Shown: positions 1 to 64,000, counted from the stretch's first letter. The stretch is DNA of 64,000 nt from Deltaproteobacteria bacterium (GCA_016219225.1 JACRBX010000202.1:741-64740); one strand, 5' to 3'. Notes: a model not told the origin generated them from the letters alone. A program made the numbers and translations.

Positions 1-400
1 TAATCCGTTTCTGGTTTCTAACTAAAATTCGACCGCCAATAATGAATAATCTAAAAAAACAAGATGATAGATATTTGAAGAAGGGAAAAGAGAGGGTATT
101 GATTAAAATGGTATCACCTTTGCATGAAAGTATTCTTAATAAAATTTCAAAAGGGAAACAGGCTTTCCCGGAACCGTTCCCTGGCAGTCTTCACCGGGGA
201 TAAAATCACGCTTTTCCAAAAAATGACCCTTCAGCAATCAACGATCGGAATAGAGTGATCTTAAAATGATAGACACAAATTCCATTTTTTCTCCACGAGT
301 TGGTTTTAAGGACTTAAAAAAAGGGGCTTACAGCCCGATTCCATTTCCCGTTTCTTGATCCACTTAAAAAGTAAATAAACAAAGTCGATAAATAAATTAT

Positions 401-449
401 TGACTTCTTTTTCAAAATTGATTATATCGGTCGCCAGTCGACAGTCTAC
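401..449 (+). promoter_or_regulatory. Putative sigma70-type promoter (TTGACT-17-TATATC) immediately followed by operator-like motif CAGTCGACAGTCTAC (435-449), 16 nt before the CoA-transferase start codon
   Basis: Read directly from the sequence. The 19-nt core tcgYcagtcgacagtctac plus an aaaaaag tail recurs at 17301-17326 (with a mismatch inserted before the tail) upstream of the second GntR gene. A GTCGACA core is also present in the palindrome at 9546-9557. Confidence 0.45.
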
Positions 450-464
450 AAAAAAGCATAAAGG

Positions 465-1667
465 ATGGCGAATATGACAAGGGCACTGGAAGGAATCAGG
501 GTTCTGGATCTGGGCAGCTATGTGGCCGCTCCCTATTGCTGTATGCTCCTGGCCGACCATGGGGCGGAGGTGATCCGGGCCGAACCGCCCGGGGGTAAGG
601 TGGACCGGGAGTTGGGGCCCTTTTCTTCGGAGGGCCAGCCTATCACCTATGGGTTGACCGTTCAGCGGAATAAAAAGAATATTACCCTGAATTTAAGATC
701 CGAAAGAGGAAAAGGTCTCCTCGAAGAGTTGGTTAAAAAAATGGATGTCCTCGTGCATAACTACCCCATGGGATCACAAGAGGCCGCCTTGCTCACCTAT
801 AAACGATTGAGCGGTATCAATCCGGCTCTGGTGGTGACGGCTATCTCTGGCTTCGGGCAAACCGGCCCTTATGCCGAACGGCTTTGTTTTGATTCCATTG
901 CCCAGGCCATGTCCGGCTATATGAGTTTCTCCGGTTATCCGGGATCCCCGCCGCTCAAGGCCTCCCTGCCATTTATAGATTACAATACGGCCGCCCGGGC
1001 CGCCCTGGGGACCATGCTGGCCCTCTTCGAGCGCAAAACCAGCGGGCAGGGGCAACTGGTGGATATCGCCCTCTTCGATGTAGCCTTTTCCATAACCGCC
1101 GCATCGGGCTGCGCCGCTGAATATAAGATGCTCGGGGAACTTCGAAAGCAAATCGGTAACTGCGGGTTTTATGCCTATGGCGGTAGTTGCCGGGCCAGGG
1201 ACGGTTACCTGATGATCAACATCATCGGCAACAATATCTGGCGTCGTATATGCCGGGTTATGGACCGGGAAGATTTGATTTCCGACCCCCGTTTTAAGGA
1301 TAACCTGAGCCGCTACCGGAACTATGAGTCGATCGATGTTATTTTAAACGAATGGATTAAAGAAAAGACCGTTGCCGAAGCCCGGCAGAACCTGGAAAAG
1401 GCCGGTGTCCCTTGCGGTCCGGTTAATGATGTTCCGGGGTCTCTGGAGGTGCCGCAGGTGGAAGCCCGGGAAATGCTGGTGGAAGTCGATTATCCGGGCA
1501 CTGGTAAGGTGCCGGTACCCGGGGTGGATATCAAGCTGTCGAGGACTCCCGGACAGGTGGCCAAACGGGCCTCTTTTCTGGGAGAGGACAACGAGGCCGT
1601 TTATTGCGGACTTCTCGGCTATAAGCCGGATGATCTCTTAAGGTTCGAACAGGAAAAAGCCATCTGA
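465..1667 (+). CDS. Family III CoA-transferase (CaiB/BaiF/formyl-CoA transferase type)
   Basis: N-terminal GIRVLDLGSYVAAPYCCMLLADHGAEVI motif typical of family III CoA-transferases, 400 aa. Paralog (about 75-80% identity by eye) of 33047..34204. Confidence 0.9.
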   Translation: MANMTRALEGIRVLDLGSYVAAPYCCMLLADHGAEVIRAEPPGGKVDRELGPFSSEGQPITYGLTVQRNKKNITLNLRSERGKGLLEELVKKMDVLVHNYPMGSQEAALLTYKRLSGINPALVVTAISGFGQTGPYAERLCFDSIAQAMSGYMSFSGYPGSPPLKASLPFIDYNTAARAALGTMLALFERKTSGQGQLVDIALFDVAFSITAASGCAAEYKMLGELRKQIGNCGFYAYGGSCRARDGYLMINIIGNNIWRRICRVMDREDLISDPRFKDNLSRYRNYESIDVILNEWIKEKTVAEARQNLEKAGVPCGPVNDVPGSLEVPQVEAREMLVEVDYPGTGKVPVPGVDIKLSRTPGQVAKRASFLGEDNEAVYCGLLGYKPDDLLRFEQEKAI

Positions 1668-1711
1668 ATTTATCTGTTGTGGGTTGAGCGTTAAGAAAAT
1701 AAGGAGGCATT

Positions 1712-2911
1712 ATGAAAAAGGGAAGAACTATTATTGGGTTACTGGGTATTTTTTTGTCAGTATTTCTTATCGGAACCCCCGACCTCATGGCCCAAAGCCC
1801 CAAGGGTTTAAAAATCGGGGTCTCAACCACTTTAACCGGGCCGGCCTCCTTTATAGGATGGCATGATAAAAATGGGGCCATCCTGACGGCCGAAGAGATT
1901 AACGAACGGGGAGGGGTCACCATAAAAGGGGAAAAGCATAAGGTCGAATTGGAAATATTTGATAACGAGACCAAGCCTGCTAAGGCCGTGGAAGGGATGC
2001 GTCTGTTTGCCGAGAAGGGCATCCATATCTCCCTCGGACCTCAATTGACCCCCATCACCCTGGCCTCCCTGAAATTCAACGAAGAGCTGAAGATCATCTT
2101 TGCTTCTTATAATACCACTCCTGAAGTCTTCGAACAGGGTAATAAGCTCCTCTTAAGCGCTACAGCCAACCAGAAATGGACCATGGGCTTGAGCACCTAT
2201 ACTGCCGCCAAAATATTGAAGGTGAAACGAGTGGCCCTTCTTCTGGATACCACCGGATTCGGGAGGTCGGTGGAGAAGCGCTTCAGCGAGTATTTTAAAA
2301 AATTCGGCGGAGAAGTGGTGGCCGTGGAGTGGTATGATATGGGTTCTACGGACTTCTATCCTCAGCTCACCCGGCTGAAGGCCAAAAATCCGGATGGAAT
2401 CCAAATCGGTGGGGCGGCAGCCGAGGTGGTAACCCTCATCCGTCAGGCCCGGGAGGTCCTGGGGAAAAAGATTTTGATCCTGGGATCGGATTATGTCAAG
2501 TTCGATCAATTGAAAAAAGCCGGCCTGGAGGTGTCTGAAAACACTTTAATCCCCCTCTCCGGGTTCCATATCATCGACAATAAGGCCCATAAGGAATTTG
2601 TCAAGAAATATAAAGACCGTTTTGGTTCCGAACCGGAGACCTATGCCGCATTAGTCCGTGACGAAATGCTTTATTTGACCCGGGCGGCGGAAATCGCCGG
2701 AACGGCCACGGATGCTTTTAAGATTCGAGAGGCCGTGGACAAGGCCATCGTCGAGCTGGATTCCCAGGGGAGGCTCATATCCGGGGCCCATGGCGGGTTT
2801 TTGCCCTCAGGGCTGGCCAAGAATTATTATATCAGCTCCAACCTGCTGCAGAACGGTAAACTGGTTCGTATCAAGACCATTTCCAGCCTGAAGGAAATCG
2901 GGGTGGAGTAG
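1712..2911 (+). CDS. ABC transporter periplasmic substrate-binding protein, LivK/type-I PBP family
   Basis: Signal peptide followed by a KIGVSTTLTGPASFIG...EINERGG motif. Gene order SBP-permease-permease-ATPase-ATPase. RBS AAGGAGG upstream. Confidence 0.9.
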   Translation: MKKGRTIIGLLGIFLSVFLIGTPDLMAQSPKGLKIGVSTTLTGPASFIGWHDKNGAILTAEEINERGGVTIKGEKHKVELEIFDNETKPAKAVEGMRLFAEKGIHISLGPQLTPITLASLKFNEELKIIFASYNTTPEVFEQGNKLLLSATANQKWTMGLSTYTAAKILKVKRVALLLDTTGFGRSVEKRFSEYFKKFGGEVVAVEWYDMGSTDFYPQLTRLKAKNPDGIQIGGAAAEVVTLIRQAREVLGKKILILGSDYVKFDQLKKAGLEVSENTLIPLSGFHIIDNKAHKEFVKKYKDRFGSEPETYAALVRDEMLYLTRAAEIAGTATDAFKIREAVDKAIVELDSQGRLISGAHGGFLPSGLAKNYYISSNLLQNGKLVRIKTISSLKEIGVE

Positions 2912-2918
2912 GGGCCAA

Positions 2919-3791
2919 ATGGGAACAGCCATCTTTCTGCAACAGGTGATCAACGGATTGGTGGTCGGGTCGATTTATGCCATGGTGGCCCTGGGTTTGA
3001 CCCTGATATTCGGCATCCTGCACATCGGCAATTTTGCCCATGGACAACTCTACATGCTCGGCGCCTTTGCCACCTATTGGATGGTCACGCTCTGGGGATG
3101 GAATATCTGGCTGGCTATGCTTGCGGCCATGGGACTCATGGCCCTTTTGGGCATCATTCTGGAGCGCATGGTCTTCCGGCCGGTCCATTCCGCCCCCCAT
3201 ATCAACGGGCTTATTGTCGCCCTGGGGCTCTTCATTGTCCTGGAGAATCTGGCTTTTATTCTCTGGGGCGGCGAAGAACGCATGTTGCCCTCACCCTATG
3301 CCACCAAAACAATTTCCTTCCTGAGCCTCACATTAACCATCCAGCGTCTCCTGGTCTTCATCGTAGCCGTTCTTTTGATCTTCTTACTTTACCTGTTTAT
3401 TCAGCGAACCAAAATGGGTAAGGCCATCCGGGCCGTGGCCCTGGATTCCGAGGTGGCTCGATTGATGGGTATCCCGATCCATCGTATCTCGGCTACGGTC
3501 TTTGCCGTCAGTTCGGCCCTGGCTGCGGCCGCCGGGGCCCTGGTCGGGCCGATTTTTTCGGTTTTTCCGGCCATGGGCTTGAGTCCTATCCTCAAGGCCT
3601 TTGTGGTGATCGTCATCGGAGGCATGGGTTCCATCCCGGGGGCGATTTTTGGCGGGTATGTTCTGGGCATAGCCGAAAGCCTGGGCGCCGGCTACCTTTC
3701 CTCCCAGTATAAAGACGGGTTCGCTTTTTTGGCTTTGATTGTGGTCCTGATGATTAAACCCACCGGGTTATTCGGAAAAAAAGAGGGATAA
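2919..3791 (+). CDS. ABC transporter permease, LivH-like
   Basis: Polytopic membrane protein with a conserved GYVLGIAESLG C-terminal LivH signature. Confidence 0.9.
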   Translation: MGTAIFLQQVINGLVVGSIYAMVALGLTLIFGILHIGNFAHGQLYMLGAFATYWMVTLWGWNIWLAMLAAMGLMALLGIILERMVFRPVHSAPHINGLIVALGLFIVLENLAFILWGGEERMLPSPYATKTISFLSLTLTIQRLLVFIVAVLLIFLLYLFIQRTKMGKAIRAVALDSEVARLMGIPIHRISATVFAVSSALAAAAGALVGPIFSVFPAMGLSPILKAFVVIVIGGMGSIPGAIFGGYVLGIAESLGAGYLSSQYKDGFAFLALIVVLMIKPTGLFGKKEG

Positions 3792-3799
3792 GGATTTTT

Positions 3800-4744
3800 A
3801 TGAAAAACAAGATCGGTTTGGTAACACTTCTGACGGCGCTGGTTATTTTACCTTTTTTCCTCTCCAAGACGCTGCTCCACCTGGCCGTTATCATCGAAAT
3901 TCATGCTATTCTGACCCTGAGCCTGTGCCTGGTGGTGGGCTATGTGGGACAACTTTCCCTCTGTCATGCCGGGTTCTATGGCATCGGGGCCTATACCTCG
4001 GCTCTGTTGACCTTTGCCCATTGGCCCTTCTGGATAACCCTGCCCCTATCCGGGGTCGTCAGCGGTCTCTTCGGCCTTTTCGTCGGCTTTCCTTCGCTCA
4101 AAACCAGGGGGATCTATTTTTCCATCACTACCATGTCCTTCGGGGTGCTTATCGCCATGGTGTTGAATAACTGGATCTCCCTGACCAACGGTCCGGACGG
4201 GTTATCGGGGATCAAAAGTCCGGAGCCCATCTCCCTTTTTAATGGGGCAGCCCTGTCTTTTAAGAATCCTATCCATTATTATTTTCTGGTGGGCTTTTTC
4301 CTGTTGTTTACCGTCCTGGTCATCAGTCGCCTTTTACGGTCCCGGGTCGGACGGGCCTTTATCGGGGTTCGGAACAACGAGACCCTGGCCTGGTCCCTAG
4401 GTATTAATTCGATGCGCTACAAATTGACTGCCTTTATTATCGCTGCTGTTTTTGCCGGATTGGCCGGAAGCCTGTATGCCCATTATCTGCGTTATATCTG
4501 CCCGAAGGATTTCGGACTTCACGAATCCTTCGACATGCTGGTCATGGTGGTGGTGGGTGGGGCCCAGACCCTTCTGGGGCCCATAGTCGGTGCCCTGTTT
4601 GTTCTGGGCCTGCCTAAATTTTTCGGATTTGAACCGGTCTACGGACGGGTGGCCTTCGGCATCATTCTGATTATGGTCATGATCTTCATGCCCCGGGGCA
4701 TCGTAGGAAAATGGCAGGAGTATTTTAAGTCATCCAGAGGATAA
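3800..4744 (+). CDS. ABC transporter permease, LivM-like
   Basis: Hydrophobic 314-aa protein with a LivM-type GQLSLCHAGFYGIGAY motif. Confidence 0.9.
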   Translation: MKNKIGLVTLLTALVILPFFLSKTLLHLAVIIEIHAILTLSLCLVVGYVGQLSLCHAGFYGIGAYTSALLTFAHWPFWITLPLSGVVSGLFGLFVGFPSLKTRGIYFSITTMSFGVLIAMVLNNWISLTNGPDGLSGIKSPEPISLFNGAALSFKNPIHYYFLVGFFLLFTVLVISRLLRSRVGRAFIGVRNNETLAWSLGINSMRYKLTAFIIAAVFAGLAGSLYAHYLRYICPKDFGLHESFDMLVMVVVGGAQTLLGPIVGALFVLGLPKFFGFEPVYGRVAFGIILIMVMIFMPRGIVGKWQEYFKSSRG

Positions 4745-4748
4745 TTAA

Positions 4749-5519
4749 ATGAACATCCTTGAAATGGAAGAGGTCTGTAAATCTTTCGGTGGATTAGCTG
4801 CCGTAACCAAACTGAATTTTTCCCTTTCCAGTCCTCAAGAAATTTTGGGCCTTATCGGGCCCAATGGGGCCGGTAAAACTACGGTCTTTAATCTGATTAC
4901 CGGGCTTCACCATCCCACGAACGGGAAGATCCGGTTCAAGGGGCAAGAGATCGGAGGGGAAAAACCCTACCGGATAGCCAGGCAGGGAATCTCCCGAACC
5001 TTCCAGACCACCTCCCTCTTTTTTGAGGAAACCGTTTTAACCAATATGTTGATTTCCCGGCATTGCCGCTTAAAATCAGGGCTTTGGGGGGCACTGGCTA
5101 TCCCAGGTGCGACGAGAGAAGAAGAGCGAAAAGCCTTTGAAAAGGCAGGAGAGATCCTGGAAGATACCGGCCTCGGGTCAAAGGCGAAAGATTATCCCCA
5201 TAATCTGACTAATGCCGAGCAGCGCATGCTGATGATTGCCATGGCCCTGGCCACGGACCCGGCCCTTATCCTTCTCGATGAACCTTTTGCCGGAATGAGG
5301 CACCATGAGACGGAAGTCCTTATGGAGTTGGTTCGAAAAATCAGCGGCTGGGGGATCGCCACGATTCTGATCGAGCACGACATGAAGGTGGTCATGAATA
5401 TCTGTGATCGCCTTGTGGTCTTGAATTTCGGGACAAAGATCGCTGAAGGCACACCTGACGAAATCAGGACCAACCCCCAGGTGGTCGAAGCCTACCTGGG
5501 CAGGAGAAGCCATGCTTAA
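4749..5519 (+). CDS. ABC transporter ATP-binding protein, LivG-like
   Basis: Walker A GPNGAGKTT and an LLDEP signature. C-terminal EAYLG. Confidence 0.9.
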   Translation: MNILEMEEVCKSFGGLAAVTKLNFSLSSPQEILGLIGPNGAGKTTVFNLITGLHHPTNGKIRFKGQEIGGEKPYRIARQGISRTFQTTSLFFEETVLTNMLISRHCRLKSGLWGALAIPGATREEERKAFEKAGEILEDTGLGSKAKDYPHNLTNAEQRMLMIAMALATDPALILLDEPFAGMRHHETEVLMELVRKISGWGIATILIEHDMKVVMNICDRLVVLNFGTKIAEGTPDEIRTNPQVVEAYLGRRSHA

Positions 5520-6216
5520 GATTAGAAGTCTATCCGTCCATTACAGCAATATCCAGGTCTTGAAAGAAGTATCCCTTGATATCGAGGCCGGGGAGATCGT
5601 CGCCTTCATCGGGGCCAATGGGGCGGGGAAAACAACCACCCTGAAGGGCATCTCGGGCCTGAAAGGGATCTCCTCCGGGACCATCGAATTCTTGGGACAG
5701 GAGATCAATAGCCTGTCGCCCGAAGCGATCGTCCGGAAAGGCATTGCCCACTGCCCGGAGGGAAGGCGGATTTTTTCCGAACTCACGGTGAAGGAAAATC
5801 TGGAGATAGGGGCCTATTGCCGGAATGACCGGGCCGGCGTTTCTCAGGATATGGAAGAGGTCATGTCTTTTTTCCCGATTCTCAAAGAGAAACAGGCCCA
5901 GTCCGGAGGGACCCTTTCCGGCGGCCAACAGCAGATGCTGGCCATCGCCCGGTCCCTGATGGCCCGCCCCAAACTTCTGATGCTCGACGAACCTTCTCTG
6001 GGACTGGGACCGATCATCGTGGATGAAATTTTTTCCATCATCCACCGGATCAGTCAGCAAGGAACCACCATTTTGCTTGTGGAGCAAAACGCCCGAATGG
6101 CCCTGGAATTGGCCCATAAGGCCTATGTCCTGGAAACGGGGGCCATAACGCTCCAGGGAAAGGCCTCCGAACTGATTGATAACGACCATGTCATCAAAGC
6201 CTACCTGGGGGGATGA
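5512..6216 (+). CDS. ABC transporter ATP-binding protein, LivF-like
   Basis: Walker A GANGAGKTT and an LSGGQQQMLAIAR signature. Overlaps the upstream ATPase gene, consistent with one operon. Confidence 0.9.
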   Translation: MLKIRSLSVHYSNIQVLKEVSLDIEAGEIVAFIGANGAGKTTTLKGISGLKGISSGTIEFLGQEINSLSPEAIVRKGIAHCPEGRRIFSELTVKENLEIGAYCRNDRAGVSQDMEEVMSFFPILKEKQAQSGGTLSGGQQQMLAIARSLMARPKLLMLDEPSLGLGPIIVDEIFSIIHRISQQGTTILLVEQNARMALELAHKAYVLETGAITLQGKASELIDNDHVIKAYLGG

Positions 6217-6345
6217 AACGAAGGGAAAGGCTGTTGCGGGTTAAGAAATCAAAACCATTTCACACCCAACGTACAACACGCAACTCGATAATTTAGGAAT
6301 TTGCATTTGGACACAGATGAACACAGATTACCAGGATTTAACTTG

Positions 6346-6464
6346 AAAAAAGTTTCAAGTTTCAAGTGGCAAGATTCAGGTTGCAGGTTTTCGCTTTGAG
6401 CTTTCAGCTTTGAGCTTATTTCTTGAACCTGCGGGTATCGACGAAAATCTGCGTCCTAATTTAT
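6346..6464. repeat. Interspersed repeat family A, copy 1: CAAG-rich tandem 8-mers followed by the conserved block ttttcgctttgagcttatttcttgaacctgcgg-tatcgRcgaaaatcKgcgtcYtaattta
   Basis: Near-identical copies at 13089..13185 and (5' part only) 63749..63840. Copy 1 carries an internal 13-nt duplication (tcagctttgagct). Confidence 0.8.
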
Positions 6465-6516
6465 AATGGGTTACAGAGATATTTTAACTGTCTATGGTTT
6501 CATTGAAGAGGATTGC

Positions 6517-7728
6517 ATGGTTGATCAAGGGCTAACCGGCATTAAAGTACTCGATCTCACCTGGCACATTGCCGGACCTTATTGTACTAAATACATGGCC
6601 GATTCCGGGGCCGACGTCATCAAGTTGGAACGGCCGGGTTCCGGAGACCCGGCCAGGAACCTGCCCCCGTTTTTTAAGGATGATCCGCATCCCGAGAAAA
6701 GCGGTTTGTTTTTGCATCTGAACACCAATAAACGGGGCATCACACTCAACCTGAAGACGGAGACGGGCCGGACCATTTTCAAGGAACTGGTTAAGGATTC
6801 GGACCTGCTGGTGGAAAGCTTCCGTCCCCATGTCATGCCGGACCTGGGACTCGGTTATGAGGTGTTGGAAAAATTAAATCCCAGGCTGATTATGGTTTCC
6901 ATCTCCAGTTTCGGACAGACCGGACCGTATAAAGAGTTCAAGGCCACGGACATGATTATCTATGGCATGGGCGGGGCCATGTTCTGGACCGGTCTTCCGG
7001 AACGGGAGCCTTTGCGCCTCGGGGGTACGGTGACCTCCTGTCAGGTGGGGGTCATGGCGGCCACGGCCGCCATGCTGGCCCTTTATGGGGCGGAAAAAAG
7101 GGGCTATGGAGAGCATATTGATGTCTCGGCTTATGAGGTAACCCGGGGGGACATCGACCGGGCCTCAACGGACCTGACGGCTTATCAGTATTGCGGCGAC
7201 TATGATGAGAGGCAGGCCTCCGGAACCATTCAGTATCCCTATGGCGTCTATCCCTGCAAGGACGGCTTTTTTGATCTGGCCGGAGGCGGCGTGGTCTTCT
7301 TTCCCAGGGTAGCCCGTATGCTGGGACGGCCCGAACTTACCCGGGATTATGGCACGGCCGAAGCCCAGGCGGACGGGCAGCGCAAAGAGGAGTTCCTTTC
7401 AAGTATCTTCCAGCCCTGGTTGATGGAGCGCACCCGGAATGAATTATGGGCAGCGGCCCAAAAGGCCAATATCCTGAGCGGCCCCATTTTTAATTCTGAG
7501 GATCTCCTGGAAGACCCGCACTACCGGAAGAGAAATTATTGGCAGGAGATAGAGCACCCTGTAACCGGCAAGCTCCTTTATCCGGGGGCCCCTTACCGTG
7601 CTGAAGGGATGGCCTGGGATATTAGAAGTCCGGCGCCGCTTCTCGGCCAGCATAACGGGGAAGTCTTCGGAGCCATGGGGTATTCGGAAGAGGAAATAAC
7701 GAAGCTTAAAGAGGATGGGGTCATTTAG
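6517..7728 (+). CDS. Family III CoA-transferase
   Basis: GIKVLDLTWHIAGPYCTKYMADSGADVIKLE motif. Start chosen at ATG 6517 because a GAAGAGGA RBS sits 5 nt upstream. The ORF track start at 6466 has no RBS. Confidence 0.85.
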   Translation: MVDQGLTGIKVLDLTWHIAGPYCTKYMADSGADVIKLERPGSGDPARNLPPFFKDDPHPEKSGLFLHLNTNKRGITLNLKTETGRTIFKELVKDSDLLVESFRPHVMPDLGLGYEVLEKLNPRLIMVSISSFGQTGPYKEFKATDMIIYGMGGAMFWTGLPEREPLRLGGTVTSCQVGVMAATAAMLALYGAEKRGYGEHIDVSAYEVTRGDIDRASTDLTAYQYCGDYDERQASGTIQYPYGVYPCKDGFFDLAGGGVVFFPRVARMLGRPELTRDYGTAEAQADGQRKEEFLSSIFQPWLMERTRNELWAAAQKANILSGPIFNSEDLLEDPHYRKRNYWQEIEHPVTGKLLYPGAPYRAEGMAWDIRSPAPLLGQHNGEVFGAMGYSEEEITKLKEDGVI

Positions 7729-7742
7729 ACAGTATTTTGGAA

Positions 7743-7768
7743 ACAGCCGAGGGCGGCTGTTCTACATT
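7743..7768 (+). terminator. Putative intrinsic terminator after the CoA-transferase gene (ACAGCCG-aggg-CGGCTGT hairpin followed by tctacatt)
   Basis: 7-bp GC-rich stem 15 nt after the stop codon. The following T-tract is weak. Confidence 0.35.
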
Positions 7769-7790
7769 AAAAAATTCTATATTCGCACTA

Positions 7791-7935
7791 AGCCCTCATG
7801 TCCGCGTGAGCACCACGAAGCATGAAAAAACCGAATTTTTAATTTCGAATAATGAATATCGAAGGAGAGTTTCTTTAAAATTCCGAAATCCGAAATCCGA
7901 AATCGAAAATCGGATTCAATTTTCGAACTAAGGAG
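7791..7935 (+). repeat. Composite interspersed element: family E hairpin unit (agccctcatg..caccacgaagcatgaaaa), then a family D unit (cgaataatgaatatcgaag), then gagtttctttaaaattccgaaatccgaaatccgaaatcgaaaatcggattcaattttcgaactaaggag, ending at the RBS of the next gene
   Basis: A second copy of the about 100-nt distal part lies at 55190..55290, again ending in an RBS before an unrelated gene. Confidence 0.8.
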
Positions 7936-7943
7936 ATTATATA

Positions 7944-9257
7944 ATGGAGGGGTTGTATCTTGAAGGAATAAGGGTGGTGGATATCACCGTGGTCTGGGCC
8001 GGACCCTATGCGACGCAGATTCTGGCCGACTGGGGGGCGGAGGTCATTCGGATAGAGTCCTGTCAGCACTGGATGGTCCATACCCGGGGCACCCAGGCCA
8101 GGCCGCCGCAGGATACCATAAACCGCCAAACCTCTTTGCCCTGGTATCGGGGATATCCGGGATGGAAGGCCCACCCCAGGTCCTGGAACCGATTTCCCTG
8201 GTTCAATACCCATGCCAGAAATAAGCTTTCCATGACAGTGGATCTAAGCCGGCCGGAAGGGATGGATATATTCTGGAGGTTGATCGGGGAAGCGGATATT
8301 TTTATAGAAAACAACTCACCGGATACCCTGGATAAAATGGGCATTACCTATGAAAAGCTCCAGGAACAGAAACCGGATATCATCATGATCCGGATGCCCG
8401 GCTGGGCCCTGAGCGGGCCCTACCGGAATTATCGGGCCTTCGGATCGCACATGGAACATACCTGCGGTCATAGCGCTATTCGGGGCTACAGGGATTTGCC
8501 ACCCACCTCGCTGACCAGTGCCTTTCACTGCGATGCGGTTTCCGGGGGCACCGCTGCCTTTGCCGCGGTGATGGCCCTGCGTCAAAGGGATCGCACCGGA
8601 AAGGGGCAGCTTATCGAGATACCCCAGATTGAAAGCATGATTCCTCAAATGGGGCAGTCTATCATGGATTACACCATGAACGGCCGGGTGCAGCAGACGG
8701 TCGGAAACTGGGACCCCTCGCTGGCCACGGCCCCCCATAATTGTTACCGCTGCCAGGGGGATGACCGCTGGATCAATATCACCGTCACCTCGGAAAAGGA
8801 ATGGCAGGCCCTTTGCCGGATTATGGAGGATCCTCCCTGGACCCGGGAGGATCGCTTTGCCGATGCCCAAAGTCGTGTCAAAAATCAGGAGGCCCTGGAC
8901 GGGTTGGTGGAAGAATGGACGATCCGGCAGGATCCTATAATGCTGATGCACCGGCTTCAGGCAGCCGGGGTCCCGGCCGGTGCGGTCTTCAATGCCGAAG
9001 ATGCCTATAAGGATCCCCAGCTTGATGAGCGGGGTTTTTTCCAGCCCTTGACCCAGGAAGACTGCGGCACCCATCTCTATCACGGACTCGACTGGAAGGC
9101 CTCCAAAACGCCCAATGCCTTGCGCTTGCCCCCATGCCGGCTGGGAGAGCACAACGAATATGTCTACAAAAAGGTCATCGGCGTCTCGGACGAGGAATAC
9201 GCCCGGTTGGAAGAGGAAGGCCATATCGGGATGGATTTCATCCCATCCATTCCCTGA
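7944..9257 (+). CDS. Family III CoA-transferase
   Basis: GIRVVDITVVWAGPYATQILADWGAEVIRIE motif. AAGGAG RBS. It is adjacent to another family III member and so may be a heterodimer partner. Confidence 0.85.
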   Translation: MEGLYLEGIRVVDITVVWAGPYATQILADWGAEVIRIESCQHWMVHTRGTQARPPQDTINRQTSLPWYRGYPGWKAHPRSWNRFPWFNTHARNKLSMTVDLSRPEGMDIFWRLIGEADIFIENNSPDTLDKMGITYEKLQEQKPDIIMIRMPGWALSGPYRNYRAFGSHMEHTCGHSAIRGYRDLPPTSLTSAFHCDAVSGGTAAFAAVMALRQRDRTGKGQLIEIPQIESMIPQMGQSIMDYTMNGRVQQTVGNWDPSLATAPHNCYRCQGDDRWINITVTSEKEWQALCRIMEDPPWTREDRFADAQSRVKNQEALDGLVEEWTIRQDPIMLMHRLQAAGVPAGAVFNAEDAYKDPQLDERGFFQPLTQEDCGTHLYHGLDWKASKTPNALRLPPCRLGEHNEYVYKKVIGVSDEEYARLEEEGHIGMDFIPSIP

Positions 9258-9280
9258 CCGGAAAGTTAAAAAAACAGCAT

Positions 9281-9331
9281 TCGGGGATCGGGGGTCGGGG
9301 GTCGGGGATCAGGGATCAGGGATCGGGGATC
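9281..9331. repeat. Tandem short-period repeat (tcggggatc / gggggtc / agggatc units)
   Basis: Seen directly in the sequence. G-rich 7-9-mers in tandem. Confidence 0.7.
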
Positions 9332-9401
9332 TGTTGAAGGAAAGTTTCAGGGTTCAAGTTGCAAGTGGGACTTGACAACCCTGTGAAAAGTCCCCAATGC
9401 C

Positions 9402-9470
9402 GTCACCCCGGCGAAAGCCGGGGTCCGGAAGTAATTGAATGCCCTGGATTCCGGCTTTCGCCGGAATGAA
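9402..9470. repeat. REP/BIME-like inverted pair: left unit gtcaCCccggcGAAAgccggGGtccgg, right unit cctggattccggctttcgccggaatga
   Basis: Each unit is a hairpin with a GAAA (GNRA) loop. The left unit carries compensatory changes (TT..AA to CC..GG) relative to the other copies, which preserves the stem. Confidence 0.8.
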
Positions 9471-9539
9471 GTTTCGCGGGGTTCGGCGATTTTTTACGAA
9501 TTGAACGGACTTAAATTGTGAAAGAGGGGATTTTTTAAC

Positions 9540-9565
9540 TTGACAATTGTCGACAATCGTAATAT
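9540..9565 (+). promoter_or_regulatory. Putative promoter (TTGACA 9540-9545, TAATAT 9560-9565) overlapping a perfect 12-bp palindrome ATTGTCGACAAT (9546-9557). Candidate autoregulatory GntR/FadR operator.
   Basis: The palindrome fits the GntR-type xGT-N-ACx architecture and sits about 50 nt upstream of the regulator's start codon. Confidence 0.5.
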
Positions 9566-9608
9566 TGACTTTACTAAAATCTACAAAACCCCTAACGAGG
9601 AAGTCATC

Positions 9609-10301
9609 ATGTTAAAATCCTGTAAGCCGGGATCGATTGTCGAGCAGATTTACAAGGCCCTTTGCGAAGGCATCATGGACGGTTCTCTGGCCCCCGGGCA
9701 GTCCCTGAGAGAGCAGGAATTGCAGGAGCACTTCGGGGTCAGCCGGGCCCCCATCCGGGAGGCCATTCGTTTGCTGGAAGCCGACCGTTTAGTAGTAGTC
9801 AGTGCCTATAAAAACAAGCATGTCCGTAAAATCACCCGGGAGGATTTATTGGAAACCATTCCGGTCCTGGCCCGCCTGGAAGGGGGCGCGGCTTTTTTAA
9901 CCTTGCCCCGGATCGGTCCTGCTCAGCTCGAAGAATTTCAACAGATCAACGAGGAGCTGAAAAGAAGTTACCGGGTCAAAGATATTACGGCCTGCATTGA
10001 ACAAAATTTCAATTTTCACCGTTTCTATGTCAGGGCCTGCGAGAATCAGACCCTTAGACAGGCCATCCGTCCCATGATGAAACGGGTGATCGGGTTGTGG
10101 GTCTCCTGTCTATATAACCAAACGCCGGAATTATTCAAAACCACCATAGCCGAACATGATCAGGTTCTTAAAGCCTTTGCCAAAGGGGATGCCGCGGCGG
10201 CGGAAACCAGCGTCCGCAAACATATCGAGAGTCTACTGGCCCGGGTGTTGAAGGCCTCGGTTTTTGATGAAGAGGGTAATTTCCAGATCCTAAGCCAATA
10301 A
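9609..10301 (+). CDS. GntR-family transcriptional regulator, FadR subfamily (wHTH plus FCD domain)
   Basis: LQEHFGVSRAPIREAIRLLEADRLV HTH motif and an all-helical C-terminal domain. Start set at ATG 9609 with a GAGGAAG RBS. The track start at 9540 is a TTG codon inside the promoter. Confidence 0.85.
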   Translation: MLKSCKPGSIVEQIYKALCEGIMDGSLAPGQSLREQELQEHFGVSRAPIREAIRLLEADRLVVVSAYKNKHVRKITREDLLETIPVLARLEGGAAFLTLPRIGPAQLEEFQQINEELKRSYRVKDITACIEQNFNFHRFYVRACENQTLRQAIRPMMKRVIGLWVSCLYNQTPELFKTTIAEHDQVLKAFAKGDAAAAETSVRKHIESLLARVLKASVFDEEGNFQILSQ

Positions 10302-10345
10302 AAAAATCCAACCCGCCAATTTGCAAACAGGCAGGAGCCCATATT

Positions 10346-11875
10346 GTGAATGTAGGCAGTTTTCTTGATTTTTCAGCGGCACGCTTTCCGGATAAAACGG
10401 CACTGGTATTTAAAGATACCCGCTTAACCTACCGACAATTGCGTAAACGGGTACTCAGATTGTCTTCGGCCTTAGGCCGTCTCGGCCTTGAAAAAGGGGA
10501 CCGTGTTGCCACGGTCATGTGGAATTGCAGGGAGATGCTGGAAATCTATCTGGCGGCCGTCACTGTCGGAGCCCTGTTCACCCCCCTAAATTTTCGTGCC
10601 AGCCCCAAAGAGCTGGCTTTCCTGTTGGCTGATTCGGAGCCGTCGGTTTTGTTTGTGGATGAAAAATGCCGGGAGGCAGTACTTGCTGCCATTACAGATC
10701 CCCGCTTGTTTGAGCGATTATATGGCACCTCACCTTCCTCACCGGATTTGAAACTGTATGAGAATTTGATTGAATCTTCTTCCCTGATGGACCACGCGGT
10801 TTCAGTCAGCGGTAATGATCCCTGCCAATTGCTCTATACTTCGGGCACCACGGGGCGTCCCAAGGGGGTTCTTTTATCCCATGATAATGTCTGCTGGAAT
10901 TCCGTCAATATCGGCGCCGCCAGGCAAGACAGGGAATCGGATGTCGTCTATGTGGTCGGTCCCCTGTTTCACAGCGCCGCCCTGAACAGCATCTGCACCG
11001 CCCGCTTGAGCCGGGGTACCACCATCATCCTCCATGAAAGATTCGACCTGCAATACCTGATGGAAGATATTGAACGGGAAAAGATCACCTTCATATCGGC
11101 CCCCCCGACGGTGTTTATGATGTTGATGGAAAATTGCCGTCCTGGCGATTATGACACCTCGTCGGTCACCTCAATTACTTCAGGCGGTGACGCCCTGGGT
11201 GTGACGGCCCAACAGGCCCTTCGGGAATATTTCCCCAACTTTAAAGGAATCCATAATATTTACGGACTGACGGAGGGGGGGCCGAATTTAACCTGCCTCC
11301 CGGCCGAACAATCGATGGCCAAGTGCGGCAGCATCGGACTGCCTCTTCCCTTCCTTAAATTGAAACTCTTTGATGATCAGGATAACGAAGTCCCCAAAGG
11401 ACAGATCGGAGAAATCGTTGTCCAGGGACCCAATGTCATGAAGGGGTATTATCACCAGCCGGAAGCTACGGCCGAAGTCTTGAGAAATGGCTGGTTACAC
11501 ACCGGCGATTGTGCCTGGGAGGATGAGGAAGGCTTTCTCTTTTTGTCCCACCGTAAGAAGGACATCATTGTCAGCGGAGCGGAAAATATCTCCAGCCGGG
11601 AGGTGGAAGAGGTCCTGGCCAAACATCCCGATATTTTCCGGGCCGCTTGTTTCGCCGCCCCCGATGCCAAGTGGGGTGAGCGGGTGGTGGCTGCCATCAT
11701 ACCCCGGGGGAAGCGGGAACCGACTCTTGACGAAATAAGAGAGCACTGCCGAAAAGACCTGGCCGGTTATAAACTTCCCAAAGAAATAATGGTTGTTGAA
11801 GAATTTCCGGAAACCGGTCTGGGTAAGGTCAAAAAGTTCGAGCTTAAGAAGATGTATCTGGCAGGTCGAAAGTGA
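10346..11875 (+). CDS. AMP-dependent acyl-CoA synthetase/ligase
   Basis: LYTSGTTGRPKGV AMP-binding motif and a C-terminal GWLHTGD...KVKK motif. GTG start with an AGGAG RBS. Confidence 0.9.
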   Translation: MNVGSFLDFSAARFPDKTALVFKDTRLTYRQLRKRVLRLSSALGRLGLEKGDRVATVMWNCREMLEIYLAAVTVGALFTPLNFRASPKELAFLLADSEPSVLFVDEKCREAVLAAITDPRLFERLYGTSPSSPDLKLYENLIESSSLMDHAVSVSGNDPCQLLYTSGTTGRPKGVLLSHDNVCWNSVNIGAARQDRESDVVYVVGPLFHSAALNSICTARLSRGTTIILHERFDLQYLMEDIEREKITFISAPPTVFMMLMENCRPGDYDTSSVTSITSGGDALGVTAQQALREYFPNFKGIHNIYGLTEGGPNLTCLPAEQSMAKCGSIGLPLPFLKLKLFDDQDNEVPKGQIGEIVVQGPNVMKGYYHQPEATAEVLRNGWLHTGDCAWEDEEGFLFLSHRKKDIIVSGAENISSREVEEVLAKHPDIFRAACFAAPDAKWGERVVAAIIPRGKREPTLDEIREHCRKDLAGYKLPKEIMVVEEFPETGLGKVKKFELKKMYLAGRK

Positions 11876-11921
11876 AAGAATTAGGCGGGGAGTATAAAAA
11901 AAATTTTTGAGGAGGCATCAA

Positions 11922-13076
11922 ATGAAGGGAATCCTGAAAGGTGCGGTAGTTGTTTTCTGGTGTTCGGCATTATTTTTTATCTTTCATAGTAAGGCTGTGA
12001 GTCAGGAGATCAATATCGGCTTTACCGACCCCTTGACCGGACCGGCGGCTTATATCGGGATCGACGCCATGCACGGGGCCATGATTGCCGCCAAGGAGAT
12101 CAATGACGCCGGCGGGGTATTAGTGGCCGGGAAGAAGTATAAGGTAACGATCCGGACCTATGATGATGAAGGGGTCGGGGCCAAGGCCGTAGCCGGGATG
12201 CAACGATTGAAGGACAAATATGAGGTCCCGGTGATTATTCAAAACATCAGCGGTTCTATCATGGCCATGCTGGAAAAAAACGAGAAGATGGGCGTTTTGC
12301 TGATCGGTTTTTTCAGACATCCCCAGGCCACCAAGGTGGGTAACAAGTTGGTCCTGCGCCATCAACAATCCATCGAGGAAGATGCCATGAGCCTGGTCAA
12401 AGAGACCATGAACTTATTGAAAGTCAAGACCTATGCCATGATTTCCGATGTAAGCGATTACGGCAAATCCTCGGCCAAGGCCTATCAGGGGGCCTTTGAT
12501 AAATTGGGGATCAAGATAGTGGCTAATGAGTGGCTGGATCAACGCACCCAGACCGATTTTCGGGGGCAACTGACCAAGATCAAGGGCGCTAACCCCGATG
12601 TGATCATGCTTTCGGCCTATGATGAAGCAGCGGCCGGGGTCATCAAACAGGCCCATGAGCTGGGGATCAAGACCCCCTTTGCCGTTTCCACAGGCTTCCA
12701 GGCCATGGGCGAGAAACTGACGGGACCGGATATAATTGAAGGCTATTTAAAACCCCTTTCCTATTATGCCCAACTTCCTCCGCCACCGGGTGTGACCCGT
12801 TATAAGAGCCAATTGTATCCGGCCATGGGATACAAGGAACCGATCAGCATGTACGGTATGGCTTGCTACTCCATGGTCCATATTATCACCCAGGCCATGC
12901 AAAAGGCCGGTACGACTACCGACGCGGTTAAAATACGTCAAGCCGCTCCCACGATTTTTCCGATTAATGAGAACCACAATCTCTATGGAATGAAATCTTT
13001 TAAGGAAGACGGCGATGGGGTCCTGATCCTTAAAATAGGCCGGTACCAAAAAGGGAAACTGATCCCGATCAATTAG
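11922..13076 (+). CDS. Orphan LivK-type ABC substrate-binding protein (no adjacent permease or ATPase)
   Basis: Signal peptide followed by QEINIGFTDPLTGPAAYIG. About 80% identical to the SBP at 38433..39575. GAGGAGG RBS before ATG 11922. Confidence 0.85.
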   Translation: MKGILKGAVVVFWCSALFFIFHSKAVSQEINIGFTDPLTGPAAYIGIDAMHGAMIAAKEINDAGGVLVAGKKYKVTIRTYDDEGVGAKAVAGMQRLKDKYEVPVIIQNISGSIMAMLEKNEKMGVLLIGFFRHPQATKVGNKLVLRHQQSIEEDAMSLVKETMNLLKVKTYAMISDVSDYGKSSAKAYQGAFDKLGIKIVANEWLDQRTQTDFRGQLTKIKGANPDVIMLSAYDEAAAGVIKQAHELGIKTPFAVSTGFQAMGEKLTGPDIIEGYLKPLSYYAQLPPPPGVTRYKSQLYPAMGYKEPISMYGMACYSMVHIITQAMQKAGTTTDAVKIRQAAPTIFPINENHNLYGMKSFKEDGDGVLILKIGRYQKGKLIPIN

Positions 13077-13088
13077 GGAAAAGAAAAT

Positions 13089-13185
13089 TTTAAGTTGCAA
13101 GTTGCAAAATGCAGGTTGCAGATTTTCGCTTTGAGCTTATTTCTTGAACCTGCGGTTATCGGCGAAAATCGGCGTCTTAATTTAC
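13089..13185. repeat. Interspersed repeat family A, copy 2
   Basis: gcaagttgcaaaatgcaggttgcag followed by ttttcgctttgagcttatttcttgaacctgcggttatcggcgaaaatcggcgtcttaattta. Confidence 0.8.
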
Positions 13186-13290
13186 CTTAACCATTATATT
13201 TTAAAACCCTTTTCCGTGTTCGAAGATAGCCGGTCCGTGTGTGGCTGTTTCTGATCAGGGTCAGGCTTGAAAAGATAGTATAGGAGTGTA

Positions 13291-14778
13291 GTGGTTACAG
13301 TTGAAAATAACATAGATGATAAACAAGGCTTGCTCCCGCCCCGGGAAAGGATCCAAAAACTATTGGATCCCGGAAGCTTCTTCGAACTGGACAGGTTGGC
13401 CACCCACCATTACCGGGAATTCGGAATGGATAAAAGAGAGATTCCGGCCGATGGCGTGATTACGGGCTTCGGACGGATCAACGGAAGGAAAGTCGCGGTT
13501 TATGCGCAGGATTTTTTGGCCCTGGGCGGCACCTATGGGGAGATGCATGGAAAGAAAATCTGCGCCCTCATGGATACGGCGGCCGAAGCCGGGGCGCCGG
13601 TCATCGGCATCTGTCACTCCGGTGGACTCCGACTTCATGAAACATTAGGTCCCATGGAGATGTTCGGCCAGCTTTTTAAAAGAAACAGCCTCTATTCCGG
13701 TCTGATCCCTCAGATTTCTGTTATTCTGGGGGTGGTGGCCGGAGGTCAGGCCTATTCCCCGGGTCTTACGGACTTTATCCTTATGACCAAAGGTAGCGCC
13801 ATTTATATTGCCGGGCCGGCTTTTGTCAAGGCTCAGACCGGCAGGGAGATCAGCGATGAAGAGCTGGGGGGGGCGGTGATGCACTCCAGGGTGAGTGGTG
13901 TGGTGGATGTTTTGGGAGATACCGAAGAAGAAGTCCTGCAGCAAACCAGAAACCTTTTGGATTTTCTGCCCCTGAATTGCCAGGACCCCACGCCGTACTT
14001 CCCGAATGATGACGACCCGGAGCGGTGTGAGGATGTCTTGAACCGGATCGTCCCGGAAGCATCCCATCGGCCCTTTGATATGAAGAAGGTTATAGGCCCG
14101 ATCTTCGACCAACAGACCTTCATGGAAATGAAGCCCGATTTTGCCCGGAACATGATCACCGGTTTTTCCCGGCTGGCCGGACAGAGCGTCGGCATCGTGG
14201 CCAATCAACCGAACCATCTGGGAGGGGTGATTGATATTAAGGCGGCTGAAAAGGCGGCCCGTTTCGTTCGATTCTGCGATGCCTTCAATATTCCGATCAT
14301 CACCTTTCAGGATTCTCCGGCTTATCTGATCGGCAAGGAAATGGAACAGGGGGGCATGATTTATAAAGGGGCCAAATTGCTTCACGCCTATGCCGAGGCC
14401 ACGGTTCCCAAAATAACCATCATCGTCCGGAAAGCCTATGCCGGGGCCTATATCGCCATGGGCAGCCAGTATATCGGGGCGGATTTCGTCTATGCCTGGC
14501 CGGGGGCGGAGATCTCCAGCGTGGCCCCCAAAACGGCGGCCAGCATATTGTTCCGAAAGGAACTGGCCGAGGCCGGGGCGAATGAACAAAGAGTTGAGGC
14601 CCTTTACCGGGATTATTATGACCGCTATGTCAATCCCTTGCGGGCGGCGTCTTTGCGGCACATTAATGATATTATCGAGCCGAAAACAACCCGGCCGATC
14701 TTGATCAAATCCCTTAATTGGCTTTCAGGGAAAAAACAACCCAGGCTTCCCAAAAAACATGGTAATATTCCATTGTAA
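13291..14778 (+). CDS. Acyl-CoA carboxylase carboxyltransferase subunit (propionyl-CoA carboxylase beta / methylmalonyl-CoA decarboxylase alpha family)
   Basis: Two crotonase-like carboxyltransferase halves. No biotin carboxylase, BCCP or Na-pump subunit is present in the window. GTG start with an AGGAG RBS. Confidence 0.85.
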   Translation: MVTVENNIDDKQGLLPPRERIQKLLDPGSFFELDRLATHHYREFGMDKREIPADGVITGFGRINGRKVAVYAQDFLALGGTYGEMHGKKICALMDTAAEAGAPVIGICHSGGLRLHETLGPMEMFGQLFKRNSLYSGLIPQISVILGVVAGGQAYSPGLTDFILMTKGSAIYIAGPAFVKAQTGREISDEELGGAVMHSRVSGVVDVLGDTEEEVLQQTRNLLDFLPLNCQDPTPYFPNDDDPERCEDVLNRIVPEASHRPFDMKKVIGPIFDQQTFMEMKPDFARNMITGFSRLAGQSVGIVANQPNHLGGVIDIKAAEKAARFVRFCDAFNIPIITFQDSPAYLIGKEMEQGGMIYKGAKLLHAYAEATVPKITIIVRKAYAGAYIAMGSQYIGADFVYAWPGAEISSVAPKTAASILFRKELAEAGANEQRVEALYRDYYDRYVNPLRAASLRHINDIIEPKTTRPILIKSLNWLSGKKQPRLPKKHGNIPL

Positions 14779-14784
14779 GAGGGG

Positions 14785-14819
14785 GTACGCGTTACGGGTT
14801 ACGAGTTGGTAGTTCAAAG
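14785..14819. repeat. Short repeat family K (gtacgcgttacgggttacgagtt..gttcaaag)
   Basis: An inverted copy lies at 58749..58783. Confidence 0.7.
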
Positions 14820-14845
14820 TTCGATCTATTGAGCTTTGATCTCCT

Positions 14846-14942
14846 GTAGGGTGGGTGTAACGAAGTGAAACCCACCAATAAAAAAATGAAGTGAACCCCA
14901 TCAGGTTTATTGGTGGGTTCCGTTTCACTCCACCCACCCTAC
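14846..14942. repeat. Long imperfect hairpin element: two 12-bp stems (gtagggtgggtg/cacccaccctac and cccaccaataaa/tttattggtggg) with an internal loop
   Basis: Seen directly, about 70 nt after the carboxyltransferase stop. Could act as a terminator or be a REP-like structured element. Confidence 0.65.
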
Positions 14943-14949
14943 AAGCTTT

Positions 14950-15023
14950 CTCGCTAAGTCATTCCCGTTTTCACGGAAATGACGGAGAAGTTGTCGATGT
15001 GTTTTCAAAAAGCTAAACTGATA
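14950..15023. repeat. Solo REP-like unit (gtcattcccgttttcacggaaatgacggagaag) plus a conserved tail ttgtcg..ttttcaaaaagctaaactga
   Basis: The same tail (gacggagcgattgtcggcgctttttgaaaaagctaaactga) follows the REP pair at the window end (63959..64000). Confidence 0.7.
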
Positions 15024-15074
15024 CCAAATATTTTATGATTATTGTATGTTAGGTTTCTAAGGAGAGAATAAAAA

Positions 15075-16238
15075 ATGTACTATCCACTAAGTGACGAAGT
15101 TCAGGCCCTCCGTGCAATGGCACGGAAATTTGCCAGGGCGGAAATTCTGCCCCGGGTGGCTGAAGATGAAAAGAATCATTCCTTCCAAAAGGACATCATT
15201 ACTAAAATGGGGGAATTGGGTTTTTTTGGATGCCCTTTGCCGGAAGAATACGGCGGATCTAATTTGGGTTTTTTGGCCCATGCGGTCGTAACCGAAGAGA
15301 TCGCCAGGGTCAGCGGGTCCATACGGGCCGCCTTTAATATGCAGACCATGGGCACGGCCCGGGAAATCTTCCAATTCGGAACAGAGTTCCAAAAGGAAAA
15401 ATATATATCCAGGCTGGTCAAGGCCGAAATCCTGGGGTGTATCGGTATCACCGAACCCAACGCCGGCTCGGACGTGGGCGGGATAAAGACCAAAGCTGTC
15501 AAAAAAGGCAATACCTATATTTTAACGGGTTCCAAAAACTGGATCACCTACGCCCAGGTGGCCGATGTGGGGATTATCTATGCCTATACCGATCCATCCA
15601 GGAAATATAAGGGACTCTCCGCTCTGATCGTGGAAATGAAATCCAAGGGGGTCAGCACTGGTCCCACGGCGGAAAAAATGGGTTGGATGGCCTGCCCCAC
15701 CGGGGAGATCTTTTTTGATGAAGTCGAGGTTCCGGCCGAAAACCTGTTGGGCGGACTGGAAGGAAAAGGCTTTGAGTGCGTCATGGCCGGGCTGGACAAT
15801 ACCCGGCTGACGGCTGCCGCCGGGGCCGTCGGGGTGAGCCAGGGCCTGATTGATGAGGCGGTAAAATATGCCCGGGAAAGAGAACAATTCGGCAACGCTA
15901 TAGGAAAATTCCAGATGGTTCAGGAAGAGCTGGCCCGGATGATCGTGGAAACGGAAGCGGCCCGGTTGATGACCTACAGTTGCGCCCAGGAAAAGGATGG
16001 GGGAAATACTCATAATACCTTAGAGACAAGCATGGCCAAATACTTCGCCTGCGACGTGGCCTCCAGGGTGGCTGACGGCGCTCTCCGGATCTTGGGAGCC
16101 TATGGCTATTCCAGCGAATATGCCGTGGAAAGGCTCTTCCGAGATGCCAAACTCTACCAGATCTTAGAGGGATCGGCCAATATTCAGAAGATGATCATCG
16201 CCACCGATGCCCTGGGATACCGGAAGGCCAACCATTAA
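15075..16238 (+). CDS. Acyl-CoA dehydrogenase
   Basis: Typical ACAD architecture, including the C-terminal REQFGNAIGKFQMVQEELARM motif. AAGGAGAG RBS. Confidence 0.9.
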   Translation: MYYPLSDEVQALRAMARKFARAEILPRVAEDEKNHSFQKDIITKMGELGFFGCPLPEEYGGSNLGFLAHAVVTEEIARVSGSIRAAFNMQTMGTAREIFQFGTEFQKEKYISRLVKAEILGCIGITEPNAGSDVGGIKTKAVKKGNTYILTGSKNWITYAQVADVGIIYAYTDPSRKYKGLSALIVEMKSKGVSTGPTAEKMGWMACPTGEIFFDEVEVPAENLLGGLEGKGFECVMAGLDNTRLTAAAGAVGVSQGLIDEAVKYAREREQFGNAIGKFQMVQEELARMIVETEAARLMTYSCAQEKDGGNTHNTLETSMAKYFACDVASRVADGALRILGAYGYSSEYAVERLFRDAKLYQILEGSANIQKMIIATDALGYRKANH

Positions 16239-16246
16239 AAAATTGT

Positions 16247-16275
16247 TTGACAGGATAAAAAATGATTTATATGTA
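16247..16275 (+). promoter_or_regulatory. Candidate promoter: TTGACAGGAT -35 box followed by an A/T-rich stretch with TATATG/TATGTA -10 candidates, 85-110 nt upstream of the hydratase gene
   Basis: The same TTGACAGGA word is tandemly repeated at 28582..28614. Confidence 0.35.
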
Positions 16276-16357
16276 TTTTCCAGATGATCCTGTAAATCCT
16301 GTCTAATAATGTTGTTGAATTTCAAGATCCTAAAAAGATACGGAAGGAGCTATATTC

Positions 16358-17134
16358 ATGAATGAAAATCCAATCTTACTCGATGTGAATCAAGGCGTAG
16401 CCAGGATCACCTTGAACCTTCCGGAGGTCCGGAACGCCTTGAGTCTAGAGGTTCGGATGACCATGGCCGAAATGTTTATGAAACTGGGTGAGGATGAGGC
16501 GGTGAAGGCTATCATTCTTACCGGGTCCGGAAAGGCCTTTTCCTCCGGCGGGGATATTCGGACCATGGAAGGGGTCAATCCGGTGGCCGGCCGTCTGCGG
16601 CTGAAAAAAGGCCATATCCTGATAAAGACCATGTTGGGACTGGAGAAGCCGATCATCGGGGCTATTAATGGGGTGGCGGCCGGGGCCGGGGTCAGCGTCG
16701 CCCTGGCCTGTGATTTTATAATAGCCTCGGAAGAGGCCCGTTTTGCTGTGAGTTTCAGCAAGATAGGACTGGTGCCTGATCTGGGCCTTTTTTACCTCCT
16801 GCCTTTAAGGATCGGGGTTCCCAGGGCCAAGGAACTGATGTTTTTCGGAGACGTTATAGATCCTCACCAGGCCGAAAGCCTGGGAATGGTCAACCGGGTG
16901 GTGCCGGCGGAAAAACTGGAAGAAGAGGCCCGGGCCATGGCCCAACGTTTGGTGCAGGGCCCAGGTCAATCCTATGCCATGATCAAGTCCGCCCTGAACC
17001 ACTGGCCGGCCGATCTGGATACCTTTTTGGAGATGGAATCGACCATGCAGGCCGTAGCTTTCAACAGCCGGGATTTCGATGAAGGGCGAAGGGCCTTTTT
17101 AGAGAAGAGGAGCCCGGTTTTTTGCGGTAAATAA
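16358..17134 (+). CDS. Enoyl-CoA hydratase/isomerase (crotonase fold)
   Basis: ILTGSGKAFSSGGDI and GAINGVAAGAGVSVALACDF oxyanion-hole motifs. Confidence 0.9.
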   Translation: MNENPILLDVNQGVARITLNLPEVRNALSLEVRMTMAEMFMKLGEDEAVKAIILTGSGKAFSSGGDIRTMEGVNPVAGRLRLKKGHILIKTMLGLEKPIIGAINGVAAGAGVSVALACDFIIASEEARFAVSFSKIGLVPDLGLFYLLPLRIGVPRAKELMFFGDVIDPHQAESLGMVNRVVPAEKLEEEARAMAQRLVQGPGQSYAMIKSALNHWPADLDTFLEMESTMQAVAFNSRDFDEGRRAFLEKRSPVFCGK

Positions 17135-17138
17135 AAGG

Positions 17139-17156
17139 GGCCTTGAGGCCTTTATT
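17139..17156 (+). terminator. Weak intrinsic terminator candidate (GGCC-ttga-GGCC followed by TTTATT)
   Basis: Short GC stem followed by a T-tract, 5 nt after the hydratase stop. Confidence 0.35.
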
Positions 17157-17269
17157 GAAGTTCAAAAACCTGTCCTGTCAATATTTCTTCAACCCCTCTG
17201 ATACCGTTATAAATAACCCCCCCGACCAAGCCGGGGGGATTCTGAATTTAGTTTAAAGTTAAAAAAAAC

Positions 17270-17326
17270 TTGACAAAAGATTAATAATAAATTAAACCAG
17301 TCGTCAGTCGACAGTCTACTAAAAAA
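17270..17326 (+). promoter_or_regulatory. TTGACA -35-like box plus operator-like motif tcgtCAGTCGACAGTCTAC (17301-17319) and an aaaaaag tail, upstream of the second GntR gene
   Basis: The 19-nt core matches the motif at 431-449 with a single Y difference. The aaaaaag tail recurs with one inserted t. Confidence 0.5.
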
Positions 17327-17338
17327 GGACCTATAAAC

Positions 17339-18022
17339 GTGCCCCCTTTAAATAAAAAAAGAGCATTCAGCCCCCAATTTTCCCTCCCTCTGGTGGAACA
17401 GATCACGGAATTTTTGACCCATGCCATTGTGGATGGTCAATTCGAAATGGGGGGGCGGCTGGTTGAAAATGAGCTTCAACGGCAATTCGGGGTCAGCCGC
17501 TCGCCGATCCGGGAATCTTTCCGCATCCTGGAAAAAAAGGGTCTGGTCACCAGCATTCCCAGGAAGGGGACGTACGTCCGGAAGATTGTCCAGAAGGACA
17601 TCGAGGAGAACTTTCCGGTCAGGGCCAATCTGGAAAGCCTGGCCGCCCGCTTAGCCCTTCCCCATCTCACCCCAGAGGATATTGAAAAAATGGAAACCGC
17701 CTTTACCAGGATGGGAGAGGCAGCCCAAAATAATAATTTTAAATCCTATCTCAAGTATCACAGCGAGTACCATGATGTCTTTATAAGGGCCAGTCGAAAC
17801 GATACCCTGATAGAGATCCTGGACAACCTGAGAAATCAGGCCATCTGGTTCAGGTATTCCTATCTTTATGTTCAGGAATCATTTGAATATGCCATCCAGG
17901 TTCATCGAAAGATTTTAGACTGCTTTATAAAAAAGGATGCCGACCGCCTGGAGGCCCTGGTTAAGGAGCATATCCTGATCGCCCTGGAGCGGTTTATTCA
18001 GTTTTTAAACTCTCAGAAATAA
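17339..18022 (+). CDS. GntR-family transcriptional regulator, FadR subfamily (FCD domain)
   Basis: LQRQFGVSRSPIRESFRILEKKGLV HTH. GTG start with an AAAAGGA RBS. Confidence 0.85.
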   Translation: MPPLNKKRAFSPQFSLPLVEQITEFLTHAIVDGQFEMGGRLVENELQRQFGVSRSPIRESFRILEKKGLVTSIPRKGTYVRKIVQKDIEENFPVRANLESLAARLALPHLTPEDIEKMETAFTRMGEAAQNNNFKSYLKYHSEYHDVFIRASRNDTLIEILDNLRNQAIWFRYSYLYVQESFEYAIQVHRKILDCFIKKDADRLEALVKEHILIALERFIQFLNSQK

Positions 18023-18037
18023 AAAGAAAGGATAGGT

Positions 18038-19486
18038 ATGGGTAAGATCGGAATCCAATTATGCGGCAGTTATTTGCCCAAGTATAGAATAGATCGAAAT
18101 CTTATCGCAGCCAGTTGGGGCCGCTCCTCCCTGGGTGGGGAACGAACCGTGGCCAATAATGACGAAGATGCCATTACCCTGGCGGTCGAGGCGGCCCGCA
18201 ATTGCCTGCATGGCGACAGCCTGGAAAAAATTGACGGACTATTTTTTGCTACCACCAGCGCTCCCTATAAAGAAAAGATGAATTCGGCGGTTATGGCCTC
18301 GGCCCTGGATCTGAACCGGGAACTGGTGACGGCCGATTTCGGTTATTCCTTACGAGCAGGCACCGGGGCCTTGAAAGCAGCCTTGGATTCAGTCCGGTGC
18401 GGTTCGGCCCGAAGAGCTTTGGTCACTGCTGCCGACTGTCGACTGGGCTACCCCAGGTCGGACCAGGAGCAGAGTTTCGGGGACGGGGCGGCGGCTGTCT
18501 TAATCGGAGACCAAGATCTTCTGGCAACCCTTGAGGGGGAATACTCGATCTGTAATGAAATGCATGATGTCTGGAGAAATCCGGAAGATACCTTTGTCCG
18601 CACCTGGGAAAGCCGCTTTATCCTGGGTGAGGGTTATACCAATACCATGAGCGAAGTCGTCCGGGGGATTTTAAAAAAATATGGGCTGGAACCGAAGGAC
18701 ATCACCAGGGCCGTTTTCCCGGCCCCGGACCCAAGGACCCTTCAGGGGTTGGCCAAAAAATTGGGGTTTGATATGAAAACCCAGGTCCAGGACCCTTTGA
18801 TTTCCTCCATAGGCTATTGTGGGGCGGCCCAAGCCTTACTGATGCTGGTGGCTGCTTTGGAAGAAGCCGAACCGGGAGATTTACTGCTGCTGGCCAATTA
18901 TGCCGATGGCGCCGACGCCCTGCTTTTCAGGGCGACCGGGGAAATCGGCCAAAGGAGCAGCCAACGGAAATTGCAAACACTCCTGGAGCAAAAGTTAATG
19001 CTCTCTTCCTATGCCCGTTTCTTAAGTTATAAGGGACTGATCGAGACCCTTCCCGGGGAACCCTTTCGCCTGTTTCCATCGGCCACGGCAACCTGGCGGG
19101 AAGCCGGCAGCATCCTCAGGGGACATGGCAGCCGCTGCCAGGCCTGCGGCAAGACGACTTTTCCGATTCAACGGATTTGCTACCATTGCCAATCAAAGGA
19201 TCAATTCGTAGAAGTACCCATTTCCAATTATCAGGGGGAAGTTTTTACCTTTTCATTAGATAACCTGGCCGGCCGGAGCGACGACCCGGTGGTGATCCAG
19301 ACCATTGCCGATCTGGGGGAAGAGAAAGTCCGCTTTTACGGCATGATGACCGACTGTAATCCGTCGGTAGTCCAGATAGGGATGCCGGTGGAACTGACCT
19401 TTCGAAGGATTTATGACGGCATGGGCATACATAACTATTTTTGGAAATTGCGGCCGGTGAACAAGGAGGACGTGACCAATGGGTAG
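18038..19486 (+). CDS. HMG-CoA-synthase/FabH-fold protein fused to a C-terminal DUF35 (Zn-ribbon plus OB-fold) domain. The nucleophilic Cys is apparently replaced.
   Basis: Conserved FGDGAAAVLIG and GTES-like ATTSAPYKEK motifs. The position aligning to the HMGCS NACYGGT Cys reads SLRAGTG. C-terminal CQACGKTTF...CYHCQS zinc ribbon. Confidence 0.8.
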   Translation: MGKIGIQLCGSYLPKYRIDRNLIAASWGRSSLGGERTVANNDEDAITLAVEAARNCLHGDSLEKIDGLFFATTSAPYKEKMNSAVMASALDLNRELVTADFGYSLRAGTGALKAALDSVRCGSARRALVTAADCRLGYPRSDQEQSFGDGAAAVLIGDQDLLATLEGEYSICNEMHDVWRNPEDTFVRTWESRFILGEGYTNTMSEVVRGILKKYGLEPKDITRAVFPAPDPRTLQGLAKKLGFDMKTQVQDPLISSIGYCGAAQALLMLVAALEEAEPGDLLLLANYADGADALLFRATGEIGQRSSQRKLQTLLEQKLMLSSYARFLSYKGLIETLPGEPFRLFPSATATWREAGSILRGHGSRCQACGKTTFPIQRICYHCQSKDQFVEVPISNYQGEVFTFSLDNLAGRSDDPVVIQTIADLGEEKVRFYGMMTDCNPSVVQIGMPVELTFRRIYDGMGIHNYFWKLRPVNKEDVTNG

Positions 19487-20666
19487 CATAAAAGATAAAG
19501 TGGCCATTATCGGTATGGGCTGCTCCAAGTTCGGGGAGCGGTGGGATATGGGGGCTGTGGATTTGGCCATCGAGGCGGTGTACGAGGCTTACGGCGATGC
19601 CGGCATAGAGGCCAAGGACCTGGAGGCCTGTTGGCTTTCCACCTTGATGGCCCCGGTCATCGGTGTTTCCGGTTCCCTGGCCGCCGATGGATTGAAGCTG
19701 GGGAACATCCCGGTTATCCGCAATGAAAACTGGTGTACCTCCGGACACATCGCCCTTCTGGAGGCCTGTATGGCCGTGGCCAGCGGGGCCTATGATCTGG
19801 TCATGGCCTTGGGCGTGGAGAAACTGAAAGATACGGGATTTCCCGGACTGGGTACGGGGAGGGGGATGCATCCGGTTTATGAGGCCCGCCGGACTTCTCC
19901 CGGTTCTTTTGGGTTGATTGCCGAGCGCTATTTCAAGACCTATGGAATACCCATGGAAGAGGGCAAGATAACCATGGCCAAGATCGAAGTCAAAAATCAC
20001 GATAACGGCAGTCTCTGCCCCAAGGCCCATTTCAGAAACCAGATCACCGTGGATACAGTGCTTAAGGCCCCCATCATCGCCTGGCCATTAGGACTTTTTG
20101 ATTGTTGCGGAAACAGCGACGGAGCGGCCTGTGCCATCATTACCACCCCTGAAAAGGCCAGGTCCTTCCGGGCCGATCCGATTTACCTCAAAGGCTTCGG
20201 TATCTCGACCGATGCCATGATTCCTCATTTCAGGCCCGATTTCAGTTGGACCAGTTTTAATGCCCTGGTCAACTCATCCCGGAAGGCCTATGAAATGGCC
20301 GGGATCAAAAATCCCCGGGAAGAACTCAGTCTGGCCGAGGTCCACGACTGCTTTTCCATTACCGAGTTGCTGATCTATGAAGATTTCGGCTTCAGTCCCA
20401 GGGGCAGGGCCAAAGAGGACGTGGACTCCGGGTTTTTTACCCGCCAGGGGGGATTGCCGGTTAATGTCGACGGCGGGTTGAAGTGTTTCGGACATCCGGT
20501 CGGGGCCAGCGGATTGCGCATGACCTATGAGGTCTATAAACAATTACAGGGCAAGGCGGATCTGCCTGAACGGCAGATCAAGAACCCCAGGCTGGGTCTG
20601 GCCCATACCTTCGGCGGACCGCCCCAGATTAGCGCCGTGGCCATTTTGGGGAATGAAAGAGGATGA
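19479..20666 (+). CDS. SCP-x/archaeal-type thiolase (nucleophilic Cys present in NWCTSG)
   Basis: VAIIGMGCSKFGE N-terminus and a GHPVGASGLRM motif. Start overlaps the upstream gene by 8 nt, consistent with a thiolase/HMGCS-like/DUF35 complex. Confidence 0.85.
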   Translation: MGSIKDKVAIIGMGCSKFGERWDMGAVDLAIEAVYEAYGDAGIEAKDLEACWLSTLMAPVIGVSGSLAADGLKLGNIPVIRNENWCTSGHIALLEACMAVASGAYDLVMALGVEKLKDTGFPGLGTGRGMHPVYEARRTSPGSFGLIAERYFKTYGIPMEEGKITMAKIEVKNHDNGSLCPKAHFRNQITVDTVLKAPIIAWPLGLFDCCGNSDGAACAIITTPEKARSFRADPIYLKGFGISTDAMIPHFRPDFSWTSFNALVNSSRKAYEMAGIKNPREELSLAEVHDCFSITELLIYEDFGFSPRGRAKEDVDSGFFTRQGGLPVNVDGGLKCFGHPVGASGLRMTYEVYKQLQGKADLPERQIKNPRLGLAHTFGGPPQISAVAILGNERG

Positions 20667-20674
20667 AAAAAACA

Positions 20675-20817
20675 GGCTATGGGCAATAGGCGATAGGCAA
20701 TAGGCGAGCGGGAATAAGGGTTAACAGCACAAGATATCCGGTAGGTGGGTTTTCGTTAAACCTAAAACCTTCGATCCCCCGTCCCTGCCCATAGCCTATA
20801 GCCCATTGCCTCTTGCC
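20675..20817. repeat. Inverted pair of tandem short-period repeats (ggctatgggcaataggcgataggcaataggcg ... gcccatagcctatagcccattgcc) flanking about 65 nt. Potential long stem-loop.
   Basis: Seen directly. A related ctatagcc tandem repeat lies at 50991..51033. Confidence 0.7.
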
Positions 20818-20845
20818 AAATACCTATTTCAGGAGGAAAACTTAG

Positions 20846-21988
20846 ATGGATTTTGAAATAAGCGAAGAGAATCGGATGTTCCGGGAGGCCATCCGGGAAT
20901 TTGCCGAAAGAGAGATCGTCCCTTTGGTAGATGAAGCCGAGGCGACACACACTTTTCCCATACAACTCTTTAAGAAAATGGGCGAACAGGCTTTTTTATG
21001 CCCCCGGTATCCCCTGGAGATGGGAGGGGGCGGCGGAGATAAGATCACCGAATGCATCATGGTGGAAGAGCTCTGCCGCATCGATGTGGGTATTGCCGGC
21101 AGCCTGATGGTCCAGAGTGGCTTGGCAACGGCCCCGATTTTCCGTTTCGGGTCCGAGGAACAAAAAGAGCGCTTTCTTTTGCCGGCCATTCGGGGGGAAA
21201 AGATCGGGGCTTTCGGGCTGACCGAACCGGATGTGGGCTCAGACGCTGCGGCCATAAAAACCAAAGCGGTCAAGGATGGCAATGACTATATCATCAACGG
21301 GACCAAGATGTTTATCACCAACGGGCCTATCTGTGATTACGTGATCGTGGCCGCCTATACCGATCCTACCCGGAGGGGGGAAGGGATCAACCTGTTTATC
21401 GTCGAAAAAGGCACCCCGGGATTTCTGGTTTCCCGCAAGCTGGACAAAGTGGGCAACTGCTCTGCCGAGACCGGAGAACTGGTCTTTGAGGATTGCCGGG
21501 TGTCGGCCAAAAACATGATCGGAGAAAAAGAAGGGGGCGGCTTTGCCCAGTTGGCCGATACCCTGATCTCGGGCCGCATCACTTACGGGGCCCGCTGTAC
21601 CGGCACCGGGCAGGCCGCTTACGAATTAACGGCCAAATATGCCAAAGAGCGCATCCAATTCGGAAAACCGATCGGAAAATACCAGATCAACCGTTTCCGC
21701 ATTGCCGAAATGGCCATGTATCTGGATATCATGCGCAGCTATACCTATCGGGTGGCCTGGATGTACGACCAGGGGAAGAAGGTCCGCAAAGAGTCCTCCA
21801 TGGTTAAATTGTTCACCGCTGAAATTCTCCAGAAGATCCTGGCCGATGCTATGCAGATCCATGGGGGCTACGGCTATATGATGGAGTACCCCATTCAGCG
21901 TTTCTGGCGGGACGGACGGCTCTTTACCGTCACGGAAGGCACTTCCGAGATTCAGCATCTGGTTATTGCCAATGAGTTGGGGTTGTAA
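20846..21988 (+). CDS. Acyl-CoA dehydrogenase
   Basis: ACAD domains with a C-terminal RIQFGKPIGKYQ motif. AGGAGG RBS. Confidence 0.9.
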   Translation: MDFEISEENRMFREAIREFAEREIVPLVDEAEATHTFPIQLFKKMGEQAFLCPRYPLEMGGGGGDKITECIMVEELCRIDVGIAGSLMVQSGLATAPIFRFGSEEQKERFLLPAIRGEKIGAFGLTEPDVGSDAAAIKTKAVKDGNDYIINGTKMFITNGPICDYVIVAAYTDPTRRGEGINLFIVEKGTPGFLVSRKLDKVGNCSAETGELVFEDCRVSAKNMIGEKEGGGFAQLADTLISGRITYGARCTGTGQAAYELTAKYAKERIQFGKPIGKYQINRFRIAEMAMYLDIMRSYTYRVAWMYDQGKKVRKESSMVKLFTAEILQKILADAMQIHGGYGYMMEYPIQRFWRDGRLFTVTEGTSEIQHLVIANELGL

Positions 21989-22000
21989 GGGATGAAATAA

Positions 22001-22031
22001 AGTTTGGAGTTCGGTGTTCGGAGTTCGGAGT
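22001..22031. repeat. Family C tandem repeat (agttcgga 8-mers)
   Basis: Other copies at 38196, 45041, 50548, 52384, 52535 (inverted) and 61233/61271. Confidence 0.75.
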
Positions 22032-22088
22032 AAAAACTGAAAAGTAATCAACATTATTTTAGAACTAAACCAAAGGAGGATCAAAGAA

Positions 22089-23297
22089 ATGAAAGAAGCA
22101 AAGCATTGTATGAAAAGCAGCCTGGGCATTTTTTGTTTATGTTTCTTCATCGGAATTTTCTTTCTGACCCCGCTGGTCTGTTCTGCGGCCGAAAAAGTCC
22201 TTAAGATCGGGGCGATTTTCCCGTTGTCCGGGAAAGGGGCGGTCTGGGGTATTGCCGCCCAGAGGGCTATAACCATTGTCCAGAAGGAGATTAATGGCCG
22301 GGGTGGTTTGAATGTGGCTGGTGATAAATACCGTTTGGAGATTATTTGGGAGGACGATAAGTTTAATGCCGCCACCGGCCGGATGGCTGCAGAAAAACTG
22401 GTCAACCGGGACGGGGTGAAATTTATCCTGGGTTCTCAATCTTCCGCGGTCCTGTTGGCCGTTCAGCCCATTACGGAGCCCAAAAAAATTCTTTTTTTCC
22501 TCAATTCCTTTGCCAAAGAGGTCCTGTCTCCGGATAAACCCTACAGCTACCGCATGGTCCTGACCTCCAATGAGATCCTGCCGGCCATGTATCCCTGGCT
22601 GGTCAAAAATTATCCGAAAGCAAAGACCGTGGCCTTTATCGAGCCCAATGATGCCAGCGGCTGGTCGGTGGAGAAGGACTGCCGACGGAACGCCGAAAAG
22701 AACAATCTCAAAATCGTCTTCTCCCAATTTTATGAACGGGGGACCTCGGATTTCTATCCCCTCCTGAATAAACTCATCCTCCAGAATCCGGATGTCATCG
22801 ACTTTACCGGTGCCCCTCCTGGTGATCAGGCCCTGATCGTCAAACAGGCCCGGGAGTTGGGTTTCAAAGGCAAGACCTTTGCGGCGACGACCATCGACCC
22901 GCCAGAATTCTGCAAGATCGCCGGGACTCAGAATGCCGAAGGCCATATCAGCAATACCCATGATCTGTTGGGGGCCTTTAATACGGAAGCCCAAAAAAAG
23001 TATGTTGAGGATTACCTGGCCCAGTTTGGAAAACCATTCGATCCGGTAACGCCCAAGTATACCCTCTACCTGGAGATCCTGGCCCAGGCCATTGAAAAAG
23101 CCGGAAGTCTGGATACGACCAAGGTGAAAGAGATACTGGATAAGACGGAGGAATGGAATTCAATTTATGGGAAGGCCCGATTCGGGGGCAAGGAATACTA
23201 CGGGATCAAACACCAGATCGTCACCCCGGTCTATATCTCCGAACTGATTAACGGGAAATTGGTCAACCGGGGCACCATGATGCCGGTCATTCATTAA
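22089..23297 (+). CDS. ABC transporter substrate-binding protein, LivK/type-I PBP family
   Basis: Signal peptide followed by KIGAIFPLSGKGAVWG...EINGRGG. AAGGAGG RBS. Followed by permease and ATPase genes. Confidence 0.9.
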   Translation: MKEAKHCMKSSLGIFCLCFFIGIFFLTPLVCSAAEKVLKIGAIFPLSGKGAVWGIAAQRAITIVQKEINGRGGLNVAGDKYRLEIIWEDDKFNAATGRMAAEKLVNRDGVKFILGSQSSAVLLAVQPITEPKKILFFLNSFAKEVLSPDKPYSYRMVLTSNEILPAMYPWLVKNYPKAKTVAFIEPNDASGWSVEKDCRRNAEKNNLKIVFSQFYERGTSDFYPLLNKLILQNPDVIDFTGAPPGDQALIVKQARELGFKGKTFAATTIDPPEFCKIAGTQNAEGHISNTHDLLGAFNTEAQKKYVEDYLAQFGKPFDPVTPKYTLYLEILAQAIEKAGSLDTTKVKEILDKTEEWNSIYGKARFGGKEYYGIKHQIVTPVYISELINGKLVNRGTMMPVIH

Positions 23298-23307
23298 AGG
23301 GCGATTA

Positions 23308-24165
23308 ATGAGTTTCCCATTTTTTATACAGGTCCTGGTCAACGGGCTGATGCTGGGGCTGACCTATGCCTTAATTGCTTCCGGCTTCAGCCTGATCTAT
23401 GGCATCATGCGGCTGTTAAACTTTGCCCATGGCGATTTTTATATGTTAGGGGCCTTCGCCACCTACCTCCTGTGTGAACGGTTAGGGATGGATTATTTTT
23501 CAGCCCTGTTGCTGAGCATGGTCCTGGTTGCCCTTCTGGGAGTCATCACCTATCATTTCTTCTTCCGGCCCTTCCGGGATCAACACGACCCCAGTGTGGT
23601 CATCGCCCTGGGCGTGGCCATGTTGATCGGCGGCCTGGCTCCTCTGGTCTTCGGAGAGAAGGACCAGTCCGTAACGCCGGTCTTTTCAGGGGTTGTCCGG
23701 TTTTTAGGGGCCACCCTTTCCCTGGAGAGGATCTTTGTCATTGCCATGGCCATTGTCCTGATGATCGCTTTAACCTTGTTTATTAAATTCACCAAAATGG
23801 GACAATCCATGCGGGCCGTGGCCCAGGATCAGGAAGCGGCCGCCCTCCAGGGCATCGGGGTCAATTCCACCTTCATGATGTGCATGGCCATCAGTTCCGC
23901 CCTGGCCGGGGCCGCCGGGTCCCTGCTGGCCCCCCTTTTTGTGGTCAATCCTTTCATCGGCACCCATGCCGTGCTCAAGGCCCTGGTTGTGGTGGTCATC
24001 GGCGGGATGGGCAGCATCCCCGGAGCGATTGCCGGGGGTCTTCTCTTGGGATTTGTAGAAAGTATCGGGAACACCTTTTTAGGCGGGGTAACGGAGATCC
24101 TGGGCTTTGTGATCGTTATGCTGGTCCTGATCTTTAAGCCCCAGGGACTGTTCGGCCATGGGTAA
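23308..24165 (+). CDS. ABC transporter permease, LivH-like
   Basis: Polytopic membrane protein with a C-terminal LGFVESIG signature. Confidence 0.9.
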   Translation: MSFPFFIQVLVNGLMLGLTYALIASGFSLIYGIMRLLNFAHGDFYMLGAFATYLLCERLGMDYFSALLLSMVLVALLGVITYHFFFRPFRDQHDPSVVIALGVAMLIGGLAPLVFGEKDQSVTPVFSGVVRFLGATLSLERIFVIAMAIVLMIALTLFIKFTKMGQSMRAVAQDQEAAALQGIGVNSTFMMCMAISSALAGAAGSLLAPLFVVNPFIGTHAVLKALVVVVIGGMGSIPGAIAGGLLLGFVESIGNTFLGGVTEILGFVIVMLVLIFKPQGLFGHG

Positions 24166-25099
24166 GCGCAAATTGGGGTATCTGATTTTATTCATTCTCC
24201 TGGCGGCTTTTCCGATCTTCAACCAGGATCCTTTTATATTACACATCCTGATTACCACCGGGATCTGGGCGACTTCCGTCTGGGGGGTCAGACTGATCAT
24301 GTCCACCGGACAGTTGACCCTGGGACATGCCGCCTATATGGCCGTAGGGGCCTATGCCTCGGCTCTATTGGTCATGAAGGCCGGGTTTTCCTTCTGGCTG
24401 GCCCTGCCGCTGGCCGGCCTGATCGCGGCCCTGGTGGCGCTTTTGATCGGCTATCCGACCTTGCGTATCAAAGGGGTTTATTTTGCCATCATCACCTTTG
24501 CCTTTGCCGAGATCGTCCGCTTGATCATCGTCAACTGGCCCGGTTTTTTAGGGGGGTCCGGCGGGATTCCCGGTATCCCCTCTCCCTCCCCTTTTTTTTC
24601 CATCCCTTTCAGCGGCCGGGTCCCTTTCTACTATCTGATTTTATTTATATCACTAGTGACCTTTCTGGTCATGAGGGGTATTGATAAAAGCCGGATCGGA
24701 AAAATTTTTTCAGCCATTCACGAAAGCGACGATCTGTCCCAATCCTTTGGTATCAATATAATGAAATACAAACTGATTGCCTTCTGTCTGGGCTGTTTTT
24801 TCGCCGGGTTGAGTGGAAGTTTTTACGTCCATTACTATAATTTTGCCAGTCCGGAGTTTTTTACCATCTGGCAATCCGTTTATTGCCTCCTTTTTGTCAT
24901 CGTCGGAGGGGTCGGCGGTGTTTTCGGACCCCTTTTGGGCTCATTTTTTATGACCCTGGTGCCTGAATTTTTACGGGAAACCAAGGAATATGAACCGGTG
25001 ATTTACGCCGTTATTCTGATCCTGGTCATGTTTTTGCTGCCCGGAGGATTGATTACGCTGCCGGCGCGGTTGGGAAGAAAAAAAGGCCACAAAGAATGA
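24158..25099 (+). CDS. ABC transporter permease, LivM-like
   Basis: Hydrophobic protein that overlaps the upstream permease gene. Confidence 0.9.
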   Translation: MGKRKLGYLILFILLAAFPIFNQDPFILHILITTGIWATSVWGVRLIMSTGQLTLGHAAYMAVGAYASALLVMKAGFSFWLALPLAGLIAALVALLIGYPTLRIKGVYFAIITFAFAEIVRLIIVNWPGFLGGSGGIPGIPSPSPFFSIPFSGRVPFYYLILFISLVTFLVMRGIDKSRIGKIFSAIHESDDLSQSFGINIMKYKLIAFCLGCFFAGLSGSFYVHYYNFASPEFFTIWQSVYCLLFVIVGGVGGVFGPLLGSFFMTLVPEFLRETKEYEPVIYAVILILVMFLLPGGLITLPARLGRKKGHKE

Positions 25100-25100
25100 A

Positions 25101-25232
25101 AATATCGAATAACGAATAATGAATGTCGAAGGAAATAAAAGCGAGGTTCAATGTTCAACGTTGAACCTTAAACCGAAACCTTGAGTCTTTGTTACTTCAT
25201 GATTCGAAATTCGGTGTTCGATATTCGATATT
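25101..25232. repeat. Family D unit (aatatcgaataacgaataatgaatgtcgaag) and its inverted copy (cttcatgattcgaaattcggtgttcgatattcgatattcg) flanking a central perfect palindrome ggttcaatgttcaacgttgaacc (25145-25167)
   Basis: Seen directly. MITE-like architecture. Confidence 0.75.
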
Positions 25233-25262
25233 CGTATTTTTGATCCAAGGATTCAAAAATCG

Positions 25263-26027
25263 ATGCTCTTAACTATCGAAAATGTAACCAAAAACTTCGG
25301 CGGGCTGGCGGCCCTTTGGAATTTGAGTTTCCAGGTTAATGAAGGGGAAATCCTTGGGCTGCTGGGACCCAATGGTTCGGGCAAGACTACGCTTTTTAAT
25401 GTGGTCAGCGGATTTTTTTCCCCTTCGGCCGGCCGGGTCTTTTTTAATGGCCGGGATATTACCGGATTTCGGCCCAACAAGATCGCCCAATTCGGTTTGG
25501 TACGCACCTTTCAAGGAACCAATCTATTCAAGAACCGGACGGTTTGGGAAAATGTGGTTATTGCCCACCACCTGATGATCAAGGCCAATTTCCTGGAACT
25601 TCTTCTAAACCAAGTGCGGGCCAAAACAAGTGAAGCAGCCGTCGAGAGGCACAGCAAGGAAATCCTGGAGTATCTGGGCCTTTTAGCCGTCAGGGAAGAT
25701 CTGGCCCATAATCTGCCCCATGGCCTTCAGCGGGCCTTGGGGGTGGCCATTGCCCTGGCGGCCCAGCCCCGGTTGCTGCTGCTGGACGAGCCTCTGACCG
25801 GAATGAACCCGGAGGAGTCCCGAAGGTTTATCGATTTGATTCGGGGTCTGCGGGACAGGGGGATCACCCTGATGATCGTGGAACACGATATGAAGGCCAT
25901 CATGGGTGTCAGTGACCGGATAGTCGTCCTTAATTATGGACAAAAGATCGCTGAAGGTCCTCCCCAGGAGATCCAACGGGACCCCAAGGTAATTGAGGCC
26001 TATCTGGGAAGCGAGGTTCCGGTATGA
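25263..26027 (+). CDS. ABC transporter ATP-binding protein, LivG-like
   Basis: Walker A GPNGSGKTT and an LLLDEP signature. Confidence 0.9.
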   Translation: MLLTIENVTKNFGGLAALWNLSFQVNEGEILGLLGPNGSGKTTLFNVVSGFFSPSAGRVFFNGRDITGFRPNKIAQFGLVRTFQGTNLFKNRTVWENVVIAHHLMIKANFLELLLNQVRAKTSEAAVERHSKEILEYLGLLAVREDLAHNLPHGLQRALGVAIALAAQPRLLLLDEPLTGMNPEESRRFIDLIRGLRDRGITLMIVEHDMKAIMGVSDRIVVLNYGQKIAEGPPQEIQRDPKVIEAYLGSEVPV

Positions 26028-26743
26028 CCCAACTATCCTGGTTTTCTTTGCAGAACCTGAAGGTTTCTTACGGAGCCGCCCCGGCCCTGAAGGGAATCTC
26101 CTTACAAGTCGAGACTGGGAATATCGTTACCCTCATCGGGTCGAATGGCGCCGGAAAAAGCACGACCTTACGGGCTATATCCGGATTGGTCCCCCTGGCA
26201 GAAGGGGAGATTTTTTTTGAAGGAAAAAAGATTCATGGTCTTTCTCCACAGGAAATTGTCCATCGCGGAATCGCCCATGTCCCTGAAGGCAGAAGGGTCT
26301 TCCCGTTCATGACCGTTCTCGAAAATCTGAAAATGGGGGCTTTTCGCCGCAAGGATAAGAAAGAGATCCGGATGGACCTGGAAAAGCTCTTTGAGCACTT
26401 TCCGGTTTTGCGGGACAGACAGGCTCAAAGGGCCGGGAGTCTCAGTGGAGGAGAACAACAGATGCTGGCCATTGGCCGGGCCTTGATGTCCCAACCGCGG
26501 TTACTCCTTTTAGATGAACCTTCCATGGGTTTGGCTCCCATAATGGTCCAGGAATTAAGCCGGATAATCATCGAGATCAACCAGAGGAATGTGGGTATCA
26601 TCATCGTTGAGCAAAATGCCCAAATGGCCCTGCGCCTGGCCCATCAGGCCTATGTGTTGGAAACGGGATCGGTTGTTTTGGAAGGAAAGGCTTCGGACCT
26701 GATCCATGATGAACACATCCGAAAGGCGTATTTGGGGGGATGA
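26024..26743 (+). CDS. ABC transporter ATP-binding protein, LivF-like
   Basis: GSNGAGKST and an LSGGEQQMLAIGRAL signature. Confidence 0.9.
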   Translation: MTQLSWFSLQNLKVSYGAAPALKGISLQVETGNIVTLIGSNGAGKSTTLRAISGLVPLAEGEIFFEGKKIHGLSPQEIVHRGIAHVPEGRRVFPFMTVLENLKMGAFRRKDKKEIRMDLEKLFEHFPVLRDRQAQRAGSLSGGEQQMLAIGRALMSQPRLLLLDEPSMGLAPIMVQELSRIIIEINQRNVGIIIVEQNAQMALRLAHQAYVLETGSVVLEGKASDLIHDEHIRKAYLGG

Positions 26744-26747
26744 AAGA

Positions 26748-26816
26748 AAGGTACAAGGTATAAGGTGCAGGGTGTAAGGTAAAATCTCAAACCTTAAACC
26801 CTCAACCTAGAACCTT
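26748..26816. repeat. Family G: aaggt-period tandem repeat and its inverted copy (caaggtataaggtgcagggtgtaaggt ... accttaaaccctcaacctagaacctt)
   Basis: A related copy lies at 52338..52375. Confidence 0.7.
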
Positions 26817-26831
26817 TTTTAGGGGGGACTT

Positions 26832-28028
26832 ATGAGAAAAGTCGGCATTGTGGGGATGGGGACCACCAAGTTCAAGGCCCGCTGGGTGGACAAGACCTAT
26901 TATGAGCTGGCCTTCGATGCGGCCAGGATGGCCATGGAGGATGCCGGACTCAGTCGGCTGGATATCGATTGTGCCGTCTACGGGATCTACAACGATTTGT
27001 TTCAGCGTCAATACCAGCCTGACGCCTTTGTCCACGATTATCTGGGACTGGGCTTAAAGCCCATGGTGCGGGTCAATTCCGGCGGGGCCACCGGCGGGGC
27101 GGCCCTGCGCATCGGCTACGCCGAGGTGGCCAGCGGCCTCTATGACATCTGTCTGGTCCTGGGGGTGGAAAAATGCGCCGATTGCTACAACTATGAATTT
27201 CAGTCCGCCACCCCGGAGGTCCTGCGGGCCATCCTCTATACGGCTGACATGACTTATGACAACCCGGCCGGCCGCACCGCCGCCTCGGGCTTTGCACTGG
27301 CGGTCATCGCCCACCGGGAAAAATACGGCAACCCCACCGATGAACAGATGGCCAAGGTCTCGGTGAAGAATCATTTCAATGCCACCAAGAATCCCATTGC
27401 CCAATCGCCCAAGGTCCTGACGGTGGAGGAGGTCTTGAATTCCAAAAAGATCGTCGAGCCTTTCCGGTTTTATGACAATTGCCTCTATACCGAAGGGTCT
27501 TCGGCGGTCATCCTGGCCTCCGAGGAAGTTGCCCGGAAAATAAGCCCCAAACCGGTCTGGATTACCGGAGTGGGGGCTTCCACCGACTATGTCATACCCG
27601 GAAACCGGCCCAACATCCATACCTTCGAATCTTCCCGGCTGGCGGCTCAAAAGGCTTACGGCATGGCCGGCCTTACCCACCCCCTGGAAGATTTGGATTT
27701 AGCGGAACTGCATGACGCCTTTACCGGTACCGAGATTATGGCCTATGAAGACTGCTTTTTTTGTGAAGAAGGGCAGGGGGGACGGTTGATCGATGAAGGG
27801 GTGGTCATGGCCGGAGGAAAATTGCCGGTCAACCTGAGCGGCGGTTTGATCGGCTGCGGCCATGCCGTAGGGGCCACAGGCATCATGCAGACTTATGAAG
27901 TAGCCCTGCAATTGCGGGGAGAGGCCGGAGAACGGCAGGTCGAAAATGCCCGCCGCGGATTGGTGCAAAGTATCGGCGGGACCCTTTGCACCTGGACGGT
28001 TTGTCTGGTTTTGGAAAGGGAGGGCTGA
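26832..28028 (+). CDS. Thiolase-fold protein lacking the nucleophilic Cys (VNSGGATG where the paralogs have NWCTSG or NFCATA). Candidate Ltp2-like retro-aldolase.
   Basis: SCP-x-like VGIVGMGTTKFK N-terminus, with the GHAVGATG His motif retained. Followed 2 nt later by a stand-alone DUF35 gene. Confidence 0.8.
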   Translation: MRKVGIVGMGTTKFKARWVDKTYYELAFDAARMAMEDAGLSRLDIDCAVYGIYNDLFQRQYQPDAFVHDYLGLGLKPMVRVNSGGATGGAALRIGYAEVASGLYDICLVLGVEKCADCYNYEFQSATPEVLRAILYTADMTYDNPAGRTAASGFALAVIAHREKYGNPTDEQMAKVSVKNHFNATKNPIAQSPKVLTVEEVLNSKKIVEPFRFYDNCLYTEGSSAVILASEEVARKISPKPVWITGVGASTDYVIPGNRPNIHTFESSRLAAQKAYGMAGLTHPLEDLDLAELHDAFTGTEIMAYEDCFFCEEGQGGRLIDEGVVMAGGKLPVNLSGGLIGCGHAVGATGIMQTYEVALQLRGEAGERQVENARRGLVQSIGGTLCTWTVCLVLEREG

Positions 28029-28030
28029 TC

Positions 28031-28576
28031 ATGAACGAGCAGGAACGGGAAAAATGGTATGCTTTTGAGCATCAAAAATATGGCATCCCCATTGAATATC
28101 TGAAGCGGGAATTTGAAAAAGAGTTGTCAGGCCAAGTCCCTATGGACCAACCCCTGGAGATACCTGACAAGATGGAGGTCATCTATAAGTACAGTTACGG
28201 CCAACAATCCCGGTTTTTCAGGGAACTGCGGGAAAACAAGAAAATTTACGGGGCCAAATGCCCCCAATGCAGCAAGGTCTACTGCCCTCCCAGGGCCCAT
28301 TGTTCCCTGTGCTATCAGCCTACCGAATGGGTGCCTTTGACCGGGACCGGGGTGATCAAGACCTTTACGGTCCAGTATATCTCCACCAGTGCCTTTATTA
28401 AAAAAGTTCCCTTTGTCTGCGCCTATGTGCAATTAGATGGAACCGATTTTCTGCTCATGGCCAATATGGAAGTGGAAGATGTGGCCCGGATCAGGGTGGG
28501 GACAAAAGTCAAGGCCGTCTTTCGTGAAGAACGGCAGGGGACCATCACGGATTTTTATTTTGAACCGTACGAATAA
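28031..28576 (+). CDS. DUF35 protein (rubredoxin-like Zn ribbon plus OB-fold), partner of the thiolase-fold protein
   Basis: CPQCSKVYCPPRAHCSLC zinc ribbon. Size (about 180 aa) and thiolase-adjacent position match BbsA and the ChsH2-DUF35 domain. Confidence 0.8.
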   Translation: MNEQEREKWYAFEHQKYGIPIEYLKREFEKELSGQVPMDQPLEIPDKMEVIYKYSYGQQSRFFRELRENKKIYGAKCPQCSKVYCPPRAHCSLCYQPTEWVPLTGTGVIKTFTVQYISTSAFIKKVPFVCAYVQLDGTDFLLMANMEVEDVARIRVGTKVKAVFREERQGTITDFYFEPYE

Positions 28577-28581
28577 TTTTT

Positions 28582-28614
28582 TTGACAGGATTTACGGGAT
28601 TGACAGGATTGACA
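28582..28614 (+). promoter_or_regulatory. Tandem 9-bp direct repeats TTGACAGGA / TTTACGGGA / TTGACAGGA / TTGACAAAT, each containing a -35-like box. Possible direct-repeat regulator site or promoter upstream of the BKACE-ligase-MaoC genes.
   Basis: Seen directly. The same TTGACAGGAT word also occurs at 16247. Confidence 0.4.
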
Positions 28615-28646
28615 AATTCATAAAAAGTCCCTATGCGCGCATATTC

Positions 28647-28724
28647 GTCATTCCCGTGAAAACGGGAATCCAGTGCTTTTAAGCAGTCACGAGTTGACTG
28701 GATTCCCGCCTTCGCGGGAATGAC
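28647..28724. repeat. REP/BIME-like inverted pair (gtcATTCCCGTgaaaACGGGAATccag, a 24-nt spacer, then ctggATTCCCGCcttcGCGGGAATgac)
   Basis: Two 8-bp-stem hairpins in opposite orientation. Homologous to the elements at 9402, 43298 and 63886. Confidence 0.85.
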
Positions 28725-28838
28725 GAGTTTTTGCGAGTTAATCAGGATTGTATTTTCCCCTTTCTTGTCGAAGGGTAAAAAAATCCAATTAATCCCTTTT
28801 AAAAGTAATTTAATACACATCAATCGCGGAGGCCATAA

Positions 28839-29678
28839 ATGTCCCGGAAAGTCATCATCACCATTGCCCCCACAGGCAGTATACCGACCCGGAAAAACAA
28901 TCCCAATCTTCCGATTACGCCGGAAGAAGTGGCCGAAGAAGCGCGTCGCTCTTATGAGGCCGGGGCTGCCGTGGTGCACCTCCACGCCAGGAATCCCGAT
29001 ACCGGTGAACCCACGCCGGACATCGAGGTCTTCCGGGCCAATCTTGAGGCCATCCGGGCGGCCTGCCCGATCATTACCCAGATCACCTCGGGCGGCGGGG
29101 CAACCCGCTTGGGCCTCACACCGGAGGAGCGGTTGAAACCGGTCCTGGAACTCCAACCCGATTCGGCCTCTTTGAATGCCGGCTCCATGAATTTCGGCCG
29201 GAACCTCTTTCCCAATCTTCCGGAAGTCATGGAGCTATATGCCCGGAAGATGAAAGAGATCAAGGTCATGCCCGAGTTTGAAGTCTATGATCTGTCCATG
29301 ATTAATAATGTAGAGGTCTGGATCCGCCAGGGCGGGATATTGGAACCCCCCTATCAATTCAGTTTTGTCCTTGGGGTTTTGGGCGGGATTCCGGCCACCT
29401 TTAAAAATCTCCTGGCCCTGAAGGAAAGCCTGCCCGAGGGCTACACCTGGCAGGCTATCGGTATCGGCCGCCATCAGATCCCCATGGGGATTATGGCTGT
29501 CCTTATGGGGGGAAATTTCCGGGTCGGTTTTGAAGATAATGTTTACCTGTCCAAAGGGGTCCTGGCCAAAAGCAATGCCGAATTGGTGGAAAAGGCGGTG
29601 CGCATCATCCGGGAATTGGGGTATGAACCCGCTACGGTAGCAGAGGCCAGGGAGATATTGCCGCTGTTGAATAAATAA
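28839..29678 (+). CDS. Beta-keto acid cleavage enzyme (BKACE/DUF849, 3-keto-5-aminohexanoate cleavage enzyme family)
   Basis: VIITIAPTGSIPTRK N-terminus and a TIM-barrel family signature. GGAGG RBS. Confidence 0.85.
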   Translation: MSRKVIITIAPTGSIPTRKNNPNLPITPEEVAEEARRSYEAGAAVVHLHARNPDTGEPTPDIEVFRANLEAIRAACPIITQITSGGGATRLGLTPEERLKPVLELQPDSASLNAGSMNFGRNLFPNLPEVMELYARKMKEIKVMPEFEVYDLSMINNVEVWIRQGGILEPPYQFSFVLGVLGGIPATFKNLLALKESLPEGYTWQAIGIGRHQIPMGIMAVLMGGNFRVGFEDNVYLSKGVLAKSNAELVEKAVRIIRELGYEPATVAEAREILPLLNK

Positions 29679-29727
29679 AAAATATGAGGAAAAGGAGAAT
29701 TTCGATATTCATATTTGGAGGAATCTT

Positions 29728-31263
29728 ATGGAAATGACTCTCGGTGAGGCATTTGCCCGTTCGGCCCGAAAATTTCCGGACAAAACGGCCTGTATGGATG
29801 ATGAAAAAAGTATCACCTATGGCCGGATGAATGAACGGGTTAATCGCTGGGCCCAGGCGGCTATTGGATTGGGTTTGGAAAAGGGCCGTCATGTAGCCAC
29901 CTTGGCCAATAATTGTCTGGCTTTAATGGAAGTCTATCTGGGAAATCTAAAATGCGGCCTGGTCACCGTACCTATCGACGCCCGGGCCACTTTGCAGGAT
30001 AAGTGTTATCAGGCCGAATTCACCGACAACGACGTCCTGATCTTTCACTCTGATTTTTCCGGTACGGTAGAAGAAATACGCAGTCGGCTTCCACAGATAA
30101 AAACCTTTGTCTGTCTGGGCGGGAATTGCCCTTCTTTTGCCCTGGATTACGAAAAGCTGCTTCGGCAAAGCCAGGATAAAGAAACGGAAATCCCTCTGGT
30201 GGAAGAAGACGAAGCCTTTATCCTGTTCACAGGAGGGACCACCGGCCGTTCCAAAGGGGCGATACTGACCCATAAGAATTTACTCTGGAATATCATTTGT
30301 GTGACCACTGAAAATCAAAGCCCCACCCCGGAAGATAGTGTCTATTATCCCATGCAGATGTACCACACGGCGGCCTTAAGCCGTTTTCTGGCCTACATGT
30401 ATGCCGGCGGGACCTTCATCGGCAGCAAAACCTTTAACCCGGATACTTATCTGGATGTGGTGGAAAAAGAACGGACCACCTTTATCGTCGGCAATCCCAC
30501 CATCTTCAGGATGCTCCTGGAGGCCAATATCAAACGTCCCCGGGACACGTCTTCCATGAAGCGCTGGTTTTGCTCTCAAGGTTTTTTGCATCCGGATTTA
30601 AAAGAAGATATCCAAAAATATCTCTGGCCCAACGGCGAGCTGTACGGCTCTTATGCCTTGACCGAGGCCTCGCCGGCAGTGACCGTTTTAAAACCTACGG
30701 ACAGACCCCGTCAATGGGGGAGTGTCGGCCGCCCTTATATGTGCACCGAGGTGCGTATCGTGGATGAGTCTGATCAGGACAGGCCTGTTGGAGAAGAGGG
30801 GGAAATTATCGTCCGCGGGCCCACGGTTTTCAAAGGGTATTACAAAAACCCCGAAGAAACCGCCCGGACCTTAAGGGGGGGCTGGCTGCACACCGGGGAT
30901 GTGGGCCGATACGATGACCTGGGTTTTCTCTATATGGTCGACCGGATCAAGGACATGATCAAGACCGGGGGGATTAATGTCTTTTGCAGTGAAATAGAAG
31001 AGGTCCTTTCCCGCCATCCGGATATCTCCGAAGGGGTGGTCATCGGGGTCCCCCATGTCAAATGGGGAGAATCCATCCGGGCCATCGTGGTCCCTAAAAA
31101 AGGGGCGGAGTTGTCGGAAGCGGCAGTCATCGAACACTGCCGCTGCCATCTGGCCAGTCATAAGAAGCCCACCTCGGTCATCTTTTTGGAGGAACTGCCC
31201 AAAGGGACCTTTGGCGGCAAGGTTTTGAAAAGAATTTTACGGGAGCAATACGGAAAGGAATAG
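29728..31263 (+). CDS. AMP-dependent acyl-CoA synthetase/ligase
   Basis: FTGGTTGRSKGA AMP-binding motif and a GWLHTGD motif. Confidence 0.9.
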   Translation: MEMTLGEAFARSARKFPDKTACMDDEKSITYGRMNERVNRWAQAAIGLGLEKGRHVATLANNCLALMEVYLGNLKCGLVTVPIDARATLQDKCYQAEFTDNDVLIFHSDFSGTVEEIRSRLPQIKTFVCLGGNCPSFALDYEKLLRQSQDKETEIPLVEEDEAFILFTGGTTGRSKGAILTHKNLLWNIICVTTENQSPTPEDSVYYPMQMYHTAALSRFLAYMYAGGTFIGSKTFNPDTYLDVVEKERTTFIVGNPTIFRMLLEANIKRPRDTSSMKRWFCSQGFLHPDLKEDIQKYLWPNGELYGSYALTEASPAVTVLKPTDRPRQWGSVGRPYMCTEVRIVDESDQDRPVGEEGEIIVRGPTVFKGYYKNPEETARTLRGGWLHTGDVGRYDDLGFLYMVDRIKDMIKTGGINVFCSEIEEVLSRHPDISEGVVIGVPHVKWGESIRAIVVPKKGAELSEAAVIEHCRCHLASHKKPTSVIFLEELPKGTFGGKVLKRILREQYGKE

Positions 31264-31271
31264 ATTTTTTT

Positions 31272-31724
31272 ATGGCCCCCCATTATTTTGACGATTTCTA
31301 TCTTGGCCAGGAATTCATTACTAAGAGCCGGACGGTGACTGAAACCGATATAGTCAATTTCGCCGCCCTGTCCTGGGATACCAACCAACTGCATACCGAT
31401 GCCGAATTCGCCAAAACGACCCCTTTCGGCGAGCGGATTGCCCACGGCATGCTGGGCCTGGTGATCCATACCGGACTGTCCCAGATGCTGGGGATCATGG
31501 AAGGAACCGTCATTGCCTTTCTGGGCCTGACCTGGAATTTTCTCCTGCCCGTCCGCATCGGGGATACCATCCATGTGGTCCAGCGGGTCAAGGAACTGCG
31601 GGAGACTTCCAATCCGGAGCGGGGGATCCTGGTCCTTGAAAAGGAAGTGGTCAATCAAAAGGGAGAGACCGTTCAGAAAGGGACGACCACTACCCTGATG
31701 GCCAGGCAGAAAAGAGGCCAATAA
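31272..31724 (+). CDS. MaoC-like (R)-specific enoyl-CoA hydratase/dehydratase (hotdog fold)
   Basis: 150 aa with a hotdog core DTNQLHTDAEFAKTTPFGERIAHGML. Confidence 0.85.
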   Translation: MAPHYFDDFYLGQEFITKSRTVTETDIVNFAALSWDTNQLHTDAEFAKTTPFGERIAHGMLGLVIHTGLSQMLGIMEGTVIAFLGLTWNFLLPVRIGDTIHVVQRVKELRETSNPERGILVLEKEVVNQKGETVQKGTTTTLMARQKRGQ

Positions 31725-31728
31725 ATTT

Positions 31729-31800
31729 ATGAAGATCCTCTTCGGCAAGCCCATCGCCTCTTTTCAACTGGTCCAGAATCTGCTGGCCGAGATGTCTAAT
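31729..31800 (+). pseudogene. Remnant of an acyl-CoA dehydrogenase gene (about 24 codons of the C-terminal domain)
   Basis: Translation ILFGKPIASFQLVQNLLAEMSN matches the conserved R..FGKPIG.FQ...LAEM ACAD motif. No N-terminal domains are present. A shorter trace of the same sequence lies at 38333..38356. Confidence 0.45.
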
Positions 31801-31802
31801 AG

Positions 31803-31821
31803 GTCAGGCATCTTGCCTGAC
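31803..31821. promoter_or_regulatory. Palindrome GTCAGGCA-tct-TGCCTGAC within a duplicated about 70-bp junction element directly upstream of the CoA-transferase start codon
   Basis: Second copy (GTCAGGCA-tcc-TGCCTGAC) at 38375..38393. Both are embedded in homologous flanks (atgtctaa...aaaaATGgg). Dimeric TF site or hairpin. Confidence 0.45.
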
Positions 31822-31849
31822 AATAGATTGAAATTAAAAAGGACGAAAA

Positions 31850-33046
31850 ATGGGTCACTACAGTAACAGCGGACCGCTCAGCGGAATAAAAATTCTGGAT
31901 TTTTCCAGCCTTCTGCCCGGTCCTTTTGCAACATTATATCTGGCCGATATGGGGGCCACGGTTTTGCGGGTCGGTTCAGGCACCAGGCCGGACCCTATAG
32001 AGACCAGAACACCTTTTATTCCTGAGACTGAAATTTCAGCGCTCTGGGCCTACCTGGCACGGGGTAAGCAGTCGATCAATCTAAACCTTAAAAATCCCAA
32101 GGCCGTCAGGATTGTTGAACAGTTGATCGCCGAATATGATGTGGTCATCGAACAATTTCGACCGGGTGTGATGGGCAAACTGAGATTGGATTATGAAAGC
32201 CTGAAAAAAATTAATCCGGCCGTCATCTATTGCTCGCTAACCGGCTATGGACAGACCGGTCCCTTAAGAAAAAGGGCCGGTCATGACATTAACTATCTTT
32301 CTCTGGCTGGACTTCCGGCTTATTCAGGGAAAAAAGAAAGCGGTCCGTCTCTGACGGGTATGCAGATTGCCGATATCGCTTCCGGTTCACTCCATTCGGT
32401 TATCGGTATTCTGGCGGCCGTCATCCATAGAAAGGAAACCGGGGAAGGACAATATATAGACCTAGCCATGATGGATGGGGTGATGGCCTTTAATATTGCA
32501 TCCGGGGTTTCTTGCCTGGTGGACGGGACAGAGCCGGTCCGGGAAAGGGAACGGCTGAACGGGGGGACCCTTTATGATTTTTATGAAACCAAAGACGGGG
32601 AATATATGAGTCTTGGTGCCCTGGAACCCCAGTTCTTTAAAGCCTTTTGTGAAGCCATCGGGCGTCCGGATCTTATATCTGGCGGCATTGCTCCCAAAAA
32701 TATTGAAACGGTCAAGGCTGAAGTTCGCGCCATTTTTAAATCAAAAACGAGGGATGAATGGAGAGAAATTTTCAGGGACTTCGATGCCTGTGTGGAGCCG
32801 GTGCTCGGTCTTTCGGAAGCCTTAAACAGCGCCCAGGCCAAAGAACGTCAGATGGTCATCGATATAGAACTGCCGGAGGGTGGCAAGGTCAGGCAGCTGG
32901 CTAACCCGATTAAGTTTTCTCATGCCCCTAAAGAATACACCTCTATAGGGGTTCCTTCGGGGACACACACCAAAGAGATTATCGGCGGATTAAGCTATTC
33001 GGAGGAGGAGTATAAAAGGATGGAGCAAGAAGGGGTCTTTAGTTAA
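31850..33046 (+). CDS. Family III CoA-transferase
   Basis: GIKILDFSSLLPGPFATLYLADMGATVLRV motif. Directly followed by a second family III gene, so possibly a BbsEF-like heterodimer. Confidence 0.9.
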   Translation: MGHYSNSGPLSGIKILDFSSLLPGPFATLYLADMGATVLRVGSGTRPDPIETRTPFIPETEISALWAYLARGKQSINLNLKNPKAVRIVEQLIAEYDVVIEQFRPGVMGKLRLDYESLKKINPAVIYCSLTGYGQTGPLRKRAGHDINYLSLAGLPAYSGKKESGPSLTGMQIADIASGSLHSVIGILAAVIHRKETGEGQYIDLAMMDGVMAFNIASGVSCLVDGTEPVRERERLNGGTLYDFYETKDGEYMSLGALEPQFFKAFCEAIGRPDLISGGIAPKNIETVKAEVRAIFKSKTRDEWREIFRDFDACVEPVLGLSEALNSAQAKERQMVIDIELPEGGKVRQLANPIKFSHAPKEYTSIGVPSGTHTKEIIGGLSYSEEEYKRMEQEGVFS

Positions 33047-34204
33047 ATGAGTAGAGCGCTTGAAGGGATCAAGGTTTTGGATCTGGGAAGCTATATCGCC
33101 GGCCCCTATTGTTGTATGCTTTTGGCGGATCATGGGGCCGAGGTCATCCGGGTGGAGCCGCCGATGGGTAAGGTGGATCGTGAACTGGGCCCCTATTCGC
33201 CGGACGGCCAGCCCATGTCCTTCGGTTTGACGATACAGCGAAACAAGAAAAATATCACCTTAAACTTAAAGTCCGAAGCGGGAAAGCGACTTTTAGAGGA
33301 ATTGGTTAAAAAGGCCGATATCCTGGTGCACAATTCTCCTAAAGGATCGGAAGAGGCCCGGGTCCTCGAATATGAGCGTTTGAGCAGGATCAATCCGGCT
33401 TTGATCGTTGTGGCCATATCCGGCTTCGGGCAGAACGGCCCTTATGCGGAGCGGCCTTGCTTTGATGCCATTGCCCAGGCCATGTCCGGTTCCATGCCCT
33501 TCACCGGATATCCGGGATTGCCGCCCCTCAGGGCCGCCCTCCCTTATATCGATTTCAATACAGCGGCCCGGGCCGCTTTCGGGGCTATGATGGCCTATGT
33601 GGAGCGTCAGACGAGCGGCCGGGGGCAGCTTGTCGACATTGCCCTCTTTGACGTGGCCTTCTCCATAGTGGGCTCCGTGGGGTGTGCGGCCGAATACCTG
33701 CTCCTGGGTGAATTGCGAAAACAAGTCGGTAATGGGGGGTTCTATGCCTATTGCTGCAGTGCCTCGGCAAAAGACGGCTACCTGATGATCAATATCGTCG
33801 GCAATAGTATGTGGCGGCGCATGTGCCGGGTCCTGGGTCGGGAGGATCTGGCTAAAGATCCGCGCTTTAAAGATAATCTGCAACGCTACCGGAACTATGA
33901 GGCCATTGATCCGATCCTGGGGGATTGGATCAGAGATAAAACGATAGCCGAAGCCATGCGAATACTGGATGAAGCCGGTATCCCCTGCGGTCCGGTCAAT
34001 GATGTCTCCCGGACCCTGGAGGTGCCGCAAATTAAGGCCCGGGAAATGCTGATCGAACTCGACTATCCCGTCACCGGAAAAATTCCGGTTCCAGGGGTGG
34101 ATATCAAACTATCGAGAACACCGGGCCGGGTGGCTAAACGGGCATCTTTGTTGGGAGAAGACAATGAATCCATTTACTGCTGGCTTCTCGGCTATGAACC
34201 GTAA
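33047..34204 (+). CDS. Family III CoA-transferase (paralog of 465..1667)
   Basis: GIKVLDLGSYIAGPYCCMLLADHGAEVIRVE motif. Its start codon abuts the upstream stop codon. Confidence 0.9.
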   Translation: MSRALEGIKVLDLGSYIAGPYCCMLLADHGAEVIRVEPPMGKVDRELGPYSPDGQPMSFGLTIQRNKKNITLNLKSEAGKRLLEELVKKADILVHNSPKGSEEARVLEYERLSRINPALIVVAISGFGQNGPYAERPCFDAIAQAMSGSMPFTGYPGLPPLRAALPYIDFNTAARAAFGAMMAYVERQTSGRGQLVDIALFDVAFSIVGSVGCAAEYLLLGELRKQVGNGGFYAYCCSASAKDGYLMINIVGNSMWRRMCRVLGREDLAKDPRFKDNLQRYRNYEAIDPILGDWIRDKTIAEAMRILDEAGIPCGPVNDVSRTLEVPQIKAREMLIELDYPVTGKIPVPGVDIKLSRTPGRVAKRASLLGEDNESIYCWLLGYEP

Positions 34205-34350
34205 GATCTGATACGATTGAAGGAAGAAAAGGCAATTTGAAGGGCAGCACCTTTGAAATTCATGAATTCAGGAGTCAGAAGCCAAAATTCAGAATGAGGA
34301 TCAATTCTTAAGAATCGACATTCATTACAGATATGGAGGGAAAAACAATG

Positions 34351-35805
34351 ACAGGAATCGTGTCTTATGGAGGCTATGTGCCTCGTTACCGGCTGGATCG
34401 TCGGAAGATATTTCAGGCTATGGGCTGGATGGACCCTTCGACCGCTTCGAATATGAGAGGCGAAAAGGCGGTAGCCAATTTTGATGAAGACAGCATCACC
34501 ATGGCCGTTGCCGCGGGAATAGACAGCCTCTGCGGGATGGACAGGTCGAAGGTGGATGGACTCTATTTCGCCTCGACCACCATGCCCTATAAGGAGCGGC
34601 TCAATGCCGGCATTTGCACGGCGGCTTTAGGACTCAAAGATCAAGTACGGGCCGCGGATTTCGGCGGCGGGCTGAAAGCCGGGACAACGGCGCTGCTGGC
34701 CGCCCTGGAAAGTGTCGCGGCCGGCGGTGCCAATACCATTATGGTTTGTGCTTCCGATTCCCGAATGGGAAGGCCGGCCTCCGGGGAAGAGATGATCTTT
34801 GGCGACGCTGCCGCAGGATTTATCGTCGGGAATGGAGAGGTGATCGCCGAATTCAAGGGCTCCTATTCGATCACCTATGATTTCGGCGATCACTACCGCG
34901 GGGCCTTTGCGAGGTTCGATCGGAAGTGGGAAGACCGATGGATTCGGGATCTGGGTTATGATCATTTTTTACCTGAGGTAATCAAGGGGTTCCTTTCCAA
35001 ATACGGCCTGAAGATCCAGGATTTTGCCAAGGTCATCTACGACTGCCATTATGGGGCGGAGCGTAAAAAACTCAATAAGATGCTGGGGATTACCGCCGAG
35101 ATGGATCAGGGGAATTACCAGGAACAGATCGGCCACTGCGGAGCGGCCCAAAGTCTGGTTATGCTGGCCGGTGCCCTGGAAGGGGCCAGGCCGGGAGACC
35201 GGCTGTTAGTGGTGAGCTTCGGCAGCGGCTGTGATGCCCTTTGTTTTGAGGTCACTGAAAACATCCTGAACAAAAAAAGCGGCCGCGGTATTTCGGGTTC
35301 CCTGGCCAACCGGGCGGAATTGGATGTTTATGAAAAATACCTGGTCTGGCGGGATATCCTGCCGGCGGAGATGGGGCTTCGGAGTGAGGAGGATCTCTGG
35401 ACCAGATGGACCGCTTTGTGGCGCAAGCGTAAAGAGGTCCTGGGACTCTGGGGCTCCCGGTGTTTAAAATGCGGGACTCCCCAATTACCGGCCCAGAAAA
35501 TCTGTGTTAATCCCGAGTGTGGGGCCGTCGACCAGATGGAAGAATATCTCTTTTCCGATAAGAAAGGACAGGTAGTCAGTTTTACCGGAGACATGCTGGC
35601 CGCTTCCTACAATCCTCCGGCCATCTACGGGGCCGTGGAATTCGAAGGGGGGGGCAAGTATTATTTTGACTTTGTCGATTGCACCCTGGCGGAAATGGCC
35701 ACCGGCCTGCCGGTGACCTTCAGTTTCAGAAGAAAATATTATGATAAGAAACGGGACATTTCCGGGTACTTCTGGAAGGCGGTCCCGGTAAAGGAGGACA
35801 AATAA
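34351..35805 (+). CDS. HMGCS/FabH-fold protein fused to C-terminal DUF35. The nucleophilic Cys is apparently absent.
   Basis: Homolog of 18038..19486 (FASTTMPYKERLN, FGDAAAGFIVG). Zn ribbon CLKCGTPQLPAQKICVNPECG. Start at ATG 34351 with a GGAGGG RBS. The track start 34333 is also possible. Confidence 0.8.
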   Translation, partial: TGIVSYGGYVPRYRLDRRKIFQAMGWMDPSTASNMRGEKAVANFDEDSITMAVAAGIDSLCGMDRSKVDGLYFASTTMPYKERLNAGICTAALGLKDQVRAADFGGGLKAGTTALLAALESVAAGGANTIMVCASDSRMGRPASGEEMIFGDAAAGFIVGNGEVIAEFKGSYSITYDFGDHYRGAFARFDRKWEDRWIRDLGYDHFLPEVIKGFLSKYGLKIQDFAKVIYDCHYGAERKKLNKMLGITAEMDQGNYQEQIGHCGAAQSLVMLAGALEGARPGDRLLVVSFGSGCDALCFEVTENILNKKSGRGISGSLANRAELDVYEKYLVWRDILPAEMGLRSEEDLWTRWTALWRKRKEVLGLWGSRCLKCGTPQLPAQKICVNPECGAVDQMEEYLFSDKKGQVVSFTGDMLAASYNPPAIYGAVEFEGGGKYYFDFVDCTLAEMATGLPVTFSFRRKYYDKKRDISGYFWKAVPVKEDK

Positions 35806-35806
35806 A

Positions 35807-37012
35807 ATGGCAAGTGGAATCAAAGATAAGGTGGCCATTCTGGGCATGGGCTGTTCCCGCTTCGGGGAGCGTTGGGAAAGCGGTGCCGAGGATTTGATGG
35901 TTGAGGCCTTTACGGAATGTCTGGCCGATGCCGGTATAGAAAAGAAAGAGATCCAGGCGGCCTATTTGGGGACCCATTTTGACGAGGTCAACGTGGGCAA
36001 GGCGTCCTTGCCTTTGTCCCTGGCCTTGAAACTGCCCTTTGTCCCCGCCACCAGGGTTGAAAATTTTTGTGCCACGGCCACGGAGGCCTTGAGGGCCGCA
36101 TCCTATGCCGTGGCCGCCGGAGCCTATGATATTGTCCTGGCCCTGGGGGTGGAGAAGCTGAAGGACACGGGCTACGGCGGTCTGCCCGGCGGGGCCGGCC
36201 GGGGCGTTAATGCCCGCATGGAAGCGGCCAACATGACCGCCCCGGGGATGTTTGCCCAATTGGCCACGGCCTACAGCGCCAAGTGGGGTATCTCCATGGA
36301 GAAAATCAAGGATGCCATTACCCATGTGTCGGTGAAGAGCCATGCCAATGGGGCCATGAATCCCAAGGCCCATTTAAGGAATGTGATCACCGAAGAACAG
36401 GCCAAGAAGGCCCCCATGATCGCCTATCCCCTGGGACTTTTTGATTGCTGCGGGGTGAGCGACGGATCGGCGGCCGCCATAGTGACCACTCCGGAGATCG
36501 CCAGAAGTTTGAAGAGGAATCAGGATATCGTCTTTATCAAGGCCATTCAGGTGGTCTGCAGTTCCGGAGAGGAGGAGATGTTCACGAAATGGGACGGGTC
36601 CCATTTCGCCACCACCCGGCGGGCGGCCACCATGGCTTATAACGAAGCAGGAATAAAAGACCCCAGGCAGGAAATCAGCATGATGGAGGTCCATGATTGT
36701 TTCTCCATCACGGAAATGGTCACCATGGAAGACCTGCACATCTCCCCCAAGGGAGGGGCCTATGAAGATATTATGAGCGGGTTTTTCGATCTGAAGGGCC
36801 AGGTGCCCTGCCAGGTGGATGGCGGCTTGAAATGTTTCGGCCATCCCATTGGGGCCTCGGGACTCCGGATGGTCTATGCCATGTATGAACAATTGCTGGA
36901 CCGGGTTCCTGAAGAGCGGAAGGTTAAAAATGCCCGATTAGGCCTGACCCATAATTTGGGGGGCTTCCCCTGGAAAAACGTGGCGGCCATTTCGATTGTC
37001 GGAAGGGGGTGA
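35807..37012 (+). CDS. SCP-x/archaeal-type thiolase (Cys present in NFCATA)
   Basis: VAILGMGCSRFGE N-terminus, a GHPIGASGLRM motif and an AAGGAGG RBS. Starts 1 nt after the upstream stop. Confidence 0.85.
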   Translation: MASGIKDKVAILGMGCSRFGERWESGAEDLMVEAFTECLADAGIEKKEIQAAYLGTHFDEVNVGKASLPLSLALKLPFVPATRVENFCATATEALRAASYAVAAGAYDIVLALGVEKLKDTGYGGLPGGAGRGVNARMEAANMTAPGMFAQLATAYSAKWGISMEKIKDAITHVSVKSHANGAMNPKAHLRNVITEEQAKKAPMIAYPLGLFDCCGVSDGSAAAIVTTPEIARSLKRNQDIVFIKAIQVVCSSGEEEMFTKWDGSHFATTRRAATMAYNEAGIKDPRQEISMMEVHDCFSITEMVTMEDLHISPKGGAYEDIMSGFFDLKGQVPCQVDGGLKCFGHPIGASGLRMVYAMYEQLLDRVPEERKVKNARLGLTHNLGGFPWKNVAAISIVGRG

Positions 37013-37027
37013 GGAGGACTGATTAAA

Positions 37028-38167
37028 ATGGAAAGAGGACTGTTTCAGGAAGAACATTTAATTTTTCGCGAGGCCTTCAGAAAATTCCTGGATAAGGAAA
37101 TCGCCCCCTATTATGAACAATGGGAAGAAGACGGGATTGTTCCCAAAGCGGTTTGGCACAAGACCGGCGAAAACGGCTATCTCTGTCCCTGGGTGGCCGA
37201 AGAGTATGGAGGGGCCGGTGCCGGGTTGGAATATTCCATTATTATGGCCGAGGAAATGAGCCGAAGGGATTATGTCGGATTCGCCCACTCCCTGCACAGC
37301 AATGTTATTGTACCCTATATTGATACCTACGGCAATGAGGATCAAAAAAGAAGATGGCTGCCAGGCTGTGTCAGCGGTGAGATCATCACGGCCATTGCCA
37401 TGACCGAGCCTAATGCCGGGTCCGATCTGGCGGCCATCCGAACAACGGCCAAAAGAGACGGAGAGGACTATATCCTCAACGGCCAAAAGACCTTCATTTC
37501 CAATGGCCTCAATTCAAACCTGGTTATTGTGGCCGCCAAGACCGATCCGGCGGCCGGTTACAAGGGGATCAGTCTTATTGGTGTCGAAGAGGGCGCCTCC
37601 GGTTTTTCCAGGGGGAGAAAACTGAATAAAATGGGTATGCACAGCCAGGATACGGCCGAGCTGATTTTCGAGGAGTGCCGCGTCCCGGTGGCGAACCTTT
37701 TAGGGGAAGAAGGCAAAGGGTTCCGCTATCTGATGGAAAAACTGCAGCGGGAGAGGCTTTTCTCGGTAACCGGATCTCAGGCCATGGCCGAGGCCATGCT
37801 GGCCCTGACCATTCAGTATTGTAAAGAGCGGGAGATTTTCGGCAAACCGGTCGGGTCGTTCCAGCACAACACCTTCAAGCTGGTCGAAATGGCCACGGAG
37901 ATCGAACTGGGCCGAACCTTTGTTGATGCCTTGATCAAGGAACACATCGCCGGTATCGACATTACCAAAAAGGTTTGCATGGCCAAGTCCTGGGTGGCCG
38001 AGATGGCCAACCGGGTGGCCTACAACTGCCTCCAACTCTTTGGTGGATACGGTTATATGGAGGAATATCCCATCTGCCGCTTTGCCAGGGATGTGCGGGT
38101 CCAAACCATTTATGCCGGTTCTACGGAGGTGATGAAATCGGTGGTGGGGAAGATGCTGGGGTTTTAA
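37028..38167 (+). CDS. Acyl-CoA dehydrogenase
   Basis: ACAD domains with a REIFGKPVGSFQ motif. GAGGAGG RBS. Confidence 0.9.
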   Translation: MERGLFQEEHLIFREAFRKFLDKEIAPYYEQWEEDGIVPKAVWHKTGENGYLCPWVAEEYGGAGAGLEYSIIMAEEMSRRDYVGFAHSLHSNVIVPYIDTYGNEDQKRRWLPGCVSGEIITAIAMTEPNAGSDLAAIRTTAKRDGEDYILNGQKTFISNGLNSNLVIVAAKTDPAAGYKGISLIGVEEGASGFSRGRKLNKMGMHSQDTAELIFEECRVPVANLLGEEGKGFRYLMEKLQRERLFSVTGSQAMAEAMLALTIQYCKEREIFGKPVGSFQHNTFKLVEMATEIELGRTFVDALIKEHIAGIDITKKVCMAKSWVAEMANRVAYNCLQLFGGYGYMEEYPICRFARDVRVQTIYAGSTEVMKSVVGKMLGF

Positions 38168-38195
38168 AGAAAAAACGGTTCAAGGTCCGGTAAAT

Positions 38196-38263
38196 CAGTT
38201 CGGAGTTAAGAGTTCGGAGTAAAACCATTTTCATGTTTCGTGGTGTCCAAATGGGCATGAACG
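38196..38263. repeat. Family C (cagttcggagttaagagttcggag) followed by an inverted family E hairpin unit (ttttcatgtttcgtggtgtccaaatgggcatgaacg)
   Basis: The same C plus inverted-E arrangement recurs at 45041..45117 and 50548..50590. Confidence 0.7.
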
Positions 38264-38374
38264 CTTACTGCGGAAAGAAAAAGCAGAGGAGAGGCACGAG
38301 GCGAGGGGAAACAAGGAGTGGGGGAGTACCCTCTTAATGAGCTTCTTGCAAATGTCTAAGCTCGGAAAAAATAG

Positions 38375-38393
38375 GTCAGGCATCCTGCCTGAC
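38375..38393. promoter_or_regulatory. Second copy of the palindrome GTCAGGCA-N3-TGCCTGAC within the duplicated junction element upstream of the SBP gene
   Basis: See 31803..31821. The flanks share atgtctaa and aaaaATGgg. Confidence 0.45.
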
Positions 38394-38432
38394 TAAAGAT
38401 CATTAAAAATGGGAAAGACAAGGAGAGGGATC

Positions 38433-39575
38433 ATGAAAAGAACAGCAGCAATTATTTTTATGTTAACCATGTTTTTCATCTTCCAGGGGCCGGTATTTGC
38501 TCAGGAGATCAACATCGGTTATACCGGTCCGCTGACCGGGCGGGCAGCGGCCATTGGAATTGACGCCTTACATGGTGCACTGATCGCCGCTAAGGAAATC
38601 AACGACGCCGGCGGGGTGGAGGTGGCCGGGAAGAAGTATAAGGTGAATATCCAGAGCTATGATGATGAAGGGGTGGCCGCCAAGGCCGTAGCCGGGATGC
38701 AACGCCTGAAAGATAAATATGAGGTTCCTGTTATTATTCAAAATATCAGTGGATCCGTTATGGCCATGCTGGAAAGAAATGAAAAGATGGGTGTCCTGCT
38801 GATCGGTTTTTTCAAAATTCCTGAGGCGACCAAGAAGGGAAACAAACTGGTCCTTCGGCATCAACAGACCATTGATGAAGATGCCATAGGGCTGGCCCGG
38901 GAGGCCGTGAAAATTTTAAAGGCCAAAAGTTATGCCATGATCTCCGATACGGGTGATTATGGGAAATCCTCAGTCAAGGCCTACCAGGGGGCCTTTGAAA
39001 AGCTGGGGGTCAAAATGGCTGCCAACGAGTGGCTGGACCAGCGTACTCAGACCGATTTCCGGGGGCAACTGACCAAGATCAAGGCCGCCAACCCGGACGT
39101 GATCTTGCTTACGGCTTATGACGAGGCCTCGGCCGGGGTGATCAAACAGGCCCATGAATTGGGGATCAAGACGCCTTTTGTCGTTTCCACGGGCTTTGCG
39201 GCTGCGGGTGAGAAACTCACCGGTCCTGATTTGATCGAAGGATTTTTAAGACGGGTCGAGTATACTAATATGATTCCTCCACCTGCTGCGGTGGCCCGTT
39301 ATCGGACCCAATTGTACCCGGCCATGGGCTATAAGGAACCGGCAGCCGGCTTTGGTGTGAATTGCTACGCCAGTGTCCACATCATCCTCCAGGCCATGCA
39401 AAAGGCAGGAACGACTACGGACGCCCTTAAGATCCGGCAGGCTGTTCCATTGGTGTTGCCCCTTGATGATAAACATAATACGACCGGTCTGAAAACCTTC
39501 AAGGAAGATGGTGAAGGGGCGATTACCGCCAAGATCGGGAGGTATCAGAAGGGGAAACTGGTGCCGGTTAATTAG
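38433..39575 (+). CDS. ABC transporter substrate-binding protein, LivK/type-I PBP family (paralog of the orphan SBP at 11922)
   Basis: Signal peptide followed by QEINIGYTGPLTGRAAAIG. AAGGAGAGGG RBS before ATG 38433. An in-frame ATG at 38409 lies inside the duplicated element. Confidence 0.85.
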   Translation: MKRTAAIIFMLTMFFIFQGPVFAQEINIGYTGPLTGRAAAIGIDALHGALIAAKEINDAGGVEVAGKKYKVNIQSYDDEGVAAKAVAGMQRLKDKYEVPVIIQNISGSVMAMLERNEKMGVLLIGFFKIPEATKKGNKLVLRHQQTIDEDAIGLAREAVKILKAKSYAMISDTGDYGKSSVKAYQGAFEKLGVKMAANEWLDQRTQTDFRGQLTKIKAANPDVILLTAYDEASAGVIKQAHELGIKTPFVVSTGFAAAGEKLTGPDLIEGFLRRVEYTNMIPPPAAVARYRTQLYPAMGYKEPAAGFGVNCYASVHIILQAMQKAGTTTDALKIRQAVPLVLPLDDKHNTTGLKTFKEDGEGAITAKIGRYQKGKLVPVN

Positions 39576-39645
39576 AGAAAAAAAGTTTCAAGTTTCAAGA
39601 TGCAAGTCAAGACACCATTTTCAAACTGGTATAGGGGTATGAGCG

Positions 39646-40506
39646 ATGGCTGAATTTCTGCAGTATATGGTCAACGGTTTGATTGCCGGCAGCGCTTATG
39701 GTCTTCTGGCCCTGGCCATGACCCTGATCTATGGGATTCTCGCAATCCCCAATTTTGCCCTGGGGGCCATCTATGCGATGGGGGCCTTTATCTCCTTTTA
39801 TGTCATCCAGTGGATGGGACCGGGGTACTATCTGGGGAGCCTCCTGCCGGTGGTGATACTGGCCGGATTGATCGGGGTGATCAGCGAAAGGGTTGTTTTC
39901 CGGCCCCTCCATAATGCCCCCCATGCCGCCGGGTTTATCGGGGCCTTGGGGCTTTACTCCATTCTGGAGGGGGGCTGGAATGTCTGGTTCGGCCCGGATT
40001 GGCGGAGTATCGCCTCTCCGTATAATGACATCATCATCCGGTTGGGTCCGGTCTCCCTGACCCTGCAGCGGTTGATCCTTTTCGGGGTCTGCCTGCTGTT
40101 CGCCCTGGGGACCTACCTGCTGGTTTTTCGGACCCTGACCGGCAAACAGATCCGGGCCTTTTCTGAAAACAAGGATGTAGCCCGGCTGCTGGGGGTCAAT
40201 ACCAACCGCATGTCCTATCTGACTTTTATTATCGGTTACGGCCTGACCGGGATAGGCGGGGCGCTGGTGGCGCCCACGGCCCTGGTGGGATCGAGCATGG
40301 GATTGACGCCGATCATCAAGTCCTTCATCGTGGTGGCCCTGGGGGGACTGGGCAGCGTCACCGGGGCCATAATAGGGGGGCTTATTTTGGGGCTGGGGGA
40401 GAATTTCGGGGCCGCCTATATCAGCTCCATGTATAAGGATCTTTTTTCCTTTGCCCTTTTCCTGGGGGTGCTGCTTTGGATGCCCCAGGGGTTATACCGG
40501 CGATAA
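39646..40506 (+). CDS. ABC transporter permease, LivH-like
   Basis: Polytopic protein with a C-terminal LGLGENFGAAY signature. Confidence 0.9.
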   Translation: MAEFLQYMVNGLIAGSAYGLLALAMTLIYGILAIPNFALGAIYAMGAFISFYVIQWMGPGYYLGSLLPVVILAGLIGVISERVVFRPLHNAPHAAGFIGALGLYSILEGGWNVWFGPDWRSIASPYNDIIIRLGPVSLTLQRLILFGVCLLFALGTYLLVFRTLTGKQIRAFSENKDVARLLGVNTNRMSYLTFIIGYGLTGIGGALVAPTALVGSSMGLTPIIKSFIVVALGGLGSVTGAIIGGLILGLGENFGAAYISSMYKDLFSFALFLGVLLWMPQGLYRR

Positions 40507-40544
40507 CTGAACCGGCCCTTTGGGGGCGACACGAAGAATGAAAA

Positions 40545-40669
40545 AATCGAATATCGAATAATGAATATCGAATGTCGAATGTCGAAGGAAGGCAAAGACC
40601 AATCACTTCATTATTCACAATTTCGAATTAAGCCCTCATGCCCCAGGGGCGCCACGGAGCATGAAAATG
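40545..40669. repeat. Family D unit (aatcgaatatcgaataatgaatatcgaatgtcgaatgtcgaagg), a partial inverted copy (cttcattattcacaatttcgaatt), then a family E hairpin unit (agccctcatgccccaggggcgccacggagcatgaaaatg)
   Basis: Seen directly. Overlaps the first 9 codons of the track ORF starting at 40661, which argues for the later start at 40760. Confidence 0.75.
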
Positions 40670-40759
40670 ACCCGTAAGGGCGGGTTTAAAACCCGCTCCT
40701 ACAGAGCTTCTTTGGAAGTGGGTTTTTTAAATTCCGCAATCCGAAATGGGAAGAGATCT

Positions 40760-41710
40760 ATGCGCAAATTGATTTATCTGTTATTGGGACTTCTGGTAAT
40801 TCTGTTACCGTTTCTGATCCGGTCGAATTACTGGATGTACATGTTCACCCTGGTGGGCATTTACATCATCCTGGTGGCCAGCCTGGATTTGATCTATGGT
40901 TACAGCGGACTGGTCTCTCTGGGCCACGGGGCCTTTTTCGGCCTGGGGGCCTATGCCTGCGGTATTCTGCAGGTCAAATTGGGGCTATCCTTTTTACCGG
41001 CCCTGATTTTGGGAACCCTGTTTACCTGTTTTTCTTCGGCGATCATGGGCTGGCCCATGTTGCGGATCAAGGGGCCTTATTTTGCCCTGGGCACGCTGGC
41101 CCTGGGACTCATGGTGACTATTGTCATTCATAACTGGGACAGTCTGACCGGGGGGGTGAGCCTGTCGGGGATTCCGCTCCCACCGGAGATCCATCTTATG
41201 GGCTGGACCGTGGATTTTTCCTCGAAGCGGACCTATTATTATCTGGTCCTGCTTTTTGTGTTCCTGACCATTTTTCTGATCCGTCGCCTGACCCGTTCCC
41301 GTCCGGGCCGGGCCTTTCAATCCATCCGGGAAAACGAGGACCTGGCCGAAGCGCTGGGGGTGCACATCCTGCGTTACAAGCTCATTGTTTACGTCATCGC
41401 CAGCACCATGGCGGCTTTTGCCGGAGGGCTCTATGCCTGTTACATGGGTTCCATCGAGCCGGAGATCGCCGGGGGGCACATGTCGTTCAATCTGCTGGTC
41501 ATGATCGTCGTGGGCGGGGCGCGGACTGTGACCGGAGAGATCGTCGGACCGTTGCTGCTCTGGTTTCTGCCTGAATTTCTGGAAGCGGCCCAGGTTTACC
41601 GGCCGTTGTTTTATGGATTGATTTTGCTGATCGTCATTCTTTTAATGCCCATGGGGATTGCCGGAAAGCTGCGATCCCTGCATCCGAGGATAGCCCAATG
41701 GATACCGTGA
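40760..41710 (+). CDS. ABC transporter permease, LivM-like
   Basis: Hydrophobic protein. Start moved to ATG 40760 (MRKLIYLLL) with a GGGAAGAG RBS. The upstream extension is repeat-derived. Confidence 0.85.
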   Translation: MRKLIYLLLGLLVILLPFLIRSNYWMYMFTLVGIYIILVASLDLIYGYSGLVSLGHGAFFGLGAYACGILQVKLGLSFLPALILGTLFTCFSSAIMGWPMLRIKGPYFALGTLALGLMVTIVIHNWDSLTGGVSLSGIPLPPEIHLMGWTVDFSSKRTYYYLVLLFVFLTIFLIRRLTRSRPGRAFQSIRENEDLAEALGVHILRYKLIVYVIASTMAAFAGGLYACYMGSIEPEIAGGHMSFNLLVMIVVGGARTVTGEIVGPLLLWFLPEFLEAAQVYRPLFYGLILLIVILLMPMGIAGKLRSLHPRIAQWIP

Positions 41711-42507
41711 GACCTGAAAATGGAGCCCCCTATCTGAAGGGGGATAAGATATCCGTATCATTTGGAAGGCTGGTGGCTGTTTATGATCTGGAGTTCCAGA
41801 TACAGACCGGGGAGATCTTCGGCCTTATCGGCCCCAACGGGGCAGGGAAGACGACGGTCTTTAATGCCGTTACCGGCTCGGTTCCCTTAAGCAGCGGGAA
41901 GATCCGTTTTGACGGCCGGGATATCAGCGGCTTGAAGCCCCATCAGATCACCGAACAGGGGATTGTGCGGGTTTTTCAAGCGGCGACGATTTTTCCGGGG
42001 TTACCGGTCCGGGACCACGTAATGACCGGTCTCCACTGCCGGACCGCGACTTCGGTTTTTGGGGCCCTCTGGCGAAGCCCCTTCAGCCGGAAAGAGGAGG
42101 ATCAGAGCCGGCAGCGGGTGGAGGCCCTGCTGAATTTTACCCATCTGGCCGAGTTTCAGGAGCAGCCGGCTGCCAATCTGACCTGGGCCCAGCAGAAGCG
42201 CTTAATGCTGGCTACGGCCCTGGCCAGCAACCCGAGACTGATTTTATTAGACGAGCCGGTAGCCGGCATGAACGCCGACGAGATCCAGGAAATGATCGAT
42301 TTGATCGCAACGGTGAGAAAAGATGGGATTACCGTTTTTATCATCGACCATAATATGAGGGTCATGATGGGGATCTGTGACCGCCTTTTAGTCATGAATT
42401 ACGGACAGAAACTGACCGAAGGGGTTCCGGCAGAAGTGTCCCGGGACCCCCGGGTCATCGAAGCCTATCTGGGGTATAAAAAAGATGATACAACTGAAAA
42501 ACATTGA
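41698..42507 (+). CDS. ABC transporter ATP-binding protein, LivG-like
   Basis: GPNGAGKTT and an LLDEP signature. Confidence 0.9.
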   Translation: MDTVRPENGAPYLKGDKISVSFGRLVAVYDLEFQIQTGEIFGLIGPNGAGKTTVFNAVTGSVPLSSGKIRFDGRDISGLKPHQITEQGIVRVFQAATIFPGLPVRDHVMTGLHCRTATSVFGALWRSPFSRKEEDQSRQRVEALLNFTHLAEFQEQPAANLTWAQQKRLMLATALASNPRLILLDEPVAGMNADEIQEMIDLIATVRKDGITVFIIDHNMRVMMGICDRLLVMNYGQKLTEGVPAEVSRDPRVIEAYLGYKKDDTTEKH

Positions 42508-43189
42508 ACTTTTTTATGGTAAGTCGCAGGCCTTGCACGGGGTATCCCTTTCGGTTGGTCCCGGTGAAATCGTGGCCCTGATCGGGGCCAACGGGGCCGG
42601 GAAAACGACGGTGCTGAAGGCCATATCGGGGTTGATTCCCTGGACCTCGGGGGAGATCCTCTTTCAGGGCAAATCGCTGAAAGGTTTGACGCCGGAGACG
42701 ATAGCCCAAAAGGGGATTTCCCATGTCCCGGAAAGGGGGGGCATCTTCGGTAAGATGACTGTTCTGGAAAACCTGGAATTAGGGACTGTAGCACAGAAGA
42801 ACCGGCAAGACCTGAAAGAAAGATTTGAAAAGGTCTTCCGGCTTTTTCCGATATTGGAGCAGAGAAAAGGCCAATTAGGCGGGCAACTGAGCGGAGGGGA
42901 GAGGCAGATGCTGGCCATCGGGCGGGCCATGATGAGCAATCCGGCCTTGTACCTTCTGGACGAGCCGACCCTGGGCTTAAGTCCCCGCATGGTCGGAGAG
43001 ATCGCCGCTATCGTCCAGGAGATCAGCCAGCAGGGGGGGACTATTCTTCTGGTGGAGCAAAATGCCCTGATGGCCCTGGAACTGGCCGGGCGGGGCTATG
43101 TCCTGGAAATCGGCCGCATCTTTCATGAAGGACCCAGCCGGGAATTGATGGAGGATGAGCAGGTCAAAAAGGCCTATCTGGGGATTTGA
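42485..43189 (+). CDS. ABC transporter ATP-binding protein, LivF-like
   Basis: GANGAGKTT and an LSGGERQMLAIGRAM signature. Confidence 0.9.
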   Translation: MIQLKNIELFYGKSQALHGVSLSVGPGEIVALIGANGAGKTTVLKAISGLIPWTSGEILFQGKSLKGLTPETIAQKGISHVPERGGIFGKMTVLENLELGTVAQKNRQDLKERFEKVFRLFPILEQRKGQLGGQLSGGERQMLAIGRAMMSNPALYLLDEPTLGLSPRMVGEIAAIVQEISQQGGTILLVEQNALMALELAGRGYVLEIGRIFHEGPSRELMEDEQVKKAYLGI

Positions 43190-43191
43190 AA

Positions 43192-43220
43192 GCGGTCAGC
43201 GATCAGCGATCAGCTTTCAG
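43192..43220. repeat. Family F repeat (gcggtcagcgatcagcgatcagctttcag)
   Basis: Related copy (tgagcaatcagcaatcagctttcag) at 62081..62105. Confidence 0.7.
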
Positions 43221-43297
43221 GAAACCTCTGGAAAATGTAATAATTTTGTGCTTTGAAAAATTTGAGCCCTAATCTGAAAATTCGGACTTTCTTACAC

Positions 43298-43375
43298 GTC
43301 ATTCCCGTGGAAACGGGAATCCAGGTGTTATGCTGAGACGAAAAGAACCTGGATTCCGGTTTTGACCGGAATGAC
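43298..43375. repeat. REP/BIME-like inverted pair (gtcATTCCCGTggaaACGGGAATccagg, a 22-nt spacer, then cctggATTCCGGttttgaCCGGAATgac)
   Basis: Homologous to 9402, 28647 and 63886. Confidence 0.85.
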
Positions 43376-43447
43376 GGAGAGGTTATTCCCCGCATTCGTT
43401 CGAGAGGGACTTTTAAAGGTCCATCCGCCTTGAAGGATTGAAATTAA

Positions 43448-45034
43448 ATGGAGCTTACCGAAAAACAGAGATTTGAAATAGAGATGTCCAGACAATTGCT
43501 GCTGGGGGAGATGCTGGCCCGTAATGCCCGAAAATTTCCTGACCTGGAAGGAGTGATTTTTAAAGATAAAAGGATACACTATCGGGCCTTGGATGAACGG
43601 GTCAACCGGCTGGCTAATGCCCTTCTGTCACTGGGGATCGGAAAAGGGGATTCCATCGGACTGCTTATGGAGAACAGGCAGGAAATGCTGGAGATATTTT
43701 TTGCAGTGGCTAAAATAGGGGCCGTCAACGTCCCCATAAATATCCGGCTGGCTCCACAGGAAATAGCCTATATCTTGAGTAATGCCGAGGTGAGGCTCCT
43801 CTTTTTGGGAGAGCATTTCGTCCGGACCATCGAAACCATTAAAGGCACTCTCCCCTTAATTGCAGAGTACATCATAACGGATTCGAAAGGGGAGGGAGGG
43901 TATAAATTTTATGAAGAGGTTTTGTCAAAAGGCTCGGTTATTCAACCGGAAGCCCGGCTCCAGGACGACGAGGACGTTTTTCTGATTTATACCGCCGGGA
44001 CTACAGGAAAACCCAAAGGGGCCATATTGACCCACAAAAATTTGATTACCAACGCTATGACCATCAGTATAGAGACAGCCCTGGCGCTTCCTCGAAAAAA
44101 CGATATGCCTTTTATAGCGCCGAAAGTAATGTCCGTTACCCCATTTTTTCATATCGCCGGTGTGGTCAGCATCATCAAGACCATGCAGGCCTTGACGCCC
44201 ATGGTTGTTTTGGATTTTGATCCCGTGGAGTTATTAAAAGCCGTTGAAAGGGAAAGGATTACCTTCCTGTTTCTTGTTCCGGCCATGTGGCTTATGGTGA
44301 TGAATCATCCGGACTTCAAAAAATATGATGTCAGTTCCCTGCGAACGGCCGCCTATGGAGCGGATGTGACGACGAATGCCCTTAAGGAACGGATTCTGGA
44401 ATCATTCCCCAATGCCTCCTTGTATGAAGCCTTCGGACAGACCGAGATGTCGGCCACCACGGTTTACATGAAACACCAGGATGCCCTGCGCAAGGAGGGA
44501 TCTGTGGGGCTGCCTCTATTCAATGTTGAGGTCCGGATAGTGAATGAGGCTATGGAAGATGTCTCGGTTAACGAAGTCGGCGAGATTGTTTATCGGGGAC
44601 CCGGCCTGATGAAGGGCTATTACAAGAACACGGAAGAAACCCGGAAGGCCTTCGAGGGAGGCTGGTTCCACAGTGGCGATCTGGTGCGACGGGATGAGGA
44701 AGGTTTCGTCTATGTGGTGGATCGCAAGAAGGACATGATCGTCAGCGGGGGTGAGAATATTTATTCGGCGGAAGTCGAGTCCGTCCTCCTGACCTGCCCC
44801 AAGATCAAAGAAGCCGCCGTCGTCGGTATTCCGGACCCAAAATGGGGAGAGGCGGTCAAGGCCTGTGTGGTCCTTGAACCGGGCCGGGAAGCAACGGCCG
44901 ATGAAATTATCCAATTTTGTCTTAACAAGATGGCCCGGTTTAAGCGGCCGAAGATCGTCGAATTCCTCCCAGCCCTGCCCCGCAGTGCCACAGGGAAGAT
45001 ACTCAAGCGAGATTTGCGTGCCCATCCAGAATAG
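43448..45034 (+). CDS. AMP-dependent acyl-CoA synthetase/ligase
   Basis: YTAGTTGKPKGA motif and a GWFHSGD motif. Confidence 0.9.
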   Translation: MELTEKQRFEIEMSRQLLLGEMLARNARKFPDLEGVIFKDKRIHYRALDERVNRLANALLSLGIGKGDSIGLLMENRQEMLEIFFAVAKIGAVNVPINIRLAPQEIAYILSNAEVRLLFLGEHFVRTIETIKGTLPLIAEYIITDSKGEGGYKFYEEVLSKGSVIQPEARLQDDEDVFLIYTAGTTGKPKGAILTHKNLITNAMTISIETALALPRKNDMPFIAPKVMSVTPFFHIAGVVSIIKTMQALTPMVVLDFDPVELLKAVERERITFLFLVPAMWLMVMNHPDFKKYDVSSLRTAAYGADVTTNALKERILESFPNASLYEAFGQTEMSATTVYMKHQDALRKEGSVGLPLFNVEVRIVNEAMEDVSVNEVGEIVYRGPGLMKGYYKNTEETRKAFEGGWFHSGDLVRRDEEGFVYVVDRKKDMIVSGGENIYSAEVESVLLTCPKIKEAAVVGIPDPKWGEAVKACVVLEPGREATADEIIQFCLNKMARFKRPKIVEFLPALPRSATGKILKRDLRAHPE

Positions 45035-45040
45035 GGTTAT

Positions 45041-45117
45041 GAGTTCGGAGTTCGGAGTTCTGAGTTCGAAGAAACCCATTTTCTTGTTTCTTAGAGCCCC
45101 ACGGGGCATAAAGGTTT
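45041..45117. repeat. Family C tandem repeat plus an inverted family E-like hairpin unit (ttagagccccacggggcataaagg)
   Basis: gagttcggagttcggagttctgagttcgaag followed by a GC hairpin ending in the GTG start of the next gene. Confidence 0.7.
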
Positions 45118-45120
45118 AAC

Positions 45121-46875
45121 GTGATAATCGATTTAACAGAAATCAAAAAAAGACCCTGGTATCCTTCTTATCCGGAAGGGATCAGGAAACAACTGGAGTC
45201 CTATAGCCTGCCGGAAATACCTTCGTACAGGTTTTTGGAATCATCGGCCAAATACTTTCCCAATTCGACGGCTCTAGTCTACGAGCCGGAAAATTTCCTT
45301 GTCAATTATTTGGAACTGTGCAGCCTGTGTGAGCGATTCGCCTCGGGGCTCCAAAATAAACTGGGTGTCAAAAAAGGGGACCGGGTGGCCATATACGCTC
45401 GAAATTATCCGGAATTCGTCATCGCCCTCTTCGGAATATCGATGGCCGGAGCGGTCTATGTGGCTTGCAATCCCCTGTTGACCGAAGAAGAGGTGGCCTA
45501 CCAGATCAAGGATTCCGGGGCCGGAATTGCCGTCACCTCTGATGATCTGATGCCCGTTTTAAAAGGTCTTGTTGAAAAAAGGGGCACACCCTTGGAAAGG
45601 GTCATCGTATTTACCAGAAATCAGGAATTGAAGCCGGCCCTTCTCGGCCGGAAGGAAATGGCTTTCAAGTCTCCCCTGGTCGGCTTTTCGGAGGTCTTTT
45701 CCGACAAGTCCTTTACCAAACCGGTTATACATCCCAAACAGGATTTAACGGCCATCATGTACACCTCGGGAACGACAGGATATCCCAAAGGGGTCATGAT
45801 TTCTCATTATAATGTCGTTTCCTCGACCATTATGTACCAGACCGCCTATACGGGAAAATTTCCGGAAGTCGATGCTTCCGGTTTTCTAAAGTGTGCCAAT
45901 GACCCGAAGGATCTGACCCGGGAATGGGATTATCCCATCCGCTATGGCATGGATTCCGTGCTGGTCGTTCCCCCCTGGACGCACATGCTGGCCTATTTGG
46001 GGCAATTGCACTTTCCGGTCATGGCCGCCATGGCGATTTTCCCTATGCCGGCTTTTAACAAAGACTCGATGCTCGATATGGTCAGACGCTGGAAGATAAG
46101 CTTTGCCGGAGGGGCCCCGCAAATGATGGCCATGTTGCTTTCCCTGTCGGAAGGGGACCAAGGGGCCCTCTATCCCATCCGGGCCTGGACCACCGGCGGT
46201 TCTCCGGTTCCCACGGTTTTGGCTGAAAAGTTTTCCCGAATCATCAGCGGCGTCATCACCGAGGGGTACAGCCTGACCGAGGCGACCATCAGCTCTACGA
46301 AACATTACTGTAACCGGTCGGGCCGGAGAAAATACGGGTCCATCGGAAGCCCTCTTCCCTTCATCGATATGAAAGTGGTCGACATCCTGACGGGAAAGGA
46401 AGAAATGCCTGTAGGGCAGGAGGGCGAATTGATTCAAAACGGACCGACCGTAACCCTGGGCTATTTAAATCGACCGGAAGCCACCCAGGAGACCTTCAGA
46501 AACGGTTGGCTCTATACCGGCGATCTGGCGGTCATGGATGCGGAGGGGTTGTTTTATATTACCGGCCGGAAAAAGGAACTGATCATTTATAAGGGGTACA
46601 ATATCGCCCCCCGGATGCTCGAAGAAATTCTGTATAAGCATCCCGACGTGTTGGAATGCGCCGTGGTCGGCAAGAAGGATGATATGGCCGGGGAGATACC
46701 GGTGGCCTTTGTCACCCTTAAAGAAGGGCGTCGGGCAGCGGCCGAAGAAATCATGGCCTTTGTCAACGAAAAGGTGGCTCCCTATAAGAAGATCAGGGAG
46801 CTCAGATTTATCGATAAGATACCGGTAAATCCGAATGGCAAGGTCATGCGCAAGGAACTGGTGAAGATGGTTTAG
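45121..46875 (+). CDS. AMP-dependent acyl-CoA synthetase/ligase (long-chain/medium-chain FadD-like)
   Basis: YTSGTTGYPKGV motif and a GWLYTGD motif. GTG start, so start position is uncertain. Confidence 0.85.
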   Translation: MIIDLTEIKKRPWYPSYPEGIRKQLESYSLPEIPSYRFLESSAKYFPNSTALVYEPENFLVNYLELCSLCERFASGLQNKLGVKKGDRVAIYARNYPEFVIALFGISMAGAVYVACNPLLTEEEVAYQIKDSGAGIAVTSDDLMPVLKGLVEKRGTPLERVIVFTRNQELKPALLGRKEMAFKSPLVGFSEVFSDKSFTKPVIHPKQDLTAIMYTSGTTGYPKGVMISHYNVVSSTIMYQTAYTGKFPEVDASGFLKCANDPKDLTREWDYPIRYGMDSVLVVPPWTHMLAYLGQLHFPVMAAMAIFPMPAFNKDSMLDMVRRWKISFAGGAPQMMAMLLSLSEGDQGALYPIRAWTTGGSPVPTVLAEKFSRIISGVITEGYSLTEATISSTKHYCNRSGRRKYGSIGSPLPFIDMKVVDILTGKEEMPVGQEGELIQNGPTVTLGYLNRPEATQETFRNGWLYTGDLAVMDAEGLFYITGRKKELIIYKGYNIAPRMLEEILYKHPDVLECAVVGKKDDMAGEIPVAFVTLKEGRRAAAEEIMAFVNEKVAPYKKIRELRFIDKIPVNPNGKVMRKELVKMV

Positions 46876-46981
46876 TGCAAAAATAACTCCTGTAAGGTTT
46901 CTGTTAGGACGGGTTTCAAACCCGCCCCGGCCAATGATTGATTAAAAGACTGTTTTGGAGACGATCGCATAAGGAGAGAAA

Positions 46982-48187
46982 ATGATCGCTGACCTTTTAA
47001 AAACCTTACAAACTCAAATTGAAAAAGTATCCCGGATGGATTTTTATAAAAGGAAACTCGATCAGGCCGGTGTAACGGCGAATTCGATTCAGAGCATTGA
47101 TGATTTTAATAGGATCCCCTTTACTTCCGGTCATGAGATCCTGGAAGAACTTAATAAAAAGCCCTCCGAGTGTTCTTTGTTCACTCCGGCGGTAACCCGG
47201 GTTAATCTTTCCCCTTCGGGACAGGACCTGTTTCCGGTTTACAACACCAACCAGGATCTCCAAAAGATGCACGAAGTCGCTGCCCGGGCCTATGAGGCGG
47301 CCGGCGTGACTCCGGATGATATCTGTGCCGTCACCTTTGGCTATCACCTGTTTATCGCCGGACTTTATTATCAGAGCCAGCTTGAATATTACGGGGCCAA
47401 GGTCATCCCCCTCGGTCCGGGAGAATCGGAAAGGGCCGTGGAAGTCATCAATAAATACCAGGTGACGGTTTTAATCTCCAATCCCACCTTTGCCATGAAG
47501 CTGGCCGCCAAGGGAATCCCCAGTGTGCGCATCCTTTTTGTCGGCGGGGAACCTTTTACTTCGGTGGAGGGCTATCCCGAAAAAGTCCGGGCGGCCTTCG
47601 GCCGGAAAATCGGGATGATCGATTCTTATGGGATGGCCTTATGTTCGCCTATTGCCCGGAGCTGCCGGTTTGAAAAAGGAATGCACCTTCTGGATGATTT
47701 CATCTATGCCGAGGTGATTGATCCTTTGACCGGAGCCCCCGTGCCTTTGGGTGAAAAAGGGGAACTGGTTTTGACCCATCTCCATAAGGAGGCCTCTCCG
47801 TTGCTGCGCTACCGGACCGGTGATTTAACTTATATGATCGAAGAAAAGTGTCCCTGCGGAAGATCCTTCACCCTGCCCAAAGGGATTATAGGCCGGACCG
47901 ATGAAATGCTTAAGATCAAAGGAGTCAAGTTCTGGCCCTCCCAGATCGGGGCCATTCTTCAAAGTGTGGCCGGGGCCGGAAAAAAATACCGGGTAGTGGT
48001 CCGGAATCCCCAGGGGGTGGATACCATTTCTTTAATGATCGAGGGCACGGAGGGGTCAGTGGATCTGGAGGAATTGGCCCGCCGACTGAAAAGGGAAACC
48101 CTCCTGGCCTTTAACGAAATACTTCTTATAGATCATTTTGATCAGGGCCCTGTTGTCGAGGACCAACGACAGGGGAGGACTTTTTGA
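46982..48187 (+). CDS. PaaK-like adenylate-forming enzyme (phenylacetate-CoA ligase / F390 synthetase family)
   Basis: About 400-aa ANL-superfamily member lacking the long N-terminal domain of FadD-type ligases. AAGGAGAG RBS. Confidence 0.8.
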   Translation: MIADLLKTLQTQIEKVSRMDFYKRKLDQAGVTANSIQSIDDFNRIPFTSGHEILEELNKKPSECSLFTPAVTRVNLSPSGQDLFPVYNTNQDLQKMHEVAARAYEAAGVTPDDICAVTFGYHLFIAGLYYQSQLEYYGAKVIPLGPGESERAVEVINKYQVTVLISNPTFAMKLAAKGIPSVRILFVGGEPFTSVEGYPEKVRAAFGRKIGMIDSYGMALCSPIARSCRFEKGMHLLDDFIYAEVIDPLTGAPVPLGEKGELVLTHLHKEASPLLRYRTGDLTYMIEEKCPCGRSFTLPKGIIGRTDEMLKIKGVKFWPSQIGAILQSVAGAGKKYRVVVRNPQGVDTISLMIEGTEGSVDLEELARRLKRETLLAFNEILLIDHFDQGPVVEDQRQGRTF

Positions 48188-49284
48188 TGGCTGAACTACG
48201 ATTGATCCAATCGGATTATACCTATGCCGACTTTTCGACCAGCCTTTCCCCGGCCATCGAACTGGCCCTGGAACAGAGGAAGGCGCCCAATACGGTGGTG
48301 CTGGACATTTTCCGGGCAGGGAGTTTTACCATCGGGGTCCTGGAAGACCCGGAAAAATCTCTGGACCTGGATTACTGCCGGCAGGAAAATATTACCGTTC
48401 GAAGACGCCAAAATCCCGGAGGGGCTATATGGGGCCCGGACGGAAGTGCTTTTATTGTCTATTATCTGGATACGAAAGACCCTGCGGTGCCGATGAAATC
48501 GGTGAAGGAGGCTTTCCAAAAGGGCCTGACGGATCTGGCTGAGGTGATCAGCGCCATGTTTAACATCCCGGCGGCTTACCGGCCTTTGAATGATATCGAG
48601 GTGGAGGGGAGAAAACTTGTGCCTACCTCGGCCAGGCTGGAGAAGCGCATCCTGACCTTACGTTTGCTGATCAATCTGGTTCCCACCGACAGGGATATTC
48701 TGAACAGGGCCATAAAAGTGGCCCCGGAAAAGATTCAGGACAAGAAAATCAAAGAAGTGGGAGCCCGGTTTACCTGTTTGGAAGCGGAAATAGGCAGAAA
48801 GATCATCTCTGACGAAATCAAGGAACTTATGGAAAAGGTCATTCAAAAAACCTTCGGCCAAGCCATAAACCTGAAGCCGGGTGTTTTAACCGATCTCGAA
48901 AAACGATATGAAGCGGAGTACCAACAAAAATTTACTTCAGAGGAATGGTTTTATGCCAATTCGGAAATATTCCGTTTTCAGAACAAGCCTGCCGGGGCTA
49001 TAATAACCGAGGGACGCCACAAGGCCCCGGCCGGGTTGATACGGGTGACTATCCTGGTTTACCGGGATAAAATGATGGATCTTATTATTACCGGTGATTT
49101 CCATCCTTCGCCTTTGCAGGTGATTCAGGACATGGAACAGGCCCTGAAGGGCAAAGCCTGCAAAATGGATTTGATCCGATCGGAATTAACCGCCATCTTG
49201 GACAGTCCGGAGGTTGAGATTCCTGGGACGACGGTGGAAGATTTTCTGGTGGCCTTTAAAAAAGCATTAACCTGGGAACATTGA
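48187..49284 (+). CDS. Lipoate-protein ligase A (LplA)-like protein: BPL/LPL catalytic domain plus LplA C-terminal domain
   Basis: The N-terminus aligns to E. coli LplA (LRLIQSDYTYADFSTSL..VVLDIFRAG..TIGV / RRRQNPGGAI where LplA has RRSSGGGAVFHD). Conserved Lys in VEGRKLVPTSAR. Start overlaps the PaaK stop (TGATG). Confidence 0.75.
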   Translation: MAELRLIQSDYTYADFSTSLSPAIELALEQRKAPNTVVLDIFRAGSFTIGVLEDPEKSLDLDYCRQENITVRRRQNPGGAIWGPDGSAFIVYYLDTKDPAVPMKSVKEAFQKGLTDLAEVISAMFNIPAAYRPLNDIEVEGRKLVPTSARLEKRILTLRLLINLVPTDRDILNRAIKVAPEKIQDKKIKEVGARFTCLEAEIGRKIISDEIKELMEKVIQKTFGQAINLKPGVLTDLEKRYEAEYQQKFTSEEWFYANSEIFRFQNKPAGAIITEGRHKAPAGLIRVTILVYRDKMMDLIITGDFHPSPLQVIQDMEQALKGKACKMDLIRSELTAILDSPEVEIPGTTVEDFLVAFKKALTWEH

Positions 49285-49331
49285 TTATGGCAAGTTGATT
49301 ATTATGAAATTCTGTATGTGAGGTAAACGCA

Positions 49332-50537
49332 ATGAAAATGCAAGAAAATAATCTGCCCCTGCGAGGGCTGAAAGTCATCGACCTGGCTACGATGATGGCC
49401 GCTCCCTGGGCGGCCGCCTATCTGGGGGATTATGGGGCGGAAGTCATTAAAGTGGAGCATCCTAAAACCGGCGACGGCATGAGAAAATTCGGGGCCTCCA
49501 AGGATGGTAAAGGTGTTTTTTGGAAGTCTTTGTCCAGAAACAAACAATGCATCACCCTGGATGTGAAAAATGGGAAAGAGGTCTTTTTAAAGCTTATACA
49601 GTGGGCTGATGTGCTGATTGAAAATTTCCGGCCCGGAACCATGGAAAAATGGGGCTTGGGCTGGGAGGTGATCCGGGAAGCCAACCCCCGGATCATCTGG
49701 CTCAGGGTTTCCGGGTTTGGACAGGAAGGCCCCTATGCCAGCCGGGGCGGGTTCGGTACCGTGGCCGAGGGGATGTGCGGGTTCGCCGCCCTGAACGGGT
49801 ATCCCGACTCCCCGCCGACGCTGCCTCCTAACGCCCTGGCCGACGGGGTTTGCAGCGCCTTTGCCGCCCTGGCGATCATGATCGCCCTTTATGACCGGGA
49901 TGCCCTGGGCAGTGCCAAGGGACAGATCATCGATATATCCCTTTATGAGCCATTGATGCGGCTTTTGGAAAGCAATGTCATGGAGTATTCGGTACTCGGT
50001 CTGAAATCGCCGAGGATGGGCAGCAGGATCGCCTCGGCGGCACCGCGAAATCTTTACCAGACCAGGGGAGGCCGATGGATCGGTTTATCGGGAAGCGCCC
50101 AGCCTATTGCCGAGAATGTCTTCAGGGCTATCGGCCGCCCGGATCTGATAAAGGACCCGAGATTTTGCGACAACCCCAGCCGGGTTAAACATGTGGAAGA
50201 GCTGGACGCCATTATCGGCGAGTGGATCGGAAGCCATTCTCTGGACGAGGTCATGGAGACCTTCTTAGAGGCCCAGGCGGTGGTCGGTCCGGTCTACGAA
50301 ATGGATCAGATCTTTGAAGATGTCCACTTCAAGGCCAGGGAATCCTTGGTTGAAGTGGAGGATGAAGATTTCGGAACGATTAAAATGCCCAACACCTTCG
50401 CCAAATTTTCCCGCACCCCCGGTGCCGTTCAATTTACCGGCGGCGCTAAAGGGGCGGACAACAAAAAGATCTACTGTGATTTGTTGGGGTTATCCCCTGA
50501 TGAACTACAGAAGCTTCAGGAGGATGGGGTGGTTTAA
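49332..50537 (+). CDS. Family III CoA-transferase
   Basis: GLKVIDLATMMAAPWAAAYLGDYGAEVIKVE motif. GAGGTAA RBS. Confidence 0.9.
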   Translation: MKMQENNLPLRGLKVIDLATMMAAPWAAAYLGDYGAEVIKVEHPKTGDGMRKFGASKDGKGVFWKSLSRNKQCITLDVKNGKEVFLKLIQWADVLIENFRPGTMEKWGLGWEVIREANPRIIWLRVSGFGQEGPYASRGGFGTVAEGMCGFAALNGYPDSPPTLPPNALADGVCSAFAALAIMIALYDRDALGSAKGQIIDISLYEPLMRLLESNVMEYSVLGLKSPRMGSRIASAAPRNLYQTRGGRWIGLSGSAQPIAENVFRAIGRPDLIKDPRFCDNPSRVKHVEELDAIIGEWIGSHSLDEVMETFLEAQAVVGPVYEMDQIFEDVHFKARESLVEVEDEDFGTIKMPNTFAKFSRTPGAVQFTGGAKGADNKKIYCDLLGLSPDELQKLQEDGVV

Positions 50538-50547
50538 CACGAAAATC

Positions 50548-50590
50548 GAGTTCGGAGTATTGAGTTCGGAGCAAACCATTTTCATCCTTT
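50548..50590. repeat. Family C repeat (gagttcggagtattgagttcggag) plus a ccattttcat tail
   Basis: Same arrangement as 38196..38263. Confidence 0.65.
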
Positions 50591-50854
50591 TAGATTATAA
50601 AGGGTCATCAGGTTCACCGAAAGGAGCAGGGACATCTCCTGAAGTCCGATGGAGAGGTGTTTTGCCAGAAGGGGTGACGCTCCCTTGGAAAGCCCCTTCC
50701 CTCCCAACTTAACCAAGCCGGGTGGAGTCCGGACAGTTTTCGCTTTCAACCCCAATATCTGTTCCACTTTGATAGTTCCATTTGGCATCCTTCCCCCTAT
50801 CATGAGATTTGTCATTAGATTCTTTACAGAAAAAGGGATAAGCCCCTTCAATGG

Positions 50855-50883
50855 TTGACACTATTTTTTTTTAATATTATAGT
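50855..50883 (+). promoter_or_regulatory. Near-consensus sigma70 promoter TTGACA-N17-TATAGT
   Basis: Exact -35 hexamer, a 17-nt spacer and a 5/6 match at -10. Lies 197 nt upstream of hisI. The leader contains the cgaggcg, ctatagcc and inverted-E repeats. Confidence 0.55.
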
Positions 50884-50940
50884 AATCGGTAAAAATTCTC
50901 CCAGAGGATGGGTTTAGTTCGAAAATAGAAAATAAGCCAT

Positions 50941-51077
50941 GAGGGACGAGGCGCGAGGCGCGAGAGGAAAAAGAGCAACAAATACTTCCTCCTGACCTAT
51001 AGCCCATTGCCTATAGCCTATAGCCTCTTATGGACCTATTTTCATGCTTCGTGGTGCCCCGCGGGGCATGAGGGTTT
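50941..51077. repeat. Composite repeat block: gagggacgaggcgcgaggcgcgagagg (similar to 38291-38320), ctatagcc tandem repeat, and an inverted family E hairpin (ttttcatgcttcgtggtgccccgcggggcatgagggttt)
   Basis: Seen directly. Confidence 0.7.
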
Positions 51078-51080
51078 AAT

Positions 51081-51464
51081 ATGGAAATGAAACTGAATTT
51101 CGAAAAAGGGCAGGGCCTTCTGCCGGCAATTGCCCAGGATTGGCAAACCGGGCAGGTCCTCATGCTGGCCTATATGAACCGGGAGGCCTGGGACCAAACC
51201 CTGGCAACCCGAAAAGCCCATTACTGGAGCCGATCCCGAAATGAATTGTGGCTTAAAGGGGGGACGTCCGGGCATGTTCAAATGGTCAAGGAAATTTTTA
51301 TCGATTGCGACGGAGATACCATCCTCTTAAAGGTGGAACAATTGGGCGGTGGGGCCTGTCATACCGGGTACAAGAGTTGTTTTTTTCAAAAAGTAGATGA
51401 AAAGGGGACCATAGAAATTGTCGGGGAAAAAGGGTTTGATCCCCGGGAGGTTTATAAAAAGTGA
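51081..51464 (+). CDS. hisI: Phosphoribosyl-AMP cyclohydrolase
   Basis: [25 protein letters not shown] and [18 protein letters not shown] motifs (Zn/Mg site). Monofunctional HisI. Confidence 0.9.
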
Positions 51465-52333
51465 ATGTATTAAAGCTAGGCATTCCCAAAGGGAGCCTGC
51501 AAGAGGCGACTATTAACCTTTTTAGAAAGTCGGGCTGGAAGATCAACGTCAACAGTCGGAATTATTTTCCGGAAATCGATGATCCGGAGATCCGGTGTTC
51601 TATTTGCCGGGCACAGGAAATGTCCCGCTATGTGGAAAGCGGCACTATTGATGCCGGTATAACCGGGAAGGATTGGACCCTGGAAAATAACTCCAAGGTA
51701 AAAGTCATCTCGGATCTTTTGTATTCCAAGGTCAGCAGTCGCCCGGCCCTTTGGGTCCTGGCGGTAGCCAGTGATTCCAAGATCAAAAAGATAGAAGATC
51801 TGCGGGGGAAGAAGATCGCCACCGAACTGGTCAATTTTACCCGTCGATATTTTGCCGAAAAGGGCATTCCGGTGCAGGTGGAGTTTTCCTGGGGGGCTAC
51901 CGAGGGGAAGATCATTTCCGGCCTGGCCGATGCCATTGTTGAGGTGACCGAAACCGGCAGTACCATCCGGGCCCATGGTCTGAAGATCATCCATGAATTG
52001 ATGCAATCCAATACCCAGATCATTGCCAATCGGGAATCGTGGAAAGACCCCTGGAAAAAAGATAAAATCAAGCAAATCGTTTTATTATTGCAAGGGGCCT
52101 TACGAGCGGAAAAGATGGTGGGCTTGAAAATGAATGTCCCGGCTGAGAAGCTTGAAGACCTGGTAGCCATCCTGCCCAGTTTGAACGCCCCCACCATCGC
52201 CAATCTCTATAACAGCAACTGGCTGTCGGTGGAGACCGTGGTCGAGGAATCCCAGGTCCGGGAATTGATCCCCGGTTTGATCCGGAGAGGGGCTCAGGGG
52301 ATCATTGAATATTCGTTGAATAAGCTGATATAA
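51461..52333 (+). CDS. hisG: ATP phosphoribosyltransferase, long form with C-terminal regulatory domain
   Basis: [11 protein letters not shown]-terminus. 290 aa with a C-terminal HisG_C-like region. GTG start overlapping the hisI stop. Confidence 0.88.
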
Positions 52334-52383
52334 GAGACAGACGCAAGGTCTAAGGTTCAAGGTGCAAGGTATCAGGGGAGAGA

Positions 52384-52414
52384 CAGTTCGGAGTTTGGAG
52401 TTCGGAGTTCGGAG
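52384..52414. repeat. Family C tandem repeat (cagttcggagtttggagttcggagttcggag)
   Basis: Its inverted copy at 52535..52566 lies inside the 5' end of the next ORF. Confidence 0.75.
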
Positions 52415-52498
52415 AAAAAGCAGGAAGTTCTTCAGTGTTTGTTGGAAAGAGATCGAAAATAAAAAAATAAATCAGTTTGTCAGGACAGAAAAAAAAGG

Positions 52499-53344
52499 AT
52501 GACTAAATTGCAGCCAACTACTCTGGTTTTAGAAAACTCCGAACTCCGAACTCCGAACTCCGAACTGCCCAATCAGAAGGGCCATCCAGAGGTAAGGACC
52601 CGAAAAACATCAGTGGTGATCCTGATAATCCTCCTGGCTTGTCTGGCCGCCTGTGCCACACCTTCTCAAACCAAGGAGCAGGCTCTGTCCCATTTGCGCC
52701 TGGGGGACTCGATGCTGCAGGAAGGCCGACCCACCCAGGCTTTGGCCGAACTGATCAAGGCCAATGATTTAGACCCCAGCAACCCGGTGATTCGAAATGT
52801 TCTGGGAATCGCTTATCTGGAAAAGGGGATGGTCCGCCAGGCTATTTATCAGTTTGAGAAGGCCCTCTACCTCAATCCCGATTATGTGGAGGTGCATAAT
52901 AACCTGGGCACGGCCCTGCTCCGGGATGGGAGGGTGAAGGAGTCCATCCCGGAGTTTAACAAGGCCCTTGAAGATCCGTTGTACACGACGCCCCATTTTG
53001 TTCAATACAATTTGGGCCAGGCCTACTATGCCCTTCAGGAATATGATAAGGCCCAGGAATACTTCCAGGAGGCGATCAAAAGCTCACCGGGCTACAGCCT
53101 GGCCTATCACGGTTTAGGGTTGACCTTGCAGGCCACCCAACACCTGGATGAGGCGGCAGAGGCCTTTAAAAAGGCTATTGAACATGCACCCCGATATGCC
53201 CGGGCCCATTACGACTTAGGGGAGGTGCTGGTTCAGTTGAATCAACAATCCTTGGCCCGACTGGCTTTTAAAGAAGTGATCGGTTTGGATCCCGAAGGTC
53301 CATTGGGCAAGAAGGCCCAACAGAGATTAAAGGAGATCAAATAA
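52499..53344 (+). CDS. TPR-repeat lipoprotein (PilF/PilW-like fold)
   Basis: RTRKTSVVILIILLACLAAC lipoprotein signal followed by more than 5 TPR motifs. Start uncertain: the track start 52499 includes 22 codons encoded by a family C repeat (ENSELRTPNSELPN). Confidence 0.7.
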   Translation: MTKLQPTTLVLENSELRTPNSELPNQKGHPEVRTRKTSVVILIILLACLAACATPSQTKEQALSHLRLGDSMLQEGRPTQALAELIKANDLDPSNPVIRNVLGIAYLEKGMVRQAIYQFEKALYLNPDYVEVHNNLGTALLRDGRVKESIPEFNKALEDPLYTTPHFVQYNLGQAYYALQEYDKAQEYFQEAIKSSPGYSLAYHGLGLTLQATQHLDEAAEAFKKAIEHAPRYARAHYDLGEVLVQLNQQSLARLAFKEVIGLDPEGPLGKKAQQRLKEIK

Positions 53345-53404
53345 CCGACAGCGGCACTTTTTTCGTCATTCCCGAAGAATAAGGTGTTTTAAGGAAAAGA
53401 GAAT

Positions 53405-54592
53405 ATGTCTTCAAACAATGCATTCGAACCGACCGCGGTCTCCAGGCGGGCCCGGGAGATTACTCCGTTTATTGCCATGGATGTCCTGGAAGCCGCTCAG
53501 GCCATGGAGCGGGCCGGAGACCGGATCATCCATCTCGAAGTAGGGGAACCTGATTTCGATACTCCGGACTGTATTAAAGAAGCGGCCATCAAGGCCCTCC
53601 AGGATGGAAAGACTCATTATACCGACAGCCGGGGGATTCTCGAACTCCGGGAAGCCATTTGTGCCTATTATAATCAACGTTACCAGGTTGAGGTTTCCCC
53701 GGATCAGATCATTATCACCTCCGGGACCTCGCCTGCCATGTTTATGGTTTTTTCGGCTTTACTCGAACCAGGACAGGAAGTCATTATTTCTGATCCCCAT
53801 TATGCCTGTTATCCTAATTTTATTCAATTCGCCCAGGGGAAACCGGTTAAGGTTCGGGTCTATGAAGAAGACGGCTTTCAATATTTCCCGGAAGAAATCC
53901 GAAAGCGTATCGGACCGGATACCAAAGGGATTTTTATCAATTCTCCGTCCAATCCCACCGGGACCCTGTTGTCGGCAGACCGGATGAAGGGGTTGGCCCA
54001 ATTCGACCCTTATATTATTTCCGATGAGATTTATCACGGTCTGGTTTATGAAGGCCGGGAACATTCGATCCTTGAATTCACCGATCGGGCCTTTGTGCTG
54101 AACGGTTTTTCTAAACTGTATGCCATGACCGGCTGGCGCTTGGGCTATTTGATCGCCCCCCGTGAATTTATTCGTCCCTTGCAGAAAATTCATCAAAACT
54201 TTTTTATCTCGGCCAATTCCGTGGCCCAATGGGCCGGGATTACCGCCTTGAATCAGGCCCAGGAAGATGTGGCCCGGATGAGGGACCTCTATGACCAGCG
54301 CCGGAAGGTGATCATTAAAAGGCTCAAAGAACTGGGGTTCGGGCTGGCCGTTGAGCCTACCGGGGCTTTTTACGTCCTGGCCAATGCCAAAGCCTTCCAC
54401 TCCGATTCGTATAAATTGGCCTTTGACATCTTAAAAAAAGCCAAAGTTGGAGCCACTCCGGGTATTGATTTTGGGGAGGGTGCCGAAGGCTATCTCCGCT
54501 TCACCTATGCCAATTCCATTGAACGGATCGAAGAGGGGATGGAACGCCTTCAGGCTTATTTAAGCCGGGAAGAATATAAAGAAATTCCATGA
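53405..54592 (+). CDS. Pyridoxal-phosphate-dependent aminotransferase, class I/II (AspC-like)
   Basis: About 395 aa. IHLEVGEPDFDTP and a SKLYAMTGWRLGY motif (Lys for PLP). Confidence 0.85.
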   Translation: MSSNNAFEPTAVSRRAREITPFIAMDVLEAAQAMERAGDRIIHLEVGEPDFDTPDCIKEAAIKALQDGKTHYTDSRGILELREAICAYYNQRYQVEVSPDQIIITSGTSPAMFMVFSALLEPGQEVIISDPHYACYPNFIQFAQGKPVKVRVYEEDGFQYFPEEIRKRIGPDTKGIFINSPSNPTGTLLSADRMKGLAQFDPYIISDEIYHGLVYEGREHSILEFTDRAFVLNGFSKLYAMTGWRLGYLIAPREFIRPLQKIHQNFFISANSVAQWAGITALNQAQEDVARMRDLYDQRRKVIIKRLKELGFGLAVEPTGAFYVLANAKAFHSDSYKLAFDILKKAKVGATPGIDFGEGAEGYLRFTYANSIERIEEGMERLQAYLSREEYKEIP

Positions 54593-55185
54593 TTATCCAT
54601 TCAGCGGAATTTCTCAGAAGTGGACTGAAGGCCGTTCATTTTCCTCAAACCGGTCTGCCGGAGATTGCCTTTGCCGGTCGTTCCAATGTCGGGAAATCTT
54701 CTTTAATAAACGCCCTCTTAGGGCGAAAATCCCTGGTCCGGACCAGCCGAAGACCGGGTCAAACCCGGTTGTTGAATTTTTTTTTGGTTAATGAGGATTT
54801 TGTTTTAGTAGACTTGCCGGGTTATGGATTTTCCAAGGCTCCCAAGGAAGTCATCCGGAGCTATCAACAAGCCATGTCGGGCTATCTGAAAACGAGAAAG
54901 ACCCTGGTTTCGGTGGTGATTTTGTTGGATATCCGGCGTCTCCCCAGTACTGAAGATAAAGGTTTCCAGCGGCTGGTGCAATCTTGCGGCCTTGATCCTT
55001 TATGGGTTCTGACCAAATCAGACACCGTGGGACGAGGCTCCTGGAAACGGGCCTGGTCAATGATCTCCGAAGAACTGGGCCATCCGGACGGTAAGCCCAT
55101 TTTTTTTTCAGCCAGAACAGGACAGGGCAGAGAAGAAATCTGGGACGAGATTGAGCGGAGGTTGAAGGGCACCGATGAAGCCTGA
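54589..55185 (+). CDS. engB: Ribosome biogenesis GTP-binding protein YsxC/EngB
   Basis: EIAFAGRSNVGKSSLINAL G1 motif and DLPGYG G3 motif. Start overlaps the upstream stop. Confidence 0.9.
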   Translation: MIIHSAEFLRSGLKAVHFPQTGLPEIAFAGRSNVGKSSLINALLGRKSLVRTSRRPGQTRLLNFFLVNEDFVLVDLPGYGFSKAPKEVIRSYQQAMSGYLKTRKTLVSVVILLDIRRLPSTEDKGFQRLVQSCGLDPLWVLTKSDTVGRGSWKRAWSMISEELGHPDGKPIFFSARTGQGREEIWDEIERRLKGTDEA

Positions 55186-55189
55186 AAAA

Positions 55190-55290
55190 GCGAATATCGA
55201 AAATCGAATCATGAATGTTGAAGGAGAGTTTCTTTTAAATTCCGAAATCCGAAATCCGAAATTGGAATTTATTTTCGAACTAAAGAAAGG
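55190..55290 (+). repeat. Second copy of the composite about 100-nt element (family D unit plus gagtttcttttaaattccgaaatccgaaatccgaaattggaatttattttcgaactaaagaaagg) ending at the RBS of the next gene
   Basis: Homologous to 7843..7935. Both copies lie immediately 5' of an ATG. Confidence 0.8.
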
Positions 55291-55295
55291 AAAAA

Positions 55296-55990
55296 TGATG
55301 AAACCAAAAAAGAGAATGCAGTTGGTAACCGTTTTAGTGGCAATGACATTTTTTCTGATTTCGACCTTGGCCTTAGCGGCGCCGCCCGATAATTTTACCG
55401 CCAAATTGATGATCATGGGCATGTCCATGCCGATGGCCAAAATGGGTAGCAAGACGAGAATGGAAAATATGATGATAGGTGGGCTGGTAACCATCAGTAT
55501 GATGGATGTCAATAAAAGTATTACCATGAATACCAAAAACAAGACCTATTTTGAAAGTGCTATCAAAGAAAAGGTTCCCTCTCTTTATGATCCCAAGGTG
55601 GTCATTGAAAAAAAGAAGATCGGATCGGAAACCATTGACGGTCATCCCTGTATCAAGTCCGATGCGGTATTTTATCTCAAGGACAAACCCCAGGAAAAAT
55701 TCAACGCCGTACTCTGGGAAGCTCAGGATTTAGGCGGGCTGCCCATCCGAAATGAAATGGTGGTGCCTGAAAGTAAAACCAAGGGCCCCGGCCCGGCAAA
55801 AATCGTAACTGAAATCAAAGACATTAAAGTGGGAGCGGCCAATGCCGGTATGTTTGAAGTCCCCAAAGACTACCAAAAGGTGAGCAGCATGAATGAAGTG
55901 ATGGGCATGGGACAACCAGGAGACATGAAGGGCATGCAGGAAATGATGAAGCAGATGCAAAAGATGAAAAAGATGCCCAAAGAGGAATAG
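55296..55990 (+). CDS. Secreted Met-rich protein of unknown function. Signal peptide, MxxM-type motifs and a C-terminal GMGQPGDMKGMQEMMKQMQKMKKM tail.
   Basis: Start at ATGATG 55296 with an AAAGAAAGGA RBS. The N-terminal 40 aa of the track ORF are repeat-derived. Met clusters resemble Cu(I)-binding periplasmic proteins. Confidence 0.6.
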
Positions 55991-56389
55991 TTGAGACCAA
56001 AAAAAATTGAAAACCTTGTTTTTTGGGTAACCATGCTGTCTCTTTTCGCGCTGTTTCCGGCATGCAGCAGCGAAAAGGCTTTTCAGGTTGGTCCCGTTGG
56101 GACTAAGATTGAGTCTTTGATCGACAAGGAGACTACCTGGAGAGGTGGGGCAATCGGATCCGCCTTAAGCGGGATTTTGGGGGGCAGAATTTCGGAAATT
56201 GCCCACCGGGCCTCCCGGGAGGCGGCCCGGGATGGGAGACCCGTAGCCTATCAAAGCGGCGATTGCTTTCAACGGGTCGAAGCTTATCCTTTAGGCAAGG
56301 CTTCAACTTCTAAATGCCTTCAAGTCCGGCAGCAGATCTATCAGGACGGGAAATTGCTCCGGGATGAGGTGAAAGAGGTGTGTCAATAG
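55991..56389 (+). CDS. Small putative lipoprotein with a glycine-zipper motif (GGAIGSALSGILGG)
   Basis: TTG start 5 nt after an AGAGGA RBS. Signal MRPKKIENLVFWVTMLSLFALFPAC. Two Cys in the C-terminal part. Confidence 0.5.
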   Translation: MRPKKIENLVFWVTMLSLFALFPACSSEKAFQVGPVGTKIESLIDKETTWRGGAIGSALSGILGGRISEIAHRASREAARDGRPVAYQSGDCFQRVEAYPLGKASTSKCLQVRQQIYQDGKLLRDEVKEVCQ

Positions 56390-56392
56390 GAA

Positions 56393-56491
56393 CTGAGTGA
56401 CGGGTGACGAGTGACGCGTGTCGTAAAAAACATTTAAAACCAATGGCTTGCCGGTCTAAAAGATTTTTCTCGTCACCCGTCACCCGTCACA
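56393..56491. terminator. Long inverted repeat (gtgacgggtgacgagtgacg ... ctcgtcacccgtcacccgtcac) between convergent genes. Putative bidirectional terminator.
   Basis: 20-22-nt arms flank a 48-nt A/T-rich loop. Located between the + strand lipoprotein gene and the - strand Fe-S gene. Confidence 0.5.
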
Positions 56492-56495
56492 TTTT

Positions 56496-57647
56496 TTACA
56501 ACGATTCCTGTAACAGCTCGGTTATATCTTTGACGACCAGTTGTTCTTCTTTCCCCGTCCCCTTGCGACTGTCTTCAAAAAGACTGATGCAGTAGGGACA
56601 GGCCGTGGCAAAGACTTCGGCTCCCCGGTCGGCGGCTTCGATCATCTTTTTATCAGAAAAGCGTTGTTCCGGCTTGGTTTCCATCCACAGACGGCCCCCC
56701 CCACCGCCACAGCAGAGGCTGAAAGCCTTATTTTGTCCAAATTCTACTAACTCTAACTCCGGAATGGCCTGCAGGAGTTCCCTGGGCAGATCAAAGACCT
56801 CGTTATGGCGGCCAAGATAACAGGGATCATGATAGATAACCTTTTTGGCCAAAGGTTTCTTGGGGGTCAGTTTCCCATCCTGGACCAATTTTGCCAAAAA
56901 CTGGGAATAATGTTGAACTTCAAAATCAGCTCCCAATTCTTTGTATTCTTTGGTGAAAGTCGTAAAACAATGGGGAGAAGTGGTAATGATCTTCTTGACC
57001 CCTTTTCCTTTGTAAAGGGCGATGTTTTGTTCTGCCAGTTTGGTAAACAAGGCTTCATCCCCTATTTTCCGGACGGCTTCGCCACAACAGGCTTCTTCAT
57101 TCCCGAGGATACCGAAGCTGACGCCGGCGGTTTTTAGTAATTCAACTATGGCTTTGGCGATTTTCTGGCTCCGCTGCTCATAGGCTGAGGTACAGCAGAC
57201 GAAGAGAAAATATTCGGTGTCCGGTCCAAAGAGGGGCACGTCCAACCCTTGAGTCCAGTTGATTCTTTTGGCCTTATCTTCCGACCAGGGGTTTCCCTGG
57301 CTGTGAACACTGCCCAGGATAGGACGAAGCCCCTGGGGAATGGCCCCGGTCTCGACGATCATGCTGCGCATGGCCCGGACTACATCGACTATTTTTACCT
57401 GACGGGGGCAGTTGCGGACACATAGATTACAGGTTGTGCAGGCAAACAGGATGTCATCGGATTCATATCCCTCCATGCCCAATTGGCCCATCCGAACCAG
57501 TTTTCGGATATCAAAGGGGGATCCTTCCACGACCCGGCCCCAGGGGCACAGGCCGGCACAAAGGCCGCATTGCATGCATTGATTCAGCGTATCTCCACCC
57601 GTAGCCACGATGGCCTGGTTGACTTCTATAAAGGGGGTAATCGACAT
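56496..57647 (-). CDS. Fe-S oxidoreductase with two 4Fe-4S ferredoxin motifs and two CCG (Cys-rich) domains (HdrD/GlcF/LutA-like)
   Basis: CMQCGLCAGLCP and CTTCNLCVRNCP motifs, plus CCG..C..C motifs (LFVCCTSAYEQ, FSLCCGGGGG). AAGGAG RBS. Confidence 0.85.
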   Translation of the reverse strand: MSITPFIEVNQAIVATGGDTLNQCMQCGLCAGLCPWGRVVEGSPFDIRKLVRMGQLGMEGYESDDILFACTTCNLCVRNCPRQVKIVDVVRAMRSMIVETGAIPQGLRPILGSVHSQGNPWSEDKAKRINWTQGLDVPLFGPDTEYFLFVCCTSAYEQRSQKIAKAIVELLKTAGVSFGILGNEEACCGEAVRKIGDEALFTKLAEQNIALYKGKGVKKIITTSPHCFTTFTKEYKELGADFEVQHYSQFLAKLVQDGKLTPKKPLAKKVIYHDPCYLGRHNEVFDLPRELLQAIPELELVEFGQNKAFSLCCGGGGGRLWMETKPEQRFSDKKMIEAADRGAEVFATACPYCISLFEDSRKGTGKEEQLVVKDITELLQESL

Positions 57648-57840
57648 AAACAGACTCCTTTCTTTGAAAAATTTAATTCGGAACGAGGCGAACTTGCCGC
57701 ATTCCGGACCTTTTTTGGCTATACCACTACCGCTCTGGAATTATCCGGTTTGGGGTTATTCCTTATCACAAGGTAAAAAGGTAAGTCAAGAATTTTCCAT
57801 GTAGTTTGTGGGCAAAAACTGCGGAAAGCCAGGGGGTATT

Positions 57841-57887
57841 AAAAAAAGGAGATGTCCTTCTTATTTGATTCGAAGCGGGACATCTCC
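57841..57887 (-). terminator. Rho-independent terminator for the CsgG-like gene (10-bp stem GGAGATGTCC/GGACATCTCC, 20-nt loop, then T7 on the minus strand)
   Basis: Perfect 10-bp stem followed by a T-run, 26 nt downstream of the stop codon (57913) on the minus strand. Confidence 0.7.
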
Positions 57888-57912
57888 TCCCAATGGATGG
57901 ATTGGTGTATCT

Positions 57913-58629
57913 TTAATCCAACTCGATGGATTTCTTGGTTTTATCCCTTCTTTTGGATTCCTTGGCTGCGTAGGCTTGCATACAGGAATCATCTTTCCCT
58001 TTAACCAGGGAACATTCCAGATATTCGCTGATCTCTATGATGCAAGCCCTGATCGCTTTGCCTACCGGGGTTTTTTCATGCTTCCCAAGGTGGCCGGAAA
58101 CGCCTCCTATTGATCCTCCCAAAGATAACCCCATTTTTTCGGAAGTGGCTTCAACGGTTCGATTATCAACAATTTCACCGGTTTCAGTATCAATAACTTT
58201 TAAGTCTACGGCCATATAGGCTTTCCCCTTGCTCCCTCCTATGGTAAAACCCATAATGCCGATTCCGCCACCGGTGCCGCTGGTATCTTCTTCAAAGGCG
58301 GAAACAGTCCCTGACACCAGATACTTGGCCCCTTTAATCTTGCCGATTTTGGCCCTGGTTTTAGGATCTATCCTTCCGGAGGCCCCTAAGTTTTGTTCAC
58401 CTATAACCGCATTGATTTCTTTTCGTTCTAAAACCTGGAAGGCTTTGGTACTGGCCAATTCAGAGGCCAGCATATCTTGCAGTTCGTAACCCATGTTGCC
58501 CGTCCACCAGCCGGCATGGGTTTGATTGGTAAATCTAAGGACCCCGATCCTTGGTTTTTCATCAGCCCAACCTAATGAAAACGAAATCAGAACCAAACCC
58601 AAGATAAGGAAAACAATACTTTTTTTCAT
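57913..58629 (-). CDS. CsgG-family (curli secretion channel-like, COG1462) periplasmic/outer-membrane protein
   Basis: Signal peptide followed by PRIGVLRFTNQ...ELQDMLASELASTKAFQVLERKEINAVIGEQ, typical of CsgG/LpoB-like proteins. AGGAGG RBS. No other curli genes nearby. Confidence 0.75.
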   Translation of the reverse strand: MKKSIVFLILGLVLISFSLGWADEKPRIGVLRFTNQTHAGWWTGNMGYELQDMLASELASTKAFQVLERKEINAVIGEQNLGASGRIDPKTRAKIGKIKGAKYLVSGTVSAFEEDTSGTGGGIGIMGFTIGGSKGKAYMAVDLKVIDTETGEIVDNRTVEATSEKMGLSLGGSIGGVSGHLGKHEKTPVGKAIRACIIEISEYLECSLVKGKDDSCMQAYAAKESKRRDKTKKSIELD

Positions 58630-58660
58630 GACGCCTCCTGCTATCTATTAGATTCATAAT

Positions 58661-58783
58661 AAACCCTCATGCCCCTTGGCACCACGAAGCATGAAAATGC
58701 GAATATCGAATATCGAATATCGAATAATGAATGTCGAAGTAAGGTTGGTTTTGAACTCGTAACCCGTAACTCTATTTTCGTAC
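58661..58783. repeat. Composite repeat block: family E hairpin (aaaccctcatgccccttggcaccacgaagcatgaaaatg), family D (gcgaatatcgaatatcgaatatcgaataatgaatgtcgaag), family K inverted (ttttgaactcgtaacccgtaactctattttcgtac)
   Basis: Seen directly. Confidence 0.75.
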
Positions 58784-59042
58784 TAAAAAATAGCATATTG
58801 AAAAGGGGATAGCAACAAGTAATAGGGCTCCGGGAATAAGAAAAAGGGCTTCCCATTTTTTTTCTTTTAAATTATTATCAATCCGCTTATAATACCACTT
58901 ATTGTAGAATAGATCGCCATTTTCCCTATCTGTGGTATTAAACCTGCCAAGCAGGCCTGTTTCCTGCAAAGTCCGCTATGGCGGACAGGTTTCGCGAAGA
59001 TAATAAATATCATCTAAAGCATTCAAGAAAAGGATTTAAGTA

Positions 59043-61229
59043 ATGACGGCTCAGACTTCCCCCCTCGTTTTAACCCCCAATGCTAAAATCGTATTGAACA
59101 AACGCTATCTTAAAAAAGATAACCAGGGCCAGGTGATCGAAAAACCTGAAGATATGTTCCGGCGGGTGGCCCAGGTCGTGGCCTCGGCCGATGCCCTCTA
59201 CGGACAGGAGGATCAAGCCAAAAAGTCCGAAGCATTATTTTTTCAGATCATGACCCGGATGGAATTTTTGCCAAATTCCCCCACCCTGATGAATGCCGGC
59301 CGGTCTTTAGGCCAGCTTTCGGCCTGTTTTGTCCTCCCGGTCGAGGACTCCATCGACAGTATCTTTGAGGCCATAAAACAAACGGCCATTATCCATAAAA
59401 GTGGGGGGGGGACCGGATTTTCATTTTCCCGGATCAGGCCTGAAAAAGATACGGTTAAATCCACCCACGGGATTTCCAGCGGTCCCATTTCTTTTATGAC
59501 TGTTTTTGACGTGGCTACCGAGACCATCAAACAGGGTGGGACCCGCCGGGGGGCCAATATGGGCCTGCTGCGGGTGGACCACCCGGACATTGAAAAATTT
59601 ATCGAAGCCAAATTGCAGACCGACCGGTTAAGCAACTTCAATCTTTCAGTTTTGATCCCCGACTCTTTTATGGAGGCCGTAGAAAACAACCAGGAATACG
59701 CCTTGATCAATCCCCACACCGGTCAAAAGACCCGGTCGGTTTCTGCCAAGGTCATCTTTGACAAGATTGTCGATTCGGCCTGGAGAAGCGGAGAACCGGG
59801 TGTGGTCTTTATCGATCGGATCAATCGGGACAACCCGACCCCACACTTGGGGCCCATCGAGGCCACCAATCCCTGCGGCGAACAACCTTTACTCCCCTAT
59901 GAGTCCTGCAACCTGGGATCGATCAACCTCTCCCGGCTGGCCAAGAAAGGGGAACTCGACTTTAAGAGACTGAAAACCCTGGTTCAGGCGGCCATCCATT
60001 TTCTTGACAATGTTATTGATGTCAATAAATATCCCCTGCCAAAAATCGAGAAGATGAGTAAGGGGAACAGAAAGATCGGCTTGGGGATCATGGGGTTTGC
60101 CGATCTGTTGATCCAGTTAGGCGTACCGTATAATTCTCCCCAGGCGGTGGACCTTGCCGAAAAGATTATGGGCATTATTGAAACCGAGTCCCGACAGACT
60201 TCGGAACGGTTGGCCAAAGAAAGAGGGAATTTTCCAAATTTCATTGGGAGTATTTTTGATCAGCCGGATAAAAAGATATCCGGCATGCGGAATGCCACCA
60301 CGACAACCATTGCCCCTACCGGGACGATCAGCATTATCGCCGGTACTTCCAGCGGAATCGAACCCCTCTTTGCGGTCTCCTACTTCCGGACGGTGTTAGA
60401 TGGGACCCGGATGGTTGAAGTCAACCCCTTTTTTAAAAAAATGGCCAAAGAAAAGGGGTTTTATTCCTCTCAATTGATGGAACAAATCGCCCAGGAAGGC
60501 TCCATCCAGAATATTCCGGGCATCCCTGACGATATCAAGGCCCTTTTTGTTACTTCCCATGACATCAGCCCGGAATGTCACATCCAAATACAGGCCGCTT
60601 TTCAAAAGTTTACCGACAATGCCGTGTCCAAAACCATCAACTTCCCACATGAAGCCACCCCGGAGGATATTGAGAAGGCCTACTTGATGGCCTATCATCA
60701 GGGGTGTAAAGGGGTGACCATCTACCGATACGGCAGCCGGGAAACCCAGGTCCTGAATCTTAATAAATGCACCGACACATCCAAAATCAGCCCCCGGCCG
60801 CGTCCTACCCGGACCCTTGGGATTACAGAACGGATTTCCACAGGTTGCGGTAAACTTTATGTGACCATTAATTCCGACGAGAAGGGGATTTGCGAAGTCT
60901 TTGCCCAGATGGGTAAGACCGGCGGATGTGCTTCCTCTCAAATTGAAGCTACGGGACGTTTGATTTCTTTGGCCTTGCGTTCCGGGATCAGCCTGCCATC
61001 GATTATGAAACAGATTTCAGGTATTCGTTGCCCGTCCCCAACCTGGGGAAACGGCCACCAGGTCCTTTCCTGTCCGGATGCCATCAGCCGGGTGATCAGC
61101 AACTATACCCAGGCGAAAATCGAAGAAGATGAAAAAATCATGGGCTCCTGCCCGGATTGTGGAGGGCAGGTGGTTCATGAAAACGGCTGTCTGACCTGCC
61201 ACTCCTGCGGCTTTTCGCGGTGCAGCTAA
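59043..61229 (+). CDS. nrdJ: Ribonucleoside-diphosphate reductase, class II (adenosylcobalamin-dependent, monomeric NrdJ type) with a C-terminal Zn ribbon
   Basis: [12 protein letters not shown], a CFV active-site Cys context and NPCGEQPL motifs. C-terminal [14 protein letters not shown]. Confidence 0.9.
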
Positions 61230-61232
61230 TCT

Positions 61233-61296
61233 TAGTTCGGAGTTCAGAGTTCGGAGTAATAAGTCTTTTGCTCCGAACTAATCACTCCGAACTCAT
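61233..61296. terminator. Family C repeats arranged as an inverted pair, forming a 9-bp-stem hairpin (agttcggag...ctccgaact, 61248-61279) right after the nrdJ stop
   Basis: Stem plus a 14-nt loop containing cttttg. A further inverted C unit lies at 61285-61296. Terminator function is plausible but no clean T-tract is present. Confidence 0.4.
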
Positions 61297-61310
61297 AACT
61301 TAAATAATAT

Positions 61311-62051
61311 ATGCTGATCCCCGTCTTCGATACCCACGTCCATTTAGACCAGTTGAGCGACCCGGAAGGGGCTGTCCAACAGGCCCGGGAGGCTGGTTTG
61401 GCCGGCATCGTGGCGGTAGGCACGGATCTTAAATCCAATGAGAAGATCCTGGCCTATTCGAGGAAATATCCCGGCTATGTTTTTCCGGCCCTGGGGTACC
61501 ATCCCTGGAATATTACGGTTTCGGGAATAAGGGACAATATTAATTTTCTTCGGGACCACCTGGATCAGGCCTTGGCCCTGGGGGAGGTGGGATTGGATTA
61601 TAAGGTTTCGGTGGCCAGGGAACTTCAGCATTGGATTTTTAAGGACTTGTTGGAACTGGCCTGGACCATGAAGAAACCGGTCATCCTTCATTCCCGGCTA
61701 TCCCATGAAAACGCCTTCGAGTTGATCCGCAGACAGACCCTGGAAAAGGTCGTTTTTCATTGGTACAGCGGACCGATGGATACGTTAAAGGCGTTGCTTT
61801 TGGCGGGCTATTATATTTCGGCTACTCCGGCCCTGTCCTATAGCCCCAAACATCGTGAAGCCGTAGCCGCCGCCCCGTTAAAACAGATCTTAATCGAAAC
61901 CGATGCTCCAGAGGTTTATCAAGGGGAGGCTTCTTCCCCGGCCCAGGTGTTAAAAACCCTGGCGGAGCTGTCCCGTATCAAAGGGATTGAAATGGACCAG
62001 GCCGCTTTAAAAACTACCCAGAACGCCAGAGAATTTTTTGGAATTTTCTGA
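61311..62051 (+). CDS. tatD: TatD-family metal-dependent hydrolase
   Basis: FDTHVHLDQL N-terminus (HxH) and a TIM-barrel amidohydrolase pattern with ETDAP near the C-terminus. Confidence 0.85.
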   Translation: MLIPVFDTHVHLDQLSDPEGAVQQAREAGLAGIVAVGTDLKSNEKILAYSRKYPGYVFPALGYHPWNITVSGIRDNINFLRDHLDQALALGEVGLDYKVSVARELQHWIFKDLLELAWTMKKPVILHSRLSHENAFELIRRQTLEKVVFHWYSGPMDTLKALLLAGYYISATPALSYSPKHREAVAAAPLKQILIETDAPEVYQGEASSPAQVLKTLAELSRIKGIEMDQAALKTTQNAREFFGIF

Positions 62052-62084
62052 CTCACATCCGGAAAAGATATTTCCGGATGTGAG
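62052..62084 (+). terminator. Strong hairpin (14-bp perfect stem CTCACATCCGGAAA/TTTCCGGATGTGAG, loop AGATA) starting 1 nt after the tatD stop
   Basis: Seen directly. Followed by a family F repeat rather than a clean T-tract. Confidence 0.5.
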
Positions 62085-62166
62085 CAATCAGCAATCAGCT
62101 TTCAGAAAATCATTGAAAGAAGGGCTTTTGCTGACCGCTGTACGCTAACAGCTATGTAAACTATCT

Positions 62167-63063
62167 ATGCCTGAGACTTATCAACCCAAACCGTATCTTG
62201 ATTTCAAGGGCACCGCGATTCTTGTGACCCTCTGTCTGTTGTGGGGTCTGAATATGGCTGCCATCAAGTTCAGCAATAAGGGATTGGAGCCGATTTTTAC
62301 TGCGGGTCTTCGTTCCCTGGTTGCTTCCGGGTTAATGCTTTTATGGACCTTTTACCGTAAAGAACCCCTCTTCCCCAAGTCCTTAAGGATCATCCACCCC
62401 CTGACCGTCGGTCTTCTTTTCGGGATAGAATTTGTTTTTATCTATGTGGCCCAGCGGTATACCCTGGCCAGCCGTTCCTTTGTTTTTTTATATACCCACC
62501 CTTTCTGGGTGGCCTTGGGGGCCCATTTTTTGATCCCCGGGGATCGGTTGACCTGGCGTCGTCTAAGCGGTTTATTATTGGCTTTTCTGGGTCTTGTTTT
62601 TGTTTTTTCCGAAGGACTCCAGCAGTATTCATCCGAAGTATTATTCGGTGATTTTTTGATGATCCTGGCGGCCCTGAGCTGGGCGGCTACGACCATATAT
62701 GTCAAAAGATTTTTAATTCAGAAATGCACCCCTTTTCAGACCCTGTTATACCAAATTCTGTTTTCAGTTCCTATCCTGTTTCTATTGAGTTTTATCCTGG
62801 AAAAGGACCCGATCCGAACTATCGATACGACGATTTTCCTTTCCTTCTTTTATCAAACCGTTATTGTGGCCTTTTTAAGTTATTGGGCCTGGTTTTATTT
62901 GATCCATATTTATCCGGTAACTATCCTGGCCACCTTTTCATTCCTGACCCCCATATCCGGCGTCTTTATCAGCAGTTTGATATTAGACGAACCCTTGAGC
63001 CTTTGGTTATTACTTTCCCTGACCCTGGTTTCTATGGGGATTTATTGGGTCAATAAAAGATAA
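62167..63063 (+). CDS. EamA/DMT-family (drug/metabolite exporter) membrane protein
   Basis: About 10 predicted TM helices in two EamA-like halves. 298 aa. Confidence 0.8.
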   Translation: MPETYQPKPYLDFKGTAILVTLCLLWGLNMAAIKFSNKGLEPIFTAGLRSLVASGLMLLWTFYRKEPLFPKSLRIIHPLTVGLLFGIEFVFIYVAQRYTLASRSFVFLYTHPFWVALGAHFLIPGDRLTWRRLSGLLLAFLGLVFVFSEGLQQYSSEVLFGDFLMILAALSWAATTIYVKRFLIQKCTPFQTLLYQILFSVPILFLLSFILEKDPIRTIDTTIFLSFFYQTVIVAFLSYWAWFYLIHIYPVTILATFSFLTPISGVFISSLILDEPLSLWLLLSLTLVSMGIYWVNKR

Positions 63064-63065
63064 AA

Positions 63066-63674
63066 TCAGCAAAAATTCTGTGTGATATAGACCTTTCCGT
63101 CCGGGGCAATGGCCGCTCCGATCCCCTGCCGTTTCCAGTGGGGGGCAAGGATATTTTCCCGGTGGTCCGGACTGTTAAGCCAAATTCCCAGCGCTGTTTC
63201 GGCGATCTTTTCCAGAGAACTCCAGTTATAATGAGCCCTGCCGTTCACTGTGGTGATCGAATCATACAGGGTGGTTTGCAGTATGTTCTCCGCCCCGGCA
63301 GAAAAAACCTTACCCATCGGAACGCTACAGGCGTATCCGCCCTGTTGGTAGCGAAAGGGGAAATCGTGTCCTTCCGGAGAAGTGTGGGCAAAATACCTTC
63401 TTTCGGCCATATCCCGGCTGTGTTTCCGGGCTATCCCTGCCAGTCCGACATCCCATTCCATTGGAGACAACCGGTGTTTTCGCCGTTCTCGATTGATCAG
63501 GGCGTGAATCTGTTTTTCGAGGTCCATGATACTGATCTCGGGCCTGGTTTTGGTTTGAGGAAGATAGGTTCCCCGATCTGCTTGTGGCAAGACGCAGGAA
63601 ACGATGGGGACCGTCATGGCCACCAACAACACCCAGACTATGGCCGGAGGAACCGGTAATAGAAATTTTTTCAT
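63066..63674 (-). CDS. CAP/SCP/PR-1-like (YkwD-type) secreted protein
   Basis: Signal peptide MKKFLLPVPPAIVWVLLVAMT, then HSRDMAERRYFAHTSPEG and a CAP-motif region. AAGGAG RBS. Start at ATG 63674 rather than the track start. Confidence 0.8.
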   Translation of the reverse strand: MKKFLLPVPPAIVWVLLVAMTVPIVSCVLPQADRGTYLPQTKTRPEISIMDLEKQIHALINRERRKHRLSPMEWDVGLAGIARKHSRDMAERRYFAHTSPEGHDFPFRYQQGGYACSVPMGKVFSAGAENILQTTLYDSITTVNGRAHYNWSSLEKIAETALGIWLNSPDHRENILAPHWKRQGIGAAIAPDGKVYITQNFC

Positions 63675-63748
63675 GACATTAATCAAAGTGAGCTCCTTTT
63701 CTCCTTGACCTCTTTGGGGGCTGATCTTATATTTTATTTCAAAATGTA

Positions 63749-63840
63749 GTTTCAAGTTTCAAGATGCAAGTTTTCAACTTACAAGAGTAAAAACCTTGAA
63801 TCCAGTCCAGGGTTTTCGCTTTGAGCTTATTTCTTGAACC
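63749..63840. repeat. Repeat family A, copy 3 (5' part only): gtttcaagtttcaagatgcaag..ttttcgctttgagcttatttcttgaacc
   Basis: Matches copies 1 and 2 up to cttgaacc, then diverges. Confidence 0.75.
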
Positions 63841-63885
63841 GCAACAATTGGTGAATTCGTGAAAAGTCGCTGAAACCCGCATTAC

Positions 63886-64000
63886 GTCATTCCGGCGAAA
63901 GCCGGAATCCAGGGTTTTTTAATTTCAGAATAGTTCTGGATTCCGGCTTTCGCCGGAATGACGGAGCGATTGTCGGCGCTTTTTGAAAAAGCTAAACTGA
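63886..64000. repeat. REP/BIME-like inverted pair (gtcATTCCGGCgaaaGCCGGAATccagg, a 22-nt spacer, then ctggATTCCGGCtttcGCCGGAATgac) plus the conserved tail ..tttttgaaaaagctaaactga
   Basis: Homologous to 9402, 28647 and 43298. The tail is identical to 15005-15023. Confidence 0.85.

Follow-up and report, generated by a model that had tools for sequence, protein, structure and literature searches.

Reading of the open reading frames in the window (the whole analysed stretch of DNA, 64,000 nt) revealed the gene pair as given in the preliminary description: a gene for a PaaK-like member of the ANL superfamily and, directly downstream, a gene for an LplA-like protein (Table 1). The reported TGATG overlap was confirmed at 48185-48189. 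The stop TGA (48185-48187) and the start ATG (48187-48189) share 1 nt (...GGGAGGACTTTTTGATGGCT), and a GGAGG Shine-Dalgarno sequence at 48174-48178 lies 8 nt 5' of the LplA-like ATG, which makes for a tight translational coupling. The start of the second gene had to be moved. The mechanical listing placed it at TTG 48184, giving the 366 aa reported previously, but the true start, in line with the N-termini of orthologues, is ATG 48187 (MAELRLI...), and the protein has 365 aa. Both quoted strings, TVRRRQNPGGAIWGPDG and IEVEGRKLV, were found in its translation.

The Pfam and NCBIfam searches bore out the flanking genes as described, with two FadD-type ligases on one side of the pair and a family III CoA-transferase on the other. 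Both FadD-type ligases have the P-loop and the A10 lysine intact (TAGTTGKPKG...SATGKILK and TSGTTGYPKG...NPNGKVMRK) and therefore serve as an internal control. No terminator-like site was found between the genes of the run, a promoter-like site was found at 50855, ahead of the his genes, and no paa ring-oxygenase genes were found in the window. Since the FadD ligases and the CoA-transferase already flank the pair, the need for an extra ligase is not obvious here. The window shares with its closest relatives (loci L005 and L084) the canonical FadD ligases directly upstream and the CoA-transferase downstream.

Table 1. Position of the genes, the junction and the motifs discussed in the text (residue numbers refer to the respective protein).
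Feature	Position (nt)	Strand	Basis or remark
Two canonical FadD-type ligases, same strand run, 5' of the pair	43448-45034, 45121-46875	+	Pfam, NCBIfam, ORF
PaaK-like ANL-superfamily gene without adenylation motifs	46982-48187	+	401 aa, ORF
Former P-loop (A3), residues 75-85 NLSPSGQDLFP	47204-47236	+	alignment to E. coli PaaK
A7 motif YRTGD, residues 277-281, retained	47810-47824	+	alignment to E. coli PaaK
A8/hinge motif GRTDEMLKIKGVKFWPS, residues 304-320, retained	47891-47941	+	aligned to E. coli PaaK GRSDDMLIIRGVNVFPS
QGP (residues 388-390), site of the former A10 catalytic lysine	48143-48151	+	alignment to E. coli PaaK
Translational-coupling junction	48174-48189	+	GGAGG Shine-Dalgarno, stop TGA, ATG
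LplA-like gene, catalytic and C-terminal accessory domain, probably neofunctionalised	48187-49284	+	365 aa, ORF
Rebuilt lipoate-binding loop, residues 72-86 RRRQNPGGAIWGPDG	48400-48444	+	compared with RRxxGGGA(V/I)Y(H/L)D
Catalytic lysine K143 (GRK), retained	48613-48615	+	invariant; aligned to 6jom K138
Adenylate-binding loop region, residues 177-198 KVAPEKIQDKKIKEVGARFTCL, retained	48715-48780	+	aligned to 6jom KKIEAKGIKSVSQRVTNL
C-terminal accessory (LplB-like) domain, residues ~270-365	48994-49281	+	Lip_prot_lig_C, LplB, 3r07_C
Family III CoA-transferase, 3' of the pair, last gene of the run	49332-50537	+	CoA_transf_3 370 bits

The PaaK-like protein has the two-domain ANL fold of the PaaK subtype. 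It exceeded the Pfam cut-offs with 43 bits for AMP-binding and 34 bits for AMP-binding_C_2, the best solved relative was the PaaK homologue 4r1l (E 1.6e-51), and the AF2 model (pLDDT 82) best matched PaaK and HCL in Foldseek (TM 0.78-0.81). The two NCBIfam PaaK models scored 232 and 185 bits, well short of their equivalog cut-offs of 700 and 646. The dN/dS ratio against orthologues was 0.10-0.11 and for the LplA-like protein 0.13-0.14, so both genes are under purifying selection.

Alignment to the genuine E. coli PaaK demonstrated the loss of both adenylation motifs. The sequence NLSPSGQDLFP stands in place of the P-loop ASSGTTGKPTV and is two residues shorter (HASSGTTGKPTVV aligned with NLSPSGQDLFP--V); with SSGTTGKP replaced by SPSGQDLFP, the segment departs from the consensus [ST][ST]G[ST][ST]GxP and is left without a Thr, Gly or Lys for holding the beta and gamma phosphates. 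In the AF2 model, confidence is lowest at residues 78-82. The degenerate A3 motif was present in all 118 readable sequences among the 120 best homologues, and also in loci L089-L132. At the second site E. coli SEGK aligned with DQGP, EGK being replaced by QGP (SEGKACRVFDLR against DQGPV-VEDQR), and the 120 best homologues all had proline in place of the A10 lysine, most of them as xEGP. The A5 Thr/Ser-Glu pair is absent from the Desulfobacterota proteins, and the proteobacterial members retain it as S-E. The A4, A7 and A8 motifs are conserved. In A7 residues R278, G280 and D281 are invariant, Y277 and T279 nearly so (alignments A2 and A4), and in A8 the invariant residues are G304, R305, D307, K311, K313, G314, V315, K316, P319 and S320. 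The same pattern of loss and retention was found in 12 orthologues and in virtually every one of the 120 best homologues.

In ANL enzymes the A7 Asp binds the ribose of the adenylate and the A8/hinge motif is used in the thioester-forming conformation. Loss of the A10 lysine (Acs K609, PrpE K592, luciferase K529) abolishes adenylation but not thioester formation, and the thioester half-reaction requires neither this lysine nor the P-loop. Lacking both, the PaaK-like protein should no longer adenylate. The notion of a PaaK-family adenylating enzyme thus holds for the family, by fold and sequence, but not for the activity, whose motifs are missing. The C-domain of the AF2 model adopts the adenylation-type orientation (TM 0.81 to 6hdw vs 0.70 to 6he0), weak evidence against a thioester role.

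The LplA-like protein is, as described previously, a full-length relative of LplA including the context of the catalytic lysine and the C-terminal domain. It scored 64.2 bits with Pfam LplA-B_cat (cut-off 27) and 22.2 bits with Lip_prot_lig_C, slightly below the cut-off of 24, while the AF2 model (pLDDT 94.1) matched LplA structures over the full length (TM 0.70-0.74, E ~1e-21). The accessory domain is present by both profile and fold; the family profile matched the LplB of PDB 3r07_C with E 1.6e-12, and NCBIfam LplB gave 52.5 bits (cut-off 65) over residues 277-362. K143 is invariant in 31 sequences (alignment A1) and across all LplA-like clades, and it aligns with K138 of 6jom and the catalytic lysine of E. 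coli LplA, which we take to be K133. Residues K182, D185, K186 and R194 of the adenylate-binding loop are also invariant. The AMP-contact positions of Mhp-Lpl, which include I80, K138, L158, I166, L170 and V189 (PMC7186572), correspond to I81, K143, V164, L172, I176 and F195; six of the seven contact positions are kept, and the seventh, L82, is replaced by Gly. The loop Asp is absent in the alignment to 6jom. Since LplA enzymes contact the nucleotide largely through the main chain, ATP binding is not provable from sequence. The accessory domain is needed for adenylate synthesis (PMC7253636, PMC6067878).

The acyl pocket is different. The canonical lipoate-binding loop is replaced by RRRQNxGGAIxGPxG, the tunnel residue T75 of Mhp-Lpl (PMC7186572) corresponds to an invariant N76, and the tunnel positions A143 and Y152 correspond to an invariant S148 and to L156, respectively. 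New invariant residues of the pocket are R150, E152, R159 and N163, with R150 and R159 lost in the LplA-like proteins of clade C. The scores with NCBIfam TIGR00545 (lipoate--protein ligase) and LplA_large were 80.6 and 75 bits, far from the cut-offs of 280 and 480. These results set the protein apart from conventional lipoate ligases. The JGI and NCBI pipelines annotate it as lipoate-protein ligase.

The two genes are conserved together as a functional unit. Their adjacency is not the coincidence that the preliminary description had named as counting against its own proposal. In all 13 loci with a PaaK-like gene and an LplA-like protein of at least 40% identity, the two genes were adjacent or about 1.2 kb apart. 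When the PaaK-like proteins without a P-loop were taken as the starting point, an LplA-like gene lay within 2 kb in 20 of the 22 cases with available flanks, compared with none of the 24 canonical PaaKs. The PaaK-linked LplA-like proteins all fall into one clade, and among 25 non-redundant junctions 6 overlapped, 14 had gaps of 0-30 nt and 5 had gaps longer than 30 nt. No LplA-like gene was found within 6 kb for a sister subclade of the P-loop-less PaaK-like proteins. The pair occurs in Desulfobacterota, marine Alphaproteobacteria and Paraburkholderia, where each LplA-like protein of the clade for which sufficient flanking sequence was available had a PaaK-like neighbor; cultured hosts are Desulfoferula mesophila (complete genome AP028679) and Paraburkholderia oxyphila NBRC 105797.

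The LplA-like protein descends from true lipoate ligases. Its nearest outgroup (~30% identity) carries the canonical RRIxGGGAVYLD motif, has no PaaK neighbor, and adjoins GcvH (GCV_H), another LplA catalytic domain and a gene of the radical-SAM type, which marks a switch away from lipoylation in the paired lineage. C64, although invariant, is Cys in this true-ligase outgroup too and so does not represent a derived nucleophile.

Neither the window nor some 35 pair loci showed a lipoate-dependent complex or an acceptor with a lipoyl, biotinyl or GcvH-type domain, in agreement with the earlier remark that the pair lies away from lipoyl-dependent complexes; with no acceptor conserved, the suggested protein acylation is unsupported. 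At 26 of the 34 pair loci neither a family III CoA-transferase nor a FadD-type ligase lay in the flank. In the operon of the marine hosts, genes for ECH, thiolase, DUF35, NMO and 3-hydroxyacyl-CoA dehydrogenase directly follow the pair, and at L090 and L095 it is followed by a TRAP transporter; in these loci it occupies the place expected of an activating enzyme. The marine pair operons also hold gentisate-type genes. Regulators of the GntR, IclR, MarR and TetR types stand beside the pair at various loci, and many of the hosts are energy-limited anaerobes.

These observations raised the hypothesis of a split acyl-CoA synthetase, in which the LplA-like protein forms the adenylate of an acid that is not lipoate, and the PaaK-like protein passes the acyl group on to CoA. 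Resting on computation throughout, it is offered tentatively, at slightly less than even chances. The two proteins would be the halves of a hetero-oligomeric enzyme built from two unrelated adenylate-handling folds. In the first step the LplA-like subunit, with its class-II-synthetase-like fold and accessory domain, would bind a carboxylic acid other than lipoate and convert it with ATP to acyl-AMP by means of K143 and the retained adenylate site. In the second the PaaK-like subunit would take over the acyl-AMP and move the acyl group onto CoA using the A7 Asp and A8. The acyl-CoA would then feed a pathway of the beta-oxidation type, whose genes surround the pair. As the putative substrate, a substituted dicarboxylic or aromatic acid fits the polar invariant residues of the pocket and the contexts of family III CoA-transferase, PrpD, glycyl-radical enzyme and gentisate-type genes. 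The preliminary description had the PaaK-like protein supply acyl-AMP to the LplA-like one, and this direction is probably wrong: the PaaK-like protein lost its adenylation motifs and retained those of the thioester step, which makes it an unlikely donor, and the LplA-like protein, having kept its adenylation parts, is more likely to be the adenylating half. In many Desulfobacterota loci two or three LplA-like paralogues accompany one PaaK-like gene, one of them always adjoining an ACAD and an IscU-like gene. The extra paralogues count against a simple split-ligase model, which does not predict them. It is possible, if somewhat doubtful, that the pair represents a new class of acyl-CoA synthetase, with an LplA fold recruited from the lipoylation machinery to recognize and adenylate the acid, an ANL fold as the thioester-forming module, and paralogues of clades A, B and C that could feed different acids to one PaaK-like protein.

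The PaaK-like protein might instead be a complete CoA ligase with non-canonical ATP binding, K311 and K316 of A8 replacing the A10 lysine, and the LplA-like protein an accessory for capture or delivery of the substrate, for proofreading of the adenylate or for stabilization of the enzyme. The new invariant A8 lysines of the clade, the S-E pair of the proteobacterial members, and the invariance of A4, A7, A8 and many other positions from Desulfobacterota to Alphaproteobacteria speak for this explanation. We consider it unlikely, because the former P-loop is shortened and devoid of phosphate-holding residues, because the strong constraint on the catalytic lysine, adenylate loop and accessory domain of the LplA-like partner would be left unexplained, and because we know of no functional ANL enzyme without both P-loop and A10 lysine.

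Both proteins could also be pseudoenzymes, forming a non-catalytic ligand-binding or scaffold pair, e.g., a sensor of acyl-AMP, acyl-CoA or the acid that regulates or organizes the pathway. Such a role would agree with the departure of both partners from the signature motifs of their families, with the several LplA-like paralogues per locus and with the loss of R150 and R159 in clade C. The invariance of the catalytic lysine in all clades and of A7 and A8, the operon position typical of an enzyme, and the transcriptional regulators already present beside the pair make a purely non-catalytic function improbable.

A relay in the reverse direction was considered, in which the PaaK-like protein would convert acyl-CoA and AMP to acyl-AMP and CoA, and the LplA-like protein would either acylate an amine or protein or, with PPi, make ATP and free the acid, thereby conserving energy. 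The independence of the ANL thioester half-reaction from P-loop and A10 lysine, the embedding of the pair in acyl-CoA operons and the energy-limited anaerobic life of many hosts are compatible with it. However, the pair is also found in aerobic marine Alphaproteobacteria and Paraburkholderia, where it heads beta-oxidation operons beside uptake systems, a location that fits substrate activation and not product release, and no acceptor is conserved. The reverse relay is therefore quite unlikely.

Even less probable is the model put forward at the outset, with the PaaK-like protein adenylating and the LplA-like protein transferring the acyl group to a protein lysine or other amine, in the same direction as from the vertebrate activating enzyme to LIPT1. 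The conserved and coupled pair, the retained LplA lysine, which is also used in the transfer step, and the precedent of the LIPT1 half-ligase (PMC7253636) are in its favor, but P-loop and A10 lysine are missing throughout the PaaK-like clade, the LplA-like partner still has its accessory domain, for which transfer-only enzymes have no need, and no pair locus has an acceptor of the lipoyl, biotinyl or GcvH type, whereas the outgroup adjoins GcvH. That the LplA-like protein is an ordinary lipoate ligase and a chance neighbor of a CoA-ligase gene, as its full-length LplA fold and pipeline annotation would have it, is effectively refuted by the conservation of the pair, clade-wide and reciprocal, and is hardly credible given also the 80.6 bits against an equivalog cut-off of 280, the rebuilt loop and tunnel, and the lack of the nearby lipoyl acceptor that the outgroup has.

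Altogether, the data suggest that the pair is an undescribed two-protein way to acyl-CoA in operons for the breakdown of fatty and aromatic acids. If the split-synthetase hypothesis is true, acyl-CoA synthesis can have its half-reactions divided between two evolutionarily unrelated adenylate-handling folds, and a full-length LplA homologue would have its first catalytic role outside lipoylation. Hundreds of annotations as "lipoate-protein ligase A" or "phenylacetate-CoA ligase" in Desulfobacterota, marine Alphaproteobacteria and Burkholderiales would then need correction, as they distort the metabolic reconstruction of how hydrocarbons and aromatic acids are degraded anaerobically. For work on the isolated thioester half-reaction, an ANL enzyme that is naturally unable to adenylate would also be a useful tool.

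Among known systems, the lipoate ligases of S. pneumoniae (1vqz), M. hyopneumoniae (Lpl, 6jom) and T. acidophilum (LplA-LplB) have the same two-domain fold as the LplA-like protein (profile E 5e-20 to 6e-14, TM 0.70-0.74). Catalytic lysine, adenylate-binding loop, hydrophobic AMP contacts and accessory domain are common to it and the Gram-positive/archaeal-type ligases, from which it differs by the rebuilt loop and tunnel, the sub-equivalog scores, the missing lipoyl acceptor and the PaaK-like neighbor. The nearest sequence relatives, at ~30% identity, are the GcvH- and radical-SAM-linked LplA proteins of anaerobes and archaea, which we take to belong to lipoate assembly of the sLpl(AB)-LipS1/S2 type. 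LipB, LipM and LipL share the BPL_LplA_LipB catalytic fold and the conserved lysine, and act on phosphopantetheine thioesters. They consist of a single catalytic domain with no accessory domain, and their nucleophile is a Cys (Cys-Lys dyad), whereas the LplA-like protein has an accessory domain and no family-specific Cys; its family profile matched none of the three, and LipB structures were lower-ranking Foldseek matches to the catalytic domain only. The GP after its glycine loop, in our view, faintly recalls the LipB motif HGPGQ. The PaaK subfamily (B. cenocepacia PaaK1/2, B. thetaiotaomicron BT_0428 and the 2-hydroxyisobutyryl-CoA ligase HCL) has in common with the PaaK-like protein the short ANL fold with AMP-binding_C_2 and the A4, A7 and A8 motifs, but the latter lacks the P-loop, the A10 lysine and a paa operon and has an LplA-like gene alongside (20/22).

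The pairing of PaaK-like and LplA-like proteins was not found in the literature searched, so the claim that no such pathway is described stands for this combination, although related splits are described for LIPT1 (PMC7253636) and reported for Streptomyces sp. WA46 (PMC4600096). In the latter a salicylyl-AMP ligase, SdgA, and a putative salicylyl-CoA synthetase, SdgB, are reported to act in a pathway to gentisate (PMC4600096). By its description this system resembles the proposed pair in having separate adenylate-forming and CoA-ester-forming proteins in an aromatic-acid pathway, but no LplA-fold protein is reported for it (PMC4600096). In vertebrates an ANL acyl-CoA synthetase acts as the lipoate-activating enzyme and hands the adenylate to the half-ligase LIPT1 (PMC7253636). 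As in the pair studied here, one partner has the ANL fold and the other the LplA fold, and one of the two is unable to adenylate. The roles appear swapped, since here the ANL partner would be adenylation-dead and the accessory domain, disabled in LIPT1, is kept in the LplA-like protein; moreover, the likely acceptor is CoA instead of a lipoyl domain, and the two genes are operonic and translationally coupled.

The PaaK-like gene and the LplA-like gene lie on the same strand between two FadD-type ligases and a family III CoA-transferase, coupled as the preliminary description had claimed. At their junction, GGGAGGACTTTTTGATGGCT, the TGA stop of PaaK-like (48185-48187) and the ATG start of LplA-like (48187-48189) have one A in common, and a GGAGG stands 8 nt 5' of this ATG. 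The TTG at 48184, chosen as the start by the ORF lister, was rejected, the N-termini of the orthologues reading M-x-x-LRLI. The earlier assignment of a full-length LplA-type protein stood, with the length corrected from 366 to 365 residues when counted from the true ATG. No terminator-like site was seen between the FadD ligases, PaaK-like, LplA-like and the CoA-transferase.

Positions of the gene pair and its neighbours in the window
Feature	Position	Strand	Basis and remarks
FadD-type ligase	43448-45034	+	Pfam/NCBIfam; no terminator-like site up to the pair
FadD-type ligase	45121-46875	+	Pfam/NCBIfam; same strand as pair
PaaK-like, PaaK-family ANL gene, 401 aa	46982-48187	+	ORF and Pfam
LplA-like gene, 365 aa	48187-49284	+	ORF; start according to orthologues
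Family III CoA-transferase	49332-50537	+	Pfam/NCBIfam; same strand as pair

The window as a whole forms an island of acyl-CoA catabolism, with at least six family III CoA-transferases and five ANL genes, accompanied by several SCPx-thiolase/DUF35 pairs, ACADs, a crotonase, a carboxyltransferase, a BKACE enzyme (28839) and four Liv-type binding proteins (1712, 11907, 22089 and 38409). The redundancy of positions 1-43200 was unusual: family III CoA-transferases were found at 465, 6466, 7944, 31850 and 33047 (the last two adjacent and BbsEF-like) in addition to that at 49332, further FadD-type ligases at 10346 and 29728, and SCPx-thiolase/DUF35-type pairs four times. A Carboxyl_trans-ACAD-ECH-GntR block at 13291-18022 was also noted, and in the related loci L001 and L002 the same block directly flanks the pair. 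The PaaK-like protein is 100% identical to P0121, encoded by an NCBI MAG labelled 'Deltaproteobacteria bacterium', whereas the best match of the adjacent LplA-like protein, an intact ORF in the window, reached only 84% in the protein collection; public records may have left its gene unannotated or called it wrongly. The window contains about 10 occurrences of a tandem heptamer, read as (GAGTTCG)3-4 or as the complement (7885, 14803, 22000, 38196, 45041, 50548, 52384, 52534, 61233 and 61282), with 27 matches against 1.3 expected. It lies nearly always 5-50 nt past the stop of a plus-strand gene, including FadD1 and the CoA-transferase of the pair operon, with one copy within the 5' end of ORF 52499. 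It resembles a repeat that is genome-specific and either intergenic or operon-punctuating.

The PaaK-like protein matched the Pfam models AMP-binding (43 bits) and AMP-binding_C_2 (34 bits), with 4r1l as its best solved relative (E 1.6e-51), and scored 232 and 185 bits against PaaK equivalog models with cut-offs of 700 and 646. Its motifs were compared with those of the genuine E. coli PaaK from MG1655. The P-loop (A3), HASSGTTGKPTVV in the reference, reads NLSPSGQDLFP--V in the PaaK-like clade, being two residues shorter and devoid of the Thr-Thr-Gly-Lys, and at A10 the lysine of SEGKACRVFDLR is replaced by Pro (DQGPV-VEDQR). The A5 motif YGLSE became YGMAL in Desulfobacterota and SLSE in the proteobacterial members. 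A7 (YRTRD in the reference, YRTGD in the clade) and A8 (GRSDDMLIIRGVNVFPS and GRTDEMLKIKGVKFWPS, respectively) are kept, the latter with invariant G304, R305, D307, G314, P319 and S320. The same loss of P-loop and A10 with retention of A7 and A8 was found in 12 orthologues that represent three phyla or classes and in essentially all of the 120 best database homologues. The FadD pair of the same operon retains both motifs (TAGTTGKPKG...SATGK and TSGTTGYPKG...NPNGK). ANL enzymes rely on the P-loop to hold the ATP phosphates and on the A10 lysine for adenylation, this lysine being dispensable for thioester formation (Acs K609, PrpE K592, luciferase K529). Because these adenylation elements are lost, the PaaK-like protein looks, from its motifs, adenylation-dead and competent for the thioester step, which contradicts its former description as the adenylating enzyme.

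The AF2 model of PaaK-like (pLDDT 82) was least confident precisely where the P-loop used to be and matched PaaK and HCL structures; its adenylation-like conformation was judged uninformative as mechanistic evidence. PDB 9s3l (401 aa) is ClxA, which belongs to the PaaK family, adenylates aminohydroxybenzoate and has a P-loop; it was rejected on that ground as a model of the clade. L123 (5842-7158), L126 and L129-L132 contain a sister subclade in which the P-loop-less PaaK-likes carry the motif TFSPMGxxLxPVFDT. A convergent Amidohydro_2 gene comes next, the vicinity contains canonical ANL ligases and a family III CoA-transferase, and no LplA-like gene was present within 6 kb.

The LplA-like protein scored 64 bits with the LplA/LipB catalytic domain (cut-off 27), matched Lip_prot_lig_C/LplB weakly and reached 80.6 bits against the lipoate-protein-ligase model (cut-off 280). 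Full-length LplA structures matched its AF2 model (pLDDT 94.1) at TM 0.70-0.74. Its residues were mapped by profile alignment onto Mhp-Lpl (6jom), the M. hyopneumoniae lipoate ligase whose contact residues are listed in PMC7186572. The catalytic Lys is kept (K138 of Mhp-Lpl, K143 here), as are five of the six hydrophobic AMP contacts (I80, L158, I166, L170 and V189, corresponding to I81, V164, L172, I176 and F195); L82 is replaced by G83. The adenylate-binding loop, with invariant K182, D185, K186 and R194, and the C-terminal accessory domain are also kept. The acyl tunnel is rebuilt, T75 and A143 of Mhp-Lpl corresponding to invariant N76 and S148 and Y152 to L156, and R150, E152, R159 and N163 are new invariant residues. 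Loss of the His149-equivalent was dismissed as proof of lost function since Mhp-Lpl is active without that His (PMC7186572). A LipB-like Cys-Lys mechanism via invariant C64 was ruled out, the same Cys occurring in the outgroup of true lipoate ligases of about 30% identity.

This outgroup has ordinary motifs (RRIxGGGAVYLD and GRKISGTG), and its LplA gene in Smithella and Thermacetogeniaceae lies among GcvH-like, second LplA catalytic-domain and radical-SAM genes, which is a genuine setting of lipoate assembly. Hence the PaaK-linked clade is a neofunctionalised offshoot of real lipoate ligases. The outgroup clusters in L045 (2616-8883) and L024 (5577-9621) encode an FAD-linked oxidase, a CCG/4Fe-4S protein, a short LplA catalytic-domain protein, a GcvH-like protein, a full-length LplA and a radical SAM protein; they combine lipoate-assembly genes with a redox module resembling Hdr/glycolate oxidase.

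The survey of genomes for the gene pair revealed that the pairing is conserved. Among 80 loci from species-representative genomes, fetched with the LplA-like family alignment A1, a PaaK-like gene was present in every locus with at least 40% identity and an upstream flank, the exceptions being L007 and L017. It lies immediately 5' of LplA-like in L005, L012, L013 (Paraburkholderia oxyphila), L014, L015 and L016 (Algihabitans), and about 1.2 kb 5', with a crotonase or ACAD gene in between, in L001, L002 (Desulfoferula mesophila), L003 and L008-L011. PaaK-like was absent from all LplA loci of about 30% identity (Chloroflexota, Bacillota, Syntrophia, archaea). Reciprocally, in 80 metagenome loci fetched with the PaaK-like alignment, LplA-like was found within 2 kb of 20 of the 22 P-loop-less PaaK-likes with at least 1.3 kb of flank on each side, versus none of the 24 PaaKs with a canonical P-loop. 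Among 25 non-redundant junctions, six overlap, by 1, 4 or 8 nt, and in a further 14 the genes are separated by 0-30 nt. All PaaK-linked LplA-likes formed one clade apart from the unlinked ones in a neighbour-joining tree, and dN/dS values of 0.10-0.14 indicated purifying selection on both genes. The LplA-like clade is small, with about a dozen 50%-identity clusters at 38% identity or more among 1.84 billion representatives; 369 matches were obtained at 90% clustering. No natural PaaK-like/LplA-like fusion occurred among the matches listed for either protein. The sole fusion seen, P0081 (440 aa, encoded on a metagenome contig of 2.2 kb), combines an LplA-like domain with Acyl-CoA_dh_N; it may be genuine and echo the adjacency of LplA-like and ACAD, or be an artefact of a frameshift or of assembly.

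Two paralogue clades of LplA-like were also noticed. Clade B, which shares 48-49% identity with the LplA-like protein of the window (L001 9659-12367, L002 9632-12342, L086 8810-11473, also L008-L011), is always grouped in a unit of three genes with an acyl-CoA dehydrogenase (390 aa) and an IscU/NifU_N-like protein (124-132 aa) that has all three Cys kept; this unit is absent from the window. Clade C (30-34% identity) lies immediately 5' of PaaK-like in L086 (6395-7501), L090 (4724-5878), L094 (4830-5936), L095 (4838-5950) and L100 (4658-5776). In the closest relatives of the window, L004 (2356-3402), L005 and L084, it is instead directly downstream of the window-type LplA-like. In clade C, five residues are inserted ahead of the catalytic Lys (CEDGIWRKIG), and R150 and R159 are missing; the window has no copy, lost or never present.

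The operons around the pair vary among hosts. In marine Alphaproteobacteria, the order is DOPA-dioxygenase-family protein, PaaK-like, LplA-like, crotonase, SCPx thiolase, ACP_syn_III_C-like protein, DUF35, NMO and 3-hydroxyacyl-CoA dehydrogenase, beside a gentisate-dioxygenase-like bicupin, an FAA-hydrolase and a MarR regulator. In Desulfobacterota, the pair is followed by a TAXI-TRAP transporter (L090, L095), preceded by PrpD (L100), or placed between a glycyl-radical enzyme and two carboxyltransferases with two ACADs (L094); in L001, L002 and L086 it is inside mutase/carboxyltransferase/ACAD/crotonase clusters. The L094 glycyl-radical enzyme (2241-4679, 812 aa, PFL-like plus Gly_radical), directly 5' of a clade C LplA-like/PaaK-like pair, may link the pair to anaerobic radical activation by fumarate addition or by another route. 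Of 34 pair loci, 26 had neither a FadD-type ligase nor a family III CoA-transferase in the flank, and the pair occupies the slot of an acid-activating enzyme.

Our preferred reading, held tentatively and at somewhat less than even odds, is a split acyl-CoA synthetase, in which the LplA-like subunit would adenylate a non-lipoate acid and the PaaK-like subunit, presumably in complex with it, would move the acyl group from AMP to CoA. Polar pocket residues and gene contexts hint at a substituted dicarboxylic or aromatic acid as the putative substrate. The established part of this reading comprises the complementary retention and loss of motifs, the obligate pairing and coupling, the descent from lipoate ligases and the operon position. 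The split-synthetase model leaves unexplained the sister subclade lacking a nearby LplA-like. That PaaK-like is a complete, non-canonical ligase with LplA-like as an accessory partner is unlikely, set beside the lost P-loop and lysine. A non-catalytic sensor or scaffold pair, which would have to accommodate the retained catalytic Lys and A8 residues, is similarly improbable. Canonical FadD ligases directly upstream in the window, L005 and L084 are also unexplained by the split-synthetase model, as are two to three LplA-like paralogues per locus, one always adjoining the ACAD and IscU-like genes. A reverse relay starting from acyl-CoA is more doubtful still, the operon slot fitting substrate activation. 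The originally proposed relay, in which PaaK would feed protein acylation by LplA, is slightly less probable again. The recommended acceptor search revealed no lipoyl, biotinyl or GcvH-type protein conserved near the pair. The small conserved neighbours, namely a 131-aa cupin-like, an IscU/NifU_N-like, a DOPA-dioxygenase-family and a DUF35/ChsH2 protein, were rejected as acceptors or carriers, none being a lipoyl or biotinyl domain, and neither the cupin-like nor the IscU/NifU_N-like protein is present in the window. Finally, an ordinary LplA with coincidental adjacency is very hard to credit given the reciprocal pairing.

Cultured hosts exist, among them Desulfoferula mesophila AP028679 and Paraburkholderia oxyphila NBRC 105797, so the split-synthetase idea is directly testable. 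Their folds place the two proteins of the pair in the LplA and PaaK/ANL families. The LplA-like protein departs from the lipoate loop and equivalog score of its family, and the PaaK-like protein from the P-loop, A10 Lys and equivalog score of its own; hence neither the name lipoate ligase nor the name phenylacetate-CoA ligase was applied to them. No paper naming both enzymes or both genes together was found in the literature searched, and there is a fair chance that the pair is a new class of acyl-CoA synthetase. For the proposed working of the pair, the vertebrate relay of an activating enzyme and the half-ligase LIPT1 (PMC7253636) is one of the two nearest precedents, although the fold roles would be swapped in the pair. 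The split salicylyl-AMP ligase/salicylyl-CoA synthetase reported for Streptomyces WA46 (PMC4600096) is the other.
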